A stretch of DNA of 64,000 nucleotides. Source: an uncultured Gammaproteobacteria bacterium (GTDB lineage: Bacteria; Patescibacteriota; Patescibacteriia; Magasanikbacterales; UBA922). Positions 1-64,000 of this stretch are shown piece by piece. Positions within the stretch are counted from its first letter, which is position 1; every line of letters begins with the position of its first letter. The notes below the pieces were generated by a model. The model ran no database searches and was not told where the DNA came from. It was given only the letters and a program-made list of their open reading frames with translations. The stretch is taken from positions 128,964 through 192,963 of the forward strand of contig CAZQXB010000001.1 in assembly GCA_964597575.1 (NCBI GenBank), written 5' to 3'. The position numbers were made by a program, and so were the translations under genes.

Positions 1-69
1 ATTGTGTGTAGGCCGCGGAAGTGGCCAAGTACGATGTCGGGCGTTTTTTCTTACCGAGCATATAAGAAG

Positions 70-636
70 TTATTTAACATACACACGGGCTGCAAATCCG
101 AGAGTGAGGTCAGTTGGACTGCCACCTTTTCGTTTTGCCCAGGTCGTGCTGTCGATAAAAAGAAACTGAGGAAGGCGCTCCAAGGCTCCTAAAAATGCCA
201 TGTGTTCTTCAAGTGTGCCGTGGTTTAAAAAGGTGAACGTGCATGACGGGAGTCCGACAGGGTCAGGTTTTTGCCCTTTGCCACGTACGGGTTTTTGGTC
301 GGTACAAGAAACATCGATATTTTGCTCCACGCCTTTTTCGGTGGCAATTTTTTCAAAAAGAGTAACCAGATCAAGGGCGTCAGTTACTTTTGTGGTGGCA
401 GTTCCGTACATTTCGAGGCGCTCAGAAATTTCTGGGGCCTCACGAATAGAGCGTCGTACAAGAGTTGCTTCTCGGTACTGTTTTTCAAACAGAGTTTGGG
501 TATCCGTAATTTGTTTCTGTAAGCTGAGGATTCTTTTGACCGATGGGATAACGACACCAATGGTAATAAGAAGAATGCCTAAAAAGGAAATAGCGAGGAA
601 GATTGCTGAGTGAATTTTAAAAGGTACCCCGCGCAT
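70..636 (-). CDS. pilO: type IV pilus assembly protein PilO-like
   Basis: 188 aa with an N-terminal TM helix followed by a coiled-coil. It is the last gene of a pilB-pilC-pilM-pilN-pilO operon and sits 3 nt after pilN. Confidence 0.55.
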   Translation of the reverse strand: MRGVPFKIHSAIFLAISFLGILLITIGVVIPSVKRILSLQKQITDTQTLFEKQYREATLVRRSIREAPEISERLEMYGTATTKVTDALDLVTLFEKIATEKGVEQNIDVSCTDQKPVRGKGQKPDPVGLPSCTFTFLNHGTLEEHMAFLGALERLPQFLFIDSTTWAKRKGGSPTDLTLGFAARVYVK

Positions 637-638
637 AG

Positions 639-1169
639 TTATTTGAGGGTAAAGGTAAGCGAGTAGGTCAGGTTGGCTTTTTGTTGAACAAGTTGGTCAA
701 TCGGAATGGTCGCTTCGGCGACAGAAGGGAGTGAGCGGAGGGCGGTTTGAAGTGCAAGAAGATCATCTCGTGTTTTTGCTGCGCCTGAAATGGTGCAGGT
801 TTTTGTATTCCGAGCGAGGGAAAGATTCTGAACCGTGATTCCAGGAGGAATGGCTTCAAAAAATTCTGCCAGAAACGGGGTCCAGGGGGTGTATGCACTT
901 TGAATTCCTTTTAGCTCCTTAACCGTGGCGTTGATGTTCTCAATAAGCGCAATTTTGTCTCGGTTGCGACGGGTGGTGTTTTCCACGCGACTGAGGAGTG
1001 TTTGTACGTGGGTCTCTAGGACCCAGTATCCACCAAGACAGGCGATAGCGATAAATGAAAGAACAATGAGACAGATTTCAAAAACACTTTTGGCGAATTG
1101 TAAATTCGCCAGCTGCTTGAGGTGGCCTCTCTTTTCATTGGAAAGAAGGTTGAGACGGGTAGGAAGCAT
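639..1169 (-). CDS. pilN: type IV pilus assembly protein PilN-like
   Basis: 176 aa with a single N-terminal TM helix. It lies between pilM and pilO, and the size and topology are typical of PilN. Confidence 0.6.
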   Translation of the reverse strand: MLPTRLNLLSNEKRGHLKQLANLQFAKSVFEICLIVLSFIAIACLGGYWVLETHVQTLLSRVENTTRRNRDKIALIENINATVKELKGIQSAYTPWTPFLAEFFEAIPPGITVQNLSLARNTKTCTISGAAKTRDDLLALQTALRSLPSVAEATIPIDQLVQQKANLTYSLTFTLK

Positions 1170-1180
1170 AGGAATGGAAA

Positions 1181-2272
1181 CTAGACGCTGTCACTCATGA
1201 AAAACGGATTGTCTGCTGCCCGAATGGCAAGGCCGATGCCCGTTGCATAGGATGACTTGATCGGTCGAGTCGGTTCTTTTTTAAGTCTGAGGTTTTTATG
1301 AACGATACCGGGTTTTGCCACAATTTTTAGTTTCAAAGAAAGAATCGCATCAAGTTTTTTTAAAAGTGAAGCACCTCCACACATTGTAATGTGCGTAATT
1401 TTGTTTGGTTTCGGAAAATGGGAATAGTAAAATTGAATCGCCTTTTCAATTTCAATGGTAAGCCGGTCTGTAAGTTCGGCCATGACTCCCCATGCTTCCC
1501 CTTTTTGGTATTCTAAACCATCGTCAATTTTTTTTCGTTCTGCCTCGTCGTGCGAAAGATGGAGGCGTTGAGCAATGGCGGTCGTCACAATTTCTCCAGA
1601 ATACGGAAGGGAAATACTAAATTGAATATGGCCATGATCGTAAATAATAAGGCTCGATCGGGTTGCGCCAAGATCAAGTACGGCACGAGCTTCGTTTTCG
1701 TAGGTTTTACTTGCGGTAATCATAGCGCGAGCCGTTGCCAGAGCCTCAATTTCAAGGGCAATGACACCAAGCCCCAAGCTCTCAAACAGGTAGGTGTACA
1801 TGTCAGCAATTCTTTTTGGGGCGGCTCCAATGAGAATATCGGTGGTGCCTTCACCTAAGGAATGTTCTGGCATGATTTGCCAATCAATATAGTAGTCTTC
1901 GGTATCAAAAGGTAAATGACGTTTCGCCGCATAGAGAATATCCTCTTCAATGATGTCATCCTCTTTCTTTTCAATGTGAATGAGTTTGATAAATCCCTGA
2001 GTATCAGGAATAGATGCGGCGACCCACCGGCTTTTAACCGGTTTGTGTTGTTTGCTCCCGGCTAAAAGGTGCTGGATATATTTGCGCACTTGTTCTGGTT
2101 GCTCCAATTCTCCATTCACAATAAGCCCCGCAGGAAGTGACGTATCTCGCATGTTCAAAATTTCGTACGAGGCCGTCCGTGCATTTCTCGTGATATTCCG
2201 AAGTTGCACTAATTTGAGAGACAAGTCTCCGATATCAAGGGCAAAAGCATGGGGAAATGGCGACGAGAACAT
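1181..2272 (-). CDS. pilM: type IV pilus assembly ATPase-fold protein PilM
   Basis: Actin/FtsA-like PilM sequence (ALDIGDLSLKLVQL … DLGATRSSLIIYD). The start was trimmed to the internal Met (MFSSPF…), 7 nt after the pilC stop, because the longer ORF would overlap pilC by 65 nt. Confidence 0.85.
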   Translation of the reverse strand: MFSSPFPHAFALDIGDLSLKLVQLRNITRNARTASYEILNMRDTSLPAGLIVNGELEQPEQVRKYIQHLLAGSKQHKPVKSRWVAASIPDTQGFIKLIHIEKKEDDIIEEDILYAAKRHLPFDTEDYYIDWQIMPEHSLGEGTTDILIGAAPKRIADMYTYLFESLGLGVIALEIEALATARAMITASKTYENEARAVLDLGATRSSLIIYDHGHIQFSISLPYSGEIVTTAIAQRLHLSHDEAERKKIDDGLEYQKGEAWGVMAELTDRLTIEIEKAIQFYYSHFPKPNKITHITMCGGASLLKKLDAILSLKLKIVAKPGIVHKNLRLKKEPTRPIKSSYATGIGLAIRAADNPFFMSDSV

Positions 2273-2279
2273 AAGCGTT

Positions 2280-3395
2280 CTAAAAACTTTGCGTGAGCGA
2301 GTAAATGGGCATAATGACGGCGACTGCAACCCCGGCCACAGCAACCCCGAGCGTCAAAATAATCACCGGTTCGATAATGACCGTAAAGTTTTTCATGGTT
2401 TTGTCGACTTCTTCACTATAAAACTCCGAAAGTTCGGCAAGGAGGCGATCCACTTCACCGGTGCGTTCACCCACCATCACCATTTCTGTAACCATCGGTG
2501 GAAAGAGTTTAGGGTAGGCAGAGAGAATTTCGGAAAAAGGAGTACCTGATTTTATTTTGACCGAAGTTTCTTTGAGTGCGTCTTGGAAAGTCATGTTTGA
2601 ACAGGTCTGCGATGTAATCTCTACGGCATCAATAATGGGAATGGTACTCTTTAAAAGCGATGAGAGTGTAAGGGAGAAACGAGCTAAGTTAATTTGTTTA
2701 ATCACTGGGCCAAAAATTGGGAGACGCAGTGTTGTTCTGTGCACTGCGCGGTGAAACTTAGGAAATTTTTTCAAAGCAAAAATATACGCCACGACGAGCA
2801 CGATGCCTCCGCCAATCGTGATAATAAGGTTGAGCGGGTTACTCAGAAAGTGCACCACAGCAATTAAAATTTGTGTAGCCAGAGGGAGTTCGGCTTCAAA
2901 CTCATCAAAAATCTCAATAAGCTTTGGTAAAACCACGGTCGCCATCACAATCCCAATGACGCCCATGGCACTTAAAATAACCCCAGGGTAAATAAGAGCG
3001 CCACGAATGCTTGAGCTGAGGGCGTATGATTTTTTGAGTTGGGTAACAATTTGTGAGAGTGCTTCGTCCAGTCGTCCGGAAATTTCTCCGGAGTGAATCA
3101 TGCTGACCGCCATGGCCGGGAATACCTTCGGATATTCCGCTAAGACCTCGCTGAGCTCACGGCCTTTTTCTACCTCGGTTTTTACTTGCCCCACAATACG
3201 TCGAAGTTTCGGATTCTCCATTTCTTTTTCTAGAATGCTGAGTGCCTCAACTAACGAAAGACTCGCATGAATCATGGTGCGCAAGTGGTCGAGAAAAAAT
3301 ATTTTATGCACGAGCGTAATTCGTGAAAATTTTTCCACGAATTGATTCAATTTCTGAATAAATTTTGGTTCGGCTTTTTTTGTTACCATACACAT
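2280..3395 (-). CDS. pilC: type IV pilus inner-membrane platform protein PilC (GspF family)
   Basis: 371 aa polytopic protein with two GspF-type repeats (…ILSAYPKLFPPMVTEMVMVGERTGEVDRLL…). Its start overlaps the pilB stop. Confidence 0.85.
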   Translation of the reverse strand: MCMVTKKAEPKFIQKLNQFVEKFSRITLVHKIFFLDHLRTMIHASLSLVEALSILEKEMENPKLRRIVGQVKTEVEKGRELSEVLAEYPKVFPAMAVSMIHSGEISGRLDEALSQIVTQLKKSYALSSSIRGALIYPGVILSAMGVIGIVMATVVLPKLIEIFDEFEAELPLATQILIAVVHFLSNPLNLIITIGGGIVLVVAYIFALKKFPKFHRAVHRTTLRLPIFGPVIKQINLARFSLTLSSLLKSTIPIIDAVEITSQTCSNMTFQDALKETSVKIKSGTPFSEILSAYPKLFPPMVTEMVMVGERTGEVDRLLAELSEFYSEEVDKTMKNFTVIIEPVIILTLGVAVAGVAVAVIMPIYSLTQSF

Positions 3396-5125
3396 TAATC
3401 ACGGGTTACACGAAGCACTTCTTCAATTGTGGTAATGCCTTGTTTGGCTTTAATAAGACCATCTTGAAGCATGGTAATCATGCCACTCTCTACGGCAAAC
3501 TTTTTAATTTCTTGGGCATTTGCCCGGTTGTTAATGAGCGTAATCAGATCTTTATCAATTTCAAGCACCTCATAGATTCCCATGCGCCCCTTATAGCCAG
3601 AGTCACCACAGCGACTACAACCTTCTCCGTGAAAAAACGTCATGGATTTTACGTCTTCTTCTTTTTTATCGAGGTTGATACCTTGATCCGTAAAAAGTTT
3701 GATGATTTTCTTTACATCAAACGTTCGTTCCAATTCCTCAATCGCCGGAGCTTCAAGCGTAAATGGCTTTTTACAAAATTCGCAGATTTTACGCACTAAC
3801 CGTTGAGCCACAATAATGTTTGCGGTAAAGGCGACCAAAAAAGGAGGAATATCCATGTCGAGCAAACGAGGAAGGGTGGTAGGTGCATCGTTCGTGTGGA
3901 GGGTAGAGAGCACCGAGTGTCCGGTCATAGCGGCGTGAATGGCAATTTCGGCAGTTTCTTTGTCGCGAATTTCTCCGACCATGATAATATCCGGGTCCTG
4001 ACGGAGAAAAGCACGCAGCCCTCCGGCAAAGGTAAATCCAGCTCGCGGGTTGATCTGGCTCTGGTTAATACCTTTGACATGGTATTCAATCGGATCTTCA
4101 ATCGTACAGATATTCACGTCTGGCTGATTCAAAATTCCAAGAAGGGAATAGAGTGTTGTGGTTTTTCCACTTCCGGTTGGCCCAGTAACCAGAATCATGC
4201 CGTGGGGTTTTTCAATGGCGATTTCAACGAGCTTTCGTGGGCCGGGTAAAAAGCCTAATTGGTCGAGGGTAAGCGGTTTTTGCCCTTCATGGAGGAGACG
4301 CATGACGATCTTTTCGCCGTCGTATACGGGAATAATAGACACGCGGAAGGAAAGGCGTTCGTCTTGGACTTTAATCTTGAATCGTCCGTCTTGCGGAACC
4401 ATGTGCTCATCGATTTTGAGATTCGAAAGAATTTTAATACGAGCCATGATCCCATTTTGAACCGTCTTGGGGAGAGCCATGACACTTCGGAGTACTCCGT
4501 CTACACGGTAACGCACCACCACTTCTTTTTCTGTCGGTTCGATGTGAATATCACTCGCTCCTTCAAACACGGCATGTTCAAGAATGCTGTTTACAATGTT
4601 AATGATTGGGAGTTCCTGCGCCGCTTTTTTGAGATCGCTGTCCTCGGTTTGGCCTGTCGCATCGCTCAACTGTTCAATATTAAACGTGCTTTCAAGATCA
4701 GCGTGGTATCGGCGAAGCGCATCTTTGATGTCGGTTGGTGTGGTCAGGAACACTTTTGGGGAGAGACCTGTTTTTCGCTGGATAAACTCGATGGTTTGAA
4801 TATCCTCCGGATCAAGCATGGCGAGCGAAATGTCGGTTTTTGTTGTTTCAAACGCCACGATATTATGCGTTTGAGCGAGCGGGGCGGTAATGGTATTTAA
4901 AACATCCTTTCCAATATCCTTTCCCTTAAGAGGGGTAAACGGAACATTCATGGCCGCAGCCGCCGCGCGATAGAGCTCGGTTTCGTCGATAATGCGCTCA
5001 TCGACCAGGTACTGCTCGAGATCCTTGCGAGCGCTCTCGGCCTTTTTTTTGTAAGCAACAACGTCTTTTGAAGACATCTTTAAAGGGCCTACGAGAAGGT
5101 TTTCGATGAGGGTGACAGGCAGCAT
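3395..5125 (-). CDS. pilB: type IV pilus assembly ATPase PilB (GspE family)
   Basis: 576 aa with Walker A GPTGSGKTTTLYS, a GspE N-terminal domain and the tetracysteine motif CSRCGDSGYKGR. Confidence 0.9.
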   Translation of the reverse strand: MLPVTLIENLLVGPLKMSSKDVVAYKKKAESARKDLEQYLVDERIIDETELYRAAAAAMNVPFTPLKGKDIGKDVLNTITAPLAQTHNIVAFETTKTDISLAMLDPEDIQTIEFIQRKTGLSPKVFLTTPTDIKDALRRYHADLESTFNIEQLSDATGQTEDSDLKKAAQELPIINIVNSILEHAVFEGASDIHIEPTEKEVVVRYRVDGVLRSVMALPKTVQNGIMARIKILSNLKIDEHMVPQDGRFKIKVQDERLSFRVSIIPVYDGEKIVMRLLHEGQKPLTLDQLGFLPGPRKLVEIAIEKPHGMILVTGPTGSGKTTTLYSLLGILNQPDVNICTIEDPIEYHVKGINQSQINPRAGFTFAGGLRAFLRQDPDIIMVGEIRDKETAEIAIHAAMTGHSVLSTLHTNDAPTTLPRLLDMDIPPFLVAFTANIIVAQRLVRKICEFCKKPFTLEAPAIEELERTFDVKKIIKLFTDQGINLDKKEEDVKSMTFFHGEGCSRCGDSGYKGRMGIYEVLEIDKDLITLINNRANAQEIKKFAVESGMITMLQDGLIKAKQGITTIEEVLRVTRD

Positions 5126-5179
5126 ACGAGATTCAAGTAGACATAGTATAACACATGTTCAGAAAATTGACCTTCTAGC

Positions 5180-5208
5180 TTGACAAGACAGAAGAGTTTT
5201 GCTACAGT
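5180..5208 (+). promoter_or_regulatory. sigma70-like promoter (TTGACA-17-TACAGT) upstream of rpsF
   Basis: A consensus -35 TTGACA, an exact 17-nt spacer and a -10 TACAGT lie about 80 nt upstream of the rpsF ATG. Confidence 0.5.
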
Positions 5209-5289
5209 ACGCCTAAATTACGACTCGAAAGCGCACAGGTCACGTCTTTTGGTTGGTCGACCACGAGAATCGATGACCGTAACATCCTT

Positions 5290-5814
5290 ATGAAACACTA
5301 CGAAATTTTATCGATTTTGGCCGGAACAATTTCAGAAGAAGAAGTTCCAGCTCGTCTTAAGGTGATTGAAGAAATCATGGAAAAAGGTGGTGGCAGTCAT
5401 GCTACCTTAGAACACATGGGGAAAAACCGTTTGGCCTACCCTATGAAGCATATTCGCTACGGATACTTCCTTCTCGGTCGTTTCCAGGCAAAACCAGAGG
5501 CCGCTGACGCGATTCGCGCCAAGATCGCTCTTCTCGAAGGCGTTCTTCGTGTGGTCGTTCGCACCTATAACCCAAAGACTCCTCCGCATGCAACTATTGC
5601 CTTTGCTGGCATGAGCATTGCTGCTTCACGAGAACGTGAAGATGGAGAAGAAAACAGCACCGTATTTCCTTCTGCTCCAGCTCCTCGAGCTGTGGCGGCA
5701 AAGAAAGAAGCCGAAGCGCCGAAAAAAGGCGAAACCAAGGCTGATGAGGTAGATATGGCTCAGATTACAAAAAAACTTGATCAGATTCTTGAAGAAGACA
5801 TCACTGCTGTCTAA
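5290..5814 (+). CDS. rpsF: 30S ribosomal protein S6 (with acidic C-terminal extension)
   Basis: The N-terminus MKHYEILSIL… is S6-like. The gene sits in the conserved rpsF-ssb-rpsR arrangement. Confidence 0.85.
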   Translation: MKHYEILSILAGTISEEEVPARLKVIEEIMEKGGGSHATLEHMGKNRLAYPMKHIRYGYFLLGRFQAKPEAADAIRAKIALLEGVLRVVVRTYNPKTPPHATIAFAGMSIAASREREDGEENSTVFPSAPAPRAVAAKKEAEAPKKGETKADEVDMAQITKKLDQILEEDITAV

Positions 5815-5833
5815 TTCACTTTACTATTCTGGT

Positions 5834-6271
5834 ATGGATTTGAACCGCGCCACCATCATTGGGCGACTCACCCGAGATCCGGAAATGCGTACAACGCCAA
5901 ACGGACGCTCAGTGACCACGCTCTCAGTTGCCACGAACCGTTCCTGGACTGACCAGGCCGGAGCAAAGCAAGAAAAAGTGGAGTATCATAACTGTGTGCT
6001 TTGGGGGAAGCTCGCGGAAATCGCGGGGCAGTATTTGGCCAAGGGTCGTCGAGTGTATATTGAGGGTCGTATTGAAACACGCGATTGGACTGACCAGGCC
6101 GGAGTCAAAAAATACCGTACAGAAATTATTGCCGAAAACATGATCATGCTCGACGGTGCGAAGGGCGCGCCGATGAGTGGCCAACCTATGGGTGCTGCCT
6201 CCGGAAGCACATCCACTCCTCCAAAAGAAGAAGAGGTTCCCGAAATTCGGGTTGAAGATATTCCGTTTTAA
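5834..6271 (+). CDS. ssb: single-stranded DNA-binding protein
   Basis: OB-fold SSB sequence (LNRATIIGRLTRDPEMRTTPNGRSV…) with the C-terminal acidic tail ending DIPF. The start is set at MDLNRA. Confidence 0.9.
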   Translation: MDLNRATIIGRLTRDPEMRTTPNGRSVTTLSVATNRSWTDQAGAKQEKVEYHNCVLWGKLAEIAGQYLAKGRRVYIEGRIETRDWTDQAGVKKYRTEIIAENMIMLDGAKGAPMSGQPMGAASGSTSTPPKEEEVPEIRVEDIPF

Positions 6272-6290
6272 TCGTTTGTAATACATTGGT

Positions 6291-6515
6291 ATGCCAGGTG
6301 AAGTTGTTCGTAAAAAACGCCCGTGCCATTACTGTGTAAACAAGGCCGAAGTCGTTGACTATAAAGATGTCATGACCCTTCGACGTTTTGTTTCCTCATT
6401 TTACAAAATTGCCCCACGCCGCCGCAGCGGTTTGTGCGCAAGTCATCAGCGTAAGGTTGCTCGCAGCGTTAAGCAGGCGCGCATTCTTGGGCTCATGGCA
6501 TTTGTACCAAAGTAA
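6291..6515 (+). CDS. rpsR: 30S ribosomal protein S18
   Basis: 74 aa with the S18 motif (…YKDVMTLRRFVSSFYKIAPRRRSGLCASHQRKVARSVKQARILGLM…). Confidence 0.9.
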   Translation: MPGEVVRKKRPCHYCVNKAEVVDYKDVMTLRRFVSSFYKIAPRRRSGLCASHQRKVARSVKQARILGLMAFVPK

Positions 6516-6534
6516 ACGCACGAAACACGTTCAA

Positions 6535-6565
6535 AACACACCCTCAATTGAGGGTGTGTTTTGTT
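6535..6565 (+). terminator. intrinsic terminator after rpsR
   Basis: Stem ACACACCCTC / GAGGGTGTGT with loop AATT, followed by TTTTGTTT. Confidence 0.7.
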
Positions 6566-6600
6566 TCTGTGGTATACTTGAGACATATTTGCCTGTCATT

Positions 6601-8379
6601 ATGCCTCGAAAAGGCTTTTCTTTAATTGAAATTATTGTTGCTATTGGGGTATTTGCGCTTCTTACGGTTGGGCTCTATAGCTTGCTCCAATTTGTTTTTA
6701 AATCAGTCTACCAGTCGAGACTGCGCATTTTAGAAACGAGCATTTTGAATGAACAGATCGAGTTGATACGGAATCTCACCTTTTCCGATGTCGGTATTTT
6801 AAATGGAAGTCCGCCTGGTGTTCTTACGCGAACCATAACAACAACACGTGATGGAATCCCTTTTATCATTACAAGAACTATTCGCAATGTTGATGATCCG
6901 GCCGATGGGACGATTGGCGGGGATCCAAACGATACGGCCGCTGCCGATTATAAATTCGTTGATGTTTCAATCATTTGTACCCGTTGCACACAAAATACTC
7001 CTCTTACACTCTCAACGATCGTGGGCCCTCGGTATCTAGAGGGTGACCCAACGCATGGAGCTCTTTTTATTGATGTATTCGACCCACTTGCAAACCCAAT
7101 TGTGGGGGCAGATGTGCATGTGGTGGCAACTTCAACTAGTCCCACATTTGATTTTACTGAAACGACAGATAATAACGGGCGAGTAAGCCTCGTCGATTTG
7201 CCAAGTGGAGTAACGGCGTATCATATTACTGTAACAAAAGCCGGCCATACCACCGATGGTACAGTGGCCGAGAGTGCACTTGTACCAAACCCAACGAAAC
7301 CCCCAGCAACGGTCGTGGCGCAGGATCTGACCGAGATTAGTTTTACGATTGAACCGATTGGGGTGGTTGATCTCTCTACACTTTCGTATACCTGCCAGCC
7401 TATCGGAGGAGTGGATGTTGATATGGACGGCACAAAACTCATTGCGACAAATCCAGATATTCTGCTCATTTCGACAAGCACCGTTACTTCGGCGGGTGGA
7501 CTTGGTCAGTTTTCCCCCCTTATTAGTGATGCGTATGGTTTTGGAGTTTCAGGCTACGATGTCATTGGAACAATTCCTCAGACACCGGTAACAATTTTAA
7601 CCGGAACAACGCAGCCAGTGAGTCTTATTTTGGGGGCAAACACAACACACTCTCTTCTTGTAAATGTCCGAGATGGGGTAACCCGGCAACCGCTTCCTGG
7701 TGCTACGGTTACCGTTACGACAAGCCTTGGTTATAATGTAAGCCAGCAAACAGGTGTTGGTTTTCTTCGTCAAACCGATTGGTCGGATGGTTCGGGCCAG
7801 GAATTGTTTGTAACAGGTACAATGTACTGGCAAGATGATAGTAATGTGGACGCAGTCGTTGATCCAGGAAATGTGCTTTTGCGGGCAGTGGGTTTAGGGT
7901 ATACCGGAGCCGGAACTCTGGAATCTTCCATTTTCGATTTCGGGAGTTCATCCAATTACGGAAATATTATTTGGGAACCGGTTCTTCAATTACCAGCGAC
8001 CGGTACGAGTTCGCTCAAGTTTCATATCGCAACGTCAAATTCTTCAACCCCGGCATCGTGGAATTATTATGGTCCAGACGGTACCCCTTCTACCTACTAT
8101 GATGTGAGTGATACGGTTATTTCCAGTCTTCATGATGGTGAACAGTTTTTGCGGTATAGGATATATTTAGAAACTGCCTCATCGACAGTAACCCCAGTGC
8201 TTTCCGACCTCGTGTTTACCTATACCAATAGCTGTAGCCCTCCAGGTCAGGCATTTTTTTCTTCGCTTAGTGCCATAAGCCACGGGATTCAGGTCACAAG
8301 AGACGGGTACCAAACACAGGAGGTATCTGTTACCCCGAGTGGGGATAGTGCGGTTACGATCGACCTTCTTGCTTTATGA
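6601..8379 (+). CDS. large prepilin-type (class III signal peptide) minor pilin / pilus-associated adhesin-like protein
   Basis: The N-terminus MPRKG|FSLIEIIVAIGVFALL is a prepilin cleavage/methylation motif. Beta-rich Thr/Val-rich domains of about 550 aa follow. The start was set at this Met because the upstream part of the ORF overlaps rpsR in another frame. Confidence 0.65.
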   Translation: MPRKGFSLIEIIVAIGVFALLTVGLYSLLQFVFKSVYQSRLRILETSILNEQIELIRNLTFSDVGILNGSPPGVLTRTITTTRDGIPFIITRTIRNVDDPADGTIGGDPNDTAAADYKFVDVSIICTRCTQNTPLTLSTIVGPRYLEGDPTHGALFIDVFDPLANPIVGADVHVVATSTSPTFDFTETTDNNGRVSLVDLPSGVTAYHITVTKAGHTTDGTVAESALVPNPTKPPATVVAQDLTEISFTIEPIGVVDLSTLSYTCQPIGGVDVDMDGTKLIATNPDILLISTSTVTSAGGLGQFSPLISDAYGFGVSGYDVIGTIPQTPVTILTGTTQPVSLILGANTTHSLLVNVRDGVTRQPLPGATVTVTTSLGYNVSQQTGVGFLRQTDWSDGSGQELFVTGTMYWQDDSNVDAVVDPGNVLLRAVGLGYTGAGTLESSIFDFGSSSNYGNIIWEPVLQLPATGTSSLKFHIATSNSSTPASWNYYGPDGTPSTYYDVSDTVISSLHDGEQFLRYRIYLETASSTVTPVLSDLVFTYTNSCSPPGQAFFSSLSAISHGIQVTRDGYQTQEVSVTPSGDSAVTIDLLAL

Positions 8380-8990
8380 TAAGAGATACGTCTTCGCGAG
8401 GATTTACCATACTTGAGGCCCTTTTTGCCATAAGCATTTTTGCGCTTTTGGCGATGTCGATGGTTTGGGTTCTTATTACCGGCCTTCGTACTCAGCGCAT
8501 TGTGTGGGATCAGCTGAGTGGTCAAAATGATGTTCGGAGAGTGCTTCAACAGGTGGTCGATGATGCACGTCGAGCAGAGCCGTCAAGTGTGGGTGCCTAC
8601 CCCATTGTCGTGGCGTCGTCGACTGAATTTACTTTTTACGCCAACATTAATAACGACAATTTGCGTGAACGAGTCCGCTTTTGGGTTCAAAACGAAGAAC
8701 TTCGAAAAGGCGTTATTACCCCGACCGGTTCTCCGCTTACCTATGAAAGTGCGAATGAAGAGGTAACCGTGCTCGCGCATGATGTGAAGAACATTACCCT
8801 GAACATTCCTCTCTTTTCGTACTATGATGATACATTTACTGGTACTGAAGAGGCGCTTTCGCAGCCGGTAACCACGACCGCGGTACGCCTGCTTAAGGTT
8901 GATCTTGTGGTGGACGTGAATCCTATTTCTTCTCCGGTACCAGTGCGGGCAGAGACATTCGTTCAAGTGCGAAATGTAAAGTTAAACTAG
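8376..8990 (+). CDS. prepilin-type minor pilin (pseudopilin)
   Basis: The N-terminus …SSRG|FTILEALFAISIFALL is a class III signal peptide carrying E5. The gene overlaps the preceding one by 4 nt. Confidence 0.7.
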   Translation: MIRDTSSRGFTILEALFAISIFALLAMSMVWVLITGLRTQRIVWDQLSGQNDVRRVLQQVVDDARRAEPSSVGAYPIVVASSTEFTFYANINNDNLRERVRFWVQNEELRKGVITPTGSPLTYESANEEVTVLAHDVKNITLNIPLFSYYDDTFTGTEEALSQPVTTTAVRLLKVDLVVDVNPISSPVPVRAETFVQVRNVKLN

Positions 8991-9009
8991 ATTTTCTTGT
9001 TCGTAGGAT

Positions 9010-10377
9010 ATGTTCCATTTTTTTTCGAAACGGCACAGATTAGAAAAAAAGAATTCCTCAGACCGTCGAGGAGTTATTTTGGTCTACCTCCTTATTTTTG
9101 GTTCGCTCGTAACCACCATGCTTGTGACCGGGCTTGCAAGCTATACGTTATTTGAACACCGTGTTTCCATGCGAAAACACGATCGCGATTTAGCCTTTCA
9201 TATTGCAGAGGCGGGAATTAATTATTATCGTTGGCACTTGGCGCATTACCCAGATGATTTACAAAATGGTACGGGGCAGCCTGGGCCATACGAACTCCCG
9301 TTTCGCGATAAAGACGGAAATACGTTAGGGTACTATTCTTTAGACATAACACAGCCTTTGATTGGTTCAACGATTGTTCAGATTCGCTCAACCGGCTGGA
9401 CCACTGAAGAGCCAGACAGACCAAGAACTCTTGTGGTTCGCCTCGGCTTTCCGGCGCTAGCTGATTACACCTTCCTCCAGAATGCAAACATGCGTTTTAG
9501 TAGTACGACGGTTGTTCATGGGCCTGTGCACTCTAATGGTGGAATTCAGTTTGATGGTACAACAGACGCCGAAGTTACTTCAGCTCGGCAAACGTATGAC
9601 CCAGGTGATGGTATTCAGCATCCTGGGGTTTGGGGGGTAGGGGGGCCGACGAATTTCTTTACTTATCCAGTTCCGGCGCAAGATTTTAATGCGGTAACAG
9701 TGGATTTAGCAAATTTACAGGCCGATGCAATTAGCGGGGGCACCCGCCTTCTCTCCTCTGGTCGAGAAGGTTGGCATATTACGTTTCGTACAGACGGGCG
9801 CTACGACTTACGTCGTGTGAACAGTCGATCTTCGTATGATGGCAACGCCTACGACATTAATGGTCAAACATTTTGGGGAACATATGATCCTCCAGCAAAC
9901 GGAGCGCTATTTGTCGAAGATAATGTGTGGGTGGACGGAATCGTCGATGGCCGTATTACGGTCGGAGCCTCAAATTTTCAAGGCGCCCCTGATCGCGATA
10001 TTATTATTTCTGGAAATTTAATGTACGAAACCCAGGTGGGGGATGATGTGCTAGGGCTCATCGCTGAACGGGATATCGTGGTACCAAGAAATGTTCCTGA
10101 TACGATGACGATAAACGCGGCTGCTTTGGCTCAAAATGGACGTATTTTTCGCCCGTACTACACCGGAACAAATAGTATCCGGACAAACTTAGTATTTTCT
10201 GGATCCCAAATTGCTTTTAGCGGAGGAGGCTGGAAGTATCTCGGTGGTTCTGGGACGGTCATCTCTGGTTTTGTGAATACGAACCATAGTTACGATGGAA
10301 ACTTGCGGTTTTACCCACCCCCAGGCTTCCCTACCTCCGGAGTGTACGAATTATTGAGCTGGGCTGAAGAAGAGTAA
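9010..10377 (+). CDS. PilX-like large minor pilin / pilus tip-associated protein
   Basis: An N-terminal basic region and hydrophobic helix (RRGVILVYLLIFGSLVTTMLVTGLA) are followed by a large beta-rich domain. It is the third gene in the minor-pilin cluster. Confidence 0.5.
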   Translation: MFHFFSKRHRLEKKNSSDRRGVILVYLLIFGSLVTTMLVTGLASYTLFEHRVSMRKHDRDLAFHIAEAGINYYRWHLAHYPDDLQNGTGQPGPYELPFRDKDGNTLGYYSLDITQPLIGSTIVQIRSTGWTTEEPDRPRTLVVRLGFPALADYTFLQNANMRFSSTTVVHGPVHSNGGIQFDGTTDAEVTSARQTYDPGDGIQHPGVWGVGGPTNFFTYPVPAQDFNAVTVDLANLQADAISGGTRLLSSGREGWHITFRTDGRYDLRRVNSRSSYDGNAYDINGQTFWGTYDPPANGALFVEDNVWVDGIVDGRITVGASNFQGAPDRDIIISGNLMYETQVGDDVLGLIAERDIVVPRNVPDTMTINAAALAQNGRIFRPYYTGTNSIRTNLVFSGSQIAFSGGGWKYLGGSGTVISGFVNTNHSYDGNLRFYPPPGFPTSGVYELLSWAEEE

Positions 10378-10446
10378 GAAATAGGCGCTCCTTCTTTGCT
10401 TTTCGATGCTTTTAAATGCAAAAACTTCGTGTTATACTGTACTTGT

Positions 10447-11322
10447 ATGCAGAAAGTCCGTAAGGGAGTCATTATTGTTGCGGGGCTCGGGACCCGTTTT
10501 TTGCCTGCAACAAAAGCCATGCCAAAAGAAATGTTGCCGGTACTCGATAAGCCAGTACTTCAGTTTATTGTTGAAGAAATGTGTGCCAGTGGCATTACGG
10601 AGATCATGTTTGTGACGAGCTCACAAAAGCGGGCAATTGAAGACCATTTTGACCGTGATCGTGATTTTGAACGGTATTTAGAGGAAAAAGGGAAGTTATC
10701 TGCTATTCAATCTTTGCTTGATTTAACTAAGAAAGTCCGTTTTTTTTATACTCGGCAGTCAGAACCTTTGGGCAATGGCCATGCTCTGCTTTGTGCTAGA
10801 GAGTTTGTTGGGAATGAGCCATTTGCTTTTTCAGATGGCGACAGCATTATTGATGCTAAAACACCGGTTATTACACAGCTTTTGAGAATTTTTCAAAAAG
10901 AAGAGGCTACGGTGATCGGGGTGCAGAGGCTTACCGACCCAAAAGCTATGACTGTATATGGTAATGTCTACGGAGAGCCTACCAAGACAAAAAAGACGTA
11001 CCGGGTAAAAAAACTTGTAGAAAAACCAGTAGTTTCGGCGGTTTCCCCAGAAGGGCTCATTATTGGTGGAATGCGCTATATTTTAACCAAAGACATCTGG
11101 CCTTTTCTTGAAAGCAGTTCTCGAGGAAAGGATGGAGAAATATGGTTAACCGATGCGGTGCACGCTATGGCTCAAAAGAAGCGGCTGTACGCATATGAAT
11201 ATGAAGGTACCTATTTCGATACCGGAAATAAACTGGCTTTGCTTAAAACCACTATTCATTTCGCCATGAAAGACGAGGCAATGAAACAAGAATTGTGGAG
11301 AACTTTACAAAAGTATGCGTAA
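10447..11322 (+). CDS. galU: UTP--glucose-1-phosphate uridylyltransferase
   Basis: Nucleotidyltransferase motif VRKGVIIVAGLGTRFLPATKAMPKEMLPV…. A TGn-extended -10 (gtgtTATACT) lies just upstream. The start is set at MQKVRKG. Confidence 0.85.
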   Translation: MQKVRKGVIIVAGLGTRFLPATKAMPKEMLPVLDKPVLQFIVEEMCASGITEIMFVTSSQKRAIEDHFDRDRDFERYLEEKGKLSAIQSLLDLTKKVRFFYTRQSEPLGNGHALLCAREFVGNEPFAFSDGDSIIDAKTPVITQLLRIFQKEEATVIGVQRLTDPKAMTVYGNVYGEPTKTKKTYRVKKLVEKPVVSAVSPEGLIIGGMRYILTKDIWPFLESSSRGKDGEIWLTDAVHAMAQKKRLYAYEYEGTYFDTGNKLALLKTTIHFAMKDEAMKQELWRTLQKYA

Positions 11323-11908
11323 TTTTCGCCTCTTGAAGATTGTATTTGCCGGAAGCTTTATTTTGGGAAATATTGTTCCGAGTTTTCTTTTTGCCCAAGA
11401 AAACATGAGTCCAGGGCCGGTTATGAGTGAGCCGGGCGACAGAGCGGTAAACGAAACGGTAACAGCATACTGCAATGAAAAATATGAGAAAGATATAAAA
11501 TACGGATGTGAATTAACAACGTTTAGTGATAGCCCGAACGCGCCAGCCGAGTGTAAAGCCTCTTTTTTAAGAGAGTGTATTGCTCAGAGAAACGAACTTG
11601 AGCATGATATAGAAGTCGCAGGTGAAGCGCCGGCTGCGTATGTTCCACGAGGGGCAGGTAGCCTTAATATTCTACAAACCACAAGCTTGACCGGTGCATT
11701 GGGAAAAATTTTAACGACCATCATTGGAATTGTTGGTTCCATAGCGCTTGTCATGTTCATCTATGGCGGGTTTTTGTGGATGACGTCTCAGGGGAACAGC
11801 GATAAGGTAAGCCAGGCAGTGCGAATTATGGTTTGGTCTTCGCTTGGGGTCATGGTTATTTTATCGAGTTACGCCATTGTCGACTTTTTGTTTGGAGCTT
11901 TTGGCTAA
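11315..11908 (+). CDS. array paralog 1: secreted two-TM protein of the TrbC/VirB2-like (T4SS-pilin-like) family
   Basis: A signal peptide is followed by a 4-Cys extracytoplasmic domain and a C-terminal conserved module IALVMFIYGGFLWMTSQGNSDKVSQA…ILSSYAIVDF. The gene overlaps the galU stop by 8 nt. Confidence 0.6.
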   Translation: MRNFRLLKIVFAGSFILGNIVPSFLFAQENMSPGPVMSEPGDRAVNETVTAYCNEKYEKDIKYGCELTTFSDSPNAPAECKASFLRECIAQRNELEHDIEVAGEAPAAYVPRGAGSLNILQTTSLTGALGKILTTIIGIVGSIALVMFIYGGFLWMTSQGNSDKVSQAVRIMVWSSLGVMVILSSYAIVDFLFGAFG

Positions 11909-11921
11909 TCTACTCAAGCTT

Positions 11922-13298
11922 ATGTATAAACGTCTTGTCAGTTTCTTTCTCCTTATCGCCACGCTTGTGGTTGGTGGTTTGGGGTGCAAAGGGCTCACTC
12001 AAGAAGAGGTACAGGCGGTTCGCCCAGTTCGTTTGCAATACTGGACCGTATATAACAATGTAGAGGAGCTCCGGGCACTTGCAGCAGAGTATAAAACACT
12101 CCGTCCCCATGTGACCGTCGATATTCGACGTCTTCGATTTGATGAATTTGAACGGGTACTCTTGAACGCTCTTGCTGATGATGCTGGCCCAGATATTATT
12201 TCTGTTCGGAATACCGATCTTCGAGGAAAGGTGTCACGTCTCTCAGCAATGCCAGCGAGTGTTACCATGGCTCGCCTTGAGGTAAAAGGGCAGTACGCAA
12301 AAGAAACCGTGGTCACTCAAGAGGTAGTTCCCATGCCAACAAAACAAACCATTGAGAGTGTGTACGTTCAGGCCGTTCCACAAGATGTGGTGATAAGTAA
12401 CAAAATCTACGGGCTGCCCCTGGCCATAGATACACTTGCACTTTATTATAATAAAGACCTTCTCGATGCGGCCGGCGTGCCTCTTCCTCCAAAAACCTGG
12501 CCAGAACTATTCGAGGCGGTAAAGAAGGGGACAAAGTATGATGCCGACGGAAATATTGTGCAGGCAGGCATAGCCATGGGAACAGGGGCAAATATCGACA
12601 ATGCCTTTGATATCATCTCCCTTCTCATGCATCAAACGAATGTTACCATTGCCGCAGGCCGTGAGGTACAATTCGCCAAAGGACTCGATAATCGGGCGGC
12701 GCCCAATCACCCGGCTATGCAAGTTCTTCGTTTTTATACTGATTTTGCCAGAAATTCCAAAGAAATCTATTCTTGGAATACCAGCATGCCAAATGCGTTC
12801 GAGTCATTCGTGCGCGGGCAAAGTGTGTTTTACTTGGGGTTTGCTTTTGATCGTGAGCGTATTCGAGCAGCAGCTCCACAGATGAATGTTGAAGTTGTGG
12901 CCGCGCCCCAACTTCCCGATGCTACTCCGGTCAATGTTGCAAACTACTGGGTTGAGAGCGTTCTTAAAAAATCAAAGCGCCAGAATGAAGCTTGGGATTT
13001 CATTCGGTTTATTACAAGTCCGCAAAACGTACTTCGGTATACCAAAGCATCACTTCAGCCATCACCCCTTCGAGCTCAGTTAACCGAACAGCTTTCCAAC
13101 CCGCTTTTAGTGCCGTTTACGAGTCAGGTTCTCACCGCAAAGAATTGGTATGAAGGGCGGAATATCGACGCGGTCCGAGCAGCTTTTGCAGATATGGCTG
13201 ATAAGTCGGTTGCGCCTCTTAAAGAAGAGGAAGATCAGTTGGTACGCGACGCAGGCCTGCTTCTTCGTACGGCTCAGATAACTCAACAAACGTACTAA
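11922..13298 (+). CDS. ABC transporter solute-binding lipoprotein (family 1, sugar-type), orphan
   Basis: The lipobox LVVGGLG|C is followed by a periplasmic-binding-protein fold sequence of 459 aa. No permease or ATPase gene is adjacent. Confidence 0.75.
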   Translation: MYKRLVSFFLLIATLVVGGLGCKGLTQEEVQAVRPVRLQYWTVYNNVEELRALAAEYKTLRPHVTVDIRRLRFDEFERVLLNALADDAGPDIISVRNTDLRGKVSRLSAMPASVTMARLEVKGQYAKETVVTQEVVPMPTKQTIESVYVQAVPQDVVISNKIYGLPLAIDTLALYYNKDLLDAAGVPLPPKTWPELFEAVKKGTKYDADGNIVQAGIAMGTGANIDNAFDIISLLMHQTNVTIAAGREVQFAKGLDNRAAPNHPAMQVLRFYTDFARNSKEIYSWNTSMPNAFESFVRGQSVFYLGFAFDRERIRAAAPQMNVEVVAAPQLPDATPVNVANYWVESVLKKSKRQNEAWDFIRFITSPQNVLRYTKASLQPSPLRAQLTEQLSNPLLVPFTSQVLTAKNWYEGRNIDAVRAAFADMADKSVAPLKEEEDQLVRDAGLLLRTAQITQQTY

Positions 13299-13301
13299 GA
13301 T

Positions 13302-14243
13302 ATGAAATATTTTTTACGAAAATGTTGTGTTATCGCACTGTGCGTACTCGGTTTTTTCACAACTTCTTCTTTTGTTCGCGCAGTAGGGGAAGACTGTTGT
13401 GTTCTCTATGAGGCTGACCGAGCTGTGAGTTGTCGCGTAAGTGGGGTTTGTAATGCTCAGACCACTGCTCAATACCCTGCAAGTACGAGTGAGATCGGAA
13501 ATCCGGGTGTTAGTTGCCGTTCGGAAAACGACGGTCAAGCGCGTATCAGGGTTTGCACCAAAGAAATAATTATATCGGAACGCTCTACGTCATGTGGCGC
13601 CGAAGCTTTATGTAACGAGGCTCTTGTTGAGTATGATAACTGTGAAAATTTATCTGTTTCAGGAGAATCAAATTCTTCATGCGCAAGAAATCCGAGATGT
13701 TTCGTCCTCCCTGGTGCGAACGGGATTACTTGTGTAAGTAAAGAAGACAGAAATCTCTGTAGTAAAATCACCGATGCCTCGCTCTGTGGGCCTGCGAGTG
13801 ATAACAGCATAAGAGGGGCGCGATTTTGCCGTTGGTTAAGTGGTCCAGAAGGGGCACGATGTGTCGGGGATGCTGAAGCCGCTGCTGCCGGGCGTTTATC
13901 AGGGGTAAAAAGCAGTGTCTTGCCCCAGTGCGCCATCCAAGGTACATGTCGAAGCATTCGCGATTTAGAAGATCTGGCTTTTAAAGTAGTTGAGTTGCTG
14001 TTTAGCATTATTGGTGCAGTCTCCTTTGCCTTTTTCATCTACGGAGGGGTGGTTATGATTTCTTCGTTTGGGAATAGTGATCAATTTTCGAAAGGAAAGG
14101 CAATCTTAGTGGCAGCGGTAACTGGTATTATCATCTCCTTCAGCGCGTATCTCTTAATCGGCTACTTGTTTACTCTGCTTGGTATTGAAGCGGGGTTACG
14201 AGGCGGTATCCAAGTAAGTTTTCTTTCCCATCTATGGCTCTAA
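13302..14243 (+). CDS. array paralog 2: Cys-rich secreted domain + C-terminal TrbC/VirB2-like two-TM module
   Basis: An SPI-type signal peptide is followed by an extracytoplasmic domain of about 200 aa with more than 25 Cys. The C-terminal module reads FAFFIYGGVVMISSFGNSDQFSKGKA. Confidence 0.6.
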   Translation: MKYFLRKCCVIALCVLGFFTTSSFVRAVGEDCCVLYEADRAVSCRVSGVCNAQTTAQYPASTSEIGNPGVSCRSENDGQARIRVCTKEIIISERSTSCGAEALCNEALVEYDNCENLSVSGESNSSCARNPRCFVLPGANGITCVSKEDRNLCSKITDASLCGPASDNSIRGARFCRWLSGPEGARCVGDAEAAAAGRLSGVKSSVLPQCAIQGTCRSIRDLEDLAFKVVELLFSIIGAVSFAFFIYGGVVMISSFGNSDQFSKGKAILVAAVTGIIISFSAYLLIGYLFTLLGIEAGLRGGIQVSFLSHLWL

Positions 14244-14824
14244 AACGCACCTCAAAGACATTTTTTATTTTGGTTTTAGGGCTCATTACCCTTAGTATTC
14301 CTTCCCAAATAGAAGCGGCAGTTTGTCGATATACGGAACGAGTATATATTGGAGTAGCGGGAACTCCAACTCGAGATGAGGCACGTTGCCAACCCCTCCA
14401 GGTAGGGGATACCACTGCCCAAAGTAACGAGTGTAGTAATCTCTGTGCCCCGGCAGGCAACGGCCTTCCTGGTACTTGTGTTGTTGATCAAACGGCATGC
14501 GATTCTGCTCCTTCAGGGGTTCAAGACGATAAACTAAAGGCGTACGTTATCTCCCTCCAAAACCCTCTGGGGTCAAAATATCAAAAAGATGCCGGGGTAC
14601 TCATTCCGGAACTCCTCGGAACCCTTATTAGTAATGCTCTTGGGCTGGTCGGCACTTTAACGCTCGTTGTATTCATTTACGGAGGCTTTGTTTGGCTTAC
14701 TTCTGCGGGAAATGAAGAGAAGGTGTCCAAAGGGACGCATGCTATGATGTATGCTGCGATTGGGATCTGTATTATTTTTTCAAGTTATGCTATACTGCAG
14801 TTAGTCTTTCAGGCCTTCAGATAG
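14234..14824 (+). CDS. array paralog 3
   Basis: A signal peptide (…SQIEA|A) and a Cys-rich region precede the module LVVFIYGGFVWLTSAGNEEKVSKG. The gene overlaps the previous one by 10 nt. Confidence 0.6.
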   Translation: MALKRTSKTFFILVLGLITLSIPSQIEAAVCRYTERVYIGVAGTPTRDEARCQPLQVGDTTAQSNECSNLCAPAGNGLPGTCVVDQTACDSAPSGVQDDKLKAYVISLQNPLGSKYQKDAGVLIPELLGTLISNALGLVGTLTLVVFIYGGFVWLTSAGNEEKVSKGTHAMMYAAIGICIIFSSYAILQLVFQAFR

Positions 14825-14905
14825 AAACAGAAAAAGACTATCCATGTGATAATTTTAGGTAGTAAGGACTTTTATGAATCTGACTACACGAAAGGGGGTG
14901 AGTAC

Positions 14906-15355
14906 ATGACTCACGCAATGTCGAACGTCACTCGGTTTGGTTATATTCTTAGTACCATCGCCGTACTCGCCTTAGGAGTAGCGGTAACACCAGCTTTTGC
15001 TCAAGATAACACTGACCCACTCGGGGTTACTGCTTTTGAACAACCTGGAGTATCAAACCTCGGTAGCCGTCCTCTTGAACAAACAATTGGCGGTATTATC
15101 AACGTAGGCTTAAGCCTTCTTGGTATCGTCGCTGTCGTTATCATCTTAATTGGTGGTGCGAAGTGGATGACCGCTGGAGGAAACGAAGATAAAGTTGGCG
15201 AAGCTCGTCAATTAATCGTTTCTGGTATTATCGGTTTAGCGATCATTATGAGCGCTTGGGCAATCGCCCGCTTCGTCTTAGTCCGCTTAGGACAACAGAC
15301 TGGAGTAGCCGGTGCAAACGAAAACTACCAACTTGACGGACCAGTAGCTCCGTAA
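14906..15355 (+). CDS. array paralog 4
   Basis: The Shine-Dalgarno sequence AAGGGGGTG precedes the ATG. Signal peptide …TPAFA|Q and module VIILIGGAKWMTAGGNEDKVGEARQ. Confidence 0.6.
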   Translation: MTHAMSNVTRFGYILSTIAVLALGVAVTPAFAQDNTDPLGVTAFEQPGVSNLGSRPLEQTIGGIINVGLSLLGIVAVVIILIGGAKWMTAGGNEDKVGEARQLIVSGIIGLAIIMSAWAIARFVLVRLGQQTGVAGANENYQLDGPVAP

Positions 15356-15380
15356 TCGTTTGTAGAAAATATGGTGTAGA

Positions 15381-15407
15381 GGGGCAGGGTTCCTGCCCCT
15401 TTCTACC
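15381..15407 (+). terminator. intrinsic terminator inside the array (after paralog 4)
   Basis: Stem GGGGCAGG / CCTGCCCC with loop GTTC, followed by TTTCTACCAAAATT. Confidence 0.55.
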
Positions 15408-15479
15408 AAAATTCGAGGGTTGAAATGTGGATACAGTCTACATTTTAGGACTTGAGCACTTTATACCTTCTCTTTCTCT

Positions 15480-15926
15480 ATGGTACGTGTGAAAACACTT
15501 TTTGGAGAGGCGAATAGAAAAAAAAGTTTTTTCCTTACTTTTTCTGCTCTCATTTTAGGTCTCGGCGTTTTTGTGTTTTCTGTTTCTCCGGTGTTTGCCG
15601 AAGGTGTTGATATTGGGATTGAGTATGCAGCCAGTTCCGGTTTACCCGATACCCCGCCCATTATCATTATTACCAACATCATCAATATCATTCTTGGGCT
15701 TTTGGGGATCATCACAACGGTTCTTATTGTGTACGCTGGATTTTTGTGGCTGACCTCTGCGGGGAATGAAGATAAAATTGATACTGCCAAACAGGTAATT
15801 AGCGCGGCTGTAATTGGGCTCATTCTCGTACTTTCTTCCTACACCATTAGCCGTTTTGCCCTTCGCGCAGTGTATAAGAGTACGACTGGAAATAACTACC
15901 CAACCCCGTATCTGTATAATCGCTAA
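15480..15926 (+). CDS. array paralog 5
   Basis: Signal peptide …SPVFA|E and module VLIVYAGFLWLTSAGNEDKIDTAKQ. Confidence 0.6.
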   Translation: MVRVKTLFGEANRKKSFFLTFSALILGLGVFVFSVSPVFAEGVDIGIEYAASSGLPDTPPIIIITNIINIILGLLGIITTVLIVYAGFLWLTSAGNEDKIDTAKQVISAAVIGLILVLSSYTISRFALRAVYKSTTGNNYPTPYLYNR

Positions 15927-15934
15927 GAGTTTGT

Positions 15935-16777
15935 ATGAAGCGCCATCTTCGATGGACAATGATTGGGGTGGTTACAATCGTGGTTTTGTTTGGTGTTTCA
16001 TTGTTTGGTGAAACCGTGTTCGGGCAAACGCAAGCAGTGGATAAGCTTCGTCAAGGCGCCACAGAGTTGGTGGGAAAAACGCCCTTGCCAATCAGTAATA
16101 CGAACATAAGCACGTCACAGCTGCCCACGCTTATTGGTCGAATTATTGGAAACATTTTGTCGCTTCTCGGAATTGTCTTTTTTCTTCTCACCCTCTATGC
16201 AGGTTTGCTGTGGATGTTTGCCCGCGGCGATGAGTCAAAGGCAGGGAAGGCAGCAGACATTATAAAGGGAGCTATCGCTGGTCTTATTGTGGTGCTCGGG
16301 TCGTACGCGTTGACGAACTTGGTTTTCGATATTGTCGGTTTCCCTAATTCACAGGAGCCATCAGTACAAGAATCGGCCGATGCACCTCTTAGAAATCCAG
16401 GGACACGGCCAACGGGTGATCGAACGACCCCGATCGGAGGGCTTTGTGTCACCGACGAAGAGTGTGTGAATTTAGCGGTATGCCAAAATTCACGTTGTGT
16501 GGATTTATGTACAGCACAGCCACCAAGTGCCGGAGGTGGGTATGCATGCCGAGATGTGGCTTTGTGTGATGAACCAAGTATTGTGCGAAATTTATGCAGC
16601 GGAGGGGTGGATCGTGTCTGCTGTCGTGAAGCCGTGGAATTTCCTGATGAAGCCTGTCGTCGCCGAATCACTAGCGGCTCATTCTGTGTTGATCCGAACG
16701 GACAGCCGCACAACTGTGATGTGCACTCCACACGACTCACCTGTGACGCAGACAATTGCTGCAATTGGGGCAACTAA
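15935..16777 (+). CDS. array paralog 6: N-terminal two-TM module + C-terminal Cys-rich domain
   Basis: The module LTLYAGLLWMFARGDESKAGKA sits near the N-terminus. A C-terminal domain of about 150 aa with about 24 Cys follows. Confidence 0.6.
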   Translation: MKRHLRWTMIGVVTIVVLFGVSLFGETVFGQTQAVDKLRQGATELVGKTPLPISNTNISTSQLPTLIGRIIGNILSLLGIVFFLLTLYAGLLWMFARGDESKAGKAADIIKGAIAGLIVVLGSYALTNLVFDIVGFPNSQEPSVQESADAPLRNPGTRPTGDRTTPIGGLCVTDEECVNLAVCQNSRCVDLCTAQPPSAGGGYACRDVALCDEPSIVRNLCSGGVDRVCCREAVEFPDEACRRRITSGSFCVDPNGQPHNCDVHSTRLTCDADNCCNWGN

Positions 16778-16783
16778 TAACCT

Positions 16784-17494
16784 ATGCGTATGATATTTCC
16801 TTCCCGTTTCATTGTATCGTTTTTCGCAGGCTTTGTGGGTGCAGGTGTAAGCACTGCTACCGCGGTGTTCGCTCAGAGTGCGGGCGGAAATTTTGGTTTG
16901 AATGCAACCGCGGGTTCAGCAGGTTTAGCAAGCGGGGGAGCTACGTCATTGCCAGATTTTATCGGAAACTTGGTTGGTGTCGGCCTGTCATTCATCGGTA
17001 TCGTTTTTTTCATTCTCATGCTCTATGGTGGATTTTTATGGATGACCGCCCGTGGGAGTGAAGATCAGACCAGTAAAGCCATTGGTACCATTACGGCCGG
17101 AGCGATTGGGATGATTGTCATTATGGCTTCGTATACCATAACCAGTTTCTTGTTTAATAGTCTAACCCCAGGTGGAAGTAGTGCTCCTGGTCAATCATCG
17201 CAAGTGCTCGGCTGCAGAGCAGGAGAAGTAGGGCGGTGCACTTCTATTGGCGGCTGTGGAGCAGGGCGCGTAGAACAGAATATAAATGCTTGTCCGGGAG
17301 CGGATGAGTACCTCTGCTGCAGTGAGGATTCTTCAACCAATGCTCGACAGGTGTGGTGCTGCGTCGTCGGTGGAGACAATCCAAACCAACCAAATGATCC
17401 GGTTCAGATATATACGGTTGGAGAACCGCAAGAATGTACCAGTCGAGGAGGTAACGCAAGTTTCATTCCATTTGAAGATTGCACCGCTTCTTAA
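16784..17494 (+). CDS. array paralog 7: N-terminal module + C-terminal Cys-rich domain
   Basis: Signal peptide …AVFA|Q, module ILMLYGGFLWMTARGSEDQTSKA, and a C-terminal Gly/Cys-rich domain of about 110 aa. Confidence 0.6.
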   Translation: MRMIFPSRFIVSFFAGFVGAGVSTATAVFAQSAGGNFGLNATAGSAGLASGGATSLPDFIGNLVGVGLSFIGIVFFILMLYGGFLWMTARGSEDQTSKAIGTITAGAIGMIVIMASYTITSFLFNSLTPGGSSAPGQSSQVLGCRAGEVGRCTSIGGCGAGRVEQNINACPGADEYLCCSEDSSTNARQVWCCVVGGDNPNQPNDPVQIYTVGEPQECTSRGGNASFIPFEDCTAS

Positions 17495-17509
17495 GGCGTA
17501 TACTGCTTT

Positions 17510-17872
17510 ATGAGAAAAACTGCCATTTCCTTGAGTACACTCTTCCTGACCTTGCCAGTTCAAGTTTTGGCTGCACCAAAAATTCAAGATGCACGCAATT
17601 TTCTCAATCAAACGCACGCGCCAACGGGGTTGTCGCCGACAAGAAACGCGGTTGATATTGCAGTGCAGGTGATTCAGGTCGGCTTTGGTCTTGTTGGTCT
17701 CATCTTCTTTTGCCTTATGATCTACGCTGGGTTTATGTGGATTCTCGATCGGGGGAATGAAGAACGGGCAGCGAAGGCAAAAGCCACCTTTACTGCCGCA
17801 ACAGCCGGTGTTATCGTTATTTTGGCGGCCTACGCTATTGCGTCGTTTGTCACAGACTTTGTTTCAGGGTAA
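17510..17872 (+). CDS. array paralog 8 (minimal, about 95 aa mature)
   Basis: Signal peptide …VQVLA|A and module CLMIYAGFMWILDRGNEERAAKAKA. Confidence 0.6.
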   Translation: MRKTAISLSTLFLTLPVQVLAAPKIQDARNFLNQTHAPTGLSPTRNAVDIAVQVIQVGFGLVGLIFFCLMIYAGFMWILDRGNEERAAKAKATFTAATAGVIVILAAYAIASFVTDFVSG

Positions 17873-17889
17873 GCTTAACCCACATTCAT

Positions 17890-18252
17890 ATGATGAAAAA
17901 TCTTAAAAAGATATTCGTAGCAGTACTAAGCTTTGCTCCTGTTTCTGTGCTTGCTCAAGGGAACTTAGGGGATGCATCTGCCCGTTTAGGAAATGTTGGT
18001 CGTCGTGTGGGGGTTTCGCAGCAAGATTTACCAACATTGGCTGGAAATGTGATTAGTACGGCGCTTACCTTGGTCGGTTTGATTTTTCTTATTCTCATGG
18101 TCTACGCAGGATACTTATGGATGACCGCCCGAGGAGACGAAGGTCAAGTAGAAAAAGCCCTCGCGATTGTAAAGACGTGCATTATTGGGCTTATTGTGGT
18201 TATGTCTGCATACGCCATCACCTTTTTTGTTCTTAGCCGCTTTGGACGCTAA
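17890..18252 (+). CDS. array paralog 9 (minimal)
   Basis: Signal peptide …VSVLA|Q and module LILMVYAGYLWMTARGDEGQVEKA. Confidence 0.6.
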   Translation: MMKNLKKIFVAVLSFAPVSVLAQGNLGDASARLGNVGRRVGVSQQDLPTLAGNVISTALTLVGLIFLILMVYAGYLWMTARGDEGQVEKALAIVKTCIIGLIVVMSAYAITFFVLSRFGR

Positions 18253-18253
18253 T

Positions 18254-18646
18254 ATGTTTCATTCTCTTTTAGCGCGGGTAACGGTAACTGTCGTTGCGCT
18301 TTCACTTTGGCTTGTGCCAGTCGCCTTTGCCCAAAATCTTGGGCTCGATAAAGCAAGAACTGCAGCCGGAAGTGCGGGGTATAATCAATACACCACAGAA
18401 ACGACTTTTGCGGAAACCCTGGGAACCGTAGTCAAAGCGGCTCTTTCGTTTGTGGGCGTAATCTTCCTTATTCTCATGGTTTACGCAGGATACTTATGGA
18501 TGACCGCCCGAGGAGACGAAGGAAAGGTCGATAAAGCGACCGACATTATTCGCGCGGCAATTATTGGTTTTATTATCACGATGGGCGCGTATAGCATTAC
18601 AGCATTTGTTGTGCCTGCAATTTTAGAGAGAACCGTTGCTAACTAA
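18254..18646 (+). CDS. array paralog 10 (minimal)
   Basis: Start set at MFHSLL, 2 nt after the previous stop. Module LILMVYAGYLWMTARGDEGKVDKA. A 56-nt tract is nearly identical to one in paralog 9. Confidence 0.6.
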   Translation: MFHSLLARVTVTVVALSLWLVPVAFAQNLGLDKARTAAGSAGYNQYTTETTFAETLGTVVKAALSFVGVIFLILMVYAGYLWMTARGDEGKVDKATDIIRAAIIGFIITMGAYSITAFVVPAILERTVAN

Positions 18647-18650
18647 TTTT

Positions 18651-19175
18651 ATGATGAACTGGGGACGTGGAAAAAAAATACTCTTCACCATCTGTGCTCT
18701 TTTTTTAATGCTCCCGGTTTTTGCACAGGCCCAATCACTCCGAACAAATATCATGGATCAAATTCGGGTGGGAGGGGAAAGTGCGAGTTATAATTCTTCA
18801 GTAGATAATCCGCAAACATTTGCGGCTGGGCTTATACAAATATTTTTAGGCCTCTTAGCCACTATTTTTCTCATTCTTATCCTCATGAGCGGATACTGGT
18901 TGATTACGGCCCGGGGAGATGAGAGTAAGTATGATAAGGCACTCTCTACGATCAAGCGGGCGATCATTGGATTTACGCTTGTCATTGCATCATATGCGCT
19001 TGTTAGTTTGATTGCTCGGGTTATAGTTTCGAGCACCGTGCCGGATGTTGATAGGGTGCGTTGTGTACCAGATCGAAGTGTTCCAGGTACAATCGACACC
19101 AGTGCTTGCGCTCGGTTTATTGATGAATCAAGTTGTTTAGCAGCAGACATGTCCGATTGCTTATGGATGCCATAA
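18651..19175 (+). CDS. array paralog 11 with short C-terminal 4-Cys tail
   Basis: ATG start at MMNWGRG; the longer ORF starts with TTG. Signal peptide …VFAQA|Q, module ILILMSGYWLITARGDESKYDKA, and the C-terminal tail …RCVPD…SACARFIDESSCLAADMSDC. Confidence 0.55.
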   Translation: MMNWGRGKKILFTICALFLMLPVFAQAQSLRTNIMDQIRVGGESASYNSSVDNPQTFAAGLIQIFLGLLATIFLILILMSGYWLITARGDESKYDKALSTIKRAIIGFTLVIASYALVSLIARVIVSSTVPDVDRVRCVPDRSVPGTIDTSACARFIDESSCLAADMSDCLWMP

Positions 19176-19180
19176 TTCGT

Positions 19181-19693
19181 ATGACCCACCCTATATCAAA
19201 AATACGTTGGCTTAGTACATTCGTAGGCTTTATCCTTTGTTGCCTCTTTTTGCCTACTTTTGTTTTGGCACAAAGCCCACTTTCTCCTTTTACTCCTCCG
19301 CCACCTGGTGCGCATATTGATACACAGACAGAAGCATTTCTCGGACAGCGTGGGGTTGGAACAGGAACAACGACGTATGATGTACGAAGTGTTGTCGCAA
19401 ACATTGTTCGGGGCGCAACCGGACTCCTTGGTATTATTTTTATTATATATGCCGTATACGGCGGGATGATGATTCTTACTTCTGCTGGGGATGAAGATAA
19501 AGTGGCTGTCGGAAAAAGTTCGATTCGCACTGCTACACTTGGGGTTTTAATTAGTTTTGGGGCGTATGCGATTACCACGTTTGTCACTTCAGCAATTTTG
19601 CGAAGTAGTGCGGCTACAAATGAACGCGAGAGCTTCATTGAGTTTAGTAGGGATCCTGATATAAATCTCGATCTTGATCCGAATGCACCATAG
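19181..19693 (+). CDS. array paralog 12
   Basis: Start set at MTHPIS after the paralog-11 stop. Signal peptide …FVLA|Q and module FIIYAVYGGMMILTSAGDEDKVAVGKS. Confidence 0.55.
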   Translation: MTHPISKIRWLSTFVGFILCCLFLPTFVLAQSPLSPFTPPPPGAHIDTQTEAFLGQRGVGTGTTTYDVRSVVANIVRGATGLLGIIFIIYAVYGGMMILTSAGDEDKVAVGKSSIRTATLGVLISFGAYAITTFVTSAILRSSAATNERESFIEFSRDPDINLDLDPNAP

Positions 19694-19720
19694 GTGTCGT
19701 TTCCTTAAATAGGAAAAAAT

Positions 19721-19750
19721 AAAAGAATCACCGAAAGGCGATTCTTTTAT
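19721..19750. terminator. bidirectional intrinsic terminator closing the array
   Basis: Stem AAAAGAATCACC / GGCGATTCTTTT with loop GAAA. It is flanked by A-rich sequence on one side and T-rich on the other, and sits between converging genes. Confidence 0.65.
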
Positions 19751-19759
19751 TTATGATTG

Positions 19760-20872
19760 TTATTGGAGGGAGGAGAGGATCGTGTCGACGGCAGGCAGTA
19801 AGGGTTTAGTGCCTTTGGGGGCGGTATACCCGTGCCCCAGCGCCTCTGGTTTCTGGCCGATATAGTAAAGAAGATCAGACAGCGAGCGAGCCACAACCCC
19901 ATACCCGTGTTCAAGAATAAACTCCACATTGTGTTCTTCTTGCCCAGGAATCGGTTGAATCGCAAGGATTGGTTTTTGGAGAACGATACATTCGCTTGTG
20001 GTGAGTCCGCCTGGTTTTGTAATAATGATATCGGCCATTTTCATATAGCTTTCGAGTTCATCCGTCCAGCCAAGGGCAGTGAGATGAATGTGAGGAGGAG
20101 GAGACATGGCGTTCAGTTTTTGAGCTAGCACCGTATTTTTTCCGGCCACTGCGATAATGGTTGTTTTTTTAGGGAGACGGAACAGTGTCTCTACAATTTT
20201 TGTGAGGTCAATGAGGCCCTCTCCCCCTGAGAGAACCAAAATAGTCTGCACTTCCGGGTCATACCCATACGCCTTTTTTAGGGCGTGAGCAGAATAGGGT
20301 TCATAGAAAGAAGTATTTATGGGGATTCCAGAAACAATGATCTGAGACTCCTTTAGCCCTGCTTCAATCAGTTTGAATTGCATTTTTTCTGTGGCGACAA
20401 AGAACTGATTAATATCATTTGATACAAACAGCGCGTGTTTGTCGTAATCAGTTAAGACGAGGCTTATTGGCACCTCTTTTAAAAAGTCCGGTCGGTCATT
20501 CCCGAGGGTCTGTGTTGGTAAATAATGGGTTCCAATGATATGTGTGGGTGCATATTCCTGCACATGCCGGAGAAAGGCCTTTGTGTTTACGTGTGAGAAG
20601 CGTTTGCTTAAGCGTGACCAGTGGGAGTCCTTCTTTTCTTTATTTGTTGAATTGTAGATCAGCCCCCATACTTGCGGTGCCTGCTTAATAAGCAAAGTAT
20701 ACGAGCGAGTAAATGCTGTTTTGTAGGCTTTTGAGACGTGGTCCATCATGTCAATGTGGGTAGCCTCAATTCCGAGTGCCCGCGCACGCGCTACAATCGC
20801 TTCTGCGGCCCGTACATGACCTGCACCAACAGAAACTGACACACAGAGGATTTTCTTTTGTGGGGAAGACAT
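19760..20872 (-). CDS. GT28-family glycosyltransferase (MGDG synthase / UgtP-like diacylglycerol glycosyltransferase)
   Basis: The N-terminal Gly-rich motif ILCVSVSVGAGHVRAAEAI and the C-terminal nucleotide-sugar-binding half are present. The start was trimmed to MSSPQKK because the longer ORF would run into tRNA-His. Confidence 0.7.
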   Translation of the reverse strand: MSSPQKKILCVSVSVGAGHVRAAEAIVARARALGIEATHIDMMDHVSKAYKTAFTRSYTLLIKQAPQVWGLIYNSTNKEKKDSHWSRLSKRFSHVNTKAFLRHVQEYAPTHIIGTHYLPTQTLGNDRPDFLKEVPISLVLTDYDKHALFVSNDINQFFVATEKMQFKLIEAGLKESQIIVSGIPINTSFYEPYSAHALKKAYGYDPEVQTILVLSGGEGLIDLTKIVETLFRLPKKTTIIAVAGKNTVLAQKLNAMSPPPHIHLTALGWTDELESYMKMADIIITKPGGLTTSECIVLQKPILAIQPIPGQEEHNVEFILEHGYGVVARSLSDLLYYIGQKPEALGHGYTAPKGTKPLLPAVDTILSSLQ

Positions 20873-20944
20873 ATAATCAATTGTAACACAGGGTCTATAA
20901 ACACAAAACACCCAAATTGGGTGTTTCGCTTCGTTTTCCCCTAC

Positions 20945-21021
20945 TGGGGTGACTAACGGGAATCGAACCCGTGATAAGGGTACCACAAACCCCTGTGTTA
21001 CCTCTACACCATAGTCACCCC
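20945..21021 (-). tRNA. tRNA-His (anticodon GTG)
   Basis: The reverse complement folds as a cloverleaf: acceptor stem GGGGTGA/TCACCCC with an extra 5' G, anticodon stem GGGGT/ACCCT with loop TTGTGGT, and T-arm ACGGG-TTCGATT-CCCGT. The 3' half closely resembles E. coli tRNA-His. Confidence 0.85.
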
Positions 21022-21092
21022 GCTAGAGAAAAACTAGGCCTAGTATACACGAGAAAAGGTACGGTGTCAATGGTGTGGCTCTGTGGAAGAGG

Positions 21093-21839
21093 CTACTTTC
21101 CCATGCGTTCAAAGGCACGGAGGATTTCGAGGGGTACGGCAAAAATAATCGTATTTGATTGGTCTGAACTCACATCATTAATTGTAGAAAGCGTTCGGAG
21201 GTGAAGTGCTCCAGGAGAACTTCCTAGAATATTCGCTGCTTCTGCGATATTTTTTGCTGCCATGACCTCACCTTCAGCCTTAATAATAACCGCGCGTTTT
21301 TCACGTTCTGCCTCTGCCTGTTTCGCAATAACGCGCTGCATGTCATCGGGGAGAATAATATCTTTCAATTCAACACTTTCTACTTTAATACCCCATGGAT
21401 CTGTAGCAAGATCGACAATAGAGCGAATTTTTTTGGCCGCAGCTTCACGATTTGCGAGGAGTTCATCGAGCTCCATTTCACCAACCACGTTGCGCATGGT
21501 TGTTTGGGCCAACTGAGACACAGCGTATCCAAAGTTTTCTACTTCAAGAAATGCTCGAGCAGCATCACTTACTTTGTAGTAGATAACAGCATTAATCTTA
21601 GCCGAAACATTATCGCGAGTAATAGCCTCCTGAAGAGGAACGTCAACTGCTTTGGTGCGAATATCAACCTTGCGAAGTCCCTGAATGATCGGCAAAATAA
21701 CGTGCCAGCCTGGAGCAAGGAGCGTGGCGAACTTACCAAATTGGAATTTTACCCCACGTTCATATTGGTTCACTTGACGAATTCCAGAGATAACGATGAG
21801 TAAAACGACGAAACCAACAATTGAGATTATTTCGGGCAT
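21093..21839 (-). CDS. SPFH/band-7 (stomatin-like) membrane protein
   Basis: An N-terminal TM helix is followed by an SPFH domain (…YERGVKFQFGKFATLLAPGWHVILPIIQ…VDVPLQEAITRDNV…). Confidence 0.8.
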   Translation of the reverse strand: MPEIISIVGFVVLLIVISGIRQVNQYERGVKFQFGKFATLLAPGWHVILPIIQGLRKVDIRTKAVDVPLQEAITRDNVSAKINAVIYYKVSDAARAFLEVENFGYAVSQLAQTTMRNVVGEMELDELLANREAAAKKIRSIVDLATDPWGIKVESVELKDIILPDDMQRVIAKQAEAEREKRAVIIKAEGEVMAAKNIAEAANILGSSPGALHLRTLSTINDVSSDQSNTIIFAVPLEILRAFERMGK

Positions 21840-21865
21840 ATGCGAAAGAAAGAAATAATTTTTTG

Positions 21866-21937
21866 TGTCCCTGCTAGGAATCGAACCTAGATCTAGAGCT
21901 TAGAAGGCTCTCGTTCTATCCATTGAACTACAAGGAC
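21866..21937 (-). tRNA. tRNA-Arg (anticodon TCT)
   Basis: The reverse complement is GTCCTTGTAGTTCAATGGATAGAACGAGAGCCTTCTAAGCTCTAGATCTAGGTTCGATTCCTAGCAGGGACA. It has a 7-bp acceptor stem, D-stem GTTC/GAAC, anticodon stem AGAGC/GCTCT with loop CTTCTAA, and T-arm CTAGG-TTCGATT-CCTAG. Confidence 0.9.
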
Positions 21938-21979
21938 GTATGTAGGCTAAGAGTAGTGAATCCTGAGGCGTTTGTCAAT

Positions 21980-22981
21980 CTAGGACGACCGTGCCTTCCC
22001 ATGGAATTTCTTGTGAATATTGCGTAATTCCTTATCCGTAATGTGGGTATAGATTTGGGTTGTTGTAATAGAGGAGTGACCAAGCATAGTCTGTACACTT
22101 CGGATGTCGGCCCCATTATAGAGGAGGTCTGTGGCATAGGAGTGTCGCAGAGTGTGGGGGGAGACTCGTTTCGTAATCCCAGCAGCTTTGGCATACGAGC
22201 GAACGAGTCGTTGGATTGAGCGAACGGTGAACGGAGTATCTTCTTTTTCCATCTTTTTCCCTTTGACGAGTACTGATTTTTGCCTTCGGCTATCGTGGGA
22301 TACAAAAAGGTAAGGGTTAGGGTCAAATCGTCGGCTAAGGTACTGCTTCAGCCAATAGCGAGCTTGGTCAGAAAGGAATACGATACGTGTCTTTCTTCCT
22401 TTTCCTGTCACGGTAAACTCCTCTTTGCTAATATTGATACTCTCGCGCTTGAGATTCGCAAGTTCAGAAACACGGAGGCCCGTCGAAAAAAAGAGCTCCA
22501 GTATGGCCTTATCACGAAAAGCGATGCGCTCTTCATCAGAAACGGCCCCAGGGTCAGTGGGGGGCTTGGAATTGGCCTTTATGCCGTAGACTACAAACGG
22601 TGCCTCGAGGATTCTCTCTAAATCATTGCTCTCAAGAAAGCTCACTTCACGGTCGGGCATTTTCATGAGTTCAATTTTTTCCGGAGAAAGAGATTGAATG
22701 TCGCGTTTGGCGAGGTATTTTAAAAAGGTGCGGAGCGCAATCAAATGATAGTTCTGTGTATTCTTCTTAAGAGGGGTGCCGTGAACATCGACGAGGCGAT
22801 TTAACCACAATCGATACTTTCGTACGGCTTCATCGGTGATCGTGGCAGGGGATTTCTTCTCGCCGTGCCACTCAATAAATCGTTTTAAGTAAAAATCGTA
22901 ATTTCGTAGCGTTAAATTGCTTCGGTTTCGTTCAATTTCTAAATATTCTAAGAATTGTTGGTGTAATTTTTCGAGAATCAT
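21980..22981 (-). CDS. xerC: tyrosine site-specific recombinase XerC/XerD family
   Basis: The C-terminal catalytic motif …HTLRHSYATDLLYNGADIRSVQTMLGHSSITTTQIYTHI is present, together with an N-terminal SAM-like domain. Confidence 0.85.
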   Translation of the reverse strand: MILEKLHQQFLEYLEIERNRSNLTLRNYDFYLKRFIEWHGEKKSPATITDEAVRKYRLWLNRLVDVHGTPLKKNTQNYHLIALRTFLKYLAKRDIQSLSPEKIELMKMPDREVSFLESNDLERILEAPFVVYGIKANSKPPTDPGAVSDEERIAFRDKAILELFFSTGLRVSELANLKRESINISKEEFTVTGKGRKTRIVFLSDQARYWLKQYLSRRFDPNPYLFVSHDSRRQKSVLVKGKKMEKEDTPFTVRSIQRLVRSYAKAAGITKRVSPHTLRHSYATDLLYNGADIRSVQTMLGHSSITTTQIYTHITDKELRNIHKKFHGKARSS

Positions 22982-23003
22982 ACAAAAATATTATACGACA
23001 TAC

Positions 23004-23032
23004 TTGACAAAACGTCAAAAATGTGCTATACT
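23004..23032 (+). promoter_or_regulatory. near-consensus sigma70-type promoter TTGACA-17-TATACT
   Basis: Exact TTGACA, a 17-nt spacer and TATACT. It would drive a transcript of about 260 nt ending at the terminator at 23289. Confidence 0.55.
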
Positions 23033-23153
23033 GTGTATATGAAATGCTAAAGAAAGCGAAAAAATTGTAAAAATTTTCTCGAACAAAGCAAACAAAAATA
23101 TTTTCGAGAAAAAGTCGGTCAAAAAATAATAACACAAACATAAACACACATAT

Positions 23154-23297
23154 ATGCAAGGCAAAAAATTGTCGAGTGAATCTTTGTCGTGGTCAAAAGA
23201 AAATGTAGGAACATCGTTTGTCTACTACTATCTTTGCACTGGTTTGGTCGTTGCTGTCGCAGTATTCTTATTTTTACCTCGTATTTCAGCCGGTTGA
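23154..23297 (+). CDS. candidate small hydrophobic peptide (47 aa), unannotated ORF
   Basis: Sequence MQGKKLSSESLSWSKENVGTSFVYYYLCTGLVVAVAVFLFLPRISAG. The stop codon lies inside the terminator hairpin. The ORF is preceded by ACACACATAT and is below the 60-aa cut-off of the ORF track. Confidence 0.3.
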   Translation: MQGKKLSSESLSWSKENVGTSFVYYYLCTGLVVAVAVFLFLPRISAG

Positions 23298-23310
23298 TCG
23301 CCGGTTTTTT
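23289..23310 (+). terminator. intrinsic terminator
   Basis: Stem GCCGG / CCGGC with loop TTGATCG, followed by TTTTTT. Confidence 0.65.
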
Positions 23311-23490
23311 CGTCTGAATTTTTGTAAATATTATATTCTATCGGTAATATCGACCTAATATAACTGCCTGTCTATGTAAGTCGTACATCATACAAACATA
23401 CAAAGCCAAAACACAACAAAAAATCAATCGTTCTTTGAAAAAAGGTTAGAGCACTATTCATTCGTTTTATACATCTTTTAACACACACAT

Positions 23491-23598
23491 ATGAGTTTAC
23501 ACATGAAATATATTGGAGTATTGCCAATCGAAGATAACATGTTTATGTCCCTCGTTGCCCTTTTCGTTTCAATTGGGACATTTTGCGCAGTCTTGTAA
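23491..23598 (+). CDS. candidate small hydrophobic peptide (35 aa), unannotated ORF
   Basis: Sequence MSLHMKYIGVLPIEDNMFMSLVALFVSIGTFCAVL. It is also preceded by ACACACACATAT and followed by a terminator. Confidence 0.25.
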   Translation: MSLHMKYIGVLPIEDNMFMSLVALFVSIGTFCAVL

Positions 23599-23609
23599 GA
23601 GAAGAATGA

Positions 23610-23634
23610 GCGGCCAATTTTGGCCGCTTTTCTT
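23610..23634 (+). terminator. intrinsic terminator
   Basis: Stem GCGGCCA / TGGCCGC with loop ATTT, followed by TTTTCTT. Confidence 0.65.
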
Positions 23635-23696
23635 GTCTTAGAAGTGGGTGAGGTATATACTTAAAAAAAGAACATAACTTCTTATTTGTACGTTGT

Positions 23697-24968
23697 ATGC
23701 TCAAGTTGACAGTGGTGGCGGGTGCATTTGCCGGCTTTTTGGCGGCAAGCCCTGTTTTATCGCAGGGGGTACTTGTGGAAACAATACCGGTGGAGGCAAA
23801 TACCATGGCTACGGTTGAGGTTATAGAACAGGAATCAGCCGTTCAGGCTGAGGCTGCGGTTCAGGCAGATGTTGAAGGAGACACTTCTGCTGTGGCACCA
23901 ACGCCTGCGGCTTCTCCTACACGTCCCCCCGGTGGGCTCGGTCTCTTTTTCTTCGGACTTCGAGAGCGATTATCCATACTCACCACAGTTAATCCTATAA
24001 AAAAAGCAGAAAAGCAAGCCGCTTTTGCAGAAGAGCGTCTAAAGATTGCGGAACGTATTTTAGGTTCAAATCCGAACGAAGAGGCAAAAAATAAAGCGAA
24101 CGAAGTCATAAAACGAGCCGAAAATTTACTCTCAGCTGCAGAAAAACGAGAAGAATTTCTCAAAAATAATCCCGACGCTGCTTCATCTGCCGCCCTTCGT
24201 AATATTGCAAATAGTCAGGTGCGGGTGGGGCAGGTGCTTGATCGTATCGAGACTCGTTTACCTGAGAGTGCTCGTGAAACATTTCAAATTCGTCGTGAAT
24301 CGGTTGAAGACAAAAGTCGTGGGCTGATTCGCGCCATTCAAAATGACAATATGCCAGAGGAGGTAAAAGAGCACCTTAAGGAGGTCCAAGCCTCGATTGA
24401 GTTACGGGCAGAGGCAGCTAAAGAATTTCGCATTGAGCGCGAAGAGATTTTAAGAAAAGCCCAAGCCGGGGATGAGGCGGCTAAAAATGATCTTAAAGAG
24501 CTCTATGCTGAACGCAAGGCCACGCTCCAAGAGGTTCGAGAAGAGTATCTCGAAGCACGCGAGAGTTTAAAAGAAGCTGCAAAAAATGGAAATGCTACCG
24601 CAGAGAAGACACTAAAAGCGTTAAATAGAGTAGAAGGAATCCAAGGGGAGGTTCGTGATACGATGCGGGAAAAACAAGATGAACGTCGAGAAGAGGTAAA
24701 AGTTCGCCTCGAATCTGAGGTAAAGGCTGGGAATGTTGAGGCAGAAAAGAAGTTGGAAGTTATGCAAAAGGTGGACGACAGGCTCGACGCCCGTGATGTT
24801 CGTTTGGATGAACGTCGAGAAGAGGTAAAGCAAGTACGACCCCTTCGGGTAAAACCAGTGGAAGTGAAAAAAGAGTCATCTCTTCCGGCGGTACGAGCAA
24901 TACAGCGAGCCAAACAATTGCCGCCAATTGCTGAAGAACGAAAAGCTGGGGTTGAGGCCGAACTTTAA
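23697..24968 (+). CDS. secreted charged coiled-coil repeat protein (hypothetical)
   Basis: A signal peptide (…SPVLSQG) is followed by a Pro/Ala linker and a Glu/Lys/Arg-rich helical region with internal repeats of about 40 aa (…EAEKKLEVMQKVDDRLDARDVRLDERREEVK…). Confidence 0.5.
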   Translation: MLKLTVVAGAFAGFLAASPVLSQGVLVETIPVEANTMATVEVIEQESAVQAEAAVQADVEGDTSAVAPTPAASPTRPPGGLGLFFFGLRERLSILTTVNPIKKAEKQAAFAEERLKIAERILGSNPNEEAKNKANEVIKRAENLLSAAEKREEFLKNNPDAASSAALRNIANSQVRVGQVLDRIETRLPESARETFQIRRESVEDKSRGLIRAIQNDNMPEEVKEHLKEVQASIELRAEAAKEFRIEREEILRKAQAGDEAAKNDLKELYAERKATLQEVREEYLEARESLKEAAKNGNATAEKTLKALNRVEGIQGEVRDTMREKQDERREEVKVRLESEVKAGNVEAEKKLEVMQKVDDRLDARDVRLDERREEVKQVRPLRVKPVEVKKESSLPAVRAIQRAKQLPPIAEERKAGVEAEL

Positions 24969-25037
24969 AAATGTCCGTCCAGGGCATAGGGAGCAACCCG
25001 TAAGGGTTGCTTTTTTACTCTAAAGTTTCTATGATAC

Positions 25038-25529
25038 GTGAGCTTTATGGATGTTTTACCAAAACTTTCTATCCTTCTTCCGAATATCCGCTCGTGCCAT
25101 AACGTTGGCGCGGTTTTTCGTACCGCCGATGCGTGTGCTTTTGATAAGGTATATTTAGGTGGTTATACGGCATGCCCACCGAAGCCGCAAATCGACAAAG
25201 TGTCGCTTGGGGCAGAAAAAGTTGTTCCCTTTGAGCACATTTCTGATGTGTCGGCATTTCTTTTTCGTTTGAAGCAGCAAGGCGTTTCTATTATTTCTCT
25301 TGAAAAGACGAACGCGAGCATCCCACTTGAAGAAGTCCCGCTTCGTGAACCAACTCTTTTAGTACTTGGTAACGAGGTGGATGGGGTATCGGATGATGTG
25401 CAATCCATTTCCGACTATGCTGCTCATATTCCCATGTATGGCATCAAAGAAAGCCTCAATGTAAGTATTGCAGCCGGTATTGCCATGTATACGCTCCGCC
25501 GTCGACTTGGGCCTCCGGACCGTGTGTGA
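25038..25529 (+). CDS. SpoU/TrmH-family RNA 2'-O-methyltransferase
   Basis: SPOUT-fold motifs are present (LVLGNEVDGVSDDV…IPMYGIKESLNVSIAAGIAMY). Confidence 0.75.
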   Translation: MSFMDVLPKLSILLPNIRSCHNVGAVFRTADACAFDKVYLGGYTACPPKPQIDKVSLGAEKVVPFEHISDVSAFLFRLKQQGVSIISLEKTNASIPLEEVPLREPTLLVLGNEVDGVSDDVQSISDYAAHIPMYGIKESLNVSIAAGIAMYTLRRRLGPPDRV

Positions 25530-25545
25530 TATACTTTTGGTATGT

Positions 25546-26250
25546 ATGGAGTACTTGTCTATCCGTCATACCATCGATATTTTCGAACGGCTCTTTCGAC
25601 GCATGCCGCCTTTGGTTCCCGAAGGTGTGGTAACCGACATGGCTGCTGCTTTGGAACAGGTTCGTTTGAATAACACGCTCACGTTGGAACAGGTGGAAGA
25701 AACGGTTCTTTTGTTTGGTAAACGTTTGTGGCCGCATCGGAAAGCGTTTGCAGAATTTGTTGCCATTTTCGATGGAGAAATGGGGGAAGAGTATTTTCGT
25801 GGGCATCTTTCACAAGCCCTTTCTAAGCGATATCAAGAATTTTTAGCCTACGGTGGCACCTATCGAGATTTGCACACCGGGCGACCCGCAGCGTTTTTTA
25901 CTTCAGAAGAGCGAGGAAAATTGTGTGAAGCGCTTGTTGCTACAGAACAAGATATCCGTACCTATGCTAGGCAAGCTGTGGTGAGTACAGACCGTTTACG
26001 ATATAAGGCTCGAGTGCGGGAATTTGCTGATATTTTGGTTGATATTGAGCGGCAGCTTGATAGTTTGCGCATGATGGCCGATTTAGAACAGGAGCATCCT
26101 GCCCTTGCCACAGAAATTCGCGCCCAAATCCGATCGTTTGAAGAGGGCCTGTGCTTTTTAGGAGAAGAAACGCGATACGAAGCCGTGTGCCAGGCGTTTG
26201 ATCATTTTACGGGAAGAAAAGTAGAGAAGAAATTGCGGGTACGCATTTAG
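25546..26250 (+). CDS. hypothetical protein
   Basis: Helical cytoplasmic protein of 234 aa. The start is set at MEYLS to avoid overlap with spoU. Confidence 0.4.
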   Translation: MEYLSIRHTIDIFERLFRRMPPLVPEGVVTDMAAALEQVRLNNTLTLEQVEETVLLFGKRLWPHRKAFAEFVAIFDGEMGEEYFRGHLSQALSKRYQEFLAYGGTYRDLHTGRPAAFFTSEERGKLCEALVATEQDIRTYARQAVVSTDRLRYKARVREFADILVDIERQLDSLRMMADLEQEHPALATEIRAQIRSFEEGLCFLGEETRYEAVCQAFDHFTGRKVEKKLRVRI

Positions 26251-26253
26251 CAT

Positions 26254-27558
26254 TTATCCAACAACAATGTTGATCGCCTTCTCTACTCGCCGAATATCGG
26301 CGAGTAGTTTTTGTTTTTCTTTGTGAAAAAGGATGATATCGAACACACTGCTCCCGCCGTGTTTGGCAAAGCGGCAAAATTCCCCTATTTTTTTATGCGG
26401 CGCGATCGATTGGAAAGAACTCAGTTTTTGAATTTTTTTCAGACCTTGAATACTGGTGAGCTTTCCTTCTTTTTTAGCAAAAAATTTCATGGCAATGCTA
26501 TACCCTTTTATTTTTTTGGAAATGACCGGTTTCTCGCCCATACGAACGAGGATATCGTTCATGGTATGGTTAATTCCGTAGGACTTTTCATAAAGACTAT
26601 GACGAAATCCACCTATTCTTGCCCCAAGTTCAATCACTTTCCAGCCCGCTTCGGTTTTTAGAAGCTCTACATGGGCAACCGTCGAGCGAAGAGCAAGAGC
26701 ATAAATTGCTTCCTTGGCTACACTTTCTCCTTCAAGAACGCTTTTTTTTGAAAGACGGGTGGGCGTCATTTGTTTATAGCCAAAAAAGTCTTCAAACCCA
26801 ATAGATCGACCGGTCGTCACATGAACCATGGGGCAGAAATAAACCTTACCCCGGGCAGAAACGTAGGCATCAACCGAGTACATGTCTCCTTCAATAAACT
26901 GTTCAACTAAAACCTTTGGCTCCCAGTTTCCATCGGTTTTTTTGTACACACTTTTGATATGACGAAATACATGCCTGAGTGTTTTGGCTAATTCCTCCTT
27001 ATGGAAACAGAGGGTCACTAAGCGGCTTGCAGCCAGACCGGTTGGCTTCACCATAAGGGGGAAGCCAACTTTTTCCCCGATTTTTTTTAGTGATGCGTCA
27101 GAGGTGTCTTTGACAACCGTGTATTTGGGAGCGATTTTAGGGTTGTGTATACGCATGCGTCGTCGCATGAGAAGTTTATCTGATGACCAGAGAAGGGATT
27201 CGCTCGTTGGGGTGCGTAAATAAGGGACGTGGGGGATTATTTGAGATAAGAGAGGGATGTAATTTTCCCCCCGACAAGTGATAGCCACCAGTTCTCTTTC
27301 GTACGGAAGAAGTGCTTTTTGGATTGCACTTGGAGAAGAAGTGTCTACTCGAAGAACCAGATCAATTGTTTTAATTGATTCTTCTTCTTTCTGGTTAAAA
27401 GTATCTTTGTTATCTCGAAGAAGCGCAATGCGCATAGGCCGGCGTTGCTCCTTTGACCAAGTGCGAACAGCCTCAATCATCTGAGGAAATACTTTCCCTA
27501 CAAAGAGGATAATATTTTTGTCTTTTTCTGAGCCTAAAGAAGGGGATGTCTTCTTCAT
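26254..27558 (-). CDS. ATP-grasp domain protein (carboxylate-amine ligase-like), hypothetical function
   Basis: The central and C-terminal regions resemble the ATP-grasp fold (…VDAYVSARGKVYFCPMV…IELGARIGGF…). Confidence 0.45.
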   Translation of the reverse strand: MKKTSPSLGSEKDKNIILFVGKVFPQMIEAVRTWSKEQRRPMRIALLRDNKDTFNQKEEESIKTIDLVLRVDTSSPSAIQKALLPYERELVAITCRGENYIPLLSQIIPHVPYLRTPTSESLLWSSDKLLMRRRMRIHNPKIAPKYTVVKDTSDASLKKIGEKVGFPLMVKPTGLAASRLVTLCFHKEELAKTLRHVFRHIKSVYKKTDGNWEPKVLVEQFIEGDMYSVDAYVSARGKVYFCPMVHVTTGRSIGFEDFFGYKQMTPTRLSKKSVLEGESVAKEAIYALALRSTVAHVELLKTEAGWKVIELGARIGGFRHSLYEKSYGINHTMNDILVRMGEKPVISKKIKGYSIAMKFFAKKEGKLTSIQGLKKIQKLSSFQSIAPHKKIGEFCRFAKHGGSSVFDIILFHKEKQKLLADIRRVEKAINIVVG

Positions 27559-27608
27559 AAGAAAGAAAAGAATCGTGGGGTAGAGAGTAGCCTAAAAGAA
27601 GAAAACTG

Positions 27609-27896
27609 TCAACGCCGTTCCTCAGTTTTTTTAAGCCAGCCAAAATGGATTTCTACGGCTTCAATAAGAGAGCCTAAAGCCACCACCCCAAAGGTAAAGG
27701 AGAGAAAGTAGTTTGGAATAAGAAGGGTATAGGAAAGAAGCAGCAGCGCTCCGACAGCACGCATAATATCGGAGCGGTATTCAGTTTCAATAAAGATACT
27801 GTAGACCAAAAGAATGGTGCCGAGCATGCCGCCCACATACATATATACTTCCATCGCAGTCGTCGGAAGGGAAGGAAGAAGTGTTTCGAGAAACAT
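27609..27896 (-). CDS. small membrane protein (hypothetical)
   Basis: 95 aa with three predicted TM helices. It is preferred over the overlapping 27674..27946 frame, which is not protein-like. Confidence 0.35.
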   Translation of the reverse strand: MFLETLLPSLPTTAMEVYMYVGGMLGTILLVYSIFIETEYRSDIMRAVGALLLLSYTLLIPNYFLSFTFGVVALGSLIEAVEIHFGWLKKTEERR

Positions 27897-27949
27897 ACTC
27901 GTGATACTAAAGTGAAAGAAGGCTTCGAGTGAAGACTCTTTCTCAAAAA

Positions 27950-28915
27950 TTACATCGGTTTCCAGCGATTGATATAGTCGATAGCTGAAAGCATGGCAAT
28001 AACGCCAGTGCCGGCAGCAATGACAATTTGTTTGTAGGGAACAGAGCTTACGTCGCCAGCTGCATAGATACCCGGGATATTCGTTTCACAGCGGAGATTG
28101 ATCTCAATTTCGCCCTGAGGGTTTTTCGTGAGCCCATTCGCAAACGAGCTGTTCGGGATCATGCCCACATGAACCATAACTCCATTTGTGGTAATTTCTT
28201 TTGCTTCCCCGGTTACGGTGTCTTTGTAGCGAACCGCGGTGACGAAATCACTTCCTAAAATATCCGTGGTTTCTGCACTGTAAATAATTGTCACATTTTG
28301 ACGCTCTTTTATCTTTTTAACTAAAATCGTCTCTCCTTTTGGAAAGCCTCCCTTCGTCTCTTCGGTGTCGGGGTATTTGGTAATAAGGTAGACCTGTTTG
28401 GCAAGATCGCTCATCATGAGTGCTGATTCCAACGCCGAATTCCCAGCGCCAATAGTAGTTGTAATCTTGTTACGGTAAAGTGGTCCGTCGCATACGGTAC
28501 AGTAGGTGACCCCCTTACCCTTCAAGTCTTTTTCTCCCGGAACTCCAAGTTCGCGAGGGTGAATCCCACTGCCGATGACAATGGTTTTGGTGCGATAGAG
28601 TGCCTCTTCTCCGTTATCCTTCTTCGTCTTTAAAATATGAATATTTCCTTCTTGAAGGATTTCTGTCACATACACTCCGTTATGAATTGGTACATTATAC
28701 GATTCAACGTGTTTGTGAAATTGGGCCGCCAACTCAACCCCAGTGGTATGAATTGTTCCTGGCCAATTATCAACGTCCCCTGAAAGCGCAACTTCGCCAC
28801 CAATATCTTTTGTGACAATCACAGCATTCAACCCGCGTCGGGCAGCGTACACGGCGGCTGCAGAGCCTACGGCAGCGGCGCCAATAATAACAACATCGTA
28901 GAGCGTATCATTCAT
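27950..28915 (-). CDS. trxB: thioredoxin-disulfide reductase
   Basis: FAD motif VVIIGAAAVGSAAAVYAARRG, redox-active CTVCDG, and NADPH motif GAGNSALESA. Confidence 0.9.
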   Translation of the reverse strand: MNDTLYDVVIIGAAAVGSAAAVYAARRGLNAVIVTKDIGGEVALSGDVDNWPGTIHTTGVELAAQFHKHVESYNVPIHNGVYVTEILQEGNIHILKTKKDNGEEALYRTKTIVIGSGIHPRELGVPGEKDLKGKGVTYCTVCDGPLYRNKITTTIGAGNSALESALMMSDLAKQVYLITKYPDTEETKGGFPKGETILVKKIKERQNVTIIYSAETTDILGSDFVTAVRYKDTVTGEAKEITTNGVMVHVGMIPNSSFANGLTKNPQGEIEINLRCETNIPGIYAAGDVSSVPYKQIVIAAGTGVIAMLSAIDYINRWKPM

Positions 28916-28969
28916 ATAATGAGAATAGTCGTTCTATGGTAGCAAGTGAAAAAATACCGGTCAAGAATT

Positions 28970-29617
28970 TTACCCCAAAAGAGCACGCAGGTTCTTCATA
29001 TTCTCTTCTGGACGCAAATCATTTTTAAAAATTGCACTGCCAGGGCACACGGCCGATACGCCAGCGCCTGCGAGGGTAGGAAGAGTTTTTTCATTGACCC
29101 CGCCATCAACTGCAATGCGAAGCGACGGATGCATTTGGCGAAGTGCCCGCACTCGTTCAATAGTTTCATCCACGAATGGCTGGCCTTGTAAGCCTGGGGT
29201 AACACCCATGAGCATGACTCCAGAAATGTGTGACAGAAGAGGTTCTATGACTGAAAGAGGGGTGTCTGGTTTAAGAACAATGTGAACAGGAAGACCAAAA
29301 TCTTTGGCCCGAGTAAGTTCGGTGACCGGGTCAACCAAAGATTCCACATGAAGTAAAACCCGTACTAAGCGTTTTGTTTTTACCCATACTTCAAGATCAC
29401 GCACAGGGTTCGCAGTCATGAAATGAAGCTCCACATCTGTGGTTCGAAGCAGGGCCATAGCTTCGGTGGGGTGTTCATAGGCCCAGGTAGGCTGTGGAAC
29501 AAAAACACCGTCAGCAAGGTCAATTTGAACGGTTTGGGCGACACCTTTAATTCCTTCAATACAGAGAGTAAAAAAAAGCTTATCGCTCGCAAGAATTGAG
29601 GGGATAATTTCGACCAT
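28970..29617 (-). CDS. rpe: ribulose-phosphate 3-epimerase
   Basis: TIM-barrel Rpe motifs are present (IIPSILASD…DLADGVFVP…HVMLMGVTPGLQGQ…VDGGVN). Confidence 0.85.
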   Translation of the reverse strand: MVEIIPSILASDKLFFTLCIEGIKGVAQTVQIDLADGVFVPQPTWAYEHPTEAMALLRTTDVELHFMTANPVRDLEVWVKTKRLVRVLLHVESLVDPVTELTRAKDFGLPVHIVLKPDTPLSVIEPLLSHISGVMLMGVTPGLQGQPFVDETIERVRALRQMHPSLRIAVDGGVNEKTLPTLAGAGVSAVCPGSAIFKNDLRPEENMKNLRALLG

Positions 29618-29620
29618 ACG

Positions 29621-30064
29621 CTACGAGAGAAGGGATTCCACCTTTTTAAGGCGTCTTTTGTGCCGTTCTTCGTTTGAAAACGAAGCTGCCAGCCAGTGTT
29701 TTACAACCGCGATGGCATGGTCTTCGGACCCTAATTTTGCCGCTAAACACAGCACGTTGGTGTTATCGTCAGTCTTCATGGTTTCGGCGGCCATAATGTT
29801 ATAACCAAGACCTGCTCGAACACCAGCTACCTTGTTCGCGACCATACACACCCCAACACCATTCTGGCAGATAAGAATTCCAAGGGCTTTCGGGTCAGCA
29901 GCGACTTTTTTTGCAAGGGGAATGGCGTAATCCGGGTAATCATCGTCTTCCTTGTATTCGGCTGGACCAAGGTCCGCTACTTCAGTTTTTTGCTCGTTCT
30001 CAAAAAAGCGAAGAAGGCGTTTTTTCAGGTGATAGCCGGCGTGATCAGAAGCAATATAGAGCAT
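29621..30064 (-). CDS. rpiB: ribose-5-phosphate isomerase B
   Basis: RpiB/LacAB motifs are present (IASDHAGYHLK…GILICQNGVGVCMVANKVAGVRA). The gene is adjacent to rpe. Confidence 0.85.
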   Translation of the reverse strand: MLYIASDHAGYHLKKRLLRFFENEQKTEVADLGPAEYKEDDDYPDYAIPLAKKVAADPKALGILICQNGVGVCMVANKVAGVRAGLGYNIMAAETMKTDDNTNVLCLAAKLGSEDHAIAVVKHWLAASFSNEERHKRRLKKVESLLS

Positions 30065-30145
30065 AGGAAATCATAAAGGAAACACCTTTTTAGTATAGCA
30101 AGGAGTGTTTGGGAAAACAAAGGGGGGAGATTTTCGCAGAAACGA

Positions 30146-30174
30146 TTGACAAAATCGTTTTTTTCGACTATAAA
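30146..30174 (+). promoter_or_regulatory. sigma70-like promoter TTGACA-17-TATAAA
   Basis: Exact -35, a 17-nt spacer and an A/T-rich -10. The RBS AAGGAG lies 9 nt before the ATG at 30198. Confidence 0.5.
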
Positions 30175-30197
30175 AATGAAGAAGGAGAAACGGAAAA

Positions 30198-30500
30198 ATG
30201 GCCGAAGAATCAATAACCAGAAAAAGAATCACAGTGCTCGATAGTTTCGCACGCGCTATCCGCCCTGCTTCAGGAGCAAAGGAGCTCACCCGTGAGCAAG
30301 CAGGTCTGAAGGAGGCGCTGCAGAATCTCATCGTCCGGAGTAGTAGGGATACCGGGTTGTTCAGGAATCTGTTCATGCCCGGTTTTCTCGAGGTACTCTT
30401 GAAGGTGAGAGATGATGTGCAGCATGGGGCTGAGCCAGCGCCGGTGGAGACGCCTGCGGCAGTGCGGCAGAACGACGGTGAGGTCGATAGCGGCCGCTAG
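30198..30500 (+). CDS. GC-rich ORFan (100 aa), hypothetical
   Basis: It has its own promoter, a strong Shine-Dalgarno sequence and its own terminator. Its codon usage and GC content are clearly higher than those of neighbouring genes. Confidence 0.45.
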   Translation: MAEESITRKRITVLDSFARAIRPASGAKELTREQAGLKEALQNLIVRSSRDTGLFRNLFMPGFLEVLLKVRDDVQHGAEPAPVETPAAVRQNDGEVDSGR

Positions 30501-30521
30501 TACGCGAACATCAGCTCGAAT

Positions 30522-30562
30522 GCCGGCCAGGGTTCATCCTCTGGCCGGCGTCTCTCTTTTTC
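30522..30562 (+). terminator. intrinsic terminator
   Basis: Stem GCCGGCCAG / CTGGCCGGC with a 10-nt loop, followed by GTCTCTCTTTTTCTT. Confidence 0.65.
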
Positions 30563-30804
30563 TTGACAGCACACCCATTCTCTCGTACAGTACCTCTATT
30601 CATGTACGCATTTGTACGCTCTGCTATCAACAGAGTCCCGTAGGGAATGGAGAGAAAGAAATCCCCTCAAAAGGAGAGTAAAATCTCTCGGGTCGGCCCG
30701 TTATAGCCTTAAAGTAAGTGTCTTTGTCCCAAGCAAAGAAAGTGAGATGGTACCATCCCGTAAACAGGGATTCTCGCACGACCAACGTGTTTTTTTGTTT
30801 TTTT
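30563..30804 (+). promoter_or_regulatory. ileS leader: promoter (TTGACA-17-TACAGT) plus T-box-like antiterminator element
   Basis: An untranslated leader of about 240 nt. At 30744-30775 the sequence is GAGA|UGGUACC|AUCCC-guaaaca-GGGAU|UCUC. This reads as helix A1, a 7-nt UGGNACC bulge and helix A2. A small hairpin plus a U-run lies immediately before the ATG. Confidence 0.5.
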
Positions 30805-33729
30805 ATGCCCTATAACGCGAACGAAGAAGAGAAAAAAGTCCAAAAATTTTGGGAAGAAAAGCAGATTTTTGAAAAATCCGTTTCTTTGCGACCAGAAAAC
30901 AAACCCTATACGTTTTACGATGGTCCACCATTTGCAACCGGATTGCCCCACTATGGGCATATTTCTGTAAGTGTTATTAAAGATATTGTCGGTCGGTATT
31001 TTTCCATGAAAGGATATCGAGTAGAGCGTCGTTGGGGTTGGGATTGCCACGGACTCCCAATTGAAAACCTTGTAGAAAAAGAAAAAGGTTTTTCGGGTCG
31101 GCCAGACATTTTGGCGTATGGAGTCGACAAATTTAACGAAGCCTGCCGCGACACTGTTTTGCGCTACCGCGAAGAGTGGAAATTGACCATCAAGCGTATG
31201 GGTCGTTTTGTCGACATGGAAAATGACTACAAAACCATGGACACGCCCTTTATGGAGAGTGTCTGGTGGGTATTTTCTGAGCTATATAAAAAAGGGCTTA
31301 TCTATGAAGGGCATAAAGCCATGCATATTTGTCCGCATTGCGTGACCCCACTTTCTAATTTTGAAGTGACCGACGGTTATAAGGATGTCAAAGATATTTC
31401 AGTATATGCGTCGTTTAAGTTAAAGAATCCAGAAAAGGTTTTGGCAGTAACAGGTGATGTGTATGCGATTGCCTGGACAACGACACCGTGGACATTGCCG
31501 GGAAATGTGGCCTTAGCCGTAAACAAAGAAGTGGTATACGTGGTTGTGAGTATTGAGGGCGATGAAAAGAAATATCTTTTAGCGAAAGAATTGGTCAATG
31601 CGGTTATCGATAACAAGGTGTACCAAGTACTTGAAGAGGTGACGGGGGCAGCACTTCAGGGCGTAGAGTATGAACCACTTTTTCCTTATTTTAAGGATAC
31701 CGAAAATGCATTTCGTATTGTCGCTGCTGATTTTGTCTCAACCGAAAGTGGCGCTGGAATTGTACATATCGCACCAGCGTTCGGTGAAGACGATTATAAT
31801 TTGGGAAAGCGTGAAAAAATACCTCTTGTGCAACATGTTGGAATGGACGGAAAGTTTACCAAAGACGTGACCGATTTCGTAGGGATTGATGTGAAGCCAA
31901 AAGATGACCCTACGGCGACCGATGTTCTTGTTATTAAATGGCTGGCCGGGAAAGGACAGTTATTTGCAAAGAAAAAAATTGAACATAGTTATCCACATTG
32001 TTGGCGCTGTGATACCCCGCTTTTGAATTATGCCACCTCAAGTTGGTTTGTGAAGGTGGAACACATGAAAAAGCAGCTTCTTGAAAATAATCAAAAAACA
32101 TCATGGGTTCCGAATCACATGCGCGATGGCCGATTTGGGAACTGGCTTGAAGGGGCTCATGATTGGGCAATTTCTCGAAACCGATTTTGGGGAACGCCAC
32201 TCCCTGTTTGGAAAAGTGAGGACGGGGAAGTGCTTTGCGTAGGTTCGGTTAAAGAATTGGAAACACTGACAGGAAAAACAGTAACTGATCTTCATAAACA
32301 CATTGTGGACGATTTGGTGATCGAGAAGAACGGAAAAACATTTAAAAGAATTCCTGAAGTGCTCGACTGTTGGTTTGAGTCAGGTTCAATGCCATACGGG
32401 CAAATGCATTACCCGTTTGAAAATAAGGAAAAATTTGAAGCAGGATTTCCAGCGAATTTTATTGGTGAAGCTCAAGATCAAACTCGTGGTTGGTTCTACA
32501 CCTTGCATGTGCTCGCTACGGCGCTCACACTTGGTGATAAGCCGTCTATTCCTGTGCGTGAGTCGGTTCCAGCGTTTCAAAATGTGATTGTGAACGGAAT
32601 CGTGCTTGCAGAAGACGGAAAAAAGATGAGTAAAAAGTTAAAAAATTATCCTGATCCGAATGAAATTATTGCTAAATACGGAGTTGATGCAGTCCGCTAT
32701 TATTTAGCAGTCTCACCGGTGATGCATGCAGAAAATTTGAATTTTTCCGAAGCCGGAGTACGAGAGGTATATAACAAAATCGTAAACACGCTTGCAAACG
32801 TGCTCGTATTTTACGAATCATTTGCCGAAGATGCCAAAGAATCTTCGAAGCCAAGTCTACATGTGCTTGATATTTGGATTCATGCCAAACTTCGCGAGTG
32901 TGTTCGTGAGGTGTCTCGTGGGCTTGAAAGTTATGCTCTTGCAGAAGCCGCTCGGCCAATCGGTGCGTTCGTTGATGTACTTTCAACCTGGTGGTTGCGT
33001 CGTAGCCGTGATCGTTTTAAGGGAGAGGACGAAGCAGATAAGCAGCACGCACTTTTAACACTCAAATCGATTCTCCAAGAATTCTCTAAAGTGTTAGCTC
33101 CTTTTGCTCCGTTTATGGCAGAGGTGTTGTATCAAAAAACAAACGGTGCCATGGAAAGTGTTCATTTGGAATTATGGCCTTCTGTTTTAGAGAATGAGAC
33201 GGCTGAGGTTCAGAAAGTGATCGATACAATGAGTCAGACCCGTATTTTGGTCGAATTAGGGCTTTCCCTTCGAGCTGAGGAAGCCGTAAAAGTGCGTCAG
33301 GTGCTTCAAAGTGTTGCCACGACTCCAGAATTGCCGTCAGAATTCGCCGCGATTCTTCTTGAAGAATTGAACGTGAAAGAAATGAAAAAGATCGACGACA
33401 TGCGTGAGCATTCTTCTTCCTGGAAGGAAAAAGAAGGGGAGGGTTGTCGTGTCATTCTCGATACTGAAATAACAGAAGCACTTCGTATTGAAGGATTTCT
33501 TCGTGATCTCATTCGTACAATTAATCAAAAAAGAAAAGAAATGAAATTAACGCGAGAAACCGCGATTCATTTGGGGATTACCGGGGGCGAGATGACAAAA
33601 AAGGTTGTGTCTCAATATGCAGAGGAACTCATGCGTCAAGTTATCGCAAAAGAAATACAAGACGCCGTGGACGAAGACACTGTTGATGTGGCCGGGGAGT
33701 CTGTGAAAATACATATTCAGGCCGTGTAG
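30805..33729 (+). CDS. ileS: isoleucine--tRNA ligase
   Basis: HIGH-region PHYGH, KMSKS-type KMSKKL, editing domain and C-terminal domain are present. The start is set at MPYNANEEE. Confidence 0.95.
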   Translation: MPYNANEEEKKVQKFWEEKQIFEKSVSLRPENKPYTFYDGPPFATGLPHYGHISVSVIKDIVGRYFSMKGYRVERRWGWDCHGLPIENLVEKEKGFSGRPDILAYGVDKFNEACRDTVLRYREEWKLTIKRMGRFVDMENDYKTMDTPFMESVWWVFSELYKKGLIYEGHKAMHICPHCVTPLSNFEVTDGYKDVKDISVYASFKLKNPEKVLAVTGDVYAIAWTTTPWTLPGNVALAVNKEVVYVVVSIEGDEKKYLLAKELVNAVIDNKVYQVLEEVTGAALQGVEYEPLFPYFKDTENAFRIVAADFVSTESGAGIVHIAPAFGEDDYNLGKREKIPLVQHVGMDGKFTKDVTDFVGIDVKPKDDPTATDVLVIKWLAGKGQLFAKKKIEHSYPHCWRCDTPLLNYATSSWFVKVEHMKKQLLENNQKTSWVPNHMRDGRFGNWLEGAHDWAISRNRFWGTPLPVWKSEDGEVLCVGSVKELETLTGKTVTDLHKHIVDDLVIEKNGKTFKRIPEVLDCWFESGSMPYGQMHYPFENKEKFEAGFPANFIGEAQDQTRGWFYTLHVLATALTLGDKPSIPVRESVPAFQNVIVNGIVLAEDGKKMSKKLKNYPDPNEIIAKYGVDAVRYYLAVSPVMHAENLNFSEAGVREVYNKIVNTLANVLVFYESFAEDAKESSKPSLHVLDIWIHAKLRECVREVSRGLESYALAEAARPIGAFVDVLSTWWLRRSRDRFKGEDEADKQHALLTLKSILQEFSKVLAPFAPFMAEVLYQKTNGAMESVHLELWPSVLENETAEVQKVIDTMSQTRILVELGLSLRAEEAVKVRQVLQSVATTPELPSEFAAILLEELNVKEMKKIDDMREHSSSWKEKEGEGCRVILDTEITEALRIEGFLRDLIRTINQKRKEMKLTRETAIHLGITGGEMTKKVVSQYAEELMRQVIAKEIQDAVDEDTVDVAGESVKIHIQAV

Positions 33730-33753
33730 TTTCGCACGGGTACTTTACTTATA

Positions 33754-33791
33754 CAAGACGCACGAAAAGAGTACGTCTTGTGTTTTTGTTT
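33754..33791 (+). terminator. intrinsic terminator after ileS
   Basis: Stem CAAGACG / CGTCTTG followed by TGTTTTTGTTT. Confidence 0.55.
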
Positions 33792-33860
33792 ACCTTGACA
33801 AAAGCCACTTTTTACGGTACGGTTAATTTCGCCAAATTTACTGGTACAACAGGAGGAACA

Positions 33861-34454
33861 ATGAGCAGTCTGCTCGTATCGCGTGTGGGACTTCAGCGCG
33901 GGTTCTGCGGAAAACCTATCTATTCGCTGAATAGTGGTGCTACGATGCGTGCCTTGTGCCATTTGAAATATAAGTCGAAGGGTGTTGCTGTCGAAATTTG
34001 TAGGGATAGCTGCGGTGAGGGGCTTGTGAGTGTTTCTGCGGTTCCTGGAATGTGGCTCCCTCTTCTTTCCCCGTGGTTTGTCCTTTTCTCGAGAATTACC
34101 TGGCACAGTCCAGCTCAGGGAGTACCTTCTTCTTGGGGTATGAAAGAGGTGCTTGGATTTACCGAAATGCACCTGCGGTGGATGGCCACCTCGAGGGTGC
34201 CGGGGGAGATAAGTTCTCGGAGAGCCGATTTATCGACAGGCGTAGGGGCGACGGTTTTTCTCCGCCTTCTGCGCTGTGATCCGGAACTCATGATCACCCG
34301 TGAGATTCTTGATCCCTTCTGCGATGTCTGGTCTGATTACCTTGACAGGTATAATGGGCAGTGTATCGATGGCCTCCTTGAACGGGTTCGCGGGAAGATA
34401 GAGAGGTCCTTCTCGTTGCCAACCGCTACTTCAGGCCGCGTGAATTCGGAGTGA
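33861..34454 (+). CDS. GC-rich ORFan, hypothetical protein
   Basis: The Shine-Dalgarno sequence AGGAGG lies 5 nt before the ATG, and a TTGACA-17-TACGGT promoter lies upstream. GC content is about 55%. Confidence 0.4.
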   Translation: MSSLLVSRVGLQRGFCGKPIYSLNSGATMRALCHLKYKSKGVAVEICRDSCGEGLVSVSAVPGMWLPLLSPWFVLFSRITWHSPAQGVPSSWGMKEVLGFTEMHLRWMATSRVPGEISSRRADLSTGVGATVFLRLLRCDPELMITREILDPFCDVWSDYLDRYNGQCIDGLLERVRGKIERSFSLPTATSGRVNSE

Positions 34455-34605
34455 TCGGAACCAGGGGGGTCCGCTCACTTCTTTTGTTTTACTGCTTTGA
34501 AGTGCATAACTTTTCTTGACAGTGGGTATTTGGAGTGGTGTACTACTGTTGCCCCGCATAATCGTTTTTTACCTACCAAGAAAAAGAAAGTGAAAGAGGT
34601 GAGCC

Positions 34606-35193
34606 ATGAGTGCGTTGGAGCCTCGGCAAAAGAAAATGTGGGAGTTGTCCACGGACGCTGTCTACGGCTACCTGTTCTGCGAAGAGTTTGATCGGGCCGC
34701 ACAGTACTTGGTGAGGTATAGACATCTGGTCAACCTCAAGCTGCGGAAAGTACGGATCTCCAAGAGAGATCAACGAGACGCGGTGGAAGTCAAGGCGTGT
34801 GAAGGGAGGCTACCCTTTCTTACCCCCGTGTACCTCCTGTTCGGAGAGAGCCTGTGGTGTCTTGGAAGAACACCCCTTGTTGCCCCTGTGCGCCAAGAGA
34901 CTCTCATCCTGGCCGGGCTCGACCTTCTTTCATGTTTGCGTGCGCACAAAGACCCCCCTTCGCCGGGCAGCTACTGGCATGATCTGGCAATACAGACGCT
35001 GTACTTCTTCAAGTGCCTCACGGTCGACCTGAGCCGCGTGCCTGAACACCCGATGCATCCTTTCTTGCGCGGATGGCAGCAAGTGTTGGGGAACTGTGAT
35101 GGGGCCGTGAGCGAGGCAATAATCTGGGGTGAACGGTTTTTAGATCGGTCTGTCGAAACAGGTGATCTGAGAGTCGTACCCGAGATTTGGTAG
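34606..35193 (+). CDS. GC-rich ORFan, hypothetical protein
   Basis: The RBS GAGGTG precedes the ATG and an upstream TTGACA motif is present. GC content is about 55%. Confidence 0.4.
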   Translation: MSALEPRQKKMWELSTDAVYGYLFCEEFDRAAQYLVRYRHLVNLKLRKVRISKRDQRDAVEVKACEGRLPFLTPVYLLFGESLWCLGRTPLVAPVRQETLILAGLDLLSCLRAHKDPPSPGSYWHDLAIQTLYFFKCLTVDLSRVPEHPMHPFLRGWQQVLGNCDGAVSEAIIWGERFLDRSVETGDLRVVPEIW

Positions 35194-35333
35194 TGGTTGG
35201 TGGGGGGTTCAGGAAGGGAAGCGTTGCATCGCCTCGTGCAACGTTTTCTTCTTTTTAGGCGTATAGAATGAGAGGTGGATATATGATAAACTAGAATAAA
35301 AGTGAGTGGTCAAGGTTCTACACATCACAACAT

Positions 35334-35909
35334 ATGATCAGTTTGATTTCCGGAAAAATTATAAAAAAAATAAAGCAACAGGTTATTATTTTGACTGCAG
35401 GGGGGGTAGGGTATACCGTCATGGTGAGTCCTAAAACACTTCTCGAACTCCCGATTGGTTCTGAACAGACCCTCGAAACATACCTTAAAGTGAGTGACTC
35501 GTCTCTAGAATTATTCGGCTTTCAGGCTGAGGGAGAACGGTTTTTTTTCGAAGAACTTCTGAGTGTCTCAGGTGTTGGCCCAAAAACTGCGATGAGCATT
35601 CTTTCTTTAGGTTCCATTGATAAAATGAAGCAGGCTATTGCTCGAGGTGATGTAAAATATCTTACTGCAGTTCAGGGTATGGGAAAGAAAACCGCCGAGC
35701 GTCTAGTAGTTGAACTGAAAGGAAAAATGGCCATTCTTGGTGATGGAGATAGTTCTCCTGTGCAAGATGGTGTTATGGGTGAGGTCATTGAGGCACTTTT
35801 CTCTCTTGGATATGATAAAGACGAGGCAAAGCAGGCGGTTGAGCAGATAGAGGGAGAGGGTAGATCAACTGAGGAACTTCTTCGTGAGGCATTAAAAAAT
35901 TTACGGTAA
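35334..35909 (+). CDS. ruvA: Holliday junction branch-migration complex subunit RuvA
   Basis: OB domain, tandem HhH motifs (LLSVSGVGPKTAMSIL…LTAVQGMGKKTAERLVVELK) and a C-terminal domain III are present. Confidence 0.85.
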   Translation: MISLISGKIIKKIKQQVIILTAGGVGYTVMVSPKTLLELPIGSEQTLETYLKVSDSSLELFGFQAEGERFFFEELLSVSGVGPKTAMSILSLGSIDKMKQAIARGDVKYLTAVQGMGKKTAERLVVELKGKMAILGDGDSSPVQDGVMGEVIEALFSLGYDKDEAKQAVEQIEGEGRSTEELLREALKNLR

Positions 35910-35914
35910 TCGTT

Positions 35915-36328
35915 ATGCAAGAAAATTTTTCTGGGCGTGATATATCAAAAAGAGAAGGAGAAGCTCGTGCTGAGATTCTGCAGCAAGGGAGAAATTTTCG
36001 AGGAGAGGCTGACGAGCAGGAGCAAGTGCATGAATTAAATAGCCGTATTATTCGTGCCCTTGAAGAAAACAACAGTACTCCGCGGGAGCGTGAGCAAGCT
36101 ATAACGTGGGCAAGAATCGGCCTGCGGTTTATTGCCCGAGCCGGTTTGTCTGTGAGTGAAGTGCAGCAGGATCGAGATTATGTACGGTTTACCCCTGTTC
36201 CAAAGAGTATCGATTTGTACCTTAACCTTCATGATGGGCGCTTGTATGCGAGAGAGGTGCAAGGGTACGCGACCGCACCCACACATCTTCAGAGTTATGA
36301 AGACGTACAGACCGTTCTCGAGATCTAG
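35915..36328 (+). CDS. hypothetical protein
   Basis: 137 aa charged helical protein located 6 nt after ruvA. Confidence 0.4.
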   Translation: MQENFSGRDISKREGEARAEILQQGRNFRGEADEQEQVHELNSRIIRALEENNSTPREREQAITWARIGLRFIARAGLSVSEVQQDRDYVRFTPVPKSIDLYLNLHDGRLYAREVQGYATAPTHLQSYEDVQTVLEI

Positions 36329-36336
36329 ATAAATAA

Positions 36337-36362
36337 AAATAGCCCATATGGGCTATTTTTTA
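36337..36362. terminator. bidirectional intrinsic terminator
   Basis: The sequence AAATAGCCCATATGGGCTATTTTTT is palindromic, with A-tracts on one side and T-tracts on the other. It lies between convergent genes (the preceding gene and gyrA). Confidence 0.7.
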
Positions 36363-36374
36363 TGACGGACTTTT

Positions 36375-38852
36375 TTATACCATGGTCATGTTGGCGACCA
36401 CGTCTCCTTCTTCCTTGAAGCGCATAATTCGAACACCCTGTGTAGCGCGACCAAGTGAAGAGACGGATGAGAGTGGGGTGCGAACAACTTGCCCTTTCAT
36501 TGAGATCACCATAATATCAGTTGCGTCGTCAGCAGTGTTCACAATGCGGGCCCCCATAATACGACCCGTTTTTTCGGTTACGGCCATGGTTTTAATGCCG
36601 CTCCCACCACGTCCCTGAACCTTATATTCGCCAACCGGCGTGCGTTTTCCGAGCCCATGGGTTGAGATAACCAGAAGTTCAATAACACCTTGTTTAATGA
36701 GGTCTGGTGAAATAATATCCATGCCAACAATTTCATCGCTCGATTTTATTTTCATACCGCGAACCCCGGCTGCGGTGCGGCCCATCGCCCGAACATCAGC
36801 TTCACGAAAACGAATCGCTTGGCCCTCTGCCGTCACGAGTACAATGTCGTCTTTTCCTGTGGATGGGCGAACCCACTCTAACATGTCGTCTGGTTTAAGT
36901 TTTAAGGCAATAAGACCAGATCGACGAACATTCTCAAAGTCTTCAAGCGGGGTTTTCTTAATCGTTCCTTTGTTAGTTACCATGACCAAGAATTTGTACT
37001 TCGTAATGTCATCCATTGAAAGCATGGCAGACACTTTTTCATTTGGAGCAAGCTGTAAAAAATTCACCATGGCCTGACCTTTCGAGGTACGAGAGGCGAG
37101 TGGTACATCGTAAGCACGAAGTTGGAATACGCGACCGCGGTTCGTAAAGAATAGAAGGTTATCGTGAGTGTTTGTCGTAATGAGCTGATCAATAACATCT
37201 TCTTCTTTTGTGGTGAGCCCGACCACTCCTTTTCCGCCGCGATGCTGTGTTTTGAAGGTGTCTGTTGGGATACGTTTGATATACCCATCTTTGGTTGCCA
37301 TGACGATGGTGGGTTCGTTCGGTACCAAATCTTCGATGCTGAACTCCTTCACTCCATGGGCGATAATTTGGGTACGTCGCACGTCGCCAAAGCGGGCTTT
37401 AATATCAAGCGTTTCGGTTTTAATAAGCGCAAGGATTTTTTTCGCACTTCCAAGAATGGATTCAAGTTCTTTTATAAGCGCAAGTTTTTCTTTGAGCTCA
37501 TCTTCGATTTTCTGTCTTTCGAGGTTTGCGAGTTGCTGCAGGCGCATTTCAAGAATGGCGACCGCTTGGCGATCACTGAAATCAAACTTGCTCATGAGGT
37601 TTGCTTTGGCCTCATCTTTATCTTTTGATTTTCGAATGAGCGCAATAATGAGATCGATTTTGTCGAGTGCTTTTTTCAACCCCTCTAAAATATGAGCTCG
37701 ATCCTTGGCTTTGTTGAGGTCAAATTCCGTACGACGGCGCACTACGACTTCACGGTGTTTAATGTGTTCTTCAAGAACGTTTTTAATGTTTAAGACACGT
37801 GGCTGGATACCATCAATAAGCGCCAACATGTTCACGTGGAAGGTAGTCTGGAGCTCGGTCATTTGGTAGAGTGCATTTTGCACTTTTTTCGGATAAGAAT
37901 CTTTTTTGAGTTCAATCACAATGCGAACACCATCTTTGTTTGACTCATCGCGCAAATCTTTAATACCCTCAAGTTTCTTTTCCTGTACCAAATTCGCAAT
38001 TTTTTCAATGAACGTCGCTTTGTTCATTTGGTAAGGAATTTCCGAAATAATAATGCGAAAGGTTCCGGTTTTTGATTCCTGAATTTCGGTCTTTCCTCGA
38101 AGCACAATTCCTCCTCGGCCTGTTGCGTAGGCGGTGAGGATATCTTTTTTGTTGTAAATAATACCACCGGTTGGGAAGTCTGGGCCTTTGATAAACTCCA
38201 TGAGTTCTTCCACGGTAATTTTAGGGTTTTCAATTACCGCGGCCACACCATCACACAATTCTCCCAAATTATGAGGGGGAATGTTTGTGGCCATACCGAC
38301 CGCAATACCCATGCTTCCGTTTAGTAGCAAGTTTGGAATTTTGCTTGGGAGAACACGAGGCTCTTTTTGTGAGCCATCGTAGTTTGGGCCGAAATCGACG
38401 GTCTCTTTTTCAATATCAAATAACATTTCTTCGGCAAGTGCATGAAGTTTCGCTTCGGTGTAGCGCATGGCTGCGGCGCTGTCACTATCCATCGATCCAA
38501 AGTTTCCCTGCCCGTGTACAAGAGGGAGGCGCATGGAAAAATCTTGCGCCATGCGAACCAAAGAATCATAAATTGCCGTATCTCCGTGAGGGTGGTACTT
38601 ACCCATCACGTCTCCGACAACACGAGCGGATTTGAGGTACTTCGCAGTATGGCGAAGACCAAGAAGCCACATCGCGTAGAGAATACGACGATGTACTGGC
38701 TTTAAGCCATCCCGCACATCGGGGAGGGCACGGGCCACGATAACACTCATGGCGTAGTCGAGGTACGACGTTTGCATTTCTTGAACCAAAGCAATTGGCT
38801 CTACTCTACCGAATGTACGGGGAAGAAGTTCTGGGGTGGATTTGTCTTTCAT
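36375..38852 (-). CDS. gyrA: DNA gyrase subunit A
   Basis: The N-terminal breakage-reunion domain with the QRDR-like region (…[22 protein letters not shown]…) is present, plus a C-terminal beta-pinwheel; 825 aa. Confidence 0.9.
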
Positions 38853-38871
38853 AAAATTTTTTTGAACGGTC

Positions 38872-39405
38872 TTAGCGTATCACGGCAGTACTTGTTGTCG
38901 CAAGCGAGCTCGTCGTTGAAGTCCCTGTAGCAGGGGGCTCTTCACCTCCAAAAAGGACGGTGAAACTTTCGTTGAGAGCCGTGGTTGTATTCGTCGTTGA
39001 AGCCGCGGGAACTGTTTGCAGCTCTTGTGTTTGGTCGATTTTTTCAAAAAAGGAACTAATGTCGCGCCGCGTTTTGGGAAAAAGATTTTCCCCGTTGGTG
39101 TGAGAAAAGGCATCAGTGATAAACGTTCTTGCATTCCACCCCCACATGAGGATGATGAGGCCAATAAAAACCCCAACGCCGGTAAAAAGAAGTTTCTGCT
39201 TCTTTCGGTGCACTCCATCTGCAACCATGCGGAGGCTTTTTTTGGGCTCTTCGGAGCGATATTCTGACATCACTTTTTCCGGTACGCGCTCTACGGCCGC
39301 GGCAATTTCACGGGCGATTTCCGCAGAAACGCCAGGGTAATTGGCGTTTTCTTGGGAATTGGCTTTTTTCGATTTTTTTGTGGTTCGCGGACGCTTTGAG
39401 GGCAT
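38872..39405 (-). CDS. hypothetical single-pass membrane protein
   Basis: A basic N-terminus, one TM helix and a Thr/Ser-rich C-terminus. Confidence 0.4.
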
Positions 39406-39417
39406 ACGCCGAGAGGG

Positions 39418-40032
39418 TTATTCTTTGGCTAAAACAACGACACGAGTTTCTTCCTGAGGTAAATCTTTTTTCTTGATAATGAGCTTTTTTTCTGGAGTTT
39501 GTGGCCCCATGCCAAACGATTTGAGAAATGTTTCCACTGGGGCAGCTGTGGGATCGGTGTCTGATGCAAAGGCAACGGGGATCACCATCCGAGGTTCAAG
39601 CGTATTCGTAATTTCCACTGCTTGCTCTGCATCAAGTGTTTTTCCTCCGCCTGTTGGGACACAGAGAATGTCTACCCCACCGAGTACGTCAAGTTCTTTT
39701 TCTGATAATTTCCCTTTCTTTTTGCCGAGGAAACCAACAGACAACCCTTCCGCGTCCAGTCGGCACACTAACTGGCCCGGAGTAGAGGAGCTTGCCATAG
39801 TCACAAGCACCCCCTTAATTTCGTACTCTCCAGAAGTTGCAACGACAAATGGTTCCCCAGAAAGCGTGATACTCCCTTCTTCGCCTTCGGTGTAAATTGC
39901 AATGTGAGGAGTCAGACTTCGTGGAAACGATCCGGTTGCAGGTTTATACGGGTCGATCACAATGGTAATGTCGTCTTCAAAAGGTTTTGCCTGAATTTTT
40001 ACTGCTGTTCCGCCGAGCCACGAAAAATGCAT
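39418..40032 (-). CDS. metallo-beta-lactamase-fold hydrolase (hypothetical)
   Basis: MBL-like beta-sandwich sequence of 204 aa, without a complete HxHxDH motif. Confidence 0.45.
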   Translation of the reverse strand: MHFSWLGGTAVKIQAKPFEDDITIVIDPYKPATGSFPRSLTPHIAIYTEGEEGSITLSGEPFVVATSGEYEIKGVLVTMASSSTPGQLVCRLDAEGLSVGFLGKKKGKLSEKELDVLGGVDILCVPTGGGKTLDAEQAVEITNTLEPRMVIPVAFASDTDPTAAPVETFLKSFGMGPQTPEKKLIIKKKDLPQEETRVVVLAKE

Positions 40033-40106
40033 ATGTGTATATATTCAATCAATATGTGATAGACAGAAGTATACTCTAAAAAATTTGCCTTGCCAACTCG
40101 TATGCC

Positions 40107-40973
40107 TTGTATTTTCGTGAAAAAAATTCTATGCTTCTTTTGGTAGAAAAGGGGTTGAATGCGGTATTTCATTTTTTGAAACACATGTTTAAGCGAATTC
40201 TTCGAAAACACTTTTTGACACTGAGTGTTTTGCCTCTCGTTTTTTTACTCATGGCCGTAAAATGGCTTTTGGTTTCTTTTGGGCTAGAAATTATGCCCAT
40301 GAGTCCGCTTGTCGCGGCGATGGTATCGGCCAATGTCTTTTTGCTCGGTTTTCTTATCTCTGGCCTTCTTCCCGATTATAAAGAGGCGGAAAAAATTCCT
40401 GGGGAAATGTCCGCTTCTCTCGATGTTTTGGCTGATGAAAATCTTATTATCTGGAAACGACAAAAAGATCCAGCAGTTCAGGCATTTTTAGTGCATATTG
40501 CGGGTTTGGCCGGGAATATTGACCGATGGCTGCATAAACAAGAGCGCACTCAGGTAATCATGGCAGCCATTCGTGAATGTAATACGCACTTTGTGGCCAT
40601 GGAAACACTGACTCAGGCAAATTTTATTACCCGTCTCAAACAAGAGCAAAATGCACTCCGTAAATTCGTGATTCGCGTCCATTCCATCCGTGAAACCACG
40701 TTTATTGCAACCGCGTATGCGATTGCAGAGAGCTTTACTTTTCTTGTCATTCTTCTTCTCCTTTTTGTTCAAATGGGGCCACTCGGAGAATCGATCTTTT
40801 TTGTGGGGGCCATTAGTTTTCTTCTGACCTACATGATTGGGCTTATTAAAGATTTAGACAACCCCTTTCATTACCATGAAAATCGTCATCTCGACGATGA
40901 AATAGCGGTGGAGCCAATTCGCTTAGTTCAGCAAAAAATAGAGCGTGAATTGGAAAACATGAAGCAGGGGTAG
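40107..40973 (+). CDS. hypothetical polytopic membrane protein
   Basis: Four or more predicted TM helices; no recognisable motif. Confidence 0.45.
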   Translation: MYFREKNSMLLLVEKGLNAVFHFLKHMFKRILRKHFLTLSVLPLVFLLMAVKWLLVSFGLEIMPMSPLVAAMVSANVFLLGFLISGLLPDYKEAEKIPGEMSASLDVLADENLIIWKRQKDPAVQAFLVHIAGLAGNIDRWLHKQERTQVIMAAIRECNTHFVAMETLTQANFITRLKQEQNALRKFVIRVHSIRETTFIATAYAIAESFTFLVILLLLFVQMGPLGESIFFVGAISFLLTYMIGLIKDLDNPFHYHENRHLDDEIAVEPIRLVQQKIERELENMKQG

Positions 40974-41108
40974 GATTTCATAAAAAATAGGATGGTAAAG
41001 CCCTTGACATGGTTCATTTTTCTGCTATACTACGCGCACATTTATTCATATCCCAAAATTTGGGATGCCGACTCCTTTTAAGGGTTCTGGCTAAAGGGGG
41101 ATTATAAT

Positions 41109-42293
41109 ATGGTCGCAAAAGCAAAAAAACAAGATGCCGCAATGGAGAGTGAGTTTGGAAAACTTTTGAAAGAATATTTTCAAATCTTGCCAAAAGTAGG
41201 CGATATCGTGTCAGGAACAGTTATTTCGATTGGAAACGGTATTGTCCGCTTGGACATTCAAGGGCTCACCACTGGTATCGTTCGTGGCCGTGAATTGTTC
41301 GGCGAATCAAGTGAATTTTCACATATTAAGGTGGGCGAGACCGTTGAAGCCACCATTATTGAACAGGAAAACGAAAATGGCGAAATGGAACTCTCGTTCC
41401 GTTCCGCTGGTCACCAGCGTGTCTGGGACCGCATGACAAAGCTCATGCAAGATGGTTTGACTCTTACTGCAAAAGTACTTCAGGCGAACAAAGGTGGGCT
41501 TATGATGCAGGTGGATGCGATTTCAGGCTTTATGCCAGTGTCGCAACTTTCTCCTGAGAACTACCCACGTGTTCCAGGCGGAGAAAAGAATCGTATTTTG
41601 GAAAAACTTCGTGAACTGATCGGCAAAGAAATGCAGGTAAAAGTGATCGATGTCAACCAAAAAGAAGAGAAATTGATTGTTTCTCAGAAAGCCGTGTGGG
41701 AAGATGAGCAGAAAGCTGTTCTCGATTCATATAAGATCGGCGACACCATTAAAGGGGAAGTGGCTGCGCTTACTTCATTCGGTGCATTCGTGAAATTTGG
41801 CGAAGGCTTAGAAGGTTTGGTCCATATTTCAGAAATTGCATGGCAGAGAATCGATCATCCGAAAGATGTACTTAAGGTTGGTGATCGCGTTGAAGCTCAA
41901 ATTATTGACCTCAACAAATCAAAAATCTACCTCTCCATGAAGCGCCTCGTGAATGACCCATGGAAGAGCGTGAAAGAGAAGTATAAGGTCGGCGATGTAG
42001 TAGAGGGTGTGGTTCACAAAATTGAACCGTTTGGCCTTATGGTCAAACTCGATAACGATATTCATGGTTTGGCTCATATCTCTGAACTTTCAGACACTCC
42101 AATGAAGGATGTTGAAGAAGTAAAACAGAAGTTTACCGTAGGGCAGCCATATGCCTTCGAAATTGTGAACATTGAACCTGCTGATCATCGGTTAGGTTTG
42201 AAACTCGAAGGGGTAAAAGGAAAACAAAAACGTGCTAAAAAGGATGCTCCTAAGAAAGAAGAAGGAAAAGAGGAAGCACCTGCACAAGAATAA
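41109..42293 (+). CDS. rpsA: 30S ribosomal protein S1
   Basis: Four S1 domains are repeated (GDIVSGTV…, GDTIKGEVAALTSFGAFV…, GDVVEGVVHKIEPFGLMV…). The Shine-Dalgarno sequence AAGGGGGA precedes the start. Confidence 0.85.
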   Translation: MVAKAKKQDAAMESEFGKLLKEYFQILPKVGDIVSGTVISIGNGIVRLDIQGLTTGIVRGRELFGESSEFSHIKVGETVEATIIEQENENGEMELSFRSAGHQRVWDRMTKLMQDGLTLTAKVLQANKGGLMMQVDAISGFMPVSQLSPENYPRVPGGEKNRILEKLRELIGKEMQVKVIDVNQKEEKLIVSQKAVWEDEQKAVLDSYKIGDTIKGEVAALTSFGAFVKFGEGLEGLVHISEIAWQRIDHPKDVLKVGDRVEAQIIDLNKSKIYLSMKRLVNDPWKSVKEKYKVGDVVEGVVHKIEPFGLMVKLDNDIHGLAHISELSDTPMKDVEEVKQKFTVGQPYAFEIVNIEPADHRLGLKLEGVKGKQKRAKKDAPKKEEGKEEAPAQE

Positions 42294-42305
42294 TGAAGCA
42301 AAAAA

Positions 42306-42334
42306 TCCGACCGCAAGGTCGGGTTTTTGTTTTG
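42306..42334 (+). terminator. intrinsic terminator after rpsA
   Basis: Stem CCGACC / GGTCGG with loop GCAA, followed by GTTTTTGTTTT. Confidence 0.7.
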
Positions 42335-42408
42335 ACAGGACCCTACCCCAAACGATTGACAAGCTCAATTTTTCCCTCTATACTGAAAAAACGACTTGAT
42401 CTTATTTT

Positions 42409-44238
42409 ATGAAGCAACTTTTGAAACAATTTTTCCTTGTTATTGCAGTCTTAACGCTTGTGGCGTACGGGCTTAGTTTCGCAGCAAATCGTGCGGAAAA
42501 ACCACAAGATGTGGGCATTAGTAAGCTTGTTGAGCAGATTGAAGCAGAGGAGGTAAAGAGCATCGAGGTGAGAGGGGATTACATGTATGTAACCCTCAAA
42601 AAAGAAGGTGAAAAACAGGAAAAGGTGCGCAAAGAATATACGCAATCATTTTCTGAACTCATGACCGACTACGGTGTGGCCGGAGAAAAACTTCAAGGTG
42701 TTGAGGTGTCAGTGAAGGATGAAAGTGGTGTTGCTTTTTGGGTAAAATCACTCGCACCTTACTTGCTTCCATTTCTTCTTTTGGGAGGCCTTCTTTTCTT
42801 CATGACCCGCCAGGTAAACGGAGCAAACAGCCGGGCGATGGGTTTTGGTCAAAGCAGCGCAAAAGAAGTAAAACCAGAAGAAAGCAAAGAAAAGAAAACC
42901 TTTAAAGATGTTGCAGGTGCCAAAGAAGCGAAGGAGGAGCTTGAAGAAGTCGTGGATTTCTTAAAGAATCCGAAAAAATTTGCAGACATGGGTGCAAAAA
43001 TCCCTAAGGGGGTGCTTCTCATGGGGTCTCCTGGTACCGGTAAGACACTTCTTGCAAAAGCCGTTGCCGGAGAAGCCGGAGTCCCATTTTTCCACATGAG
43101 CGGTTCTGAATTCGTAGAAATGTTTGTGGGGGTCGGTGCGTCACGGGTACGTGATTTATTTCAAAAGGCGAAAAAATCTGCTCCAGCGATTATTTTCATC
43201 GATGAAATTGATGCGGTAGGTCGGAAACGTGGTGCGGGTTTAGGTGGAAGCCATGATGAACGTGAACAAACCTTGAACCAAATTCTCGTTGAAATGGACG
43301 GGTTTGATCCAAACATTGGGGTGATCGTTATGGCGGCAACGAATCGCCCAGATGTACTCGATCAGGCACTTCTTCGCCCTGGTCGTTTTGATCGTCGAGT
43401 CGTCATCGATAAGCCAGACTTAGCGGCGCGTTTAGAAATTTTACAGGTGCATGCAAAAAACAAGCCGTTCTCTCCTGAGGTGTCTATGCAGCGGTTAGCA
43501 GAACGCACCCCTGGATTTACCGGGGCAGATTTGGCGAATCTTCTCAATGAAGCGGCCATTCTTGCGGTGCGCCGCGGAAAGAAAATTATTGATCAGACCG
43601 ATGTTTTGGAGAGCATTGATAAAGTAATTTTAGGGCCAGAAAAACGTTCACGGGTGATGACTGATAAAGAACGTGAAATGACCGCGTACCACGAAGCTGG
43701 CCACGCGATTGTAGGTCACTTTATGCCAAAATGCGACCCTGTGCGTAAGGTGTCGATTATTGGTCGTGGTATGGCCGGGGGTTACACCTTGTCGATGCCA
43801 GAAACCGATAAACGTTACGAAACACTCGGCGACTTTAAAGACGACATGGCTATGGCTATGGGCGGCTACGTGGCTGAAGTGATGATGTATGGCCGTGACA
43901 ACCTTTCAACTGGCCCATCGAGCGATTTGAAAAAAGCGACTCAGATGGCAACTGCCATGGTCGTGCGCTATGGTATGAGTGAAAAATTGGGAACGCGTGT
44001 GTTTGGAGAGAATGAAGAACTTATTTTCTTGGCACAAGAAATTCATGAAAAGAAAAATTATAGTGAAAAGACTGCTGAAATGATTGACAGTGAAATTGCC
44101 GCAATTTTAGAAGAAGCAAAACAACGCGCAGAAAAAGTACTACAAGAAAAGAAACACAAGATGGATGCGCTTGTAAAAGTACTCATGGCCAAAGAAACCG
44201 TAGAACAGGATGAGTTTAAAAAGATCATGGAGGCGTAA
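42409..44238 (+). CDS. ftsH: ATP-dependent zinc metalloprotease FtsH
   Basis: N-terminal TM helices, AAA+ Walker A GSPGTGKT, the second region of homology, and the zinc motif HEAGHAIVG. Confidence 0.95.
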
Positions 44239-44250
44239 AAGTGGATATAA

Positions 44251-44280
44251 AAAAGACCCTTTCTAAAAGGGTCTTTTTTG
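44251..44280 (+). terminator. intrinsic terminator after ftsH
   Basis: Stem AGACCCTTT / AAAGGGTCT with loop CTA, followed by TTTTTTG. Confidence 0.7.
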
Positions 44281-44411
44281 TAACTCAACTCACATAAGCT
44301 CTATAGAACATTCGCGCCAATTGACGAGTGGCAAAACCCAATTTCTTGGGGGGAGAGAGTGCCAATGATCAGATAGTGAAAAGTAGGTATAGAGCTTGTG
44401 TGAAATGATTG

Positions 44412-44458
44412 TTTTTTCTCTCACCATATTCTTTAAGAAGAATATGGAATTGAGAAGG
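44412..44458. repeat. 48-bp nested-palindrome repeat, copy R1
   Basis: Sequence TTTTTTCTCTCACC-ATATTCTT-TAAG-AAGAATAT-GGAATTGAGAAGG. An outer inverted repeat (CTCTCA…TGAGAAG) encloses a 10-bp stem with a 4-nt loop. Confidence 0.7.
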
Positions 44459-44508
44459 TAATAGGGTCATTATAAACCCCATTACCATCCCTCCTGTTTG
44501 TGTGTTGT

Positions 44509-45003
44509 TTACTCCTTGATCGCCTTGAAGATGGCGAGGGTTTCGTCACACCACCAACCTGCATCGATGGTGCGACCAAAGAACTTCTTCTTCCAGCGAT
44601 CTGCCGGCTCGGGCCAGGGCTCGCGCACATCGAGAGAGGGTGCGAGAGAGCTCATCCGCCTATCGAGAGCCTCGAGGCGGAGAACCAGCTTTTTCAGCTG
44701 CGTCGGCGCGCCCTTTCCGAGCGTGTTTCGCACCTCGATCAAATCGTTCAGTTCATCTCTCTTTTTTGCCGCTCGCAACCATCGCGTCGGCCACTTTCCC
44801 TGGGGCGGAGGAGTCTTCTCGAAGAACTCTGCCGTTTTTTCGAGACCTTTGATCTGCGTCTCGAAGAAGGAGACGAGCTCCACTTTCTCCAGATCGAACA
44901 GACTTGTGATCATTTTCGCGATTTTTTCGAAGTCCTTCCCTGTCATCATCATTGTTTTCTCACTGAGGAGAAAGAGGGTCTTGGCCAAGTGGTTCGTCTT
45001 CAT
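44509..45003 (-). CDS. hypothetical protein (island ORFan)
   Basis: Helical and charged. Start set at MKTNHL, preceded by the RBS AAGGAG. GC-rich. Confidence 0.4.
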   Translation of the reverse strand: MKTNHLAKTLFLLSEKTMMMTGKDFEKIAKMITSLFDLEKVELVSFFETQIKGLEKTAEFFEKTPPPQGKWPTRWLRAAKKRDELNDLIEVRNTLGKGAPTQLKKLVLRLEALDRRMSSLAPSLDVREPWPEPADRWKKKFFGRTIDAGWWCDETLAIFKAIKE

Positions 45004-45204
45004 GGTTGTAGCTCCTTTTTTCTCTTTCATCGCTACAAATGAAAGAGGTAACGTGGGCATGGTTGCCACACAAATTAAAGGTTTTTGTTTACCTCGGGTG
45101 AGGTAAACATATCCTTCTCTCATCCACTCTTTTTGCAAAGAGGGGAAATTGAGAAGCCAAGTATCGTACGGACTTGGCCACCGTTTTTTTAGAAATTTAC
45201 TTTT

Positions 45205-45831
45205 TTATACCTCCTTTTTAGCCTGCATAAGCAATTGCCCCCACCATCCATGGGTACACTGCACACCCGTGACCATCTCGAGCGTCTCCCTATCGATATT
45301 CAAAGGGAAAGTGAGATAGTTCGGATGCTTTTGAGCAAACTCCGTAAAGATAGTGTCGAGGTCTGCCCCACCCTGCAGTTGGGTTTTCAGCCACTCGATT
45401 TCATCACTATTGTAGCGTACACTCCTTTCGTCGCACGCAGCCTGTCCTTGAACAATAGCCTCGTGCAATATTTCAAACCAAAGCCTGTAGAGCGCCACCA
45501 CTACGAGTGGGCTGTTTTCATTAGCCCAATCCTCCTTTTTTTCGCTTACCGCGAGCCTCAACGCTTCGGCACCGCTTTCTCTGATCTGACAGGTGTACGC
45601 ATCGAATACGTACGGGTCAGCCGCCAGCTGCAGAATTCGAAGGGGTATGATTTTTTCGACCTCCTCTCCCATAGCCCTGAGTTCGGGGATATTTTTCCCC
45701 GCTTGGCTGACCATTCCGGCGGCGATCCACCCGAATATGTCTTGGTTTCCCGTTCCAGCGATCCACGCTGCGATGCTGGTCGGGATCCATGAGGGAAGAG
45801 CGTTAATTTTGTCGTTCATCGTGTTCTCCAT
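45205..45831 (-). CDS. hypothetical protein (island ORFan)
   Basis: Start set at MENTMNDK, immediately downstream of repeat R2. On the minus strand the repeat ends GGTGAGAGGAAAAAAATG, which acts as the RBS and start. Confidence 0.4.
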   Translation of the reverse strand: MENTMNDKINALPSWIPTSIAAWIAGTGNQDIFGWIAAGMVSQAGKNIPELRAMGEEVEKIIPLRILQLAADPYVFDAYTCQIRESGAEALRLAVSEKKEDWANENSPLVVVALYRLWFEILHEAIVQGQAACDERSVRYNSDEIEWLKTQLQGGADLDTIFTEFAQKHPNYLTFPLNIDRETLEMVTGVQCTHGWWGQLLMQAKKEV

Positions 45832-45879
45832 TTTTTTCCTCTCACCACATTCTTTGTGAAGAATATGGAATTGAGGAGG
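45832..45879. repeat. 48-bp nested-palindrome repeat, copy R2
   Basis: Sequence TTTTTTTCCTCTCACC-ACATTCTT-TGTG-AAGAATAT-GGAATTGAGGAGG. Confidence 0.7.
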
Positions 45880-46032
45880 CGAACAGTGTTGATACAACCG
45901 TTCGCCAACTTGTCCGAATGCTTTGGACTTTTTTCTCAAAACAGATACAGAATGTATCCGGAAACGCATCAAGAATGGCGCGGATCTTCACCGATAGTTT
46001 TGAAATTTCGGCGCTTTTATTTTTTTACTTCT

Positions 46033-46311
46033 CTACTCCACCAGTTCGTGGTGGAGATAGTCCTCGTCCCAGTTGGGCCGGGGACGGACTTCGATGAACC
46101 GGGCCCGTAGGCCCGAATCCGTAACCACCTCCTTTCTATAGTATGAGTCGAGCCCCTTGTGGGGCTTAGAGGAGCGAGCACCCCAGATGGGACGAGTGAC
46201 GAGCGACACTCGCCCATCACTTTCAATCATGTAATACGTCCACGTCTTCACGACGAGGACGTTTGCTCCCTCCTTTTTGTCGACGTCGCTTTCCTTGACG
46301 TCGACTTTCAA
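46033..46311 (-). CDS. small hypothetical protein (start uncertain)
   Basis: The ORF begins with TTG. An internal AAGGAGG…ATG (MIESDGRV…) would give 65 aa. Confidence 0.3.
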   Translation of the reverse strand: MKVDVKESDVDKKEGANVLVVKTWTYYMIESDGRVSLVTRPIWGARSSKPHKGLDSYYRKEVVTDSGLRARFIEVRPRPNWDEDYLHHELVE

Positions 46312-46343
46312 GCTTCTTTCGTTGTGCAGCTGTTTATTTGTTC

Positions 46344-46921
46344 TTATGAAGTAGCTACTTTCACGAGAATCTCGGCGAGCGCCCGAATGGTCGGACGCTC
46401 TGCGACCGGTTCACCACGTTCGAGGTGGTGAACCGAGCCCTTATAGACACCATCCTCGCCGAGCAAAGGAGTGGTGTCACTGGATCCGTGGTAGTCACTG
46501 TGAACTTCGGCCAGTACCGAAATCCCCAGCTCCTCGCAAAATGCCCGCCACTCAGGCAGGCGGCCCATGTCACCTGCGAGGAGGATGGCATGGGTGGCAG
46601 AGGCACAGATCTCTCTGTTCTCTGCCGATGGAATTCCCCCGATGTCTACCAACGTCAGGGGAAGCGCGACATTTTTCACCGAGTCTGCGATGCGCCGCAC
46701 AAACTCGGGGGTGAACTTTGATTTATAGGCGGCCTTGAGTTCGGCCGCCCGTTCTGGGGATGTGTTCACCGTCTCCTGGAACCAGGAGCCCTCCCCATCC
46801 GGACACGCCGTAACCACGTATGGGTACGGCGCGCCCGGGATGGCCCGGATCGCGTCTTTGAGGCCCTGCCTGAGGCAGGATTTGCCAGAACGCGGCGGGC
46901 CACACAGTACCACTTTCATGG
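46344..46921 (-). CDS. P-loop NTPase, hypothetical function
   Basis: Start set at MKVVLCGPPRSGKS (Walker A), preceded by GGAGG. A putative Walker B is LTLVDIGG. 192 aa. Confidence 0.5.
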
Positions 46922-47255
46922 TTGCCCTCCTGAGGATTGTTACCGAACACTGCATGAATCTCTTTAGATTATGCGTGCGTGGTTTTGGTTTCCTCAATTG
47001 ATATTCCGATAAAATTCAGCGTATCAATCGAGGATCCTATAGCTGTTTGTGTGCCAAACAACTATAGGTCTCGAGTGCTTTGCCATTTATGTCCGGCGGA
47101 CAGGAGCTCTGCTTCTCCAAGGCTCACACAGTTTTGGTTGTGTGACCACCAGCCTGTCGTTTTCTAGAGTCAGGTATCTTCTTTTCCTAATGAAGAAAAA
47201 GAATCTTTACTCCAACCTGATAATCAATCAGGGAATTTTATCTAGAGGAAGTTGA

Positions 47256-47601
47256 TCAGACCTCCTTGACCTCCGTGGCCGGGATGACCTGCCCCAGGGC
47301 GAAGGTCGGGTTGTGGGTGATCGAGATCACGTACCCCCCCATCTTGGGGTCGAAGACCCCAACCGCACCGAACTTGTGGCACACCCCGTGCGCGATGACG
47401 CAGGCCGCGGGGAGCGAGGCCGGACCGTTGAGGAGGGCGATCTCCCCGCCCTGGAGCGCCAGGGCCTCGAGGGACGCCTTCGCGTCCCTCACGATCGCGT
47501 CGTTCTGGGCCGGGGTGCCGAAACCGATTTTCAAGAGCTTGCCGCTGCTGTTGCTGTTGTTGATGGTGATGGCGGTCGCGGTGACGTTGTAGGTCGACAT
47601 T
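47256..47601 (-). CDS. small Gly/Ala-rich protein, possibly GlcG/DUF336-like
   Basis: Start set at MSTYNV after GGAG. The motif …LALQGGEIALLNG…AACVIAHGVCHKFGAVGVF… is reminiscent of DUF336, but the family call is weak. Confidence 0.3.
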
Positions 47602-47930
47602 TTGAAACTCCTCCACACTTTTAACGAGTCGTGGTCTCTCGTTTTGTAGCAGTGCTTTACTGCGAAAGCGTGTTCGTTTACCCTGGTACGAACCAACCAG
47701 TGTTTCATTATTGTTTCTTTATCTGCATGTTTTTTAATCACATGGATAAAGGAATGGGCTGAAACAACTACCCAGTGGTACACCACCATGATGACAGAAG
47801 AAAAGTAATGAACGGGTTTGCACTCATGCATCCATCATCTGTTTTTCTTGTGTCTATATCAGGAAATTTCTTCCTGCTACTCCTTTCCTGTACATACAAG
47901 CAGTACACGAATAGAGTGGTAGAAAGATAT

Positions 47931-47979
47931 TTTTTTCCTCTCACCCGACTCTTCGTAAAGAGTAGGGAATTGAGGAGGC
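47931..47979. repeat. 48-bp nested-palindrome repeat, copy R3 (diverged stem with compensatory changes)
   Basis: Sequence TTTTTTTCCTCTCACC-CGACTCTT-CGTA-AAGAGTAG-GGAATTGAGGAGG. The stem is ACTCTT/AAGAGT where R1 and R2 have ATTCTT/AAGAAT. Confidence 0.7.
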
Positions 47980-48141
47980 GATCGATTGTTGTGCAAACAA
48001 ATCAATCGCCGTTCTCGAGTTGCAGCCAGGCATTTTGCCCAGCGAACCGAACAGACGTTCGGATCTTTCGCGCCGTTTTTTGAAGACGCGACTTTGGTTG
48101 GTGTGGACTATTTGTTGAGCGCGGTCCGAGCGCCTTTTTTC

Positions 48142-48423
48142 CTAAGTGGTGGCCATTTCGAATGCTTTTGCTCGCTCGGCGAGCCACTCTCGCGGACTGT
48201 CTCGCTTGAAGTGGCTTAGTGCCTCCTTGAACTTGCTTTCTGCGTGCTCGGCCGCCGTTCGGGCGGCTTGATACTCCTTCTCTACCTCCTCAAGGGAGGC
48301 CGAATCATAGAAGTCTTGCCTCCCTCTTTTTTTTGCCATCAGCCGTCTGAACATTAATTCCGATCCGGCTATCAACGAATTGGTCTCTTTTTCGACTTCG
48401 TTAAACTTTGCCTTGGTCATCAT
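48142..48423 (-). CDS. small charged helical protein (island ORFan)
   Basis: Start set at MMTKAKF after GGAGG. 93 aa. Confidence 0.35.
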   Translation of the reverse strand: MMTKAKFNEVEKETNSLIAGSELMFRRLMAKKRGRQDFYDSASLEEVEKEYQAARTAAEHAESKFKEALSHFKRDSPREWLAERAKAFEMATT

Positions 48424-49395
48424 CGTTTTGTCCGTTCTGCCTCCATGTGAGGCGGTTGTGTTCGTGCCACTCTGGCAGCGAATGGTTTTTCGGCGCACGA
48501 ACTTTCATTCCTGCGCTCGTTTTGAAAAACAACTTCCTGTGTTATTTTTCAGAACGAAATAAATTGTAATGATCATCGGCTCTCTATACAGCATTCGTTT
48601 CTCTCGCAAGCTGCACAGCGACCTGTATTTTCCGTGTGTCGGCTGTAGGCCCACACCATACTTCTACAAGTCAGCTGCTTCCTCTGTCGTAGTGCCGACT
48701 GTCCCTACCTCAAGTCATCTTGCGACGAGTTTGAGAAAGGACGCACTCGGTACTACCGTGTCTCGAAAAACACGTGTAGGGATATCGCGGGCGGGGGAGT
48801 GGCGTATTGCTACACCACTCGACCACACTCCCCATATCCACTCCTACCACGTGGGCAAGAGGGAGAATTTGTCGAGATCGAGGTGGGAAACCGCGTTACC
48901 GCAGTTGACCACACTCGGGTACTCATCTGGCGAAAAGGACTCTCTCCGTCTCACTTTCGTCATACTCGTACAGTTGTCTTGCGTTCGCTACAACCCTCAT
49001 TAAAGAGGGGAACTTGCGCCGACAATCGAAGGTAGGTAGGTGCTTCAGGCCTAGTCGTAACTGTATCCTGGCTTTACGCTTCCCTCGATTGTTGGAACAA
49101 AAACGCGCTCTATCCTGCGAGTACCATAAGGTACGTCTGTGGGAGAGAGCGCGTGTAGATTCTATATCTATATATGTACTGTGGTCTCCCGTAGGCTCTC
49201 TCCTTCCCTTGGGTGACCGGTTAAATTGTAAGGTGTTTAGCTTGGGTTACGTCCTCTTGGTCTTTCATCGTAACAGCACAGTATACCCGGTTTTGGTAAA
49301 TTTGTCAATATATGGCGTATGTATTATATATTTATATACTTTAATTTTGCTATATAAAGCTAAATAATGAAATATAAATATACGTCTATAAAAAC

Positions 49396-49424
49396 TTGAC
49401 AAATACAGTAAAGTATGCTATACT
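49396..49424 (+). promoter_or_regulatory. consensus sigma70-type promoter TTGACA-17-TATACT
   Basis: Exact hexamers with a 17-nt spacer, about 125 nt upstream of the trmB-like gene. Confidence 0.55.
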
Positions 49425-49549
49425 TTTGCTATAGTAAGCACAAAAAGATGTCTTCGTACGGGCAACGTACGAATGAGAGACATAAAAAAATGGCTTAAAT
49501 AAGCCAAGCTGTGGATAGTATTTTTCTACTCATTATATATAGGTTGATT

Positions 49550-50302
49550 ATGTCGACACTCAAAGATACGCTCGTCAAAGCCGGGCTACCTGAGCACCAA
49601 GCCGAGGTGTATGTAATTTTAGCGAGTGGAGGAGAAATGCTCGTGCCACAGATTCTTGCCAAAACGGAGCTCTCTCGGGCTACGGTGTACGATGCCCTTC
49701 CAGAATTATTGGTCCGCGGGTTATTGGAGTACCGAAAAGAGGGGAGAGAGGCATACTACAAACCGGTGCATCCAAACAAGCTGTTTGATTTACTGGAACA
49801 AAAAAAGCGCGATACCGCACTTCTTGAAGATGAAATGAAAACGACTATTAAAACCCTCGAAGGATCGTTTAGTTTGGCACAGAATAGAGCCGGGGTGCGT
49901 TTTTTTGAAGGGCTCGATGGTTTGCAAGTTGCGTTGAATGAATCACTCGATGCGAAAGATACGATTTATACGTTCGCTGATAGTAAAACCGTTGATGCCT
50001 ATTTAGCGCAAATTGATAAAGAGTATATCTCCAAGCGACTAAAAAAGCAGATTAAAAAGAAACTCATTTTAACAGACAGCGAAGAATCGAGAAAATATGT
50101 GGCTTCGATGAATACAGAATTCACTGAGGCAAAATTAATTGACCCGGCAAAATACCCATTCACCGTTGCGGTTGAAGTATATAATAACGATGTTTCATTT
50201 TTGTCGGTCAAAGATGGGCACGTGGTTTCCTTTGTTGTCACTCATGAAGAAGTGGCGCGATTTCATCGCTCACTCTTTGAGTTTTTGTGGGACAGGCTCT
50301 GA
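49550..50302 (+). CDS. TrmB-family transcriptional regulator
   Basis: N-terminal winged HTH (LKDTLVKAGLPEHQAEVYVILASGGEMLVPQILAKTELSRATVYDALPELLVRGLL) plus a C-terminal sensor-like domain. Confidence 0.6.
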   Translation: MSTLKDTLVKAGLPEHQAEVYVILASGGEMLVPQILAKTELSRATVYDALPELLVRGLLEYRKEGREAYYKPVHPNKLFDLLEQKKRDTALLEDEMKTTIKTLEGSFSLAQNRAGVRFFEGLDGLQVALNESLDAKDTIYTFADSKTVDAYLAQIDKEYISKRLKKQIKKKLILTDSEESRKYVASMNTEFTEAKLIDPAKYPFTVAVEVYNNDVSFLSVKDGHVVSFVVTHEEVARFHRSLFEFLWDRL

Positions 50303-52690
50303 AACTTTCTCAAAGCCATAGAGTCGTTCAACTTTGCGTTCCCCTAGTTCAAAATGACGAACAAGCTGGTATCCATTTTCCGTGAGTTTTGAAAAAGTCT
50401 GAGAGAGAATGGGAAGATCTTTTGGTACAGTGGCAATAAAAACAATTTGATTTTTTCCATCAAGAGGGAAGTCTCGGGGGGCTTGATGGGCTAGAGCCAT
50501 AAGATCTTCTTTGGAGAGCTTACGCAGTACACTGCTTTTTTCATCTTTGGGAATTTCTATTTCAAACCAACCATGCTTTGTGCCAGGGGCTTCTTTGTCA
50601 TATTTTACTCCTCTAAAACCAAGTTTTTCAACATAATGCGTAAGGGCTAGATTTTCCGGCACCCCTAAGGCCTCAATGGTTTGGGATCCATGATAAGATC
50701 GAATTGTCTCAGCTAAAAACTGTTCGCCAATAGCAGCACTTTTCAGATCGGGCGAAACATTCAGGCTACCAAGATATACACGGTCATCCCCTTTTTCTTC
50801 AGCACGAAGAAAAGCCGCAATACTTTTTTCGCCCTTATCATTTTGTCGCCAAAGTATTCTAAAGTCATTTTTTTGAAGAGCGTCTGAATCTTTTCCAGTC
50901 TGAGGAAAAAGCATAGACCGTACTTCTTTCGGAACTTCTGGCTCATCAGGATAGTTAGCTTCAGAAATAGTTATCATTTCTTCTTTTTCTTCTTCCGTCA
51001 AAGTTTTTCCAGGTTTTATTTCTAAAGAGAGGCCTTGGACAAGGTTCCAATCTACGCCTTCTTTCCCTTTGAAGGTTGCTTTAAAAATAGCGGCCAAGGC
51101 GACGGTCGAGGCTTCAATGCGTTCAAGTTCTTTAAGAAGTGTCTCAGGGTCCTTATCTTCTGCCTCTGCAAAGTGTTGGAGAAGCTGTGCTGCCCGTGCC
51201 GCAGCCTCTTTTGCTGCCACAGCGTGAATATTTGTATCTGAATGGCGAGGAAGAATCGAAGTGACGTATTCATCAATTCTTTCCGAGACGGTCATGACAT
51301 TGCTGTAGGCCGAAAATACTCGTTTGGCCGTTTCTTTTGGTAGGGTTTTGGCAATGGCAAGTGGAGTTTCTAGTCCCGTTTTTCCTGTCGTTGCAAAAGA
51401 CAACGCAGCTCGCGCACCATATTCTTTGAAGTGAAAGAGGAAAGCTGGAACCAATTCTTTACTATCTTCGGGAAGATTTTTTTGCCAGGAAAGGAACCAT
51501 TGTTGTTCGGCAAAAGAGAGGGTTCTCCATGGAACAAAAGGAAGTTCTTTTTCAAGCGCAAGAAGATCATGAGTGTATGATTCAGGAGTGCTTGCATCCG
51601 TTGGAAGAGGAAGAAATTGTCCAAGCTCCAGTAAGCGTTCTTTTGGGGTTACCGTGATCCTCTGACTCTCTCCATGAGGTAACGAGAAAATACCTTTGGT
51701 TTCTCCATGACCATCAACAATGGCAAAGGTGTCATTTTGGGCAATTCGTTCAACGGTGAACTCGGGGCGGTTGTATGCTCCCAAATCCCATGTTTGTCCG
51801 TAACAGGAAAAACCATCTTTCTCTATTTTGTAGGTGTTCTTGGTATTGAGAAAAAGAAGGGTGGTTTCAATATTTTTTTCACCCATGCCTGGAGCATGAA
51901 GTTCGGGGTCAGCTAGTCGTTCTCTGCGTAATTCTTGTTTTGCTTTGAAAAGGGATTGCTCAGTGTAATCTTTATCAATTTTTTTCAGAGCAGTCGATGG
52001 AATGAAAAAAATGCCATCTTGCTTGGCCAGATTGACCACATAATCGATAGTTTTTTTACTTCCAAAGGAGCCTAAGAGATCAGTAATTTTTGCGAGCATG
52101 ACCATGTGTGGGTCAAATGAAGTGTGAAACCCTGATTCAAATTCAGCTTGCATATTGTCTGACTCCTGATCATTCCGAAAATATTCAAGAACCACTTTGT
52201 TTGAGAGTGATAAGTCTGCTGTGTTTTCTTCATCATAAAGCAAGCTTGGGTTTTTTTCAGCAGACTGAGGATTTCTATTTTGGGCATTAATAATCTTCCT
52301 CCTTCGTTCAAGAATAGCCTCTGAAAGTTTTTGGTATGTGGCATCAACCCATTCTTTTGGAAGGTGATTCTGCAGTTTCTGGTCATGAGATATTTTTTGC
52401 AAAATACAATATAGAAAAAAGTCGTCGCCCCGTTCTGGGGAACGTTCGGTATCGTTGTCTTGAAGTTCAGGGAGGGTATCTTCTGGATTTGAGTAGTCGT
52501 ATGTCTCAATTGCAGTAGTGGCGGCAACGCAAAATTCATCCACTGAACCGATCAGCTGAGAAAGAATACGTTTTTCGAGTTCCGGGCGAATTCTTCCTGT
52601 GGTATAGAAATAATCGTTCTTCCTCTTGGCGTAGTCAGTGGCCTCTCTCGCGTCATCTATAAGTTGTCTCTGATACTCAGATGCTTGCAT
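50270..52690 (-). CDS. large hypothetical cytoplasmic protein (806 aa)
   Basis: Long ORF with consistent codon usage. The C-terminal ~150 aa are weakly GNAT-like (…RVYLGSLNVSPDLKSAAIGEQFL…). Confidence 0.5.
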   Translation of the reverse strand: MQASEYQRQLIDDAREATDYAKRKNDYFYTTGRIRPELEKRILSQLIGSVDEFCVAATTAIETYDYSNPEDTLPELQDNDTERSPERGDDFFLYCILQKISHDQKLQNHLPKEWVDATYQKLSEAILERRRKIINAQNRNPQSAEKNPSLLYDEENTADLSLSNKVVLEYFRNDQESDNMQAEFESGFHTSFDPHMVMLAKITDLLGSFGSKKTIDYVVNLAKQDGIFFIPSTALKKIDKDYTEQSLFKAKQELRRERLADPELHAPGMGEKNIETTLLFLNTKNTYKIEKDGFSCYGQTWDLGAYNRPEFTVERIAQNDTFAIVDGHGETKGIFSLPHGESQRITVTPKERLLELGQFLPLPTDASTPESYTHDLLALEKELPFVPWRTLSFAEQQWFLSWQKNLPEDSKELVPAFLFHFKEYGARAALSFATTGKTGLETPLAIAKTLPKETAKRVFSAYSNVMTVSERIDEYVTSILPRHSDTNIHAVAAKEAAARAAQLLQHFAEAEDKDPETLLKELERIEASTVALAAIFKATFKGKEGVDWNLVQGLSLEIKPGKTLTEEEKEEMITISEANYPDEPEVPKEVRSMLFPQTGKDSDALQKNDFRILWRQNDKGEKSIAAFLRAEEKGDDRVYLGSLNVSPDLKSAAIGEQFLAETIRSYHGSQTIEALGVPENLALTHYVEKLGFRGVKYDKEAPGTKHGWFEIEIPKDEKSSVLRKLSKEDLMALAHQAPRDFPLDGKNQIVFIATVPKDLPILSQTFSKLTENGYQLVRHFELGERKVERLYGFEKVSEPVPQKLKE

Positions 52691-52797
52691 ATACTATCGC
52701 ATTCAGTGTATTTGTTTTTTCAAAAAAAGGCAATCATGCCGAATTTCTTTTTTTGTGCTATACTAATCACATATATTTTCTCTTCGCCTGTCATTGT

Positions 52798-53772
52798 ATG
52801 AAAAAGCAATCGCTGTATCGTCGCGCACTCTCACACGCGTTTGATCTTACTCGGAACCATAAAACACTATGGATATTTGGGTTGTTTGCAGCCATGCTTG
52901 GGCAAATGGGTTTTCTGGAATTTTTTAAACGAATTCATTTATTTGGTTATAGCGAAAGCATAATTCCGTTGTATTTTTCGTGGATTCCGGCGATCAAAAA
53001 TGTGCAATGGTCAAATGTCCATATTTCCATGGTTCCGGAAGGATTTATTTGGCTTTTGTGGCTTGTCATTATCATTTTGGCTCTCATGGCGATGCTTGTT
53101 TTTGCAGCGGTAAGTTCGCATGGTGCGCTTATTGCAGCGGCTGCTCAATCGACACTTCGAGCAAAACTTCCCAACTCAGAAACCGCATGGCATGTTGGGG
53201 TATACCATTTTTGGCGCTTACTCGGTGTTCATATTTTTCGTGTCCTTGTGTTTATCGGAGTAGGGTGTTCGATTATGTGGGCTATGTATAACGCATTGGT
53301 TGAGCCAACTGCACAAGACCTTCTTTTGTATATCTTTACTACGGTTTTGGCACTTACGATCGGGCTCGTGGTTGCGGTTTGGTCTATCTATACCGCCGGA
53401 TACATCGTTGTTGAAGATTACGGCTTTATTCCCTCAGTCCGAGCAGGATGGCGGCTCTTTACCGATCACTGGTTGGTGTCGGTAGAGGTAGGGTTTATCA
53501 TGGCGCTTTGTAACATTGCAGCCATTTGCCTAACCTTTTTTGGCGCGCTCCTGTTTTTCTTCCCAGCAGTACTTCTGTGGCTTGTGGCAATTGCGACGGG
53601 GAATGCTGCCATGTACGTTGCAGGATTCCTCTTGGCCGTGGTACTCTTTGTCGGGTTCCTCACGCTGCTCGCTGCAGCGTTCACCGTATTTTCAACATCT
53701 GTCTGGACGACTCTTTTTATGGCCATGCACAAGCAAGGGGTAAAAAGTCGAATTCTAATGTGGATGCGTTAA
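52798..53772 (+). CDS. hypothetical polytopic membrane protein
   Basis: Start set at MKKQSLYRR. Seven or more TM helices. Confidence 0.5.
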   Translation: MKKQSLYRRALSHAFDLTRNHKTLWIFGLFAAMLGQMGFLEFFKRIHLFGYSESIIPLYFSWIPAIKNVQWSNVHISMVPEGFIWLLWLVIIILALMAMLVFAAVSSHGALIAAAAQSTLRAKLPNSETAWHVGVYHFWRLLGVHIFRVLVFIGVGCSIMWAMYNALVEPTAQDLLLYIFTTVLALTIGLVVAVWSIYTAGYIVVEDYGFIPSVRAGWRLFTDHWLVSVEVGFIMALCNIAAICLTFFGALLFFFPAVLLWLVAIATGNAAMYVAGFLLAVVLFVGFLTLLAAAFTVFSTSVWTTLFMAMHKQGVKSRILMWMR

Positions 53773-53805
53773 GAGAATGAGGGGGTCCCGAATTCGTTTG
53801 TTCGT

Positions 53806-55515
53806 ATGTCCAATTATCCGTCTCTTGAAGACCTCACTAAAAAGAAAGAGGAGAAGGTCGACCCAAATGATGTCTCGGCCGGTGCTGTGTTTCACAAAAA
53901 AATGCAGGATTTAGGGCAAAAAGAATTAGAGGTGGATACGATGAGAAAGGCTGCGCAGACCGGTTTTCACCACATTGATCTACGTCATTTTCCGGTAAGT
54001 CAGCAAGCACTTCGCCAAGTTGAGCGTGAGCAAGCCCAGGCGCTTCAAGCGGTGTGTTTCTATTTTACTCAAGATGAGTTCCGTATCGGAGCCGTAAATC
54101 CGGAAGATCCAAAAATCGGAGAGCTGGTGTACGATATTGAAGAAAGAAATCATGCGCGTGGAGCGGTATATATGATTTCTGAGAGAAGTTTCGAATATGT
54201 CTATAAGCTCTATGATACTTTACCCGTTATTAAACCCGTCACAAAAGATGTGACGATTCAGGGGGAAGACCTCCTTAAGGTGCAGGCGGATATTACTGAT
54301 TTCCGTTCTTTACAGGCCCTTCTTTTGAAAGCGAATACAACCGATATTTTAGTATTTCTTCTTGCGGCGGCGCTAAAGCTTGATGCGTCGGATATGCATG
54401 TGGAATCAGAAGCCGAGCGTATCGTGGTTCGTTTTCGTTTAGATGGTATTTTGCATGATGCCGCCACTTTGCCGAAAGAAAGTTTTAAACAACTGGTGTC
54501 GCGGGTAAAATTATTTTCCGCACTCAAAATTAATATTACCGATAAGCCGCAGGACGGTCGTTTTACGGTTAAACTTCCGAACGGTGAGGTCGATATGCGT
54601 GTCTCAACCATGCCAACCGTGTATGGGGAGAGTATTGTGATGCGTATTTTGAAACAGTCGCGTGAAGGGTTAACGCTCGATCAAATTGGTTTATATGGAG
54701 ATGCATATACTCGTTTGAAATTTCAGATTGGTCGTCCAAACGGCATGATTATTACAACCGGTCCAACAGGAAGTGGTAAAACGACGACGCTCTATGCGAT
54801 TATGCAGCTCGTGAATGAGCCTGGGGTAAAAATTATTACCCTCGAAGATCCGGTGGAATACCGCATGTCTGGGATTAACCAAAGCCAGATTGATCGAAGT
54901 CGAGACTACACGTTTGCGAAGGGGCTACGATCAATTTTGCGTCAAGACCCTGACATTGCCATGGTTGGAGAAATTCGTGATTTGGAAACTGCTGACATTG
55001 CAATTCAGGGAGCCCTCACTGGTCACTTGATGCTCTCAACCATCCATACGAATAGCGCGTCCGGTGCTATCCCTCGCTTTTTATCAATGGGAGTAGCTCC
55101 GTTTTTACTCGCTCCTGCGCTTCACTGTGTGATTGGTCAGCGGTTGGTACGCCGACTCTGTGACGCCTGCAAAGTGCCGGCCGATATTCAGGGGGAATTG
55201 AAAGAGCGGCTCGAAAAAATATATGCTCTCATGAAAGAAAGTGAGCGTGTTTTATTTACTCCGGAGACCCCATTTTTTACCGGGAAAGGGTGTGCGAAAT
55301 GTAATGGGATTGGATATAAGGGCCGTATCGGTATTTATGAGGTGTTGACCATGAATCAAGAAATTGAGGCTATTATTTTATCCGGACAAATGAGTGAGTA
55401 CCAAATTGAGGCGAGCGCGGTGAAAAGCGGCATGATTACCATGGTGCAAGATGGAATTTTAAAAGCGCGAGAAGGGGTAACGTCTGTTGATGAAGTGTTT
55501 CGTGTCATTGAGTAG
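53806..55515 (+). CDS. second PilB/GspE-family secretion ATPase
   Basis: Walker A GPTGSGKTTTLYA, a GspE N-terminal domain and CxxC…CxxC (CAKCNGIGYKGR). 569 aa. It is a paralog of the pilB at 3395-5125. Confidence 0.85.
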   Translation: MSNYPSLEDLTKKKEEKVDPNDVSAGAVFHKKMQDLGQKELEVDTMRKAAQTGFHHIDLRHFPVSQQALRQVEREQAQALQAVCFYFTQDEFRIGAVNPEDPKIGELVYDIEERNHARGAVYMISERSFEYVYKLYDTLPVIKPVTKDVTIQGEDLLKVQADITDFRSLQALLLKANTTDILVFLLAAALKLDASDMHVESEAERIVVRFRLDGILHDAATLPKESFKQLVSRVKLFSALKINITDKPQDGRFTVKLPNGEVDMRVSTMPTVYGESIVMRILKQSREGLTLDQIGLYGDAYTRLKFQIGRPNGMIITTGPTGSGKTTTLYAIMQLVNEPGVKIITLEDPVEYRMSGINQSQIDRSRDYTFAKGLRSILRQDPDIAMVGEIRDLETADIAIQGALTGHLMLSTIHTNSASGAIPRFLSMGVAPFLLAPALHCVIGQRLVRRLCDACKVPADIQGELKERLEKIYALMKESERVLFTPETPFFTGKGCAKCNGIGYKGRIGIYEVLTMNQEIEAIILSGQMSEYQIEASAVKSGMITMVQDGILKAREGVTSVDEVFRVIE

Positions 55516-55611
55516 TATTTTTTTATTACAATTTGAGTGTCGCTTTTTTGTTGTGTAAAAAAATGGTATACTGAGGGTGATTTTATTCACGATGTTAGAA
55601 TCGTTGCTTGT

Positions 55612-56757
55612 ATGGTTCGTCGTTCACCTCCACGATCTTCTGTTGTTCACCCTGTTTCTTCATATCGTAAAATCGCGATTTCGTTTCTTTTTATCACGGT
55701 AGTTTTGGTTGTTCTCGTGGTGTCGATTTCTACCAAGCGTGCAACAATTATGATTGAAACACGAGAAGAGCCAAAAACAGTTGAAGGCGCGGTTACCTTT
55801 GTAGCGCGAGAGGGGAACGGGGGAATACCTGCACTTATTACCAGTACCGATGTGATTGTTACGGCAAATGTTGTGCCAACCGGCAGTAAAGATACGGTTG
55901 GTAAAAGTCGTGGTTCAGTCGTACTCATTAATAGCGGCACGACCCCACAGAGCCTTATTGTAAAAACCAGAGTACAAACAGACAGTGGATTGGTGTATCG
56001 CCTGGACACTGCCGCCCGAGTACCTGCGAAAGGCCGGGTAGAGGTCCCTGTTACGGCCGATGGAGAGGGTGGGGTATATGACATTGGCCCAGCCCGTTTT
56101 ACCATTCCTGGCCTCTCGAGCGCTCGTCAGGCCGTAGTGTATGCAGAAAGTATGAACCCTATGGCCGGAGGTGTCATTCGTTTGGGTGCAGTGGGTGAAG
56201 AAGATATAATGCAGGCCCGTGCCCTTTTACGTGAACGGGGTCTTGCTCTCGCTTCAGCTCAGTTCGGGGAAATAAAAGAAGGCGGACAAAGAGAGATGCT
56301 TGTGGAAAAAGAAGAGATGGTGTTTGGGGCAGCACTTGGGGAAAGCGTCTCATTGCTTACAGCCACAGCCACAATTCGCGTGGTCCAGGTTGCATTTACA
56401 AAAGAGAAACTTCGCGGAGCTTCTCTTGAGCTTTTGGCGAAGCAGGCATCGGCGGACACAACCATGCTCGTTCCAGAAAATGACCTGCCAGAAATTGCGC
56501 TTAAGGAATGTTCTGTTTCCGAAGGCACTTGTCGTGGAACGATGCATATCGACGGTACCCTTCGCGTAAACCCTGAGAGTGCTGTACTCCAGCCAAAAAA
56601 CTTTATTGGAAAAACAAAAGATGAAGTTCGGAAACAGATACAAACGATCCCGCTTGTTTCTTGGGTTCAGGTAACACTCACCCCTTCTTGGTTAAGCACT
56701 GTGCCGCAGTTTGCTGATAATATTACGATTCAGATTACCGAAGCCAAAAAACCATAA
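55612..56757 (+). CDS. hypothetical membrane-anchored extracytoplasmic protein
   Basis: Start set at MVRRSPP. One N-terminal TM helix (ISFLFITVVLVVLVVSI) followed by a beta-rich domain. Confidence 0.45.
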   Translation: MVRRSPPRSSVVHPVSSYRKIAISFLFITVVLVVLVVSISTKRATIMIETREEPKTVEGAVTFVAREGNGGIPALITSTDVIVTANVVPTGSKDTVGKSRGSVVLINSGTTPQSLIVKTRVQTDSGLVYRLDTAARVPAKGRVEVPVTADGEGGVYDIGPARFTIPGLSSARQAVVYAESMNPMAGGVIRLGAVGEEDIMQARALLRERGLALASAQFGEIKEGGQREMLVEKEEMVFGAALGESVSLLTATATIRVVQVAFTKEKLRGASLELLAKQASADTTMLVPENDLPEIALKECSVSEGTCRGTMHIDGTLRVNPESAVLQPKNFIGKTKDEVRKQIQTIPLVSWVQVTLTPSWLSTVPQFADNITIQITEAKKP

Positions 56758-56769
56758 AACCTAAACATG

Positions 56770-57028
56770 CTTGACAAAAAAGGTCGGCCGCAGTAATTTA
56801 CCTCTTGCAGAAAAGATACAGAAAGACGCAAACCCGAACAGGGAGAAATAACCGCGATTGAGAGTTATTTCACGGAAAGGCGTTTTCTCTACCACTTTTC
56901 CCATTTTCAAACAATCCATTAAAGAAAATAATCGGGTGGAACCGTCCTTCGCTTTTAAGGACCCCGATACATTGCTGATATGTGTATATCATCGATGTAT
57001 CGGGGTTTTTCTTTTTAACAATATTTGT
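56770..57028 (+). promoter_or_regulatory. thrS leader: candidate T-box riboswitch (antiterminator + intrinsic terminator)
   Basis: A TTGACA promoter lies at 56771. At 56931-56970 the sequence is AUCGGG|UGGAACC|GUCCUU-cgcuuu-AAGGAC|CCCGAU. This reads as helix A1, the canonical 7-nt UGGNACC bulge and helix A2. The mutually exclusive terminator CCCCGATACA…TGTATCGGGG+TTTTTCTTTTT (56962-57016) abuts the ATG. Confidence 0.65.
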
Positions 57029-58783
57029 ATGTCAGAACAACAAAGCCAAATGGATGCTCTGCGTCACAGCGCAGCTCATATGCTTGCCGCAGCAGTACTT
57101 AAATTGTATCCCGATACAAAGCTTGGTATTGGCCCTACCGTTGAAAACGGATTTTATTACGATTTTCTTTTTCCGGAAGGAGTGATGGTGGGTGAGAAGG
57201 AGCTCCAAAAAATTGAGAACGTGATGAGAAATATTTCGGGCGAGGGCCATGCATTTATTGGTAAGCCTGTTTCAGTCGACGAGGCGAAACAATTTGAGAA
57301 AAACCAACCATTTAAGCTCGAACTCATTGAAGAGTTTTCTCAGGAAGGAAAAGACCTGACCTTATATGAGTCTGGTCCATTTACCGACCTTTGCCGTGGG
57401 GGACACGCTGAAAATACAAAGGAAATTCCCATGGGCGGTTTAAAGCTTGATCGAGTGGCTGGCGCATATTGGCGCGGAGACGAGAAAAAACAAATGCTCA
57501 CACGTATTTACGGATATCTTTTTCCCTCAAAAGCTGAGCTCGATGCACACTTAACAATGCTTGAAGAGGCAAAGAAACGCGACCACCGTAAACTTGGCCG
57601 CGAACTCAAATTATTTACTATTTCAGAATTAATTGGACCAGGGCTTCCCCTTATGCAACCAAGGGGGATGATTGTGCGTAAAGCCGTTGAAGATTATTTG
57701 TGGGAACTCCATAAAGATTTGGAATATAGTCGTGTCTGGACTCCTCATATTGCGAAAGTTGCACTATACGAAACATCGGGTCATGCCGCGAAGTTTGGTG
57801 ATGAATTATTTCGTGTTCAAGGAAAAGAAGAAAGTTTCATCATGAAGCCAATGAATTGCCCGCACCACATGCAAATTTTTGCGGATAATCAGTTTTCCTA
57901 TCGTGATATGCCGGTTCGATATTTTGAACCAGCTACCGTGTATCGTGATGAAAAATCCGGTCAACTCGGTGGTCTTACTCGGGTACGTGCTATTACGCAA
58001 GATGACGGTCATTTGTTCTGTCGCAGTGTACAGATTGCTGAGGAAGTAAAAACGATTATCTCAGTTATTAAGAAGTTCTATACAACAATGGGCATGATGG
58101 AGGGATACTGGGTGCGCCTATCCCTTCGCGGTGATGATACGAGTAAGTATCTCGGTTCCGATGAAGTGTGGGCTATGGCTGAAAAGGCCTTAACTGATGT
58201 TTGTGAAAGTGAACAATTGCCATATAAACCAGCAAAAGATGAGGCGGCATTTTATGGTCCAAAGCTTGATTTCATGTTCAAAGATGCGATTGGCCGTGAA
58301 TGGCAGCTTGCCACAATTCAGTGTGATTTTAATTTACCAGAACGTTTCGACCTCTCATTTGTAAATGAGAAAGGGGATCGTGAACGTCCGGTAGTAATCC
58401 ACCGAGCTATCTCAGGGTCATTAGAGCGGTTTATGGGGGTGATGATTGAGCACTTCGCTGGAGCGTTCCCTGTATGGATGGCCCCAGTTCAAGTAGCATT
58501 CATACCGGTATCAGAAAAACACCAAGAAGGTGCGCACGAAATGATGAAACGATTTCGGAAAGAAGGAGTTCGTGTGGATATCGATATGTCGAATGAGACC
58601 GTCGGTAAAAAAATTCGTGCAGCTGCAACCGGCAAAATTCCTTACATTATCGTCGTTGGAGATAAAGAATTGTCAGGTGGGCCATTACAGGTTCGTGTTC
58701 GTGGGCAAGAAGAACCTCTTGTGATTTCTGAAACAGACTTTTTGACGCGAGTGGTACAAGAAGCAAAAGAGCGAGCTGCCTAA
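57029..58783 (+). CDS. thrS: threonine--tRNA ligase (lacking N-terminal TGS domain)
   Basis: Class II motifs, the editing/N2 domain starting HSAAHMLAAAV, and a C-terminal anticodon-binding domain are present. The start is set at MSEQQSQ just after the leader terminator. Confidence 0.95.
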   Translation: MSEQQSQMDALRHSAAHMLAAAVLKLYPDTKLGIGPTVENGFYYDFLFPEGVMVGEKELQKIENVMRNISGEGHAFIGKPVSVDEAKQFEKNQPFKLELIEEFSQEGKDLTLYESGPFTDLCRGGHAENTKEIPMGGLKLDRVAGAYWRGDEKKQMLTRIYGYLFPSKAELDAHLTMLEEAKKRDHRKLGRELKLFTISELIGPGLPLMQPRGMIVRKAVEDYLWELHKDLEYSRVWTPHIAKVALYETSGHAAKFGDELFRVQGKEESFIMKPMNCPHHMQIFADNQFSYRDMPVRYFEPATVYRDEKSGQLGGLTRVRAITQDDGHLFCRSVQIAEEVKTIISVIKKFYTTMGMMEGYWVRLSLRGDDTSKYLGSDEVWAMAEKALTDVCESEQLPYKPAKDEAAFYGPKLDFMFKDAIGREWQLATIQCDFNLPERFDLSFVNEKGDRERPVVIHRAISGSLERFMGVMIEHFAGAFPVWMAPVQVAFIPVSEKHQEGAHEMMKRFRKEGVRVDIDMSNETVGKKIRAAATGKIPYIIVVGDKELSGGPLQVRVRGQEEPLVISETDFLTRVVQEAKERAA

Positions 58784-58790
58784 AATGTAT

Positions 58791-58827
58791 AAAAAAAGAC
58801 TGACCGTTATGGTCAGTCTTTTTTTAT
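58791..58827. terminator. bidirectional intrinsic terminator
   Basis: The sequence AAAAAAAGACTGACC-gttat-GGTCAGTCTTTTTTT is a perfect palindrome with A- and T-tracts on either side, between convergent genes. Confidence 0.75.
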
Positions 58828-60374
58828 TTGGTTAGACGGTCAAGTATTTTTTGGTACTCTGCTTCCAATTTTTCTTCGGGTGTTTTTTCGCGGGTAAAAA
58901 AACGTACAAATTTTTTAGTAAAACCACGCTGAATATCTTGCTGAGTGTTTATCACCTCTAAACCCTGCAATCTCTCTGTGAGAGATTTTTGAAGAAGTGC
59001 TTCTGTGCTAAGCCCATCCCCACTATTTCGTGCAAGTATTTCCTCAAATCTCTGATCATTTCTCACGATAAGCTGTTCTTTTCCGGTAAGAATCCCTGTT
59101 CTGAGAAGAGAAGCCATTTCGTTCGAGAAGCGTCCATACCCTGTTTGTGGACGTGATTCCCAATCGTATTTTTTTAATTCCTGCTTTTGGTTTGGTACCA
59201 GCACTGGGGTTACGCGGGTATTGTAGATGCGAGTAGCTTCAACTTGCATCGGCGCAATTACGGAACTTTCTGACATTTTATACACGGGAGTTCGATCAAA
59301 TTTCGTTTTGTCTTTAGGGTTTTTCATTCCCAAACCCTCATTTTCGTCCGGTTCTTTTAAATCCTTATAAAATTGAAGAACCGGAGGGCTTTTTTCTCGA
59401 TCAGTAGTTTTTGAAGGAAGAGACGTCTCTACGGGATGTTCCGTGATACTCTGAGAAAGATATTGAACTAATTCTGACAACGAAGTTCTTGTGCCCTCAA
59501 ATTTTCTTCTTTCCTCTTCGGAAAGAGAGTGAATGTAATCAATGAAGGCCTGTGGATTGTCTGCAAGGGTTCCCTCTTTTATCATTGAATCTAATGTGGT
59601 GTGAAAATGTTCCGCATTGAGAAGTTCATGTAATGCGTATTTTCTCTGAAGCTCTTCTTGATTAAAGACCATCTTTTCGGGAGCTCTCCGAGGGGGAAGG
59701 GGAGGTGGGATTGCTCCGCTTTTTCTGAGAAGAGGTAGAGTGTTGATTGTGTGATTCAACGATTTAATTTTTTGGTAGATAGGATCATTTTGGTAGTCGG
59801 GTGTACCAGTACTTTCTTCTGAAAGAGGAACCGCAGCGACAAGAAGACGTTTCAGTTTTCTTTTATAGTTGTTGAGTTGAGGGTCATTTTTTTTCTCCAT
59901 GCGAGAAAATTCAGCTCGCGCCTCTTCTTCTGAAATGCCTTGAAGAATCATTCGAATATCGTCCGGAATGAATTCTTTGCCTGTCCCAAGAACATCGCGC
60001 CCCCCTTTTTTATTAAAAGAGATATAATTAAAAAGGTCGTGTATCGAGTATCTTTCTTTTTTACTCTCAATCACATCTTGTTCCTCAAGAAAAGACATAT
60101 GGTCTTCAAGCACGGGGCGTACAAGAACGTGCGAGTCAGTTTCTTGTATCAAAAGATCTTCGGGGGCAAGAGGTTTTTCGTCGTTAACCCGCGGTTGTTG
60201 TAGGTTTTGTATTTTTTCATTTTTGCGACGAACTTCACGCGTTACTTCAGCTTGTTTTTCAATGAGTGCACGCTCGTCTTCGCTCGGGTTTTGTTCGGCC
60301 GGAGGGGATGGGTGCCAGGATTCTAATCGATGGACCATAAAGAAGGAAATAAGATATCTATAGCATATCAACAA
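58824..60374 (-). CDS. hypothetical protein (516 aa), charged/low-complexity
   Basis: Long ORF, Lys/Glu/Pro-rich, with no TM helices. Confidence 0.45.
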   Translation of the reverse strand: MLICYRYLISFFMVHRLESWHPSPPAEQNPSEDERALIEKQAEVTREVRRKNEKIQNLQQPRVNDEKPLAPEDLLIQETDSHVLVRPVLEDHMSFLEEQDVIESKKERYSIHDLFNYISFNKKGGRDVLGTGKEFIPDDIRMILQGISEEEARAEFSRMEKKNDPQLNNYKRKLKRLLVAAVPLSEESTGTPDYQNDPIYQKIKSLNHTINTLPLLRKSGAIPPPLPPRRAPEKMVFNQEELQRKYALHELLNAEHFHTTLDSMIKEGTLADNPQAFIDYIHSLSEEERRKFEGTRTSLSELVQYLSQSITEHPVETSLPSKTTDREKSPPVLQFYKDLKEPDENEGLGMKNPKDKTKFDRTPVYKMSESSVIAPMQVEATRIYNTRVTPVLVPNQKQELKKYDWESRPQTGYGRFSNEMASLLRTGILTGKEQLIVRNDQRFEEILARNSGDGLSTEALLQKSLTERLQGLEVINTQQDIQRGFTKKFVRFFTREKTPEEKLEAEYQKILDRLTK

Positions 60375-60380
60375 TAGCCC

Positions 60381-60409
60381 CTTGACACAAGAATTTTTTT
60401 GCGCTATGC
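60381..60409 (+). promoter_or_regulatory. sigma70-like promoter TTGACA-17-TATGCT
   Basis: Exact -35 with a 17-nt spacer. Confidence 0.45.
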
Positions 60410-61010
60410 TATGCAGTCGCTTACAATAAACCTAAACCCATCAAGAAAGGGGGTTTCTGTGAGTGAAGAAGATAAAAAGATCGTACGCCTCTTCAGCACT
60501 CCTCGGAGTGCAAAAAAAGCTTCCTCAGTAGAGTCTGGTAGTGATCGCTCTTTATCTCCGGTAGTAGATTTCGCCGTCGCGCGTGCCAAAAAGGATCGGG
60601 AATACCCGATGGCGCAGCACTTCATCAATGTAAGTGATGTGAAGGCAACGCTTGAATACACGAAGACCGGTGAAAAAGGTTTCGCGCTCCTCCTCGTGAT
60701 CCATCATTGGGATCAGAAGTTAGCGGGTGCCGAAGAGATCGGGCAAGCCCTTAAAAATGACGTCCGTGCGCTCGTAAAGGACAATGGTTGTTTTAAGGTG
60801 AGCTTTAAACATCTCGAGCGCTCTAGTCCTTCGGAGTTGAGGATCGTCTATACGTGCCTCGGCCCCCGTGAGGAAAAAGCTCCTGGTTTTTACCCCAGGG
60901 ACATGATCACTTTTTTGGTGGCTAATCCAACCGGTGCGATCAAAAATCCGCGGATCATGATTCCGCGGTATGACGTACCTCCAGAGTTACCCCCACGCTC
61001 TGCAGGCTAG
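60399..61010 (+). CDS. hypothetical protein
   Basis: 203-aa ORF. The start is uncertain relative to the promoter. Confidence 0.4.
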   Translation: MRYAMQSLTINLNPSRKGVSVSEEDKKIVRLFSTPRSAKKASSVESGSDRSLSPVVDFAVARAKKDREYPMAQHFINVSDVKATLEYTKTGEKGFALLLVIHHWDQKLAGAEEIGQALKNDVRALVKDNGCFKVSFKHLERSSPSELRIVYTCLGPREEKAPGFYPRDMITFLVANPTGAIKNPRIMIPRYDVPPELPPRSAG

Positions 61011-61049
61011 CCCTGCCCCATGCTCCGGCCATGCGCCGTTCGAGCAGAA

Positions 61050-61087
61050 CGCCCAAAGTATTCTCCTTTGGGCGCTTTCGTTTTTTT
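61050..61087 (+). terminator. intrinsic terminator
   Basis: Stem CGCCCAAAG / CTTTGGGCG with loop TATTCTC, followed by CTTTCGTTTTTTT. Confidence 0.65.
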
Positions 61088-61760
61088 AAGCAGCTTTTTC
61101 TTGTTCGGTCTCTTCCTCCGGAGCCACATCTTCGTCTTCAGGAAGCCCTAGAATAACTGGCATCGGTGGTTTTTCTCGCAGGCTTTCCGGTAGCTCCTCG
61201 GTTTGAGGAACCGTACTTGATATAAAGTGCGCGAGCATCTCGAGCCCCTGGAGCCCATCACGCTCTTCCTGTGTTCTTCGTAGTTTTCCATCAAGCCGAA
61301 AGCTCTCTTCAAGAATTCTTTTATCAATAAGGGGCTGGACAATGCGCTTGAGTACTTCCCATGTCGGCCATTCTGGGCGAGTCGTGGCAGCGTCACTAAT
61401 AATGTTTTTGAGCCACGCAGCTTCCTTTGCCACTGCCTTTCGTTCGTTTATAGGCATGAGTCTGAACGCAGGAGTAAGTTTTTCGTACATATCGACGATC
61501 TTCCTTTCTCGTGCTTTTTCAACAAATTCAAAATCTTTTTTCGTAAGATCCTTATTTTGACTAGGAAGATTACGTCGATCAGAACCAAAATCCTTTTTTT
61601 CCATACCCTCTTCGGAAAGTTCCGGTGGCGCCTCGCGGTTTTGACGACGTTTTTTGGCGGCTACATCTTTTTGTTTCTCGATAAGCGGGTCATGATACCC
61701 CAGTGCTCGTAATTCATCAGGGTGAATTGCTCTAAGGGCATCTTTTTGAGTACGACGCAT
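61086..61760 (-). CDS. hypothetical protein (charged, helical)
   Basis: 224-aa ORF. Confidence 0.4.
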   Translation of the reverse strand: MRRTQKDALRAIHPDELRALGYHDPLIEKQKDVAAKKRRQNREAPPELSEEGMEKKDFGSDRRNLPSQNKDLTKKDFEFVEKARERKIVDMYEKLTPAFRLMPINERKAVAKEAAWLKNIISDAATTRPEWPTWEVLKRIVQPLIDKRILEESFRLDGKLRRTQEERDGLQGLEMLAHFISSTVPQTEELPESLREKPPMPVILGLPEDEDVAPEEETEQEKAA

Positions 61761-61816
61761 ATGATGAAGTTTAGTAAACTATAGTATATCACTTTTTTCT
61801 TATCCACGCATGTACC

Positions 61817-61845
61817 TTGATTCTATTCTTTCTTTTGGCTATACT
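61817..61845 (+). promoter_or_regulatory. sigma70-like promoter TTGATT-17-TATACT
   Basis: The -10 TATACT lies 10 nt before the miaB ATG, which suggests a leaderless or short-leader mRNA. Confidence 0.45.
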
Positions 61846-61855
61846 TGGGGAAATT

Positions 61856-63190
61856 ATGAAGGCAAATTCTCCCTTTCACTATCACATTCTGACCTTTGGC
61901 TGTCAGATGAACAAGAATGACTCTGAACGTCTCGAGAGTGTTTTGGCGCACATGGGGCTCAAAAAAACAGATACTCCAGAAACAGCTGATGTGATTCTTA
62001 TGAACAGTTGCTCAGTGCGCGAATCAGCCGAAAATCGTATTTTTAGCTTTACTAAAAATTTTGCCGAACTCAAAAAGAATAATCCTAATTTAGTAATTGG
62101 GGTTACGGGCTGTATGCCAGGAAGAGATAAGGATGGAAAAATGCAGGAAAAACTTGCTGGAGCAGATCTCTATTTTCCAACCCGCGACATGACCCGGCTT
62201 CCGAGCATGCTTGCGGCCCTGAACCCCGCCTTCCGTGATATGGAGGATCTCGAGGCCGACTATCTAAAACTCCAACCGACCTATGGCGCATCATTTCAAG
62301 CGTTTTTAACCATTCAAACCGGCTGCAACATGTTTTGCACGTATTGTGTGGTGCCGTACTCTCGGGGGCTTGAAGTGAATCGGTCGCTCAAAGATATTCT
62401 TGAAGAGGCGCGTTCTTTGGTTCTTCATGGGGTGATTGAAATAACACTCTTGGGCCAGATTGTAAATCACTATATTGCTCCTGATCCAGAACATTTTTCC
62501 CCAGAGAACCCGTATAGCAAAAATCATTTTGCTAAGCTTCTGTGGGAGCTGAATCAAATTCATGGGCTGGAGCGGGTTCACTTCACCGCTCCTCACCCGA
62601 TGTATATGGATGAAGAGGCGATTGATGCTTTAACTTTACCAAAACAGGTGAACTTTATTCATCTGCCCATGCAGTCGGGTGCGACAAACGTCCTGACGCG
62701 TATGAATCGCCGACATACGCGAGAATGGTATTTAGATACGGTGAAAAAGATTCGTGCCAAAAAACCAGAGATCGCGATTGGGACGGACATTATTGTGGGT
62801 TTTTCCGGAGAGACAGAAGAGGAGTTTGCTGAAACGTTGTCGGCCTATGAACTGTGTGATTTTGATATTTCATACCCCGCACAGTATTCGAAACGCTCAG
62901 GAACTCTTGGGGTGAAACTTTATAAAGACGACATTCCAAAAGAAGTAAAAAAAGAGCGTTGGGAAAGGTTGCAGGCGTACATGGAAAAAACAACCCAGCG
63001 GAAAAACCAAGCATATCTGGGGCGTACTGTTTCAGTGCTTGTAGATCAATTTGAAGACTCTTGGTGTACGGGAAATTCGAAGGAAATGAAACGGGTGCGG
63101 TTTAAGGGGGACGAAACGCTCGTCGGAACAATTCAAGATGTTTTGATTATAAAGCCCGATGTTTGGATGCTCTTTGGAAAGAAAACGTAG
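61856..63190 (+). CDS. miaB: tRNA-2-methylthio-N6-dimethylallyladenosine synthase (radical SAM methylthiotransferase, MiaB family)
   Basis: N-terminal MTTase domain (ILTFGCQMNKNDSE), radical-SAM CxxxCxxC (CNMFCTYCVVP) and a C-terminal TRAM domain. It is followed by miaA. Confidence 0.8.
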   Translation: MKANSPFHYHILTFGCQMNKNDSERLESVLAHMGLKKTDTPETADVILMNSCSVRESAENRIFSFTKNFAELKKNNPNLVIGVTGCMPGRDKDGKMQEKLAGADLYFPTRDMTRLPSMLAALNPAFRDMEDLEADYLKLQPTYGASFQAFLTIQTGCNMFCTYCVVPYSRGLEVNRSLKDILEEARSLVLHGVIEITLLGQIVNHYIAPDPEHFSPENPYSKNHFAKLLWELNQIHGLERVHFTAPHPMYMDEEAIDALTLPKQVNFIHLPMQSGATNVLTRMNRRHTREWYLDTVKKIRAKKPEIAIGTDIIVGFSGETEEEFAETLSAYELCDFDISYPAQYSKRSGTLGVKLYKDDIPKEVKKERWERLQAYMEKTTQRKNQAYLGRTVSVLVDQFEDSWCTGNSKEMKRVRFKGDETLVGTIQDVLIIKPDVWMLFGKKT

Positions 63191-63204
63191 TATACTACCC
63201 TTGA

Positions 63205-64000
63205 ATGGGTGATATTCAGTATCTTGGTTCTATGGTTCCTAAAAAACTCCCAAAAATCGTGGTCCTTCTTGGGCCAACTGCTGCCGGAAAGACCGAGTGG
63301 AGTTTGCGTTTAGCAAAGGTATTTAAAGGCGAGATTATTTCAGCTGATTCTCGGCAGATCTATAAAAAGATGGATATTGGAACAGCAAAACAACCCGGTG
63401 CCTGGGCACGGCAGGGGTTAAGTAAGGTCTACACGGTAAATGATATTCCTCATCACCTAATCGATTTTCTTGATCCAGGAAAGCCGTTTACGGTAGCTCA
63501 GTTCCGCGACCGAGCAGTGAAACATATAAAAATGGCCCACCGCAATCACCGTGTACCGTTTCTTGTTGGGGGGACTGGGCTTTATATTTCGGCGATTGTC
63601 GATAATTATCATATTCCTCGCATCTCGCCGAATAAAAAACTCCGAACGAGTTTAGAAGAAAAAACGAAAGAAGAATTAATGCAGCTTTTGGTGTCGCTTG
63701 ATCCGGAAACTGCGTCGGTGATTGATGCGAATAATACTCGCCGCGTGATCCGAGCTCTTGAGGTGTGTATTTTGACTGGGCAACCTTTTTCGACGCAGCG
63801 CGAAAAAGGAGAGGTCCTTTTTGACGTTCTCCAGATTGGTGTTGATGTTCCCCGGGAAACGCTTTATGAACGTATTCATAAGCGGGTAGACGGTATGATG
63901 AAGCAAGGACTCCTCCAAGAAGTAGAGGCGCTTATGAAACAAAAATATGCCTGGCATCTACCAAGTATGAGCGGGGTCGGATACCGTCAATTTAAAGAAT
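63205..64000 (+). CDS. miaA: tRNA dimethylallyltransferase (5' part; continues beyond window)
   Basis: P-loop VVLLGPTAAGKTEWSLRLA and the DSRQIYKKMDIGTAK motif are present. No stop codon occurs within the window. Confidence 0.8.
   Translation, partial: MGDIQYLGSMVPKKLPKIVVLLGPTAAGKTEWSLRLAKVFKGEIISADSRQIYKKMDIGTAKQPGAWARQGLSKVYTVNDIPHHLIDFLDPGKPFTVAQFRDRAVKHIKMAHRNHRVPFLVGGTGLYISAIVDNYHIPRISPNKKLRTSLEEKTKEELMQLLVSLDPETASVIDANNTRRVIRALEVCILTGQPFSTQREKGEVLFDVLQIGVDVPRETLYERIHKRVDGMMKQGLLQEVEALMKQKYAWHLPSMSGVGYRQFKE

Follow-up and report, generated by a model that had tools for sequence, protein, structure and literature searches.

Twelve VirB2-like pilin paralogs in a conserved, ordered gene array of a Candidatus Magasanikbacteria-type Patescibacterium

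The type of array described here is already known from ultra-small Patescibacteria, in which VirB2-like pilin arrays have been published (Wang 2023; Quinonero-Coronel 2025) and 441 VirB2 arrays of 2-11 genes each have been catalogued (Quinonero-Coronel 2025; PMC12102498). [quoted passage not shown] Reviews of the patescibacterial T4SS mention just a 'potential' to elaborate pili (PMC12857230), a variable use of VirB2 paralogs has been raised by analogy with Bartonella and Anaplasma (PMC12102498), and the array proteins of TM7x have been proposed to be a toxin-like complex exported by a T4SS (McLean et al. 2020, PMC7427843). To this we add a profile similarity to VirB2/TrbC with controls, a fixed order of paralog types, expression signals at the fourth gene and the absence of T4SS genes near the arrays.

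The array occupies positions 11315-19693 of the 64-kb stretch of DNA that was analysed (the window) and consists of twelve plus-strand pilin-like genes, W1 to W12, with one gene for a sugar-binding lipoprotein between copies 1 and 2 (Table 1). The ORF listing with curated starts, from which the coordinates are taken, thus agrees with the initial annotation of twelve same-strand paralogs broken only by one solute-binding gene. Its gaps of 10 nt or less did not hold up, as the intergenic distances are mostly -10 to 17 nt and reach 81 nt before and 124 nt after W4. The embedded solute-binding protein has the lipobox VGGLG-C and weak matches to the NCBIfam models GanS and MalE, and there are no permease genes beside it. 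Upstream, the GalU-like protein scores 276 bits against TIGR01099 galU, short of the cutoff of 327; downstream, the palindromic hairpin sits between the convergent W12 and glycolipid-synthase genes. A search with a family HMM found no thirteenth copy elsewhere in the window. Membership of all twelve proteins in one Pfam family, together with an arrangement that is repeated in dozens of genomes, places the array far beyond chance.

Table 1. Coordinates of the array genes and associated signals in the window
Feature	Position	Strand	Remarks
GalU-like UTP--glucose-1-phosphate uridylyltransferase	10396..11322	+	PF00483
W1 pilin paralog, 197 aa	11315..11908	+	PF18895 35.7 bits
Solute-binding lipoprotein (SBP_bac_1, weakly carbohydrate-type)	11922..13298	+	PF01547 + PF13416
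W2 pilin paralog, 313 aa	13302..14243	+	PF18895 29.8 bits
W3 pilin paralog, 196 aa	14234..14824	+	PF18895 37.6 bits
Shine-Dalgarno leader GAAAGGGGGTGAG, strong	14890..14902	+	3 nt 5' of W4 start codon
W4 pilin paralog, candidate major pilin, 149 aa (mature ~117 aa)	14906..15355	+	PF18895 39.1 bits
GC-rich stem-loop 3' of W4, then UUUCU	15372..15408	+	folding energy and compensatory changes
W5 pilin paralog, short type, 148 aa	15480..15926	+	PF18895 30.3 bits
W6 pilin paralog, 280 aa	15935..16777	+	PF18895 31.0 bits
W7 pilin paralog, 236 aa	16784..17494	+	PF18895 26.9 bits
W8 pilin paralog, minimal type, 120 aa	17510..17872	+	PF18895 25.5 bits, E 1.4e-5
W9 pilin paralog, minimal type, 120 aa	17890..18252	+	PF18895 39.9 bits
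W10 pilin paralog, short type, 130 aa	18254..18646	+	PF18895 33.1 bits
W11 pilin paralog, 174 aa	18651..19175	+	PF18895 33.4 bits
W12 pilin paralog, final array gene, 170 aa	19181..19693	+	PF18895 22.7 bits, E 1e-4, below cutoff
Palindromic AT-rich hairpin, probable bidirectional terminator	19717..19752	.	terminator-like site, 16 pairs

A Pfam family of pilins specific to CPR bacteria, which the initial annotation had suggested, does exist: it is PF18895 (T4SS_pilin), which matches all twelve proteins, ten of them above the curated cutoff (26.6, which W8 narrowly misses). It was also found in 120/120 of the matches listed among the 607 homologs of W9, the copy chosen for homolog searches and structure prediction. 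For eleven of the twelve, the top and usually sole NCBIfam match (E 2e-9 to 8e-5; 37 bits for W12) is NF045849, the 'Mbov_0395 family pilin-like conjugal transfer protein' of Mycoplasma ICEs, with alignments that span nearly the full model and score below its cutoff. When the family profile was aligned by hhalign with six genuine plasmid VirB2/TrbC proteins, probabilities of 72-81% were obtained (E about 1e-5), as compared with 0.3-0.4% for reversed profiles and at most 1.2% for 30 column-shuffled ones. Judged from these profiles, the proposed likeness to true VirB2/TrbC is remote but specific. A database relative of W4 (P0232) carries PF18895 and PF04956 TrbC (144.6 bits) on one module. The Pfam TrbC model, also suggested as a check, gave sub-threshold matches (18.8 bits for W11) in 19 of 93 family members, fewer than the spurious matches to Cyt_bd_oxida_II (76) and DctQ (65) in the same proteins. 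A profile search of PDB sequences with the family found no pilin, and fold searches were non-discriminating, the fold being a generic hairpin.

The hydrophobic segments number exactly three in every protein: a Sec-type signal peptide comes first, and two helices of about 20 residues follow (KD >1.6 over 19 aa). In the alignment, the shared module runs from helix 1 through Y-[AG]-G-x-x-W-M-T-x-x-G-[ND]-E-[DE]-K and K-A to helix 2, as first described, at a length of about 76 rather than 60 aa. The predicted signal-peptide c-region, with cleavage sites read by eye, is [AVIL]-x-A; the expected Q follows in 8/12 copies, A, V or E replaces it in three, and W6 is the single copy with G at -1. For W9, AlphaFold2 gave the anticipated long helical hairpin (helices 44-78 and 84-119) with a pLDDT of 83, exceeding 90 over residues 50-110. 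The paralogs are diverged, with a mean pairwise identity of 33% (12-55%) in the module and 28% over the full length, and it is the inter-helix loop, not the ectodomains, that is best conserved. Five of the twelve are almost the hairpin alone, and the other seven have additional N- or C-terminal regions. Cys-rich domains precede the hairpin in W1 (4 Cys), W2 (about 190 aa, 21 Cys) and W3 (6 Cys), and follow it in W6 (145 aa, 16 Cys), W7 (108 aa, 10 Cys) and W11 (48 aa, 4 Cys); the C-terminal tail of W12 is Cys-free. Their occurrence at either end of the hairpin is compatible with extracytoplasmic N- and C-termini. For W2, a search of 5.8 billion proteins yielded only 5 homologs, and 16 Cys are invariant; the AlphaFold2 model of W2 (pLDDT 63) is beta-rich over residues 30-110 and matches nothing in the PDB.

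We favour the reading, at a probability of roughly 0.55, that the array is an operon on the chromosome of a Candidatus Magasanikbacteria-type Patescibacterium (class ABY1) and that its twelve diverged, non-redundant VirB2-like PF18895 pilins serve a T4SS-dependent filament or conduit with W4 as its shaft. Sec would export the precursors and signal peptidase I would cleave them, in most cases before Gln. What remains in the membrane would be a hairpin of two helices whose ends both lie outside and whose conserved W-M-T-x-x-G-N/D-E-D-K loop faces the cytoplasm. Subunits would then be extracted and polymerised, as in VirB2/TrbC systems, into a surface filament or a short conduit touching the host cell. 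W4 would be the abundant shaft subunit, while the short copies (W5, W8, W9, W10), the copies with Cys-rich ectodomains (W1, W2, W3, W6, W7, W11) and W12 would be low-abundance minor pilins, each with a fixed and distinct role, for example in initiation, at the tip, or in decoration or adhesion.

The special place of W4 is suggested by its expression signals. Its SD/anti-SD duplex has a predicted energy of -15.3 kcal/mol; those of the other eleven genes range from +3.6 to -6.4. The 13-mer GAAAGGGGGTGAG occurs once in the window and, in exact form, once per locus in 21 related loci, 5' of the W4-type gene where checked; lineage-wide, 83% of 77 W4-type genes have a strong SD, whereas the figure for each of the other types is 0%. 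The stem-loop 3' of W4, which the initial annotation had placed at 15381 as splitting the array, is real (dG -26.4 kcal/mol, z = -5.5) and conserved, with compensatory changes in three relatives (L001, L004, L005). Hairpins of -15 or stronger follow the W4-type gene in 51/53 loci (median -24.7), while the medians for other junctions lie between -10 and -12. The short U-tract of the W4 stem-loop kept it from being called in a consensus terminator scan; it may be a terminator, an attenuator or an mRNA-stabilising hairpin. W4 alone among the twelve, here and across the lineage, combines the strong leader with the strong stem-loop, which points to W4 as the probable major pilin. Its orthologs are 73-74% identical, a conservation equal to that of flanking housekeeping genes.

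As for the machine, it would most likely be a VirB4-type (monoderm, MPF-FATA-like) T4SS with its genes in another part of the genome. No gene for VirB4, VirB6, a VirB11-type ATPase, a coupling protein or a relaxase lies in the 64-kb window, and none for VirB4, VirB6, coupling protein or relaxase in the 5.5 kb beyond its start; the link to a T4SS is thus an inferred one for this genome. About 80 related loci were likewise free of VirB4, VirB6 and relaxase genes up to 10 kb from the array; among the ORFs of 500 aa or more in these flanks, a Walker A motif was found only in PilB-type ATPases, FtsH and one unscanned 507-aa ORF (L058). Of ten Magasanikbacteria genomes with related loci, nine are VirB4-positive in Table S1 of PMC12102498. 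The lack of T4SS genes near the arrays would also suit a module that is a stable bitopic hairpin anchor displaying varied Cys-rich ectodomains, such as adhesins or binding modules, with neither polymerisation nor a T4SS, the short copies being spacers or membrane-complex partners. The seven copies with additional regions fit such an anchor, as do the generic fold and giant database relatives (2,200-4,520 aa; P0175), in which the module is N-terminal and precedes Ig-like, BNR-propeller and CARDB domains. However, five copies, among them W4, which is the best conserved and apparently the most strongly expressed, display almost nothing beyond the hairpin, the loop is better conserved than any ectodomain, the profile similarity to VirB2 is specific, and the homologous array of Saccharibacteria sits in an essential T4SS cluster (PMC10633639). 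We therefore regard anchoring without assembly as unlikely.

The filament or conduit of distinct subunits also agrees with the conservation of the locus. The layout of GalU, pilin, solute-binding protein and about eleven pilins is conserved across Candidatus Magasanikbacteria, with a GalU homolog immediately 5' of the array in 45/46 related loci, a solute-binding gene in 53/58 related arrays and a gap of about 1.4 kb after the first pilin in 28/38 complete arrays. In the three relatives named above, a 1:1 ortholog of each of the twelve occupies the same ordinal position, and paralog types succeed one another colinearly over about 45 Magasanikbacteria arrays, which implies twelve distinct, maintained functions. 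Read from these gene orders, the twelve copies are a fixed, anciently ordered set in this lineage. The initial annotation had suggested a variable repertoire, for example for host attachment or antigenic variation; on this reading the copies would be interchangeable and used in turn for antigenic variation or host-strain matching. The low identity among paralogs would fit, and so would the faster divergence of ectodomain copies (orthologs 37-58% identical, 37-42% for W1, with one W7 pair at 65%) compared with short ones (56-83%; W5 58-65%, W10 74-83%), local duplications of types 4, 7 and 9 in some genomes, and a 49/50-nt tract shared by W9 and W10 that hints at local gene conversion. Such a repertoire is contradicted by the positional orthologs and the lineage-wide colinear order, by the absence of long DNA repeats, invertible segments and silent cassettes at the array, and by expression signals that mark one fixed copy. 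Moreover, the copies are all intact, tightly packed and co-oriented, which speaks for joint rather than alternating expression, and we consider the repertoire improbable.

Equally improbable is that the array serves the neighbouring type IV pilus system instead of a T4SS, forming for instance a membrane platform or partnering the minor pilins. The array adjoins type IV pilus genes (PilM/N/C/B at 639-5125, pseudopilins at 6388-10377), and the pseudopilin and PilX_N genes, GalU and the array follow one another on one strand; the gaps do not exceed about 20 nt and the GalU-like stop overlaps the W1 start by 8 nt, so that the whole run looks like one transcription unit. Of 16 related loci whose flanks are long enough, 11-12 have pseudopilin and PilX-like genes upstream. 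The linkage is not universal, though, as locus L008 has no pseudopilins and reads S18, GalU, array. Type IV pilus assembly requires the class III (N_methyl) signal, PF07963, which is found in the upstream pseudopilins but in none of the twelve array proteins, as the initial annotation had argued. We know of no type IV pilus system that uses two-TM hairpin proteins of this kind. Finally, soluble toxin-like subunits exported by a T4SS, as pertussis toxin is by Ptl, would share the Sec-type signal peptides and an array layout resembling that of the ptx genes (PMC7427843), but the two hydrophobic helices of about 20 residues after every signal peptide indicate integral membrane proteins, and the similarity is to pilin, not toxin, families, which makes this reading very improbable.

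Two further observations weigh against VirB2-type assembly. The loop Arg aligned to VirB2 R91 is present in only 6/12 copies and missing from W4, and a tightly packed VirB2-type helix has no room for ectodomains of 100-220 aa on all its subunits; some database relatives carry ectodomains of thousands of residues. The alignment of the family with VirB2/TrbC is colinear throughout, from the cleavage site between AxA and Q through helix 1 and the 'WM..GR' loop to helix 2.

The region 11315-19693 holds twelve pilin-like open reading frames on the forward strand (W1 to W12, numbered by order) and one other gene, which encodes a solute-binding lipoprotein (SBP). Start codons were chosen as those preceding each signal peptide. 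All twelve proteins have three hydrophobic segments, namely a signal peptide, whose cleavage site was assigned by eye only, and two helices. A MAFFT alignment bears out the shared two-helix module of the initial annotation: helix 1, a loop of the form Y-[AG]-G-x-x-W-M-T-x-x-G-[ND]-E-[DE]-K, the residues K-A, and helix 2. Its size had been put at about 60 residues and is closer to 76. Pairwise identity among the paralogs averages 33% over the module (12-55%) and 28% over the full length. Extra regions stand N-terminally in W1 (4 cysteines), W2 (21) and W3 (6) and C-terminally in W6 (16), W7 (10) and W11 (4), and such placement of cysteine-rich domains to both sides of the hairpin would fit an extracellular position of both termini. 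An AF2 model of W2, built on an alignment of 6 sequences, reached a pLDDT of 63, and Foldseek returned no match to it in the PDB with E below 0.8. The genes are tightly spaced, though not always at the 10 nt or less that had been claimed: most gaps measure -10 to 17 nt, and the intervals flanking W4 are wider, with 81 nt upstream and 124 nt downstream of the gene. A scan with the family HMM found no thirteenth copy elsewhere in the 64-kb window, and Rfam had no match inside the array. Consensus promoter sites were no commoner than in shuffled sequence, so no promoter is claimed.

Features of the pilin-like array and its surroundings, with positions in the window
Feature	Position	Strand	Description
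Type IV pilus machine	639-5125	-	PilN-like (639-1169), PilM, PilC, PilB (3395-5125)
rpsF and ssb	within window		
Two N_methyl pseudopilins and PilX_N protein	6388-10377	+	co-oriented, directly upstream of GalU/array
GalU-like nucleotidyltransferase	10396-11322	+	stop overlaps W1
W1	11315-11908	+	
SBP gene	11922-13298	+	PF01547/PF13416, lipoprotein lipobox
W2	13302-14243	+	
W3	14234-14824	+	
W4	14906-15355	+	
W5	15480-15926	+	
W6	15935-16777	+	
W7	16784-17494	+	
W8	17510-17872	+	
W9	17890-18252	+	
W10	18254-18646	+	
W11	18651-19175	+	
W12	19181-19693	+	
Diglucosyl-diacylglycerol-synthase-like glycosyltransferase	19760-20872	-	convergent to array
Housekeeping genes	within window		IleRS, GyrA, FtsH, S1, ThrRS

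The pilin family of CPR bacteria to which the initial annotation referred without an accession is PF18895 (T4SS_pilin), which is matched by all twelve copies: ten reach its gathering score of 26.6 bits (26.9-39.9 bits), and W8 (25.5 bits, E 1.4e-5) and W12 (22.7 bits, E 1e-4) fall just under it with coverage of the full module. The architecture of the family, a Sec signal peptide with two helices and a short conserved loop, is present in each copy, and the model is matched by 93 of 93 aligned relatives. The type IV pilin model PF07963 (N_methyl) matches none of the twelve, as had been argued from their signal peptides, yet it does match the upstream genes at 6388-8379 and 8376-8990; a role of the array in a type IV pilus, for all its proximity to such genes, is considered unlikely. 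A query with W9 in a collection of 5.8 billion proteins found 607 relatives; the 120 listed all carry PF18895, and those among them that are named come nearly all from Candidatus Magasanikbacteria or unclassified Patescibacteria group bacteria. The family of W4 is very large: a HMMER scan of 1.84 billion cluster representatives yielded 25,231 proteins with E no higher than 1e-3, of which 3,141 have E <= 1e-10. Among the relatives of W4 (the group of P0175, P0129 and P0232), the module also stands at the N-terminus of giant proteins of 2,200-4,520 aa, of which P0175 (4,520 aa) combines T4SS_pilin with Big_5, TIG, BNR-propeller and CARDB domains, and it occurs in 6-10 tandem copies within single predicted proteins. 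These could be genuine fusions, or arrays that were joined because genes were called with an incorrect genetic code.

Kinship with the conjugative pilins has moderate and specific support, short of proof, and would amount to remote homology. The expected fold was recovered, as the AF2 model of W9 (93-sequence alignment, overall pLDDT 83) shows an elongated hairpin whose helices span residues 44-78 and 84-119, both at pLDDT above 90. A search of the PDB with the family profile found no pilin; its only matches, designed 'Pizza' beta-propellers, rest on a short repeated 'G-x-V-W-V-T-D-H-G-N' motif and were set aside as an artefact. A solved relative of the family was found neither by this sequence search nor by fold search. 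The Pfam TrbC/VirB2 model (PF04956), whose gathering score is 27.9 bits, gave at best 18.8 bits for W11 and 15.3 bits for W4, and at E <= 0.1 it matched 19 of the 93 relatives, compared with 76 for Cyt_bd_oxida_II and 65 for DctQ; a match that is below threshold and rarer than those to unrelated membrane families was rejected as a test of homology. Because the tests first proposed are weak, the family profile was compared by hhalign with six genuine VirB2/TrbC genes from plasmids. The probability was 72-81% (E 1e-5 to 3e-5), with an alignment that is colinear over the A-x-A|Q cleavage site, the first helix, the loop (W-M-x-x-R) and the second helix, while reversed profiles gave 0.3-0.4% and thirty column-shuffled profiles at most 1.2%. 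In P0232, one and the same module is matched by PF18895 and PF04956 (144.6 bits). The NCBIfam model NF045849 is the top match, and usually the sole one, of eleven of the twelve copies (22.2-37.0 bits; none for W2), spanning nearly the whole 80-position model with every score below its cutoff of 40 bits; its family is related to that of the array rather than identical with it.

For comparison across genomes we used the close syntenic loci L001, L004 and L005 (W9 identity 68-83%), the more distant L007 and L008, and 80 further loci from GTDB species representatives, which were scanned with the 93-sequence family alignment; most of these are titled Magasanikbacteria, and the source genome is not among them. 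Many of the metagenome-assembled genomes that carry the locus (L009, L010, L017-L021, L028-L031 and others) are titled 'uncultured Gammaproteobacteria bacterium', which looks like mislabelling from bulk submission. By the lineage HMM, the 38 arrays lying wholly within the fetched DNA hold 6-14 genes, with a median of 11, so twelve is normal for the clade, though above the published range. The neighbourhood recurs as well, with GalU upstream in 45/46 loci, pseudopilin or PilX-like genes upstream in 11-12/16, and the glycolipid synthase downstream in 37/71. The SBP, which is putatively of the carbohydrate type and has no adjoining ABC permease or ATPase gene, follows the first pilin gene in 53/58 arrays.

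The initial annotation had seen in the array a possible variable repertoire, and this part of its interpretation fails. In L001, L004 and L005, the closest counterpart of every window paralog occupies the same place in the gene order, and over about 45 arrays the types are colinear (1-2-3-4-5-(6/7/8)-9-10-11-12), departing from this order only by local duplications (for example 4-4, 7-7-7 and 9-9) and some ambiguous typing at the first and last positions. The short copies equal the flanking enzymes in conservation (W4 73-74%, W10 74-83%, GalU 74-77%), and copies with ectodomains diverge faster (W1 37-42%, W2 44-55%, W6 45-51%); synonymous sites are saturated at the 40-80% protein identity of such comparisons, so that dN/dS is unusable. 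No long DNA repeats were found in the array. The one-to-one positions, the colinear order, the rates and the lack of repeats thus argue for a fixed set of specialised subunits rather than for shuffling, and antigenic variation is an unlikely function. On a smaller scale, the adjoining paralogs W9 (18094-18143) and W10 (18473-18522) share a tract over the loop motif at 49 of 50 nt. Synonymous codon choices in this tract go together within a genome: in four genomes, genes 9 and 10 agree at 47-55 of 60 nt and the same gene agrees between genomes at 46-52 of 60 nt; as the likeness within genomes is about equal to or above that between them, local gene conversion between W9 and W10 is hinted at.

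One copy, W4, stands apart by its expression signals. Its leader reads GAAAGGGGGTGAG-TAC-ATG and is predicted to pair with the anti-Shine-Dalgarno sequence at -15.3 kcal/mol, compared with +3.6 to -6.4 for the other eleven genes. The Shine-Dalgarno 13-mer occurs once in the window; it recurs exactly, once per locus, in 21/95 related loci and lies just upstream of the W4-type gene in L001, L004 and L005. Over 83 loci, a strong Shine-Dalgarno sequence (<= -13 kcal/mol) precedes 83% of 77 W4-type genes and 0% of every other type. Directly 3' of W4, a stem-loop at 15372-15408 (dG -26.4, z -5.5) shows compensatory changes in relatives. Hairpins of -15 or stronger follow the W4-type gene in 51/53 loci, with a median of -24.7 and values that reach or exceed the strength of -20 in 79%, and are mutually unrelated in sequence across loci; the medians elsewhere are -10 to -12 at other junctions and -15.5 at the array end. 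From this gene-expression architecture only, we infer W4 to be the major subunit and the remaining copies to be minor ones.

Pfam and NCBIfam scans of the window's remaining large open reading frames found no VirB4, VirB6, coupling protein or relaxase in the 64-kb window or in 5.5 kb beyond its start, and virB4 is absent from -16 kb to +44 kb around the array. A search for Walker A open reading frames of at least 500 aa within 10 kb of about 80 related arrays likewise found nothing VirB4-like: it returned PilB-type ATPases, FtsH and one unscanned 507-aa frame (L058). Domain scanning covered ten representatives (multi-member clusters and two singletons; other singletons were checked for the Walker A motif only), and the frames of at least 500 aa scanned were PilB-type ATPase, FtsH, PNPase, NrdD, PBP1, H+-PPase and similar. 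Of ten Magasanikbacteria genomes that hold related loci and appear in Table S1 of PMC12102498, nine are given there as VirB4-positive. The pilin array and the T4SS would therefore seem to be encoded apart in this lineage.

Other features of the surroundings may be recorded here. One upstream pseudopilin has 663 aa and a CarboxypepD_reg domain, and the PilX_N protein has 455 aa. A second PilB-type ATPase lies at 53806-55515 (+), with four large open reading frames around it that match neither Pfam nor NCBIfam (50270-52690, 806 aa; 52681-53772; 55537-56757; 58824-60374), and a 191-aa protein at 47256-47831 (-) matches the CRISPR-associated Csx3 domain (E 3.7e-6). There are two tRNA genes, at 20948-21018 (-) and 21866-21937 (-). 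Since the first of them extends into the 5' region of the longest glycosyltransferase frame (19760-20986), translation of that gene probably starts at an ATG near 20872, for a product of about 370 aa as in its orthologs. Further downstream of the array follow a XerC/D-type tyrosine recombinase (21980-22981, -) and a DUF5667 protein (23697-24968, +); homologs of both are annotated downstream in L001, L005 and L007, and that of the recombinase is found in 32/71 loci, so the recombinase is a conserved neighbour and no mark of a mobile element here.

We propose that the proteins are exported by Sec and cleaved by signal peptidase I, and that they would then insert into the membrane as hairpins whose conserved loop faces the cytoplasm. 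Extraction and polymerisation, most likely by a distantly encoded VirB4-type machine, would yield a filament or conduit based on W4, which the minor pilins would decorate or cap, projecting their disulfide-rich domains towards the host. To this mechanism as a whole, of which we infer the steps after membrane insertion, we give a probability of about 55%. The main rival holds that the hairpin is a non-polymerising anchor for surface proteins; it draws on the lack of neighbouring T4SS genes and on relatives such as P0175, in which the module heads a giant adhesin-like protein with Ig-like, BNR and CARDB domains, and we consider it rather improbable. VirB2-type pili are protein-lipid co-polymers, and given the GalU-like and glycosyltransferase genes that flank the array, a glycolipid partner for the pilins is conceivable. 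A bolder form of the filament proposal is a long shot. Here the twelve types would build one ordered heteropolymeric organelle with a W4 shaft and eleven fixed minor pilins bearing disulfide-rich ectodomains, uncoupled from VirB4 and co-regulated with the type IV pilus minor pilins, the UDP-glucose-forming GalU, the sugar-binding lipoprotein and the diglucosyl-diacylglycerol-synthase-like enzyme. Such an organelle could take the form of a filament of protein and glycolipid with which the cell contacts its host and captures nutrients, and something other than a canonical T4SS may assemble it.

Much of bacterial diversity belongs to the Patescibacteria, most of which live attached to other microbes. 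An order of twelve types that is kept across a class-level lineage offers a comparative handle on them, and the locus shows that an array of this kind need not lie near virB4. While annotation of the genes is routine, as PF18895 labels them automatically, the array yields predictions for proteomics, cryo-electron tomography and modelling: W4 is the likely major subunit, and the seven copies with faster-evolving ectodomains or tails are candidate adhesins.

Arrays of this kind are already described. Using PF18895 and PF04956 on 3,035 genomes of Patescibacteria, Quinonero-Coronel et al. (2025; PMC12102498) catalogued 441 'VirB2 arrays' with 2-11 genes each, which stand in tandem or have one non-pilin gene between them and whose paralogs have a mean identity of 25% and a maximum of 54%; an array near virB4 in 1,135 of 1,948 assemblies makes that linkage typical and not obligatory. 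Tn-seq by Wang et al. (2023; PMC10633639) showed a predicted pilin series in the T4SS cluster of Southlakia epibionticum ML1 to be essential, and apart from the Patescibacteria T4SS with its pilin array, no T4SS is known on which the life of its carrier depends (PMC10633639, PMC12857230). McLean et al. (2020; PMC7427843) interpreted the TM7x array as Sec-secreted, pertussis-toxin-like subunits, a function that is unlikely for the present array. Given these publications, the initial finding is a correct re-discovery: its observation is confirmed, and its core interpretation is right. The array itself is a new, well-conserved member from the Magasanikbacteria.

The array resembles the published ones in its Pfam family, its Sec signal peptide and two-helix hairpin, its single interruption (the SBP gene between copies 1 and 2), its low identity (mean 28%, maximum 48-55%) and its host, a reduced-genome CPR monoderm. 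It differs from them in having twelve genes, in belonging to class ABY1 rather than to the Saccharimonadia and Microgenomatia highlighted in PMC12102498, and in adjoining type IV pilus genes, GalU, the SBP gene and the glycolipid synthase, with no virB4 near by in the window, 5.5 kb upstream or the 10 kb around about 80 loci. The accessible papers on these arrays describe no separation from virB4, no fixed order, no embedded SBP with GalU and glycolipid-synthase flanks and no single copy with the signals of a major subunit.

With the VirB2/TrbC pilins (PF04956, for example the Agrobacterium T-pilin) the array proteins share a mature size of about 75-100 aa, a long signal peptide with an A-x-A|Q cut, and two hydrophobic helices joined by a short loop that starts W-M-x-x-R/G. 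Unlike them, they score below the Pfam gathering threshold (18.8 versus 27.9 bits), come from a monoderm, form twelve paralogs in place of one, many with cysteine-rich ectodomains, and have no adjacent VirB1 or VirB3-B11. The Mbov_0395/MMCAP2_0565 pilin-like conjugal transfer protein of Mycoplasma ICEs (NF045849) is likewise a small two-helix membrane protein of wall-less or monoderm hosts with an MPF-FATA-type T4SS, a putative one for the host of the array, but it is a single gene on an element with VirB4 and VirD4, whereas the array is chromosomal, with twelve genes and no ICE features. In the chaperone-usher pap and fim operons a stem-loop follows the major subunit gene, and the array shares with them one subunit gene with a strong ribosome-binding site and a 3' stem-loop among neighbours that have neither; this likeness is one of gene-expression architecture only, as protein family and assembly pathway are unrelated. 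Bartonella, Anaplasma and the Rickettsiales have tandem VirB2 paralogs with proposed roles in host interaction (PMC12102498), and these too are several diverged copies in host-dependent bacteria; they are, however, PF04956 proteins of diderms that are thought to vary antigenically, whereas the copies of the array are fixed one-to-one orthologs in conserved order.

Follow-up and report, generated by a model that had tools for sequence, protein, structure and literature searches.

The 64-kb window, that is, the whole stretch of DNA analysed here, derives from a Patescibacteria genome whose nearest named relatives are Candidatus Magasanikbacteria, and it carries 12 small genes for VirB2-like secretion-system pilins in tandem, all on the + strand (paralogs P1 to P12). 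Every paralog has a Sec signal peptide and a two-helix module that a Pfam profile search assigned to PF18895 (T4SS_pilin, VirB2-like), a hairpin of two hydrophobic helices with a short K/R-rich loop between them. The PF18895 gathering score is passed by 10 of the 12, with P8 and P12 just under it, and the paralogs also match TrbC/VirB2 and the Mycoplasma ICE pilin-like NF045849 weakly. ORF starts and signal-peptide ends were assigned heuristically.

A Cys-rich segment has been added in six paralogs: in P1 to P3 it sits between signal peptide and helix 1, and in P6, P7 and P11 it comes after helix 2, beyond a G/S/T/P-rich linker. The Cys counts of these ectodomains are all even (4, 18, 6, 16, 10 and 4). 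On the N-terminal side, P1 (11315..11908, PF18895 35.7 bits) has four Cys after its signal peptide (Cys at aa 53-88, nt 11471-11578) and ahead of the module (aa 125-195, nt 11687-11899). P2 (13302..14243, 313 aa, 29.8 bits) comprises a signal peptide (aa 1-27), an N-ectodomain (aa 28-221, nt 13383-13964) and the module (aa 222-292, nt 13965-14177); it contains 21 Cys, of which three belong to the signal peptide and the other 18 to the mature N-ectodomain, at aa 32-216. P3 (14234..14824, 37.6 bits) has six Cys in an N-ectodomain of ~95 aa (aa 29-123, nt 14318-14602) followed by the module (aa 124-194, nt 14603-14815), and one further Cys within a TM helix. Between P1 and P2 lies a gene for an extracellular solute-binding protein (11922..13298, + strand, Pfam SBP_bac_1/8), whose start was deduced from 458-aa orthologs. 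The pilin array adjoins type IV pilus genes.

On the C-terminal side, the P6 module (15935..16777, 31.0 bits; module aa 63-133, nt 16121-16333) is followed by a P/S/T-rich linker (nt 16334-16444) and a C-ectodomain with 16 Cys (aa 171-276, nt 16445-16762), laid out as one 4-Cys unit and two 6-Cys units ending in CC, the first of them at nt 16508-16624. P7 (16784..17494, 26.9 bits) has its module at aa 56-126 (nt 16949-17161) and a C-ectodomain with 10 Cys (aa 144-233, nt 17213-17482) that includes a 6-Cys unit ending in CC (nt 17213-17320), and P11 (18636..19175, 33.4 bits; module nt 18810-19022) ends in a 4-Cys tail (aa 143-175, nt 19062-19160). The plain short paralogs are P4 (14906..15355, 39.1 bits) and P5 (15480..15926, 30.3 bits), both with 0 Cys, P8 (17510..17872, 25.5 bits against a cut-off of 26.6), P9 (17890..18252, 39.9 bits), P10 (18254..18646, 33.7 bits) and P12 (19181..19693, 23.1 bits, under the cut-off); P8 and P12 also match a local module HMM. 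The ORFs of P4, P10 and P12 are open from 14846, 18185 and 19133, respectively, and the starts given for P4 and P10 were deduced from an ortholog.

The ORFs, coordinates and peptides quoted in a preliminary description of this DNA are present on the + strand. Its central observation of one conserved membrane hairpin with Cys-rich ectodomains N-terminal in some paralogs and C-terminal in others holds, as do the order of module and Cys-rich domain in P6 and P7 and the short tail of P11. Its figure of more than 25 Cys for P2 was a miscount, and of the two large Cys-rich N-domains that it reported, that of P2 stands while P3 is better called Cys-containing. The N-ectodomain of P1 was absent from it, and the membership of the module in a named family with published arrays (PMC12102498) was overlooked.

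Divergence of modules and extensions

Two syntenic orthologous arrays (L001 and L003) were compared with the window. The solute-binding protein gene has the identical position in both, and the choice of extended member and of its extended end is the same in all three arrays. As the preliminary description had thought worth checking, the arrays differ mainly in their Cys-rich domains: identity is 61-96% for the modules (96% for P4 against L001) and 10-50% for the Cys-rich extensions. The Cys counts of the N-extensions in the window and the two orthologous arrays are 4/4/4 (P1), 18/18/18 (P2) and 6/6/6 (P3), those of the C-extensions 16/4/6 (P6), 10/6/12 (P7) and 4/4/12 (P11). In the P2 ectodomain, 17 of the 18 Cys are invariant in the two orthologs at 40-50% identity over the domain; P6 orthologs are 167-213 aa long with tails of 0-8 Cys. 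Judged by these sequence comparisons, the Cys-rich ectodomains evolve fast between related genomes, the N-terminal domains diverging in sequence with their Cys framework kept and the C-terminal tails apparently gaining and losing small 4- and 6-Cys units.

The same features were surveyed in a set of 652 ORFs with a pilin module, taken from 84 sequences, namely the window and 83 related loci chosen by similarity to P6. An extension with at least four Cys is found in 237 of these ORFs (36%), and 72 of the 84 sources have at least one pilin extended in this way. The Cys count is even in 153 of 156 C-extensions (3 odd, binomial p ~1e-41) and in 141 of 164 N-extensions (binomial p ~7e-22). The share of Cys is 8.3% in C-extensions and 6.9% in N-extensions compared with 1.05% in neighbouring non-pilin ORFs, an enrichment of ~8-fold over neighbouring genes, and ~0.1% in the module, which is nearly Cys-free (mean 0.08 per module). 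The even counts and the conserved Cys frameworks therefore indicate selection for paired cysteines. The linker before C-terminal domains has a median length of 18 residues, ~60% of them G/S/T/A/P. In relatives, this module is fused to adhesin-type domains (TIG, Big_5 and fn3) in proteins of up to 1,941 aa and 126 Cys.

Topology and role of the ectodomains

In VirB2/TraA pilins both termini point outward, and the loop is turned towards the cytoplasm or, once a pilus has been assembled, towards its lumen. K/R density is 0.27 in the inter-helix loop, while the flanks have just 0.09 and 0.07. From the positive-inside rule, taken together with the even numbers of Cys and with what is known of VirB2/TraA topology, we infer a cytoplasmic loop with both termini outside the membrane, and an extension at either end would therefore be surface-exposed and disulfide-bonded. 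We consider it fairly probable that the array encodes "modular" VirB2-like pilins displaying variable ectodomains, likely for adhesion or recognition. The hairpin would be the carrier, anchoring the protein in the membrane or serving as one of the subunits of a T4SS-type pilus, and the disulfide-stabilised ectodomains the variable, ligand-contacting part, with which an episymbiont would most likely adhere to the surface of its host cell or recognise it. A pilus shaft, if of T4SS type, would be built from the plain paralogs. A VirB2-type filament could probably not accommodate an ectodomain of 100-200 aa, or of 1,800 aa as in relatives, on each of its subunits, and it may be that the decorated paralogs do not polymerise at all. 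The ORFs scanned in the 64-kb window include neither VirB4 nor any other T4SS core gene, and the array instead adjoins the type IV pilus genes, so that a T4SS would be no more than a candidate assembly machinery in this genome. The window also showed no Dsb or VKOR oxidase. Fast-changing, disulfide-rich, outward-facing domains point to surface display of adhesion or recognition domains, and the display scaffold suggested in the preliminary description fits the Sec signal peptides of all 12 paralogs, the K/R-rich loop, the even Cys counts, the G/S/T/A/P linker and the TIG, Big_5 and fn3 fusions in relatives.

The second half of that suggestion, that domains are shuffled or swapped in and out, fared less well. 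A mobile pool of Cys-rich domains exchanged among pilin genes, termini and other genes appears unlikely to us, even though the number of units in C-terminal tails varies between orthologs, four proteins have Cys-rich domains at both ends and the 6-Cys unit ending in CC, otherwise C-terminal only, is N-terminal in one related locus (L034, 4993-5688). The 240 Cys-rich extensions form 125 clusters, each limited to one terminus, with zero BLAST hits between N- and C-terminal extensions and just four marginal cross-terminus matches of cluster HMMs (E 0.002-0.007); among 2,537 non-pilin ORFs the extensions gave only one weak match; and the P2 domain, found in 43 relatives in a search across 1.84 billion representatives, is always N-terminal to the pilin module. 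These terminus-confined clusters and the extension positions conserved across whole arrays disfavour cassette shuffling. That 80 of the 125 clusters are singletons, that the P6 C-domain has no homolog detectable anywhere searched and that both AlphaFold2 models are poor (pLDDT 51.9 and 45.1) would also suit non-functional extensions, be they fast-drifting tails, read-through or mis-called ORFs. This we hold to be very unlikely, as the even counts (153 versus 3) and conserved frameworks need selection, the frames stay open over 100-1,800 aa, and both the shared extension positions in three arrays and the Cys enrichment over neighbouring genes speak against it; the frameshift or ORF artefact that the preliminary description had named as its refutation is contradicted by the invariant Cys of P2, the even counts and syntenic recurrence.

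Binding of Zn or Fe-S in place of disulfides would accord with the high Cys density and the CC doublets, yet it is highly improbable given the extracytoplasmic location (signal peptide, loop charge bias), counts such as 6, 10 and 18 that, though even, cannot be divided by 4, and the lack of His enrichment and CxxC-type spacing in the inspected sequences. It is also quite unlikely that the Cys-rich units act as anchored pro-toxins or antimicrobial peptides which, on release or presentation, would damage a host cell or make it permeable, with the hairpin for export and anchoring only. The unit C-x5-12-C-x4-7-C-x9-15-C-x5-7-CC, in which a GG-x-C motif often precedes the second Cys, was counted 23 times in C-extensions, where shuffles gave 0.2 ± 0.46, and its spacing overlaps the β-defensin pattern. 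Of 20 units, 2 match Defensin_beta (PF00711, best E 0.039), and no other Pfam family is matched by as many as two. On a small β-defensin HMM some relatives' units reach 9-18 bits, well over Cys-fixed shuffles; bona fide β-defensins compared among themselves score 13-19 bits. However, the P6 and P7 units of the window score no better than such shuffles, the probability from hhalign was ~1% with β-defensin, α-defensin and WAP profiles, and a PDB profile search returned no match. For the defensin and knottin families, which the preliminary description had proposed for comparison, as for WAP and EB module, the units gave no significant profile, Pfam-threshold or structural match; they also differ in being non-cationic and tandem inside larger tails. 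No processing site or protease for releasing the units was identified, and the large Ig-like fusions in relatives favour adhesion over toxicity.

Relation to known pilin arrays

Tandem PF18895 arrays are already known in Patescibacteria, where 383 assemblies carry VirB2 arrays with 2-11 genes (Quiñonero-Coronel et al, 2025, PMC12102498), and Southlakia epibionticum has a VirB2-like array that is essential (Wang et al, 2023, PMC10633639). The pilins described here share with these arrays the family, the signal-peptide-plus-two-helix proteins, a tandem order sometimes broken by a non-pilin gene and low inter-paralog identity. They differ in having 12 members, no virB4 within the 64-kb window, Cys-rich ectodomains on half of the members and Ig-like adhesin domains in relatives. 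We found no mention of Cys-rich ectodomains on Patescibacteria VirB2-like pilins in the literature searched; no Patescibacterium is known in which a pilus of the PF18895 family was visualised, and reviews speak of a "potential to elaborate" one (PMC12857230).

Signal peptide and helical hairpin are shared with the VirB2/TrbC/TraA conjugative pilins of diderm T4SS (PF04956), but the organism here is monoderm, the paralogs reach just 15-19 bits on PF04956, whose cut-off is 27.9, and the classical pilins, at 7-10 kDa, are without added domains, unlike the decorated paralogs. It is hardly plausible that pilins with terminal domains of 100-200 aa are cyclised head to tail in the way of T-pilin and RP4 TrbC. 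The VirB2 expansions of Bartonella and Anaplasma, as cited in PMC12102498, likewise comprise several divergent copies of the pilin, seen as a means of varying surface properties or the interaction with the host; those copies vary within the pilin itself, without the appended disulfide-rich domains of the present array. A functional analogue is provided by modular type IV pilins such as PilB and PilC of Streptococcus sanguinis (Raynaud et al, 2021, PMC8179133), which also join a small pilin carrier to a functional module through a short linker for presentation on a filament and are likewise widespread in many architectures. They belong to an unrelated family with a class III signal peptide, an N-methyl motif, a single N-terminal helix and assembly by a PilB-type ATPase. 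Type IV pilins accept grafts at the C-terminus only, whereas the array carries them at either terminus, as would be expected because both hairpin ends face outward.

Twelve tandem paralogs with a VirB2-like pilin module

The cysteine-rich proteins belong to a row of 12 tandem paralogs on the forward strand (P1–P12), each consisting of a signal peptide and a two-helix module, and all peptides quoted in the preliminary description are found in this row of short open reading frames (ORFs). Six paralogs carry a Cys-bearing extension. It precedes the module in P1 (11315–11908; 4 Cys), which had been absent from that description, in P2 (13302–14243) and in P3 (14234–14824; 6 Cys, plus one in a transmembrane helix). 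The cysteine-rich nature of the paralogs initially singled out is confirmed, but the more than 25 Cys ascribed to P2 were an overcount, as the protein contains 21, of which three belong to the signal peptide and 18 to the mature segment that follows it. The C-terminal Cys-rich domains of P6 (15935–16777; 16 Cys, aa 171–276) and P7 (16784–17494; 10 Cys, aa 144–233) are present as described, and so is the tail of P11 (18636–19175; 4 Cys, aa 143–175). The ectodomain Cys count is even in every one of these six decorated paralogs. The plain members are P4 (14846/14906–15355), P5 (15480–15926), P8 (17510–17872), P9 (17890–18252), P10 (18185/18254–18646) and P12 (19133/19181–19693). Between P1 and P2 lies a forward-strand gene for an extracellular solute-binding protein (ABC-type, about 11922–13298). 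Rfam and tandem-repeat scans yielded nothing relevant to the pilin array.

Ten of the 12 paralogs match the Pfam family PF18895 (T4SS_pilin) with 26.9–39.9 bits at a gathering score of 26.6 bits, P8 (25.5 bits) and P12 (23.1 bits) score slightly below it, and a local module HMM is matched by all 12. Judged by these profile matches, the conserved module is PF18895, the VirB2-like pilin family of Patescibacteria. The likeness to TrbC/VirB2 (PF04956, cut-off 27.9 bits) is a distant resemblance only, the best scores being 15.3 bits (P4, E 0.024) and 18.8 bits (P11, E 0.0019); weak matches to NF045849 (Mycoplasma ICE pilin-like) were found among the paralogs. Hydropathy segments outline, behind a Sec signal peptide, two hydrophobic helices that form a hairpin around a short charged loop. 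Such a Sec-type signal peptide starts all 12 proteins, its end reading A/G-x-A/G↓Q in eight (P1, P4, P6, P7, P9–P12) and A↓V, A↓A or A↓E in the remaining four. The inter-helix loop has a K/R density of 0.27, compared with 0.09 and 0.07 for the two outer flanks, and because the loop is K/R-rich, the positive-inside rule predicts a cytoplasmic loop with both termini outside. This loop-inside, termini-outside topology is established for VirB2/TraA pilins. With both termini outside, an ectodomain would be possible at either end. The linker between the module and C-terminal domains has a median length of 18 residues and consists to about 60% of G/S/T/A/P.

Modular type IV pilins (IPR012902, N-terminal methylation) differ from the array proteins in having a class III signal peptide with N-methyl motif. 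The corresponding family PF07963 matches none of the 12 paralogs, whereas the neighbouring pseudopilins at 6388–8990 do match it. We regard the likeness of the array pilins to modular type IV pilins as functional, without family membership.

Cysteine-rich extensions in orthologous arrays and related loci

Syntenic arrays were recovered from a JGI metagenome (L001) and from Logan assemblies (L003/L004). They share the order NTP-transferase, pilin, solute-binding protein, 11 pilins, MGDG synthase and Band_7, that is, 12 pilins in the same order as in the window, and the position of the solute-binding protein gene is kept in both orthologous arrays (L001 1781–3157, L003 5965–7341). Which members are extended, and at which end, does not differ between the window, L001 and L003. 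The N-terminal extensions of P1, P2 and P3 contain 4, 18 and 6 Cys, respectively, in the window, L001 and L003 alike; the C-terminal ones contain, in that order of sources, 16, 4 and 6 Cys in P6, 10, 6 and 12 in P7, and 4, 4 and 12 in P11. Modules are 61–96% identical across the arrays versus 10–50% for the Cys-rich extensions, so that the arrays diverge mainly in these domains, a point that the preliminary description had suggested checking. Two orthologs of P2, with 50% and 40% identity over its N-terminal domain, share the P2 architecture, and 17 of the 18 ectodomain cysteines are invariant in both. These invariant cysteines, together with the architecture kept in the syntenic arrays, show that the Cys-rich segments are real and not ORF artefacts. 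P6 orthologs from a 5.8-billion-cluster database have no tail (167 aa), a 4-Cys mini-unit (182 aa) or tails bringing the protein up to 201–213 aa, and compared with them the 16-Cys tail occurs only in this genome. A search with the P6 C-terminal domain alone returned no homologs.

For a broader survey, ORFs were called in the window and 83 related loci picked by similarity to P6 (1.38 Mb) and searched with an HMM derived from the modules of all 12 paralogs. The search yielded 652 pilin-module ORFs, about eight per source, of which 237 (36%) have an extension with at least 4 Cys. At least one Cys-rich extension is present in 72 of the 84 sources and both N- and C-type extensions in 45, while only four proteins are extended at both ends. 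Cys content amounts to 8.3% in C-extensions and 6.9% in N-extensions versus 1.05% in neighbouring non-pilin ORFs; the module has 0.08 Cys on average. An even number of cysteines is present in 153 of the 156 C-extensions (binomial p about 1e-41) and in 141 of the 164 N-extensions (binomial p about 7e-22), some of the odd N-extension counts probably being signal-peptide boundary errors. Read from the counts, this parity is the expected signature of paired, disulfide-bonded cysteines. Genes for Dsb/VKOR oxidases were not found in the 64-kb window. Two loci contain ORFs with two tandem T4SS_pilin modules each, evident as two Pfam stretches per ORF, which represent fused double pilins (L016 7992–8978, L047 6576–7472).

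Most of the relatives that P6 retrieved bear the labels Candidatus Magasanikbacteria, Uhrbacteria or Patescibacteria group, and the lineage of the window was deduced from related loci with the first of these labels. Many TPA metagenome-assembled contigs with typical Patescibacteria pilin arrays (among L005–L083) are titled “uncultured Gammaproteobacteria bacterium”, and one such record each is labelled Omnitrophota and Bacillota; these titles probably reflect mislabelled or mis-binned records.

Position-specific domains, repeated units and fold

The preliminary description had proposed that Cys-rich domains are shuffled around the conserved hairpin; taken as movement of the same domains, such shuffling is not supported. 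The 240 Cys-rich extensions fall into 125 BLAST clusters including 80 singletons, no cluster combines extensions of both termini, and N- and C-extensions give not a single BLAST match to each other. HMMs of the 19 larger clusters produced only four marginal cross-terminus matches (E 0.002–0.007), and comparison of the extensions with 2,537 non-pilin ORFs only one weak match. An exhaustive HMMER search of 1.84 billion representatives with a profile of the N-terminal domain of P2 yielded 43 relatives. In full-length relatives the match stops 80–90 aa before the C-terminus, and PF18895 directly follows the P2-type domain in all nine that were checked.

C-terminal tails look like strings of small units. 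In P6 a 4-Cys unit appears to be joined to a pair of 6-Cys units ending in CC, in P7 a 6-Cys unit to 4 further Cys, and the number of units varies between orthologs. The unit C-x5-12-C-x4-7-C-x9-15-C-x5-7-CC, of which GG-x-C and CPGG are often part, was counted 23 times in C-extensions, with a single further copy in an N-extension (L034), compared with 0.2 ± 0.46 in residue shuffles and zero occurrences in 455,000 aa of non-pilin ORFs.

Which fold these domains adopt was approached by structure prediction and by comparison with known disulfide-rich families. AlphaFold2 models of P6 (pLDDT 51.9, six-sequence alignment; 40–54 over its 6-Cys region) and P2 (45.1, three sequences) are too poor for fold assignment. 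Foldseek with the P6 model found no PDB match below E 0.5 (best E 0.53; conotoxin and squash-inhibitor matches at E >2), so that this check, suggested at the outset, brought no support for a known fold. For the Cys-rich domains, the sole Pfam trace is a sub-threshold one on P6 to the EB module (PF01683, 16.1 bits versus a cut-off of 24.3). Membership in the knottin, EGF and EB-module families is not supported by any match at Pfam threshold or by the structure search with the P6 model.

β-Defensins share the six-Cys pattern C-x4-8-C-x3-5-C-x9-13-C-x4-7-CC and the trans-defensin fold, a three-stranded β-sheet with C1–C5, C2–C4 and C3–C6 disulfides. The unit spacing (5–12/4–7/9–15/5–7/CC) overlaps this pattern, is longer on average and stems from units picked by a like-shaped regular expression. 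Two of 20 units match Defensin_beta (PF00711), the better one at a sub-threshold E of 0.039, and no other Pfam family is matched by more than a single unit; units of some relatives score 9–18 bits against a small β-defensin HMM, like true β-defensins against one another. Scores against Cys-fixed shuffles are mixed (mean z 1.4), the P6 and P7 units scoring no better than their shuffles; a PDB profile search with the units gave zero matches, and hhalign returned a probability of about 1% each for β-defensin (0.9%), α-defensin and WAP alignments. Of the defensin and WAP sequences used for comparison, only hBD3, the hBD2 core and gallinacin-11 were PDB-checked. As Pfam, PDB profile, hhalign and shuffle tests revealed no significant similarity, membership of the units in the β-defensins is not supported, and we treat the likeness suggested by their Cys pattern as a lead.

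Putative carrier function and genomic surroundings

Tandem arrays of VirB2-like genes have been published (441 arrays of 2–11 genes in 383 assemblies, members about 25% identical, sometimes interrupted by a non-pilin gene; PMC12102498), so that the array as such is already known. In Southlakia epibionticum one such array is essential (PMC10633639; PMC12857230). Few gene sets have been shown to be indispensable to a cultured Patescibacterium living as an epibiont, and VirB2-like pilin arrays belong to them. As a pilin gene lies near virB4 in 1,135 of 1,948 assemblies (PMC12102498), a virB4 neighbourhood is not obligatory; a scan of the window ORFs with 150 aa or more found none of the T4SS core genes virB4, virB6 and prgI. 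No PF18895 member has yet been demonstrated to polymerise into an extracellular pilus (PMC12857230), and no adhesins were detected in Patescibacteria T4SS (PMC12102498). The literature we found makes no mention of VirB2-like pilins fused to ectodomains, whether Cys-rich or of another kind, and widespread, position-specific Cys-rich and Ig-like fusions of this kind appear to be undescribed so far.

Giant fusions are encoded at the related loci L073, with a module protein of 1,941 aa (9878–15703) comprising TIG, Big_5 and fn3 domains and 126 Cys in its 1,823-aa C-terminal ectodomain, and L083, with one of 1,846 aa (10166–15706) and 120 Cys in a 1,790-aa C-terminal ectodomain; Big_5 is also found on module proteins of L083 and L065. 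These giant adhesin-fused proteins cannot be major pilins, and the module clearly serves to carry or anchor surface domains. Modular display, the other half of the initial proposal, is supported: one module is combined with varied ectodomains, and relatives carry adhesin-type domains. In the mechanism we propose, the short plain paralogs would be putative shaft or anchor subunits, and the decorated ones are predicted to display variable, disulfide-stabilised ectodomains for host or substrate contact. Tentatively, and with rather low confidence, we suggest that the decorated paralogs are undescribed modular VirB2-type pilins (T4SS pilus subunits or tip proteins) whose hypervariable disulfide-knotted ectodomains, Ig-like in relatives, serve as host-recognition or adhesion determinants of episymbiotic Patescibacteria, some CC units perhaps having bacterial β-defensin-like folds. 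If this were true, surveys reporting no adhesins in Patescibacteria T4SS would have missed these ectodomains. The fast-evolving, disulfide-rich or Ig-like ectodomains at outward-facing ends of about a third of the module proteins in this lineage lead to the testable hypothesis that host-contact specificity resides in the pilins themselves; array differences could then be set against host range. The results carry the modular pilin principle beyond type IV pilins into a pilin family unrelated to them and supply a large set of unclassified small disulfide-rich bacterial domains.

The window is of a Patescibacteria-type genome and also holds housekeeping genes. Immediately upstream, the pilin array is preceded by a type IV pilus cluster, a neighbourhood also kept in L003. 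It contains PilC (2280–3395) and PilB (3395–5125) on the reverse strand and pseudopilins on the forward strand (6388–10377), namely a PilX_N protein and two N_methyl proteins, one of which (663 aa) also has a CarboxypepD_reg domain and is thus a “modular” type IV pilin. Another PilB-like T2SSE ATPase (53806–55515, within 52681–56757, forward strand) is flanked by ORFs of 363 and 406 aa, which have no Pfam or NCBIfam match, as is the case for two large reverse-strand ORFs (50270–52690, 806 aa; 58824–60374, 516 aa). Long ORFs overlap on both strands at 44498–47831 (44498–45138, 45205–45972), and GC reaches 0.53 locally at 46–48 kb. A 191-aa reverse-strand ORF (47256–47831) matches the Cas_csx3 domain (E 3.7e-6); CRISPR-like tandem repeats were not found in the window. 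Finally, tRNA-His (20945–21018, reverse strand) overlaps the longest ORF for an MGDG-synthase-like glycosyltransferase (19760–20986, reverse strand) at its 5′ end, and because of this overlap the gene must start further downstream; its orthologs are 368–373 aa long, not 408.

What the first reader, a model, noticed from the sequence alone, without database searches (positions are those of the whole stretch)
44285..49500. GC-rich island of about 5 kb of ORFans with strong RBSs between ftsH and a TrmB regulator - probable horizontally acquired region
Base composition rises to about 55% GC, against about 43% in surrounding housekeeping genes. All credible ORFs switch to the minus strand (44509-45003, 45205-45831, 46033-46311, 46344-46921, 47256-47601, 48142-48423). 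Each ORF has a GGAGG-type Shine-Dalgarno sequence, which most native genes here lack. None of the ORFs has a recognisable housekeeping function. One is a P-loop NTPase (GPPRSGKS Walker A) and one is possibly a DUF336/GlcG-like protein. The island contains three copies of a structured repeat. It ends in a stretch of about 1 kb with no credible ORF, followed by an AT-rich promoter region. No integrase or recombinase is present, so it may be a degraded integrative element or a defence/accessory island.
Basis: seen in the sequence. Interest (0 to 1): 0.65.

Follow-up and report, generated by a model that had tools for sequence, protein, structure and literature searches.

The report
Hyper-structured Csx3 cassette operon in Patescibacteria
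The "GC-rich ORFan island" is a minus-strand operon next to a TrmB regulator in a candidate-phyla-radiation bacterium; it carries a split CRISPR-type Csx3 ring nuclease/P-loop ATPase pair plus strain-swappable orphan genes, and its RNA, coding parts included, is predicted to be unusually heavily base-paired, which probably explains the odd GC content and the strong ribosome-binding sites.

Summary
The compositional anomaly is real but smaller than stated. GC is 50-51% against 45.4%, about 4 SD above other 5-kb windows. At third codon positions it is extreme: 0.60-0.95 against about 0.42.

Two of the six "ORFans" are not orphans. ORF 47256-47600 is Csx3/Crn3, not DUF336. ORF 46344-46919 is the P-loop half of the known Csx3-AAA family, with more than 1000 homologues at 70-85% identity.

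Csx3 and this ATPase are adjacent in 85 of 88 fetched loci. A divergently transcribed TrmB gene lies nearby in 28 of them, seven of which share a back-to-back promoter layout. The roughly 850-nt ORF-free stretch is a structured leader. It holds a covarying hairpin found in 14 loci and absent from Rfam.

Four, not three, structured repeats bracket the cassettes. A related metagenomic strain carries different GC-rich genes in place of Csx3-AAA-C. Repeat 2, B, repeat 4, repeat 1, the 124-nt element and the terminator are 100% identical there and A is 96%. The adjacent ftsH and S1 are only 80% identical.

Cassette coding sequences fold far better than synonymous-codon shuffles (z -6 to -11; host genes 0 to -2.7).

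Verdict: this is a recombining accessory locus built on a module conserved in CPR-type genomes, not a degraded integrative element.

The parts
44246..44282 (.). Bidirectional terminator hairpin shared with ftsH. It marks the right-hand boundary of the island.
   Evidence: 17-nt arms, 94% complementary, flanked by A and T runs (I7). Identity to L090 drops from 100% to 84% just beyond it, at the ftsH stop at 44238.
44285..44408 (-). 124-nt structured non-coding element downstream of repeat 1. No ORF.
   Evidence: Closed by a 21-nt stem (I6). 42 predicted pairs, and 100% identical in L090 although ftsH next to it is only 80% identical. Sliding-window z -5.8.
44401..44500 (-). Structured repeat, copy 1.
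   Evidence: Pattern match. nhmmer E 2e-20. Two hairpins, z -6.2, and more stable on the minus strand.
44509..45003 (-). ORF A, an orphan of 164 aa (183 aa if it starts at 45060).
   Evidence: No family hit. Only itself among 5.8 billion proteins. GC3 0.71. 15 non-synonymous against 4 synonymous codon changes versus L090.
45115..45163 (-). Structured repeat, copy 4 (diverged), upstream of A.
   Evidence: nhmmer E 8.8e-6. Sliding-window z -8.3.
45205..45831 (-). ORF B, an orphan of 208 aa. It starts 8 nt after the GAGAGG of repeat 2.
   Evidence: No credible homologue among 1.84 billion representatives. 100% identical in L090. Coding-sequence structure z -5.9 against synonymous shuffles.
45823..45921 (-). 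Structured repeat, copy 2.
   Evidence: E 8e-27.
46033..46311 (-). ORF C, 92 aa, TTG start (the start is uncertain).
   Evidence: No family hit. GC3 0.72. Structure z -6.5. Absent from L090.
46344..46919 (-). P-loop NTPase, the 'AAA' half of the Csx3-AAA family. Its predicted fold is MinD/Mrp-like (SIMIBI class).
   Evidence: PADLOC PDLC01045, E 4.8e-58, profile positions 108-285. More than 1000 homologues at 70-85% identity. AlphaFold pLDDT 88. Best PDB fold matches are MinD, Cfd1, ApbC and ParA. Coding sequence z -9.3 against dinucleotide shuffles and -10.9 against synonymous shuffles.
47135..47237 (-). Candidate pseudoknot RNA motif just 3' of the Csx3 stop codon, inside the 336-nt Csx3-ATPase spacer (46920-47255).
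   Evidence: Model R1 hits the window, L001, L002 (twice), L006 and L026. 88.9% of cells paired and 5 of 14 pairs with double changes; slid controls 20-56% paired. No Rfam hit.
47256..47600 (-). Csx3/Crn3 ring-nuclease homologue, 114 aa.
   Evidence: PF09620, 29.2 bits against cut-off 21. PADLOC Csx3 models. A profile hits the AF_1864 Csx3 structures. Invariant H71, H75, D84 and H96 (K86 nearly invariant) align with the region holding AfCsx3 H57, H60, D69, R71 and H80; H75 lines up with Af position 61, next to H60. GC3 0.95.
47601..47921 (-). Leader between repeat 3 and Csx3. It contains a hydrophobic ORF (47601-47831) that is in frame with Csx3.
   Evidence: 47740-47936 is 100% identical in L090, where a different payload gene follows. 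The ORF is also in frame with that payload. Fold z -3.4.
47922..48016 (-). Structured repeat, copy 3.
   Evidence: E 2e-24.
48142..48423 (-). ORF F, 92-93 aa.
   Evidence: No family hit. GC3 0.62. Replaced by a different gene end in L090.
48424..49272 (-). ORF-free structured 5' leader of the operon (start inferred from the promoter).
   Evidence: MFE -310.5 kcal/mol, z -7.5. Partly alignable to the leaders of L009, L015, L037 and L052.
48664..48770 (-). Conserved long hairpin motif within the leader.
   Evidence: Models R2 and R3 find it in 14 loci, always on the Csx3/ATPase strand and upstream of the pair. 89.5% of cells paired and 20 of 29 pairs with double changes, against 5-8 in slid controls. 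No Rfam family.
49280..49308 (-). Sigma70-like promoter of the island operon (TTGACA, 17 nt, TATACT).
   Evidence: 11 of 12 matches. Both hexamers are conserved in 7 loci.
49349..49360 (.). GCT-N6-AGC inverted repeat between the two promoters. Candidate TrmB operator.
   Evidence: Read from the alignment: present in the window, L009, L015, L020 and L052, and with one mismatch in L037. It lies within palindrome I2. Function is inferred only.
49396..49424 (+). Sigma70-like promoter of the TrmB gene (TTGACA, 17 nt, TG, TATACT).
49550..50302 (+). TrmB-family regulator, divergently transcribed. Functionally linked by conserved synteny.
   Evidence: PF01978, E 9e-10. A TrmB homologue lies on the opposite strand, 0.1-3.7 kb from the next Csx3/ATPase gene (or between the two genes), in 28 loci. 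GC3 is host-like at 0.45.

Best explanation
The region is one minus-strand transcription unit in a Patescibacteria (CPR) chromosome. The contig is 914 kb.

Shown:
- A sigma70-like promoter (49308-49280) lies back-to-back with the promoter of a TrmB-family regulator gene.
- Downstream of it lie an approximately 850-nt ORF-free leader, ORF F, repeat 3 with a further leader, Csx3, an RNA motif, the P-loop ATPase, ORF C, repeat 2, ORF B, repeat 4, ORF A, repeat 1, a 124-nt structured element and the terminator shared with ftsH.
- The Csx3 and ATPase genes are a split form of the type III CRISPR accessory protein Csx3-AAA. With TrmB, the promoter layout and a leader hairpin, they form a module conserved in many CPR-type genomes.
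- The remaining ORFs are orphan payloads that differ between strains.
- The repeats and leaders form a conserved scaffold at whose edges payloads are exchanged.
- The transcript, including most payload coding sequences, is predicted to be far more base-paired than its protein sequence and codon usage require. The excess is on the sense strand.

Inferred:
- TrmB controls both promoters through the GCT-N6-AGC repeat.
- Selection for RNA pairing drives GC-ending codons, which produces the 'GC island'. It also makes strong SD sites necessary in a genome whose ordinary genes lack them.
- Each repeat folds into a variable hairpin plus a hairpin enclosed by CCUCC...GAGAGG. This sequesters an SD-like site, so the repeats act as translational or processing punctuation and as homology for cassette replacement.
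- Csx3 (catalytic residues conserved) degrades cA4 or a related oligonucleotide, working with the ATPase.
- The heavy pairing lets these mRNAs persist when a single-strand-specific RNase is active. This last step is the least certain.
For: Identity of the core genes.

Synteny:
- Csx3 is next to the ATPase in 85 of 88 loci.
- TrmB is nearby in 28 loci and the large GNAT-like gene in 8.
- The divergent promoter architecture is conserved in 7 loci.

Leader:
- The leader hairpin occurs in 14 loci and shows covariation.
- The whole leader folds with z -7.5.

Repeats:
- Four copies occur, only in the island.
- Hairpin 2 shows compensatory changes across the copies (window repeats plus the two in L091) and is more stable on the minus strand.
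- B in the window and a NUDIX gene in L091 start 8-9 nt after the GAGAGG.

Cassette exchange:
- L090 keeps repeat 3 with its leader and the stretch from repeat 2 to repeat 1, but has other genes in between.
- L091 has repeat, leader, a 151-aa orphan, repeat, then NUDIX.

Recent exchange:
- Island segments are 96-100% identical to L090 against 80% for ftsH and S1.
- GNAT806-TrmB is 100% identical in L092.
- Exact protein copies in the JGI collection exist only for TrmB, GNAT806 and B.

RNA pairing:
- Synonymous-shuffle z is -10.9 for the ATPase, -6.5 for C and -5.9 for B. Host genes give -0.3 to -2.7.
- The ATPase gene gives -4.5 to -11.3 in 11 of 11 GC-type CPR loci, including two with GC3 near 0.5 (L018, L032). 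It gives about 0 in cyanobacteria and in the L051-type loci.
- Alternative payloads give -9.6 and -6.7. Neighbouring GC-rich genes in other loci give -5.3 to -7.1.
- The sense strand is 17-50 kcal/mol more stable than the antisense in every ATPase gene, payload and B tested (C and the leader differ by only 3-4 kcal/mol, Csx3 goes the other way).
Against: - No transcript data exist. The promoter, operon extent and leader are consensus-based inferences.
- Csx3 itself is not unusually structured (z -1.2) although it has the highest GC3 (0.95). A and F are only mildly structured (-2.4, -2.7). RNA pairing therefore cannot be the only cause of the GC3 excess.
- The specific base pairs in the ATPase coding sequence are not conserved between homologues (alifold z -2.3). 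What is conserved is the degree of pairing, not one fold. A mutational or recombinational origin is not excluded.
- No cas10, CRISPR array or other cyclic-oligonucleotide synthase is in the 64-kb window. None appears in the annotated neighbourhoods of five homologous loci. The substrate of Csx3 here is unknown.
- The mosaic-identity evidence rests on short metagenomic contigs (L090, L092) that could be chimeric or come from different co-occurring strains.
- Only 2 of 6 repeat copies are followed directly by an ORF.
Confidence: 0.55

Rival explanations
1. One-off horizontally acquired integrative element that has since degraded, imported from a GC-richer donor.
For: GC3 and SD usage are foreign-looking. 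A and B are orphans. Gene content varies between strains.
Against: - There is no integrase, tRNA or flanking direct repeat.
- The closest relatives of Csx3 and the ATPase are other CPR genes with the same GC3 excess.
- The core lies beside TrmB, with conserved promoters and a conserved leader hairpin, in many genomes.
- No homologue was found in viral contigs.
Confidence: 0.08
2. Ancestral, vertically inherited operon. Its odd composition comes only from selection on the RNA (or on the proteins), and no lateral exchange is involved.
For: The TrmB/Csx3/ATPase synteny, promoter layout and leader motif are conserved. The structuredness signal holds even where GC3 is only about 0.5 (L018, L032).
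Against: - Cassettes are replaced in L090 and L091.
- Island identity is 96-100% against 80% for the adjacent core genes.
- Pairwise identities of the ATPase and TrmB are almost uncorrelated (rho 0.09-0.15). TrmB identities are in the twilight zone, so this last point is weak.
Confidence: 0.17
3. The GC3 excess is a neutral by-product of GC-biased gene conversion in a recombination hot spot, not of selection on RNA.
For: Recombination is evident at this locus. A link between recombination and higher GC3 in bacteria is proposed in PMC4450053 (found). Csx3 has GC3 0.95 without excess structure.
Against: Synonymous shuffles keep GC3 and codon usage, yet the native ATPase, B, C and payload coding sequences are 6-11 SD more stable. 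The excess is specific to the sense strand. Gene conversion predicts neither result.
Confidence: 0.12
4. Integron-like cassette array. The structured repeats would be recombination sites, like attC, used by a site-specific recombinase encoded elsewhere.
For: The ORFs share one orientation and are separated by repeats whose structure is better conserved than their sequence (hairpin 1 differs in every copy). Payloads are swapped between repeats.
Against: - No IntI-type recombinase was found among the ORFs scanned around the island.
- The repeats carry a conserved SD-like core and sit 5' of the ORFs.
- The exchange break points lie at ORF ends and about 65 nt before the Csx3 start, not inside the repeats.
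- By inspection the repeats show no RYYYAAC/GTTRRRY-like cores.
Confidence: 0.08

Closest known systems
Csx3-AAA / AAA-Csx3 type III CRISPR accessory proteins (clusters 35 and 67 of Shah et al. 2019, PMC6546367; Slr7080 of Synechocystis, PMC8136920)
   Same: Both halves match the PADLOC Csx3-AAA model: Csx3 to profile positions 10-104 and the ATPase to 108-285. The two genes are adjacent and on the same strand in 85 of 88 loci, in either order, which mirrors the two fusion orders.
   Different: - Here they are two genes separated by 336 nt that contain a structured RNA motif.
- No cas genes or CRISPR array are nearby.
- They are linked to a TrmB regulator and a long structured leader.
- GC3 is extreme and the coding RNA is hyper-structured in CPR but not in cyanobacteria.
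- The 'AAA' domain model looks like a MinD/Mrp-type SIMIBI NTPase, not an AAA+ fold.
Crn3/Csx3 ring nuclease (A. fulgidus AF_1864; PMC7371418)
   Same: The Pfam family matches. The profile aligns to the solved structures. The histidine, aspartate and histidine positions corresponding to H57, H60/61, D69 and H80 are invariant in the CPR/cyanobacterial subfamily.
   Different: R71 is replaced by a nearly invariant lysine. There is a one-residue spacing difference between the two N-terminal histidines. Sequence similarity to AfCsx3 is low (profile E 3e-3). Activity has not been tested.
Integron gene-cassette arrays
   Same: An array of short ORFs in one orientation, punctuated by imperfect, structure-conserving repeats. 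Payloads differ between strains. There is a single upstream promoter.
   Different: No integrase or attI was found. The repeats are 5'-UTR-like, with a conserved SD-containing core. Break points lie outside the repeats. The scaffold is more conserved than the payload.
Genomic or defence islands at recombination hot spots flanked by core genes
   Same: Deviant composition, strain-specific content, a defence-type gene, and a fixed chromosomal position between core genes (ftsH and TrmB/GNAT).
   Different: The core module and its regulatory RNA are conserved across a phylum-level group. The composition deviates upwards (GC-rich), whereas imported DNA is typically AT-rich (my own general knowledge).
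SD-sequestering 5'-UTR elements (RNA thermometers such as ROSE and fourU; riboswitch expression platforms)
   Same: In each repeat a CCUCC tract pairs with GAGAGG across a hairpin.
   Different: The element is repeated four times within one operon. Most copies are not directly followed by a start codon. No ligand-binding or temperature-sensing features were identified.
Highly base-paired coding RNAs of single-stranded RNA phages (my own knowledge; not tested here)
   Same: Coding sequence whose synonymous sites are arranged to give pervasive pairing.
   Different: These are chromosomal DNA genes of a bacterium, and there is no replicase or coat context.

Membership tests
Csx3/Crn3 ring nuclease | Match to the family profile above the curated threshold | tested here: met
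   PF09620 scores 29.2 bits against a cut-off of 21. NCBIfam TIGR02579 scores only 25.3 against 55.4, below its cut-off. PADLOC Csx3 models give E 3e-12 to 4e-15. The family profile hits the AF_1864 structures at E 3e-3.
Csx3/Crn3 ring nuclease | Conserved catalytic and binding residues (AfCsx3 H57, H60, D69, R71, H80; PMC7371418) | tested here: met
   H71, H75, D84 and H96 are invariant and K86 is nearly invariant in 23 homologues. They align with this region of AfCsx3. There is an R-to-K substitution and a one-residue offset at the second histidine.
Csx3/Crn3 ring nuclease | Mn-dependent cleavage of cA4 | not testable with these tools
   Biochemical assay needed.
Csx3/Crn3 ring nuclease | Genomic association with type III CRISPR-Cas | tested here: not met
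   No CRISPR-like tandem repeats in the 64 kb. No cas families among the 28 window ORFs scanned against Pfam (ORFs at 1-30 kb were not scanned). None in the annotated neighbourhoods of L001, L002, L005, L006 or L007. The rest of the genome was not seen.
Csx3-AAA (PADLOC PDLC01045; Shah cluster 35) | A Csx3 domain plus a C-terminal P-loop domain in one polypeptide | tested here: not met
   Both domains match the model (E 4e-15 and 4.8e-58). They are separate ORFs 336 nt apart, as they are in the CPR loci.
Csx3-AAA (PADLOC PDLC01045; Shah cluster 35) | Intact Walker A and B motifs in the NTPase | tested here: met
   GPPRSGKS(C) and LTLVDIGG are invariant in 26 homologues.
Integrative genomic island | Integrase or recombinase gene | tested here: not met
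   None among the island ORFs or 10 flanking ORFs. The remainder of the window was not scanned by profile.
Integrative genomic island | Insertion at a tRNA or tmRNA gene with flanking direct repeats | tested here: not met
   The only tRNAs are at 20.9 and 21.9 kb. No direct repeats bracket the region.
Integrative genomic island | Deviant composition and variable presence among relatives | tested here: met
Integron cassette array | IntI integrase with attI and a Pc promoter | tested here: not met
   No recombinase was found near the array. The promoter belongs to a TrmB-divergent pair.
Integron cassette array | attC sites: imperfect palindromes with R''/R' core sites, 3' of each ORF | tested here: inconclusive
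   The repeats are structured and lie between ORFs. They have a conserved SD-like core, and no GTTRRRY-type cores were seen by inspection. No attC model was available to run.
Rfam RNA families (for the leader hairpin, the Csx3 3' motif and the repeats) | Match to any of 4227 covariance models | tested here: not met
   No hit reached a gathering score, and no hit at E up to 1-5 overlaps these elements in the window, L009 or L001 apart from one chance-level overlap in L009 (RF01773, 17.7 bits against a gathering score of 70, E 0.8).

The most novel reading that the evidence does not exclude
Patescibacteria may carry a previously undescribed class of locus with four features. First, a TrmB-controlled promoter and a structured leader RNA drive an array of exchangeable gene cassettes, with Csx3 and its P-loop partner as the near-universal members. 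Second, the mRNAs have been selected, gene by gene and lineage by lineage, for pervasive sense-strand base pairing. Third, this produces GC3 up to 0.95 in 37-55% GC genomes and a dependence on strong SD sites. Fourth, it could serve as an RNase-resistant 'emergency' expression unit in an RNA-degrading conflict response. Under this reading cassette turnover occurs by recombination in the conserved RNA-scaffold sequences, without a dedicated integrase.
Probability: 0.3. Interest if true: 0.8.

Novelty: new variant of a known kind. Interest (0 to 1): 0.62.

Why it matters
CPR/Patescibacteria are ultra-small, mostly uncultured episymbionts, and their defence and signalling systems are poorly known.

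- A Csx3 ring nuclease and P-loop pair that is conserved with a regulator and a structured leader, but has no visible type III CRISPR system, suggests cyclic-oligoadenylate-type signalling, or another role for Csx3, in these organisms. No paper in the searchable library links Csx3 or ring nucleases with CPR or TrmB.
- Unrelated cassette genes share extreme GC3 and coding RNA 6-11 SD more stable than synonymous shuffles. This gives a concrete, testable example of selection on mRNA structure across whole genes.
- The same finding warns that 'GC-rich island' does not automatically mean import from a GC-rich donor.
- Two RNA motifs absent from Rfam are defined with coordinates and covariation counts.

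Tried and rejected
- Rfam, at gathering and permissive thresholds, on the window and on two homologous leaders: nothing relevant.
- tRNA/tmRNA scan: none near the island.
- CRISPR-array or tandem-repeat search: none.
- Exact look-up of Csx3 and the ATPase with my chosen start codons: not on record, because gene-call starts differ.
- blastn of the island against the first loci: only the Csx3 and ATPase genes aligned. Leader conservation appeared only with TrmB-anchored comparisons and covariance models.
- Pseudoknot model R1: found only in its 6 training sequences plus one weak partial hit (L071, E 0.35), so the motif is confined to a subclade.
- Metagenome scan for the repeat pattern: a single extra locus.
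- Viral-contig scan for the ATPase: none.
- Concordance of pairwise ATPase and TrmB identities as an HGT test: weak and uninformative, because TrmB identities are 21-35%.
- Conserved consensus fold for the ATPase coding sequence: not supported (z -2.3). I rejected 'the coding sequence doubles as one conserved ncRNA'.
- PDB sequence search for the ATPase: no relative.
- Flanking direct repeats as att sites: only a weak 24-nt, 79% match, which turned out to be part of the fourth repeat copy.
- The other GC3 outlier in the window (34606-35193): not hyper-structured (z 0.3), so it does not belong to this class.

Full report
**1. Checking the observation**

The GC rise is real but overstated. GC is 0.499 for 44285-49500 (0.514 for the core), against 0.454 elsewhere. 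No other 5.2-kb window exceeds 0.475, and their sd is 0.011. 500-nt peaks reach 0.56-0.59.

The signal is concentrated at third codon positions. GC3 is 0.60-0.95 for the six ORFs, with Csx3 at 0.95 (57% C, 37% G, 2% A, 3% T). About 55 other ORFs in the window lie at 0.33-0.52, with one exception (0.65).

- All six ORFs lie on the minus strand. Two coordinates needed a 1-2 nt correction.
- Four of the six have clear SD sequences, whereas neighbouring host genes mostly have none.
- The three repeats are confirmed (0 expected by chance). A fourth, diverged copy lies upstream of A.
- No tRNA, Rfam family, tandem array, flanking direct repeat or nearby recombinase was found.

**2. What the genes are**

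ORF 47256-47600 is Csx3/Crn3 (PF09620 above threshold). A profile of its homologues hits the AF_1864 Csx3 structures. Invariant residues (two His, Asp, His; the Lys is nearly invariant) line up with the catalytic set described for AfCsx3 (PMC7371418).

ORF 46344-46919 matches the C-terminal half of the PADLOC 'Csx3-AAA' model at E 5e-58, and Csx3 matches the N-terminal half. The pair is therefore a split form of a known type III CRISPR accessory protein (PMC6546367, PMC8136920).

The ATPase has more than 1000 homologues at 70-85% identity, mostly from Patescibacteria MAGs. Its AlphaFold model (pLDDT 88) resembles MinD/Mrp/ParA-type NTPases rather than AAA+ proteins.

A and B have no credible homologues in billions of proteins. 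C and F hit nothing in Pfam, NCBIfam, PADLOC or any fetched locus.

**3. Context in other genomes**

I fetched 88 loci. Some MAG labels are doubtful.

- Csx3 and the ATPase are adjacent on one strand in 85 of them, in either order.
- A TrmB homologue on the opposite strand lies 0.1-3.7 kb from the next Csx3/ATPase gene (or between the two genes) in 28.
- The large GNAT-like gene beyond TrmB recurs in 8.
- ftsH and S1 never recur.
- Seven loci share the same layout: a TrmB promoter, an AT-rich spacer containing a GCT-N6-AGC inverted repeat, and a second TTGACA-17-TATAMT promoter facing the Csx3 side.

The ORF-free stretch downstream of that promoter folds with z -7.5. It contains a roughly 70-nt hairpin. 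Covariance models found this hairpin in 14 loci, always on the Csx3/ATPase strand and upstream of the pair. In the alignment 89.5% of cells are paired, and 20 of 29 pairs show double changes against 5-8 in slid controls (the alignment is model-fitted).

A second, subclade-restricted pseudoknot candidate sits just 3' of the Csx3 stop codon. Neither motif matches Rfam.

**4. The repeats and cassette exchange**

Each repeat (minus strand) consists of a hairpin of variable sequence, the tract CCUCCUCAAUUCC, a 10-bp hairpin with compensatory changes between copies, and GGUGAGAGGAAAAA. The CCUCC tract pairs with GAGAGG.

Contig L090 comes from a related population.
- It keeps repeat 3 and its leader. 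About 200 nt of this are 100% identical.
- It keeps the block from repeat 2 through B, repeat 4 and A to repeat 1.
- It has unrelated GC-rich ORFs in place of Csx3, the ATPase and C, and a different gene in place of F.

Contig L091 shows a repeat, a leader, a 151-aa orphan, another repeat, and then a NUDIX gene.

Identity to L090 is 100% over repeat 2, B, repeat 4, repeat 1, the 124-nt element and the terminator. It is 95.8% in A, with 15 non-synonymous against 4 synonymous codon changes. It is only 80% in ftsH and S1, and the switch falls at the ftsH stop codon.

In the same metagenome, L092 is 100% identical over GNAT806 and TrmB. It is diverged only in the leftward promoter and the 5' part of the leader. 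Exact JGI copies exist only for TrmB, GNAT806 and B, not for flanking core proteins.

This mosaic indicates recent lateral exchange or recombination centred on the locus. The caveat is that the contigs are short and could be chimeric.

**5. Composition explained?**

The GC3 excess of Csx3 (0.8-0.98) and the ATPase (0.65-0.86) recurs in dozens of CPR loci whose flanks are 37-55% GC and whose TrmB genes have host-like GC3. It is absent in cyanobacteria. In several loci the GC-rich tract extends over further genes.

The ATPase coding sequence folds at -297 kcal/mol (z -9.3 against dinucleotide shuffles). I also shuffled synonymous codons among positions, which keeps the protein sequence, codon usage and GC3.

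| Sequence | z against synonymous shuffles |
|---|---|
| ATPase (window) | -10.9 |
| C | -6.5 |
| B | -5.9 |
| F | -2.7 |
| A | -2.4 |
| Csx3 | -1.2 |
| Nine host segments | -0.3 to -2.7 |
| ATPase genes in 11 of 11 GC-type CPR loci | -4.5 to -11.3 |
| ATPase genes in cyanobacteria and L051-type loci | about 0 |
| L090 payload | -9.6 |
| L091 payload | -6.7 |
| A helicase and a 258-aa gene in other islands | -5.3 to -7.1 |

- The 11 CPR loci include two with GC3 near 0.5.
- The sense strand is always 17-50 kcal/mol more stable than the antisense in the ATPase genes, payloads and B; C and the leader differ by 3-4 kcal/mol and Csx3 goes the other way.
- The actual base pairs are not conserved between homologues.

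I conclude that extensive pairing of the sense RNA is itself the conserved trait. It plausibly drives GC-ending codons and the need for strong SD sites. GC-biased gene conversion (PMC4450053) may add to this, especially for Csx3.

**6. Mechanism**

Shown: the gene identities, the synteny, the promoter motifs, the RNA covariation, the cassette differences, the mosaic identity, and the predicted excess RNA stability.

Inferred:
- TrmB regulates both promoters.
- There is one long transcript.
- The repeats act as translational or processing punctuation and as a recombination scaffold.
- Csx3 and the ATPase act on cA4-like molecules.
- The pairing gives RNase resistance.

No cOA synthase or CRISPR system was seen in the DNA available.

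**7. Verdict**

The 'horizontally acquired' reading is partly supported. The locus is a recombining, strain-variable accessory locus. It is built on a module conserved in many CPR-type genomes and is not a degraded integrative element. I rate it a new variant of a known kind (a Csx3-AAA accessory module or defence island), with an unexpected RNA-structure property worth following up.

Noticed in passing
window 47601-47831 (-): A hydrophobic ORF (MHECKPVHYFSSVIMVVYHWVVVSAHSFIHV...) with no SD runs in frame into Csx3. In L090 the same ORF, nearly identical, runs in frame into a completely different payload gene. It could be a chance open frame, a small membrane peptide, or an alternative N-terminal anchor.
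   Followed up: partly
window 34606-35193 (+): The only other GC3 outlier in the window (0.65). It has an SD-like GAAAGAGGTGAG and no Pfam hit. Its coding sequence is not hyper-structured (z 0.3), so it is probably a different kind of gene.
   Followed up: partly
window-wide: Host genes (ftsH, TrmB, gyrA, PilB-like, ThrRS and others) show no recognisable Shine-Dalgarno sequence upstream of their starts. GGAGG is four times denser on the island's coding strand (2.9 against 0.7 per kb).
   Followed up: partly
window 46344-46919 (-) and alignment A1: The 'AAA' partner of Csx3 has four invariant cysteines (C15, C39, C105, C128). Its closest structural matches include the Fe-S carriers Cfd1 and ApbC, which hints at metal or cluster binding.
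   Followed up: no
window 44509-45003 (-) versus L090 3312-3863: ORF A differs from its L090 counterpart by 15 non-synonymous and 4 synonymous codon changes, with no indels. The changes cluster at residues 56-60 and 99-113 of the 183-aa reading. This suggests relaxed or diversifying selection.
   Followed up: partly
L002 6832-6974 and 8379-8546; L005 7816-7876, 8346-8446, 9138-9335: Other CPR loci have their own locus-specific repeated non-coding elements flanking Csx3 and the ATPase. Repeat-punctuated architecture may therefore be general, even though the repeat sequences differ.
   Followed up: partly
L007 5377-5841 and L008 3963-4427: A small GNAT acetyltransferase gene is inserted between Csx3 and the ATPase. 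In L051, L053-L056, L069 and L074 the TrmB gene itself sits between them, and there the ATPase has host-like GC3 and no excess RNA structure while Csx3 stays GC-rich.
   Followed up: partly
L005 9656-11047, L006 8477-12031, L009 8638-12276, L002 11611-14657: Large DEAD/helicase-type proteins or a MoxR-VWA pair lie downstream of Csx3 and the ATPase in several loci. They are also GC-rich. This suggests that conflict-system genes cluster at this locus.
   Followed up: partly
window 49356-48865 versus L092: All 80 differences between the window and L092 fall in the leftward promoter and the 5' part of the leader, including indels. The adjoining 3.4 kb (GNAT806, TrmB) is identical. The start of the leader is thus a local hot spot of divergence.
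   Followed up: partly
window 50270-52690 (-): An 806-aa protein with only a weak C-terminal GNAT match overlaps the TrmB 3' end by 33 nt. It recurs next to TrmB in 8 loci and may belong to the conserved module.
   Followed up: no
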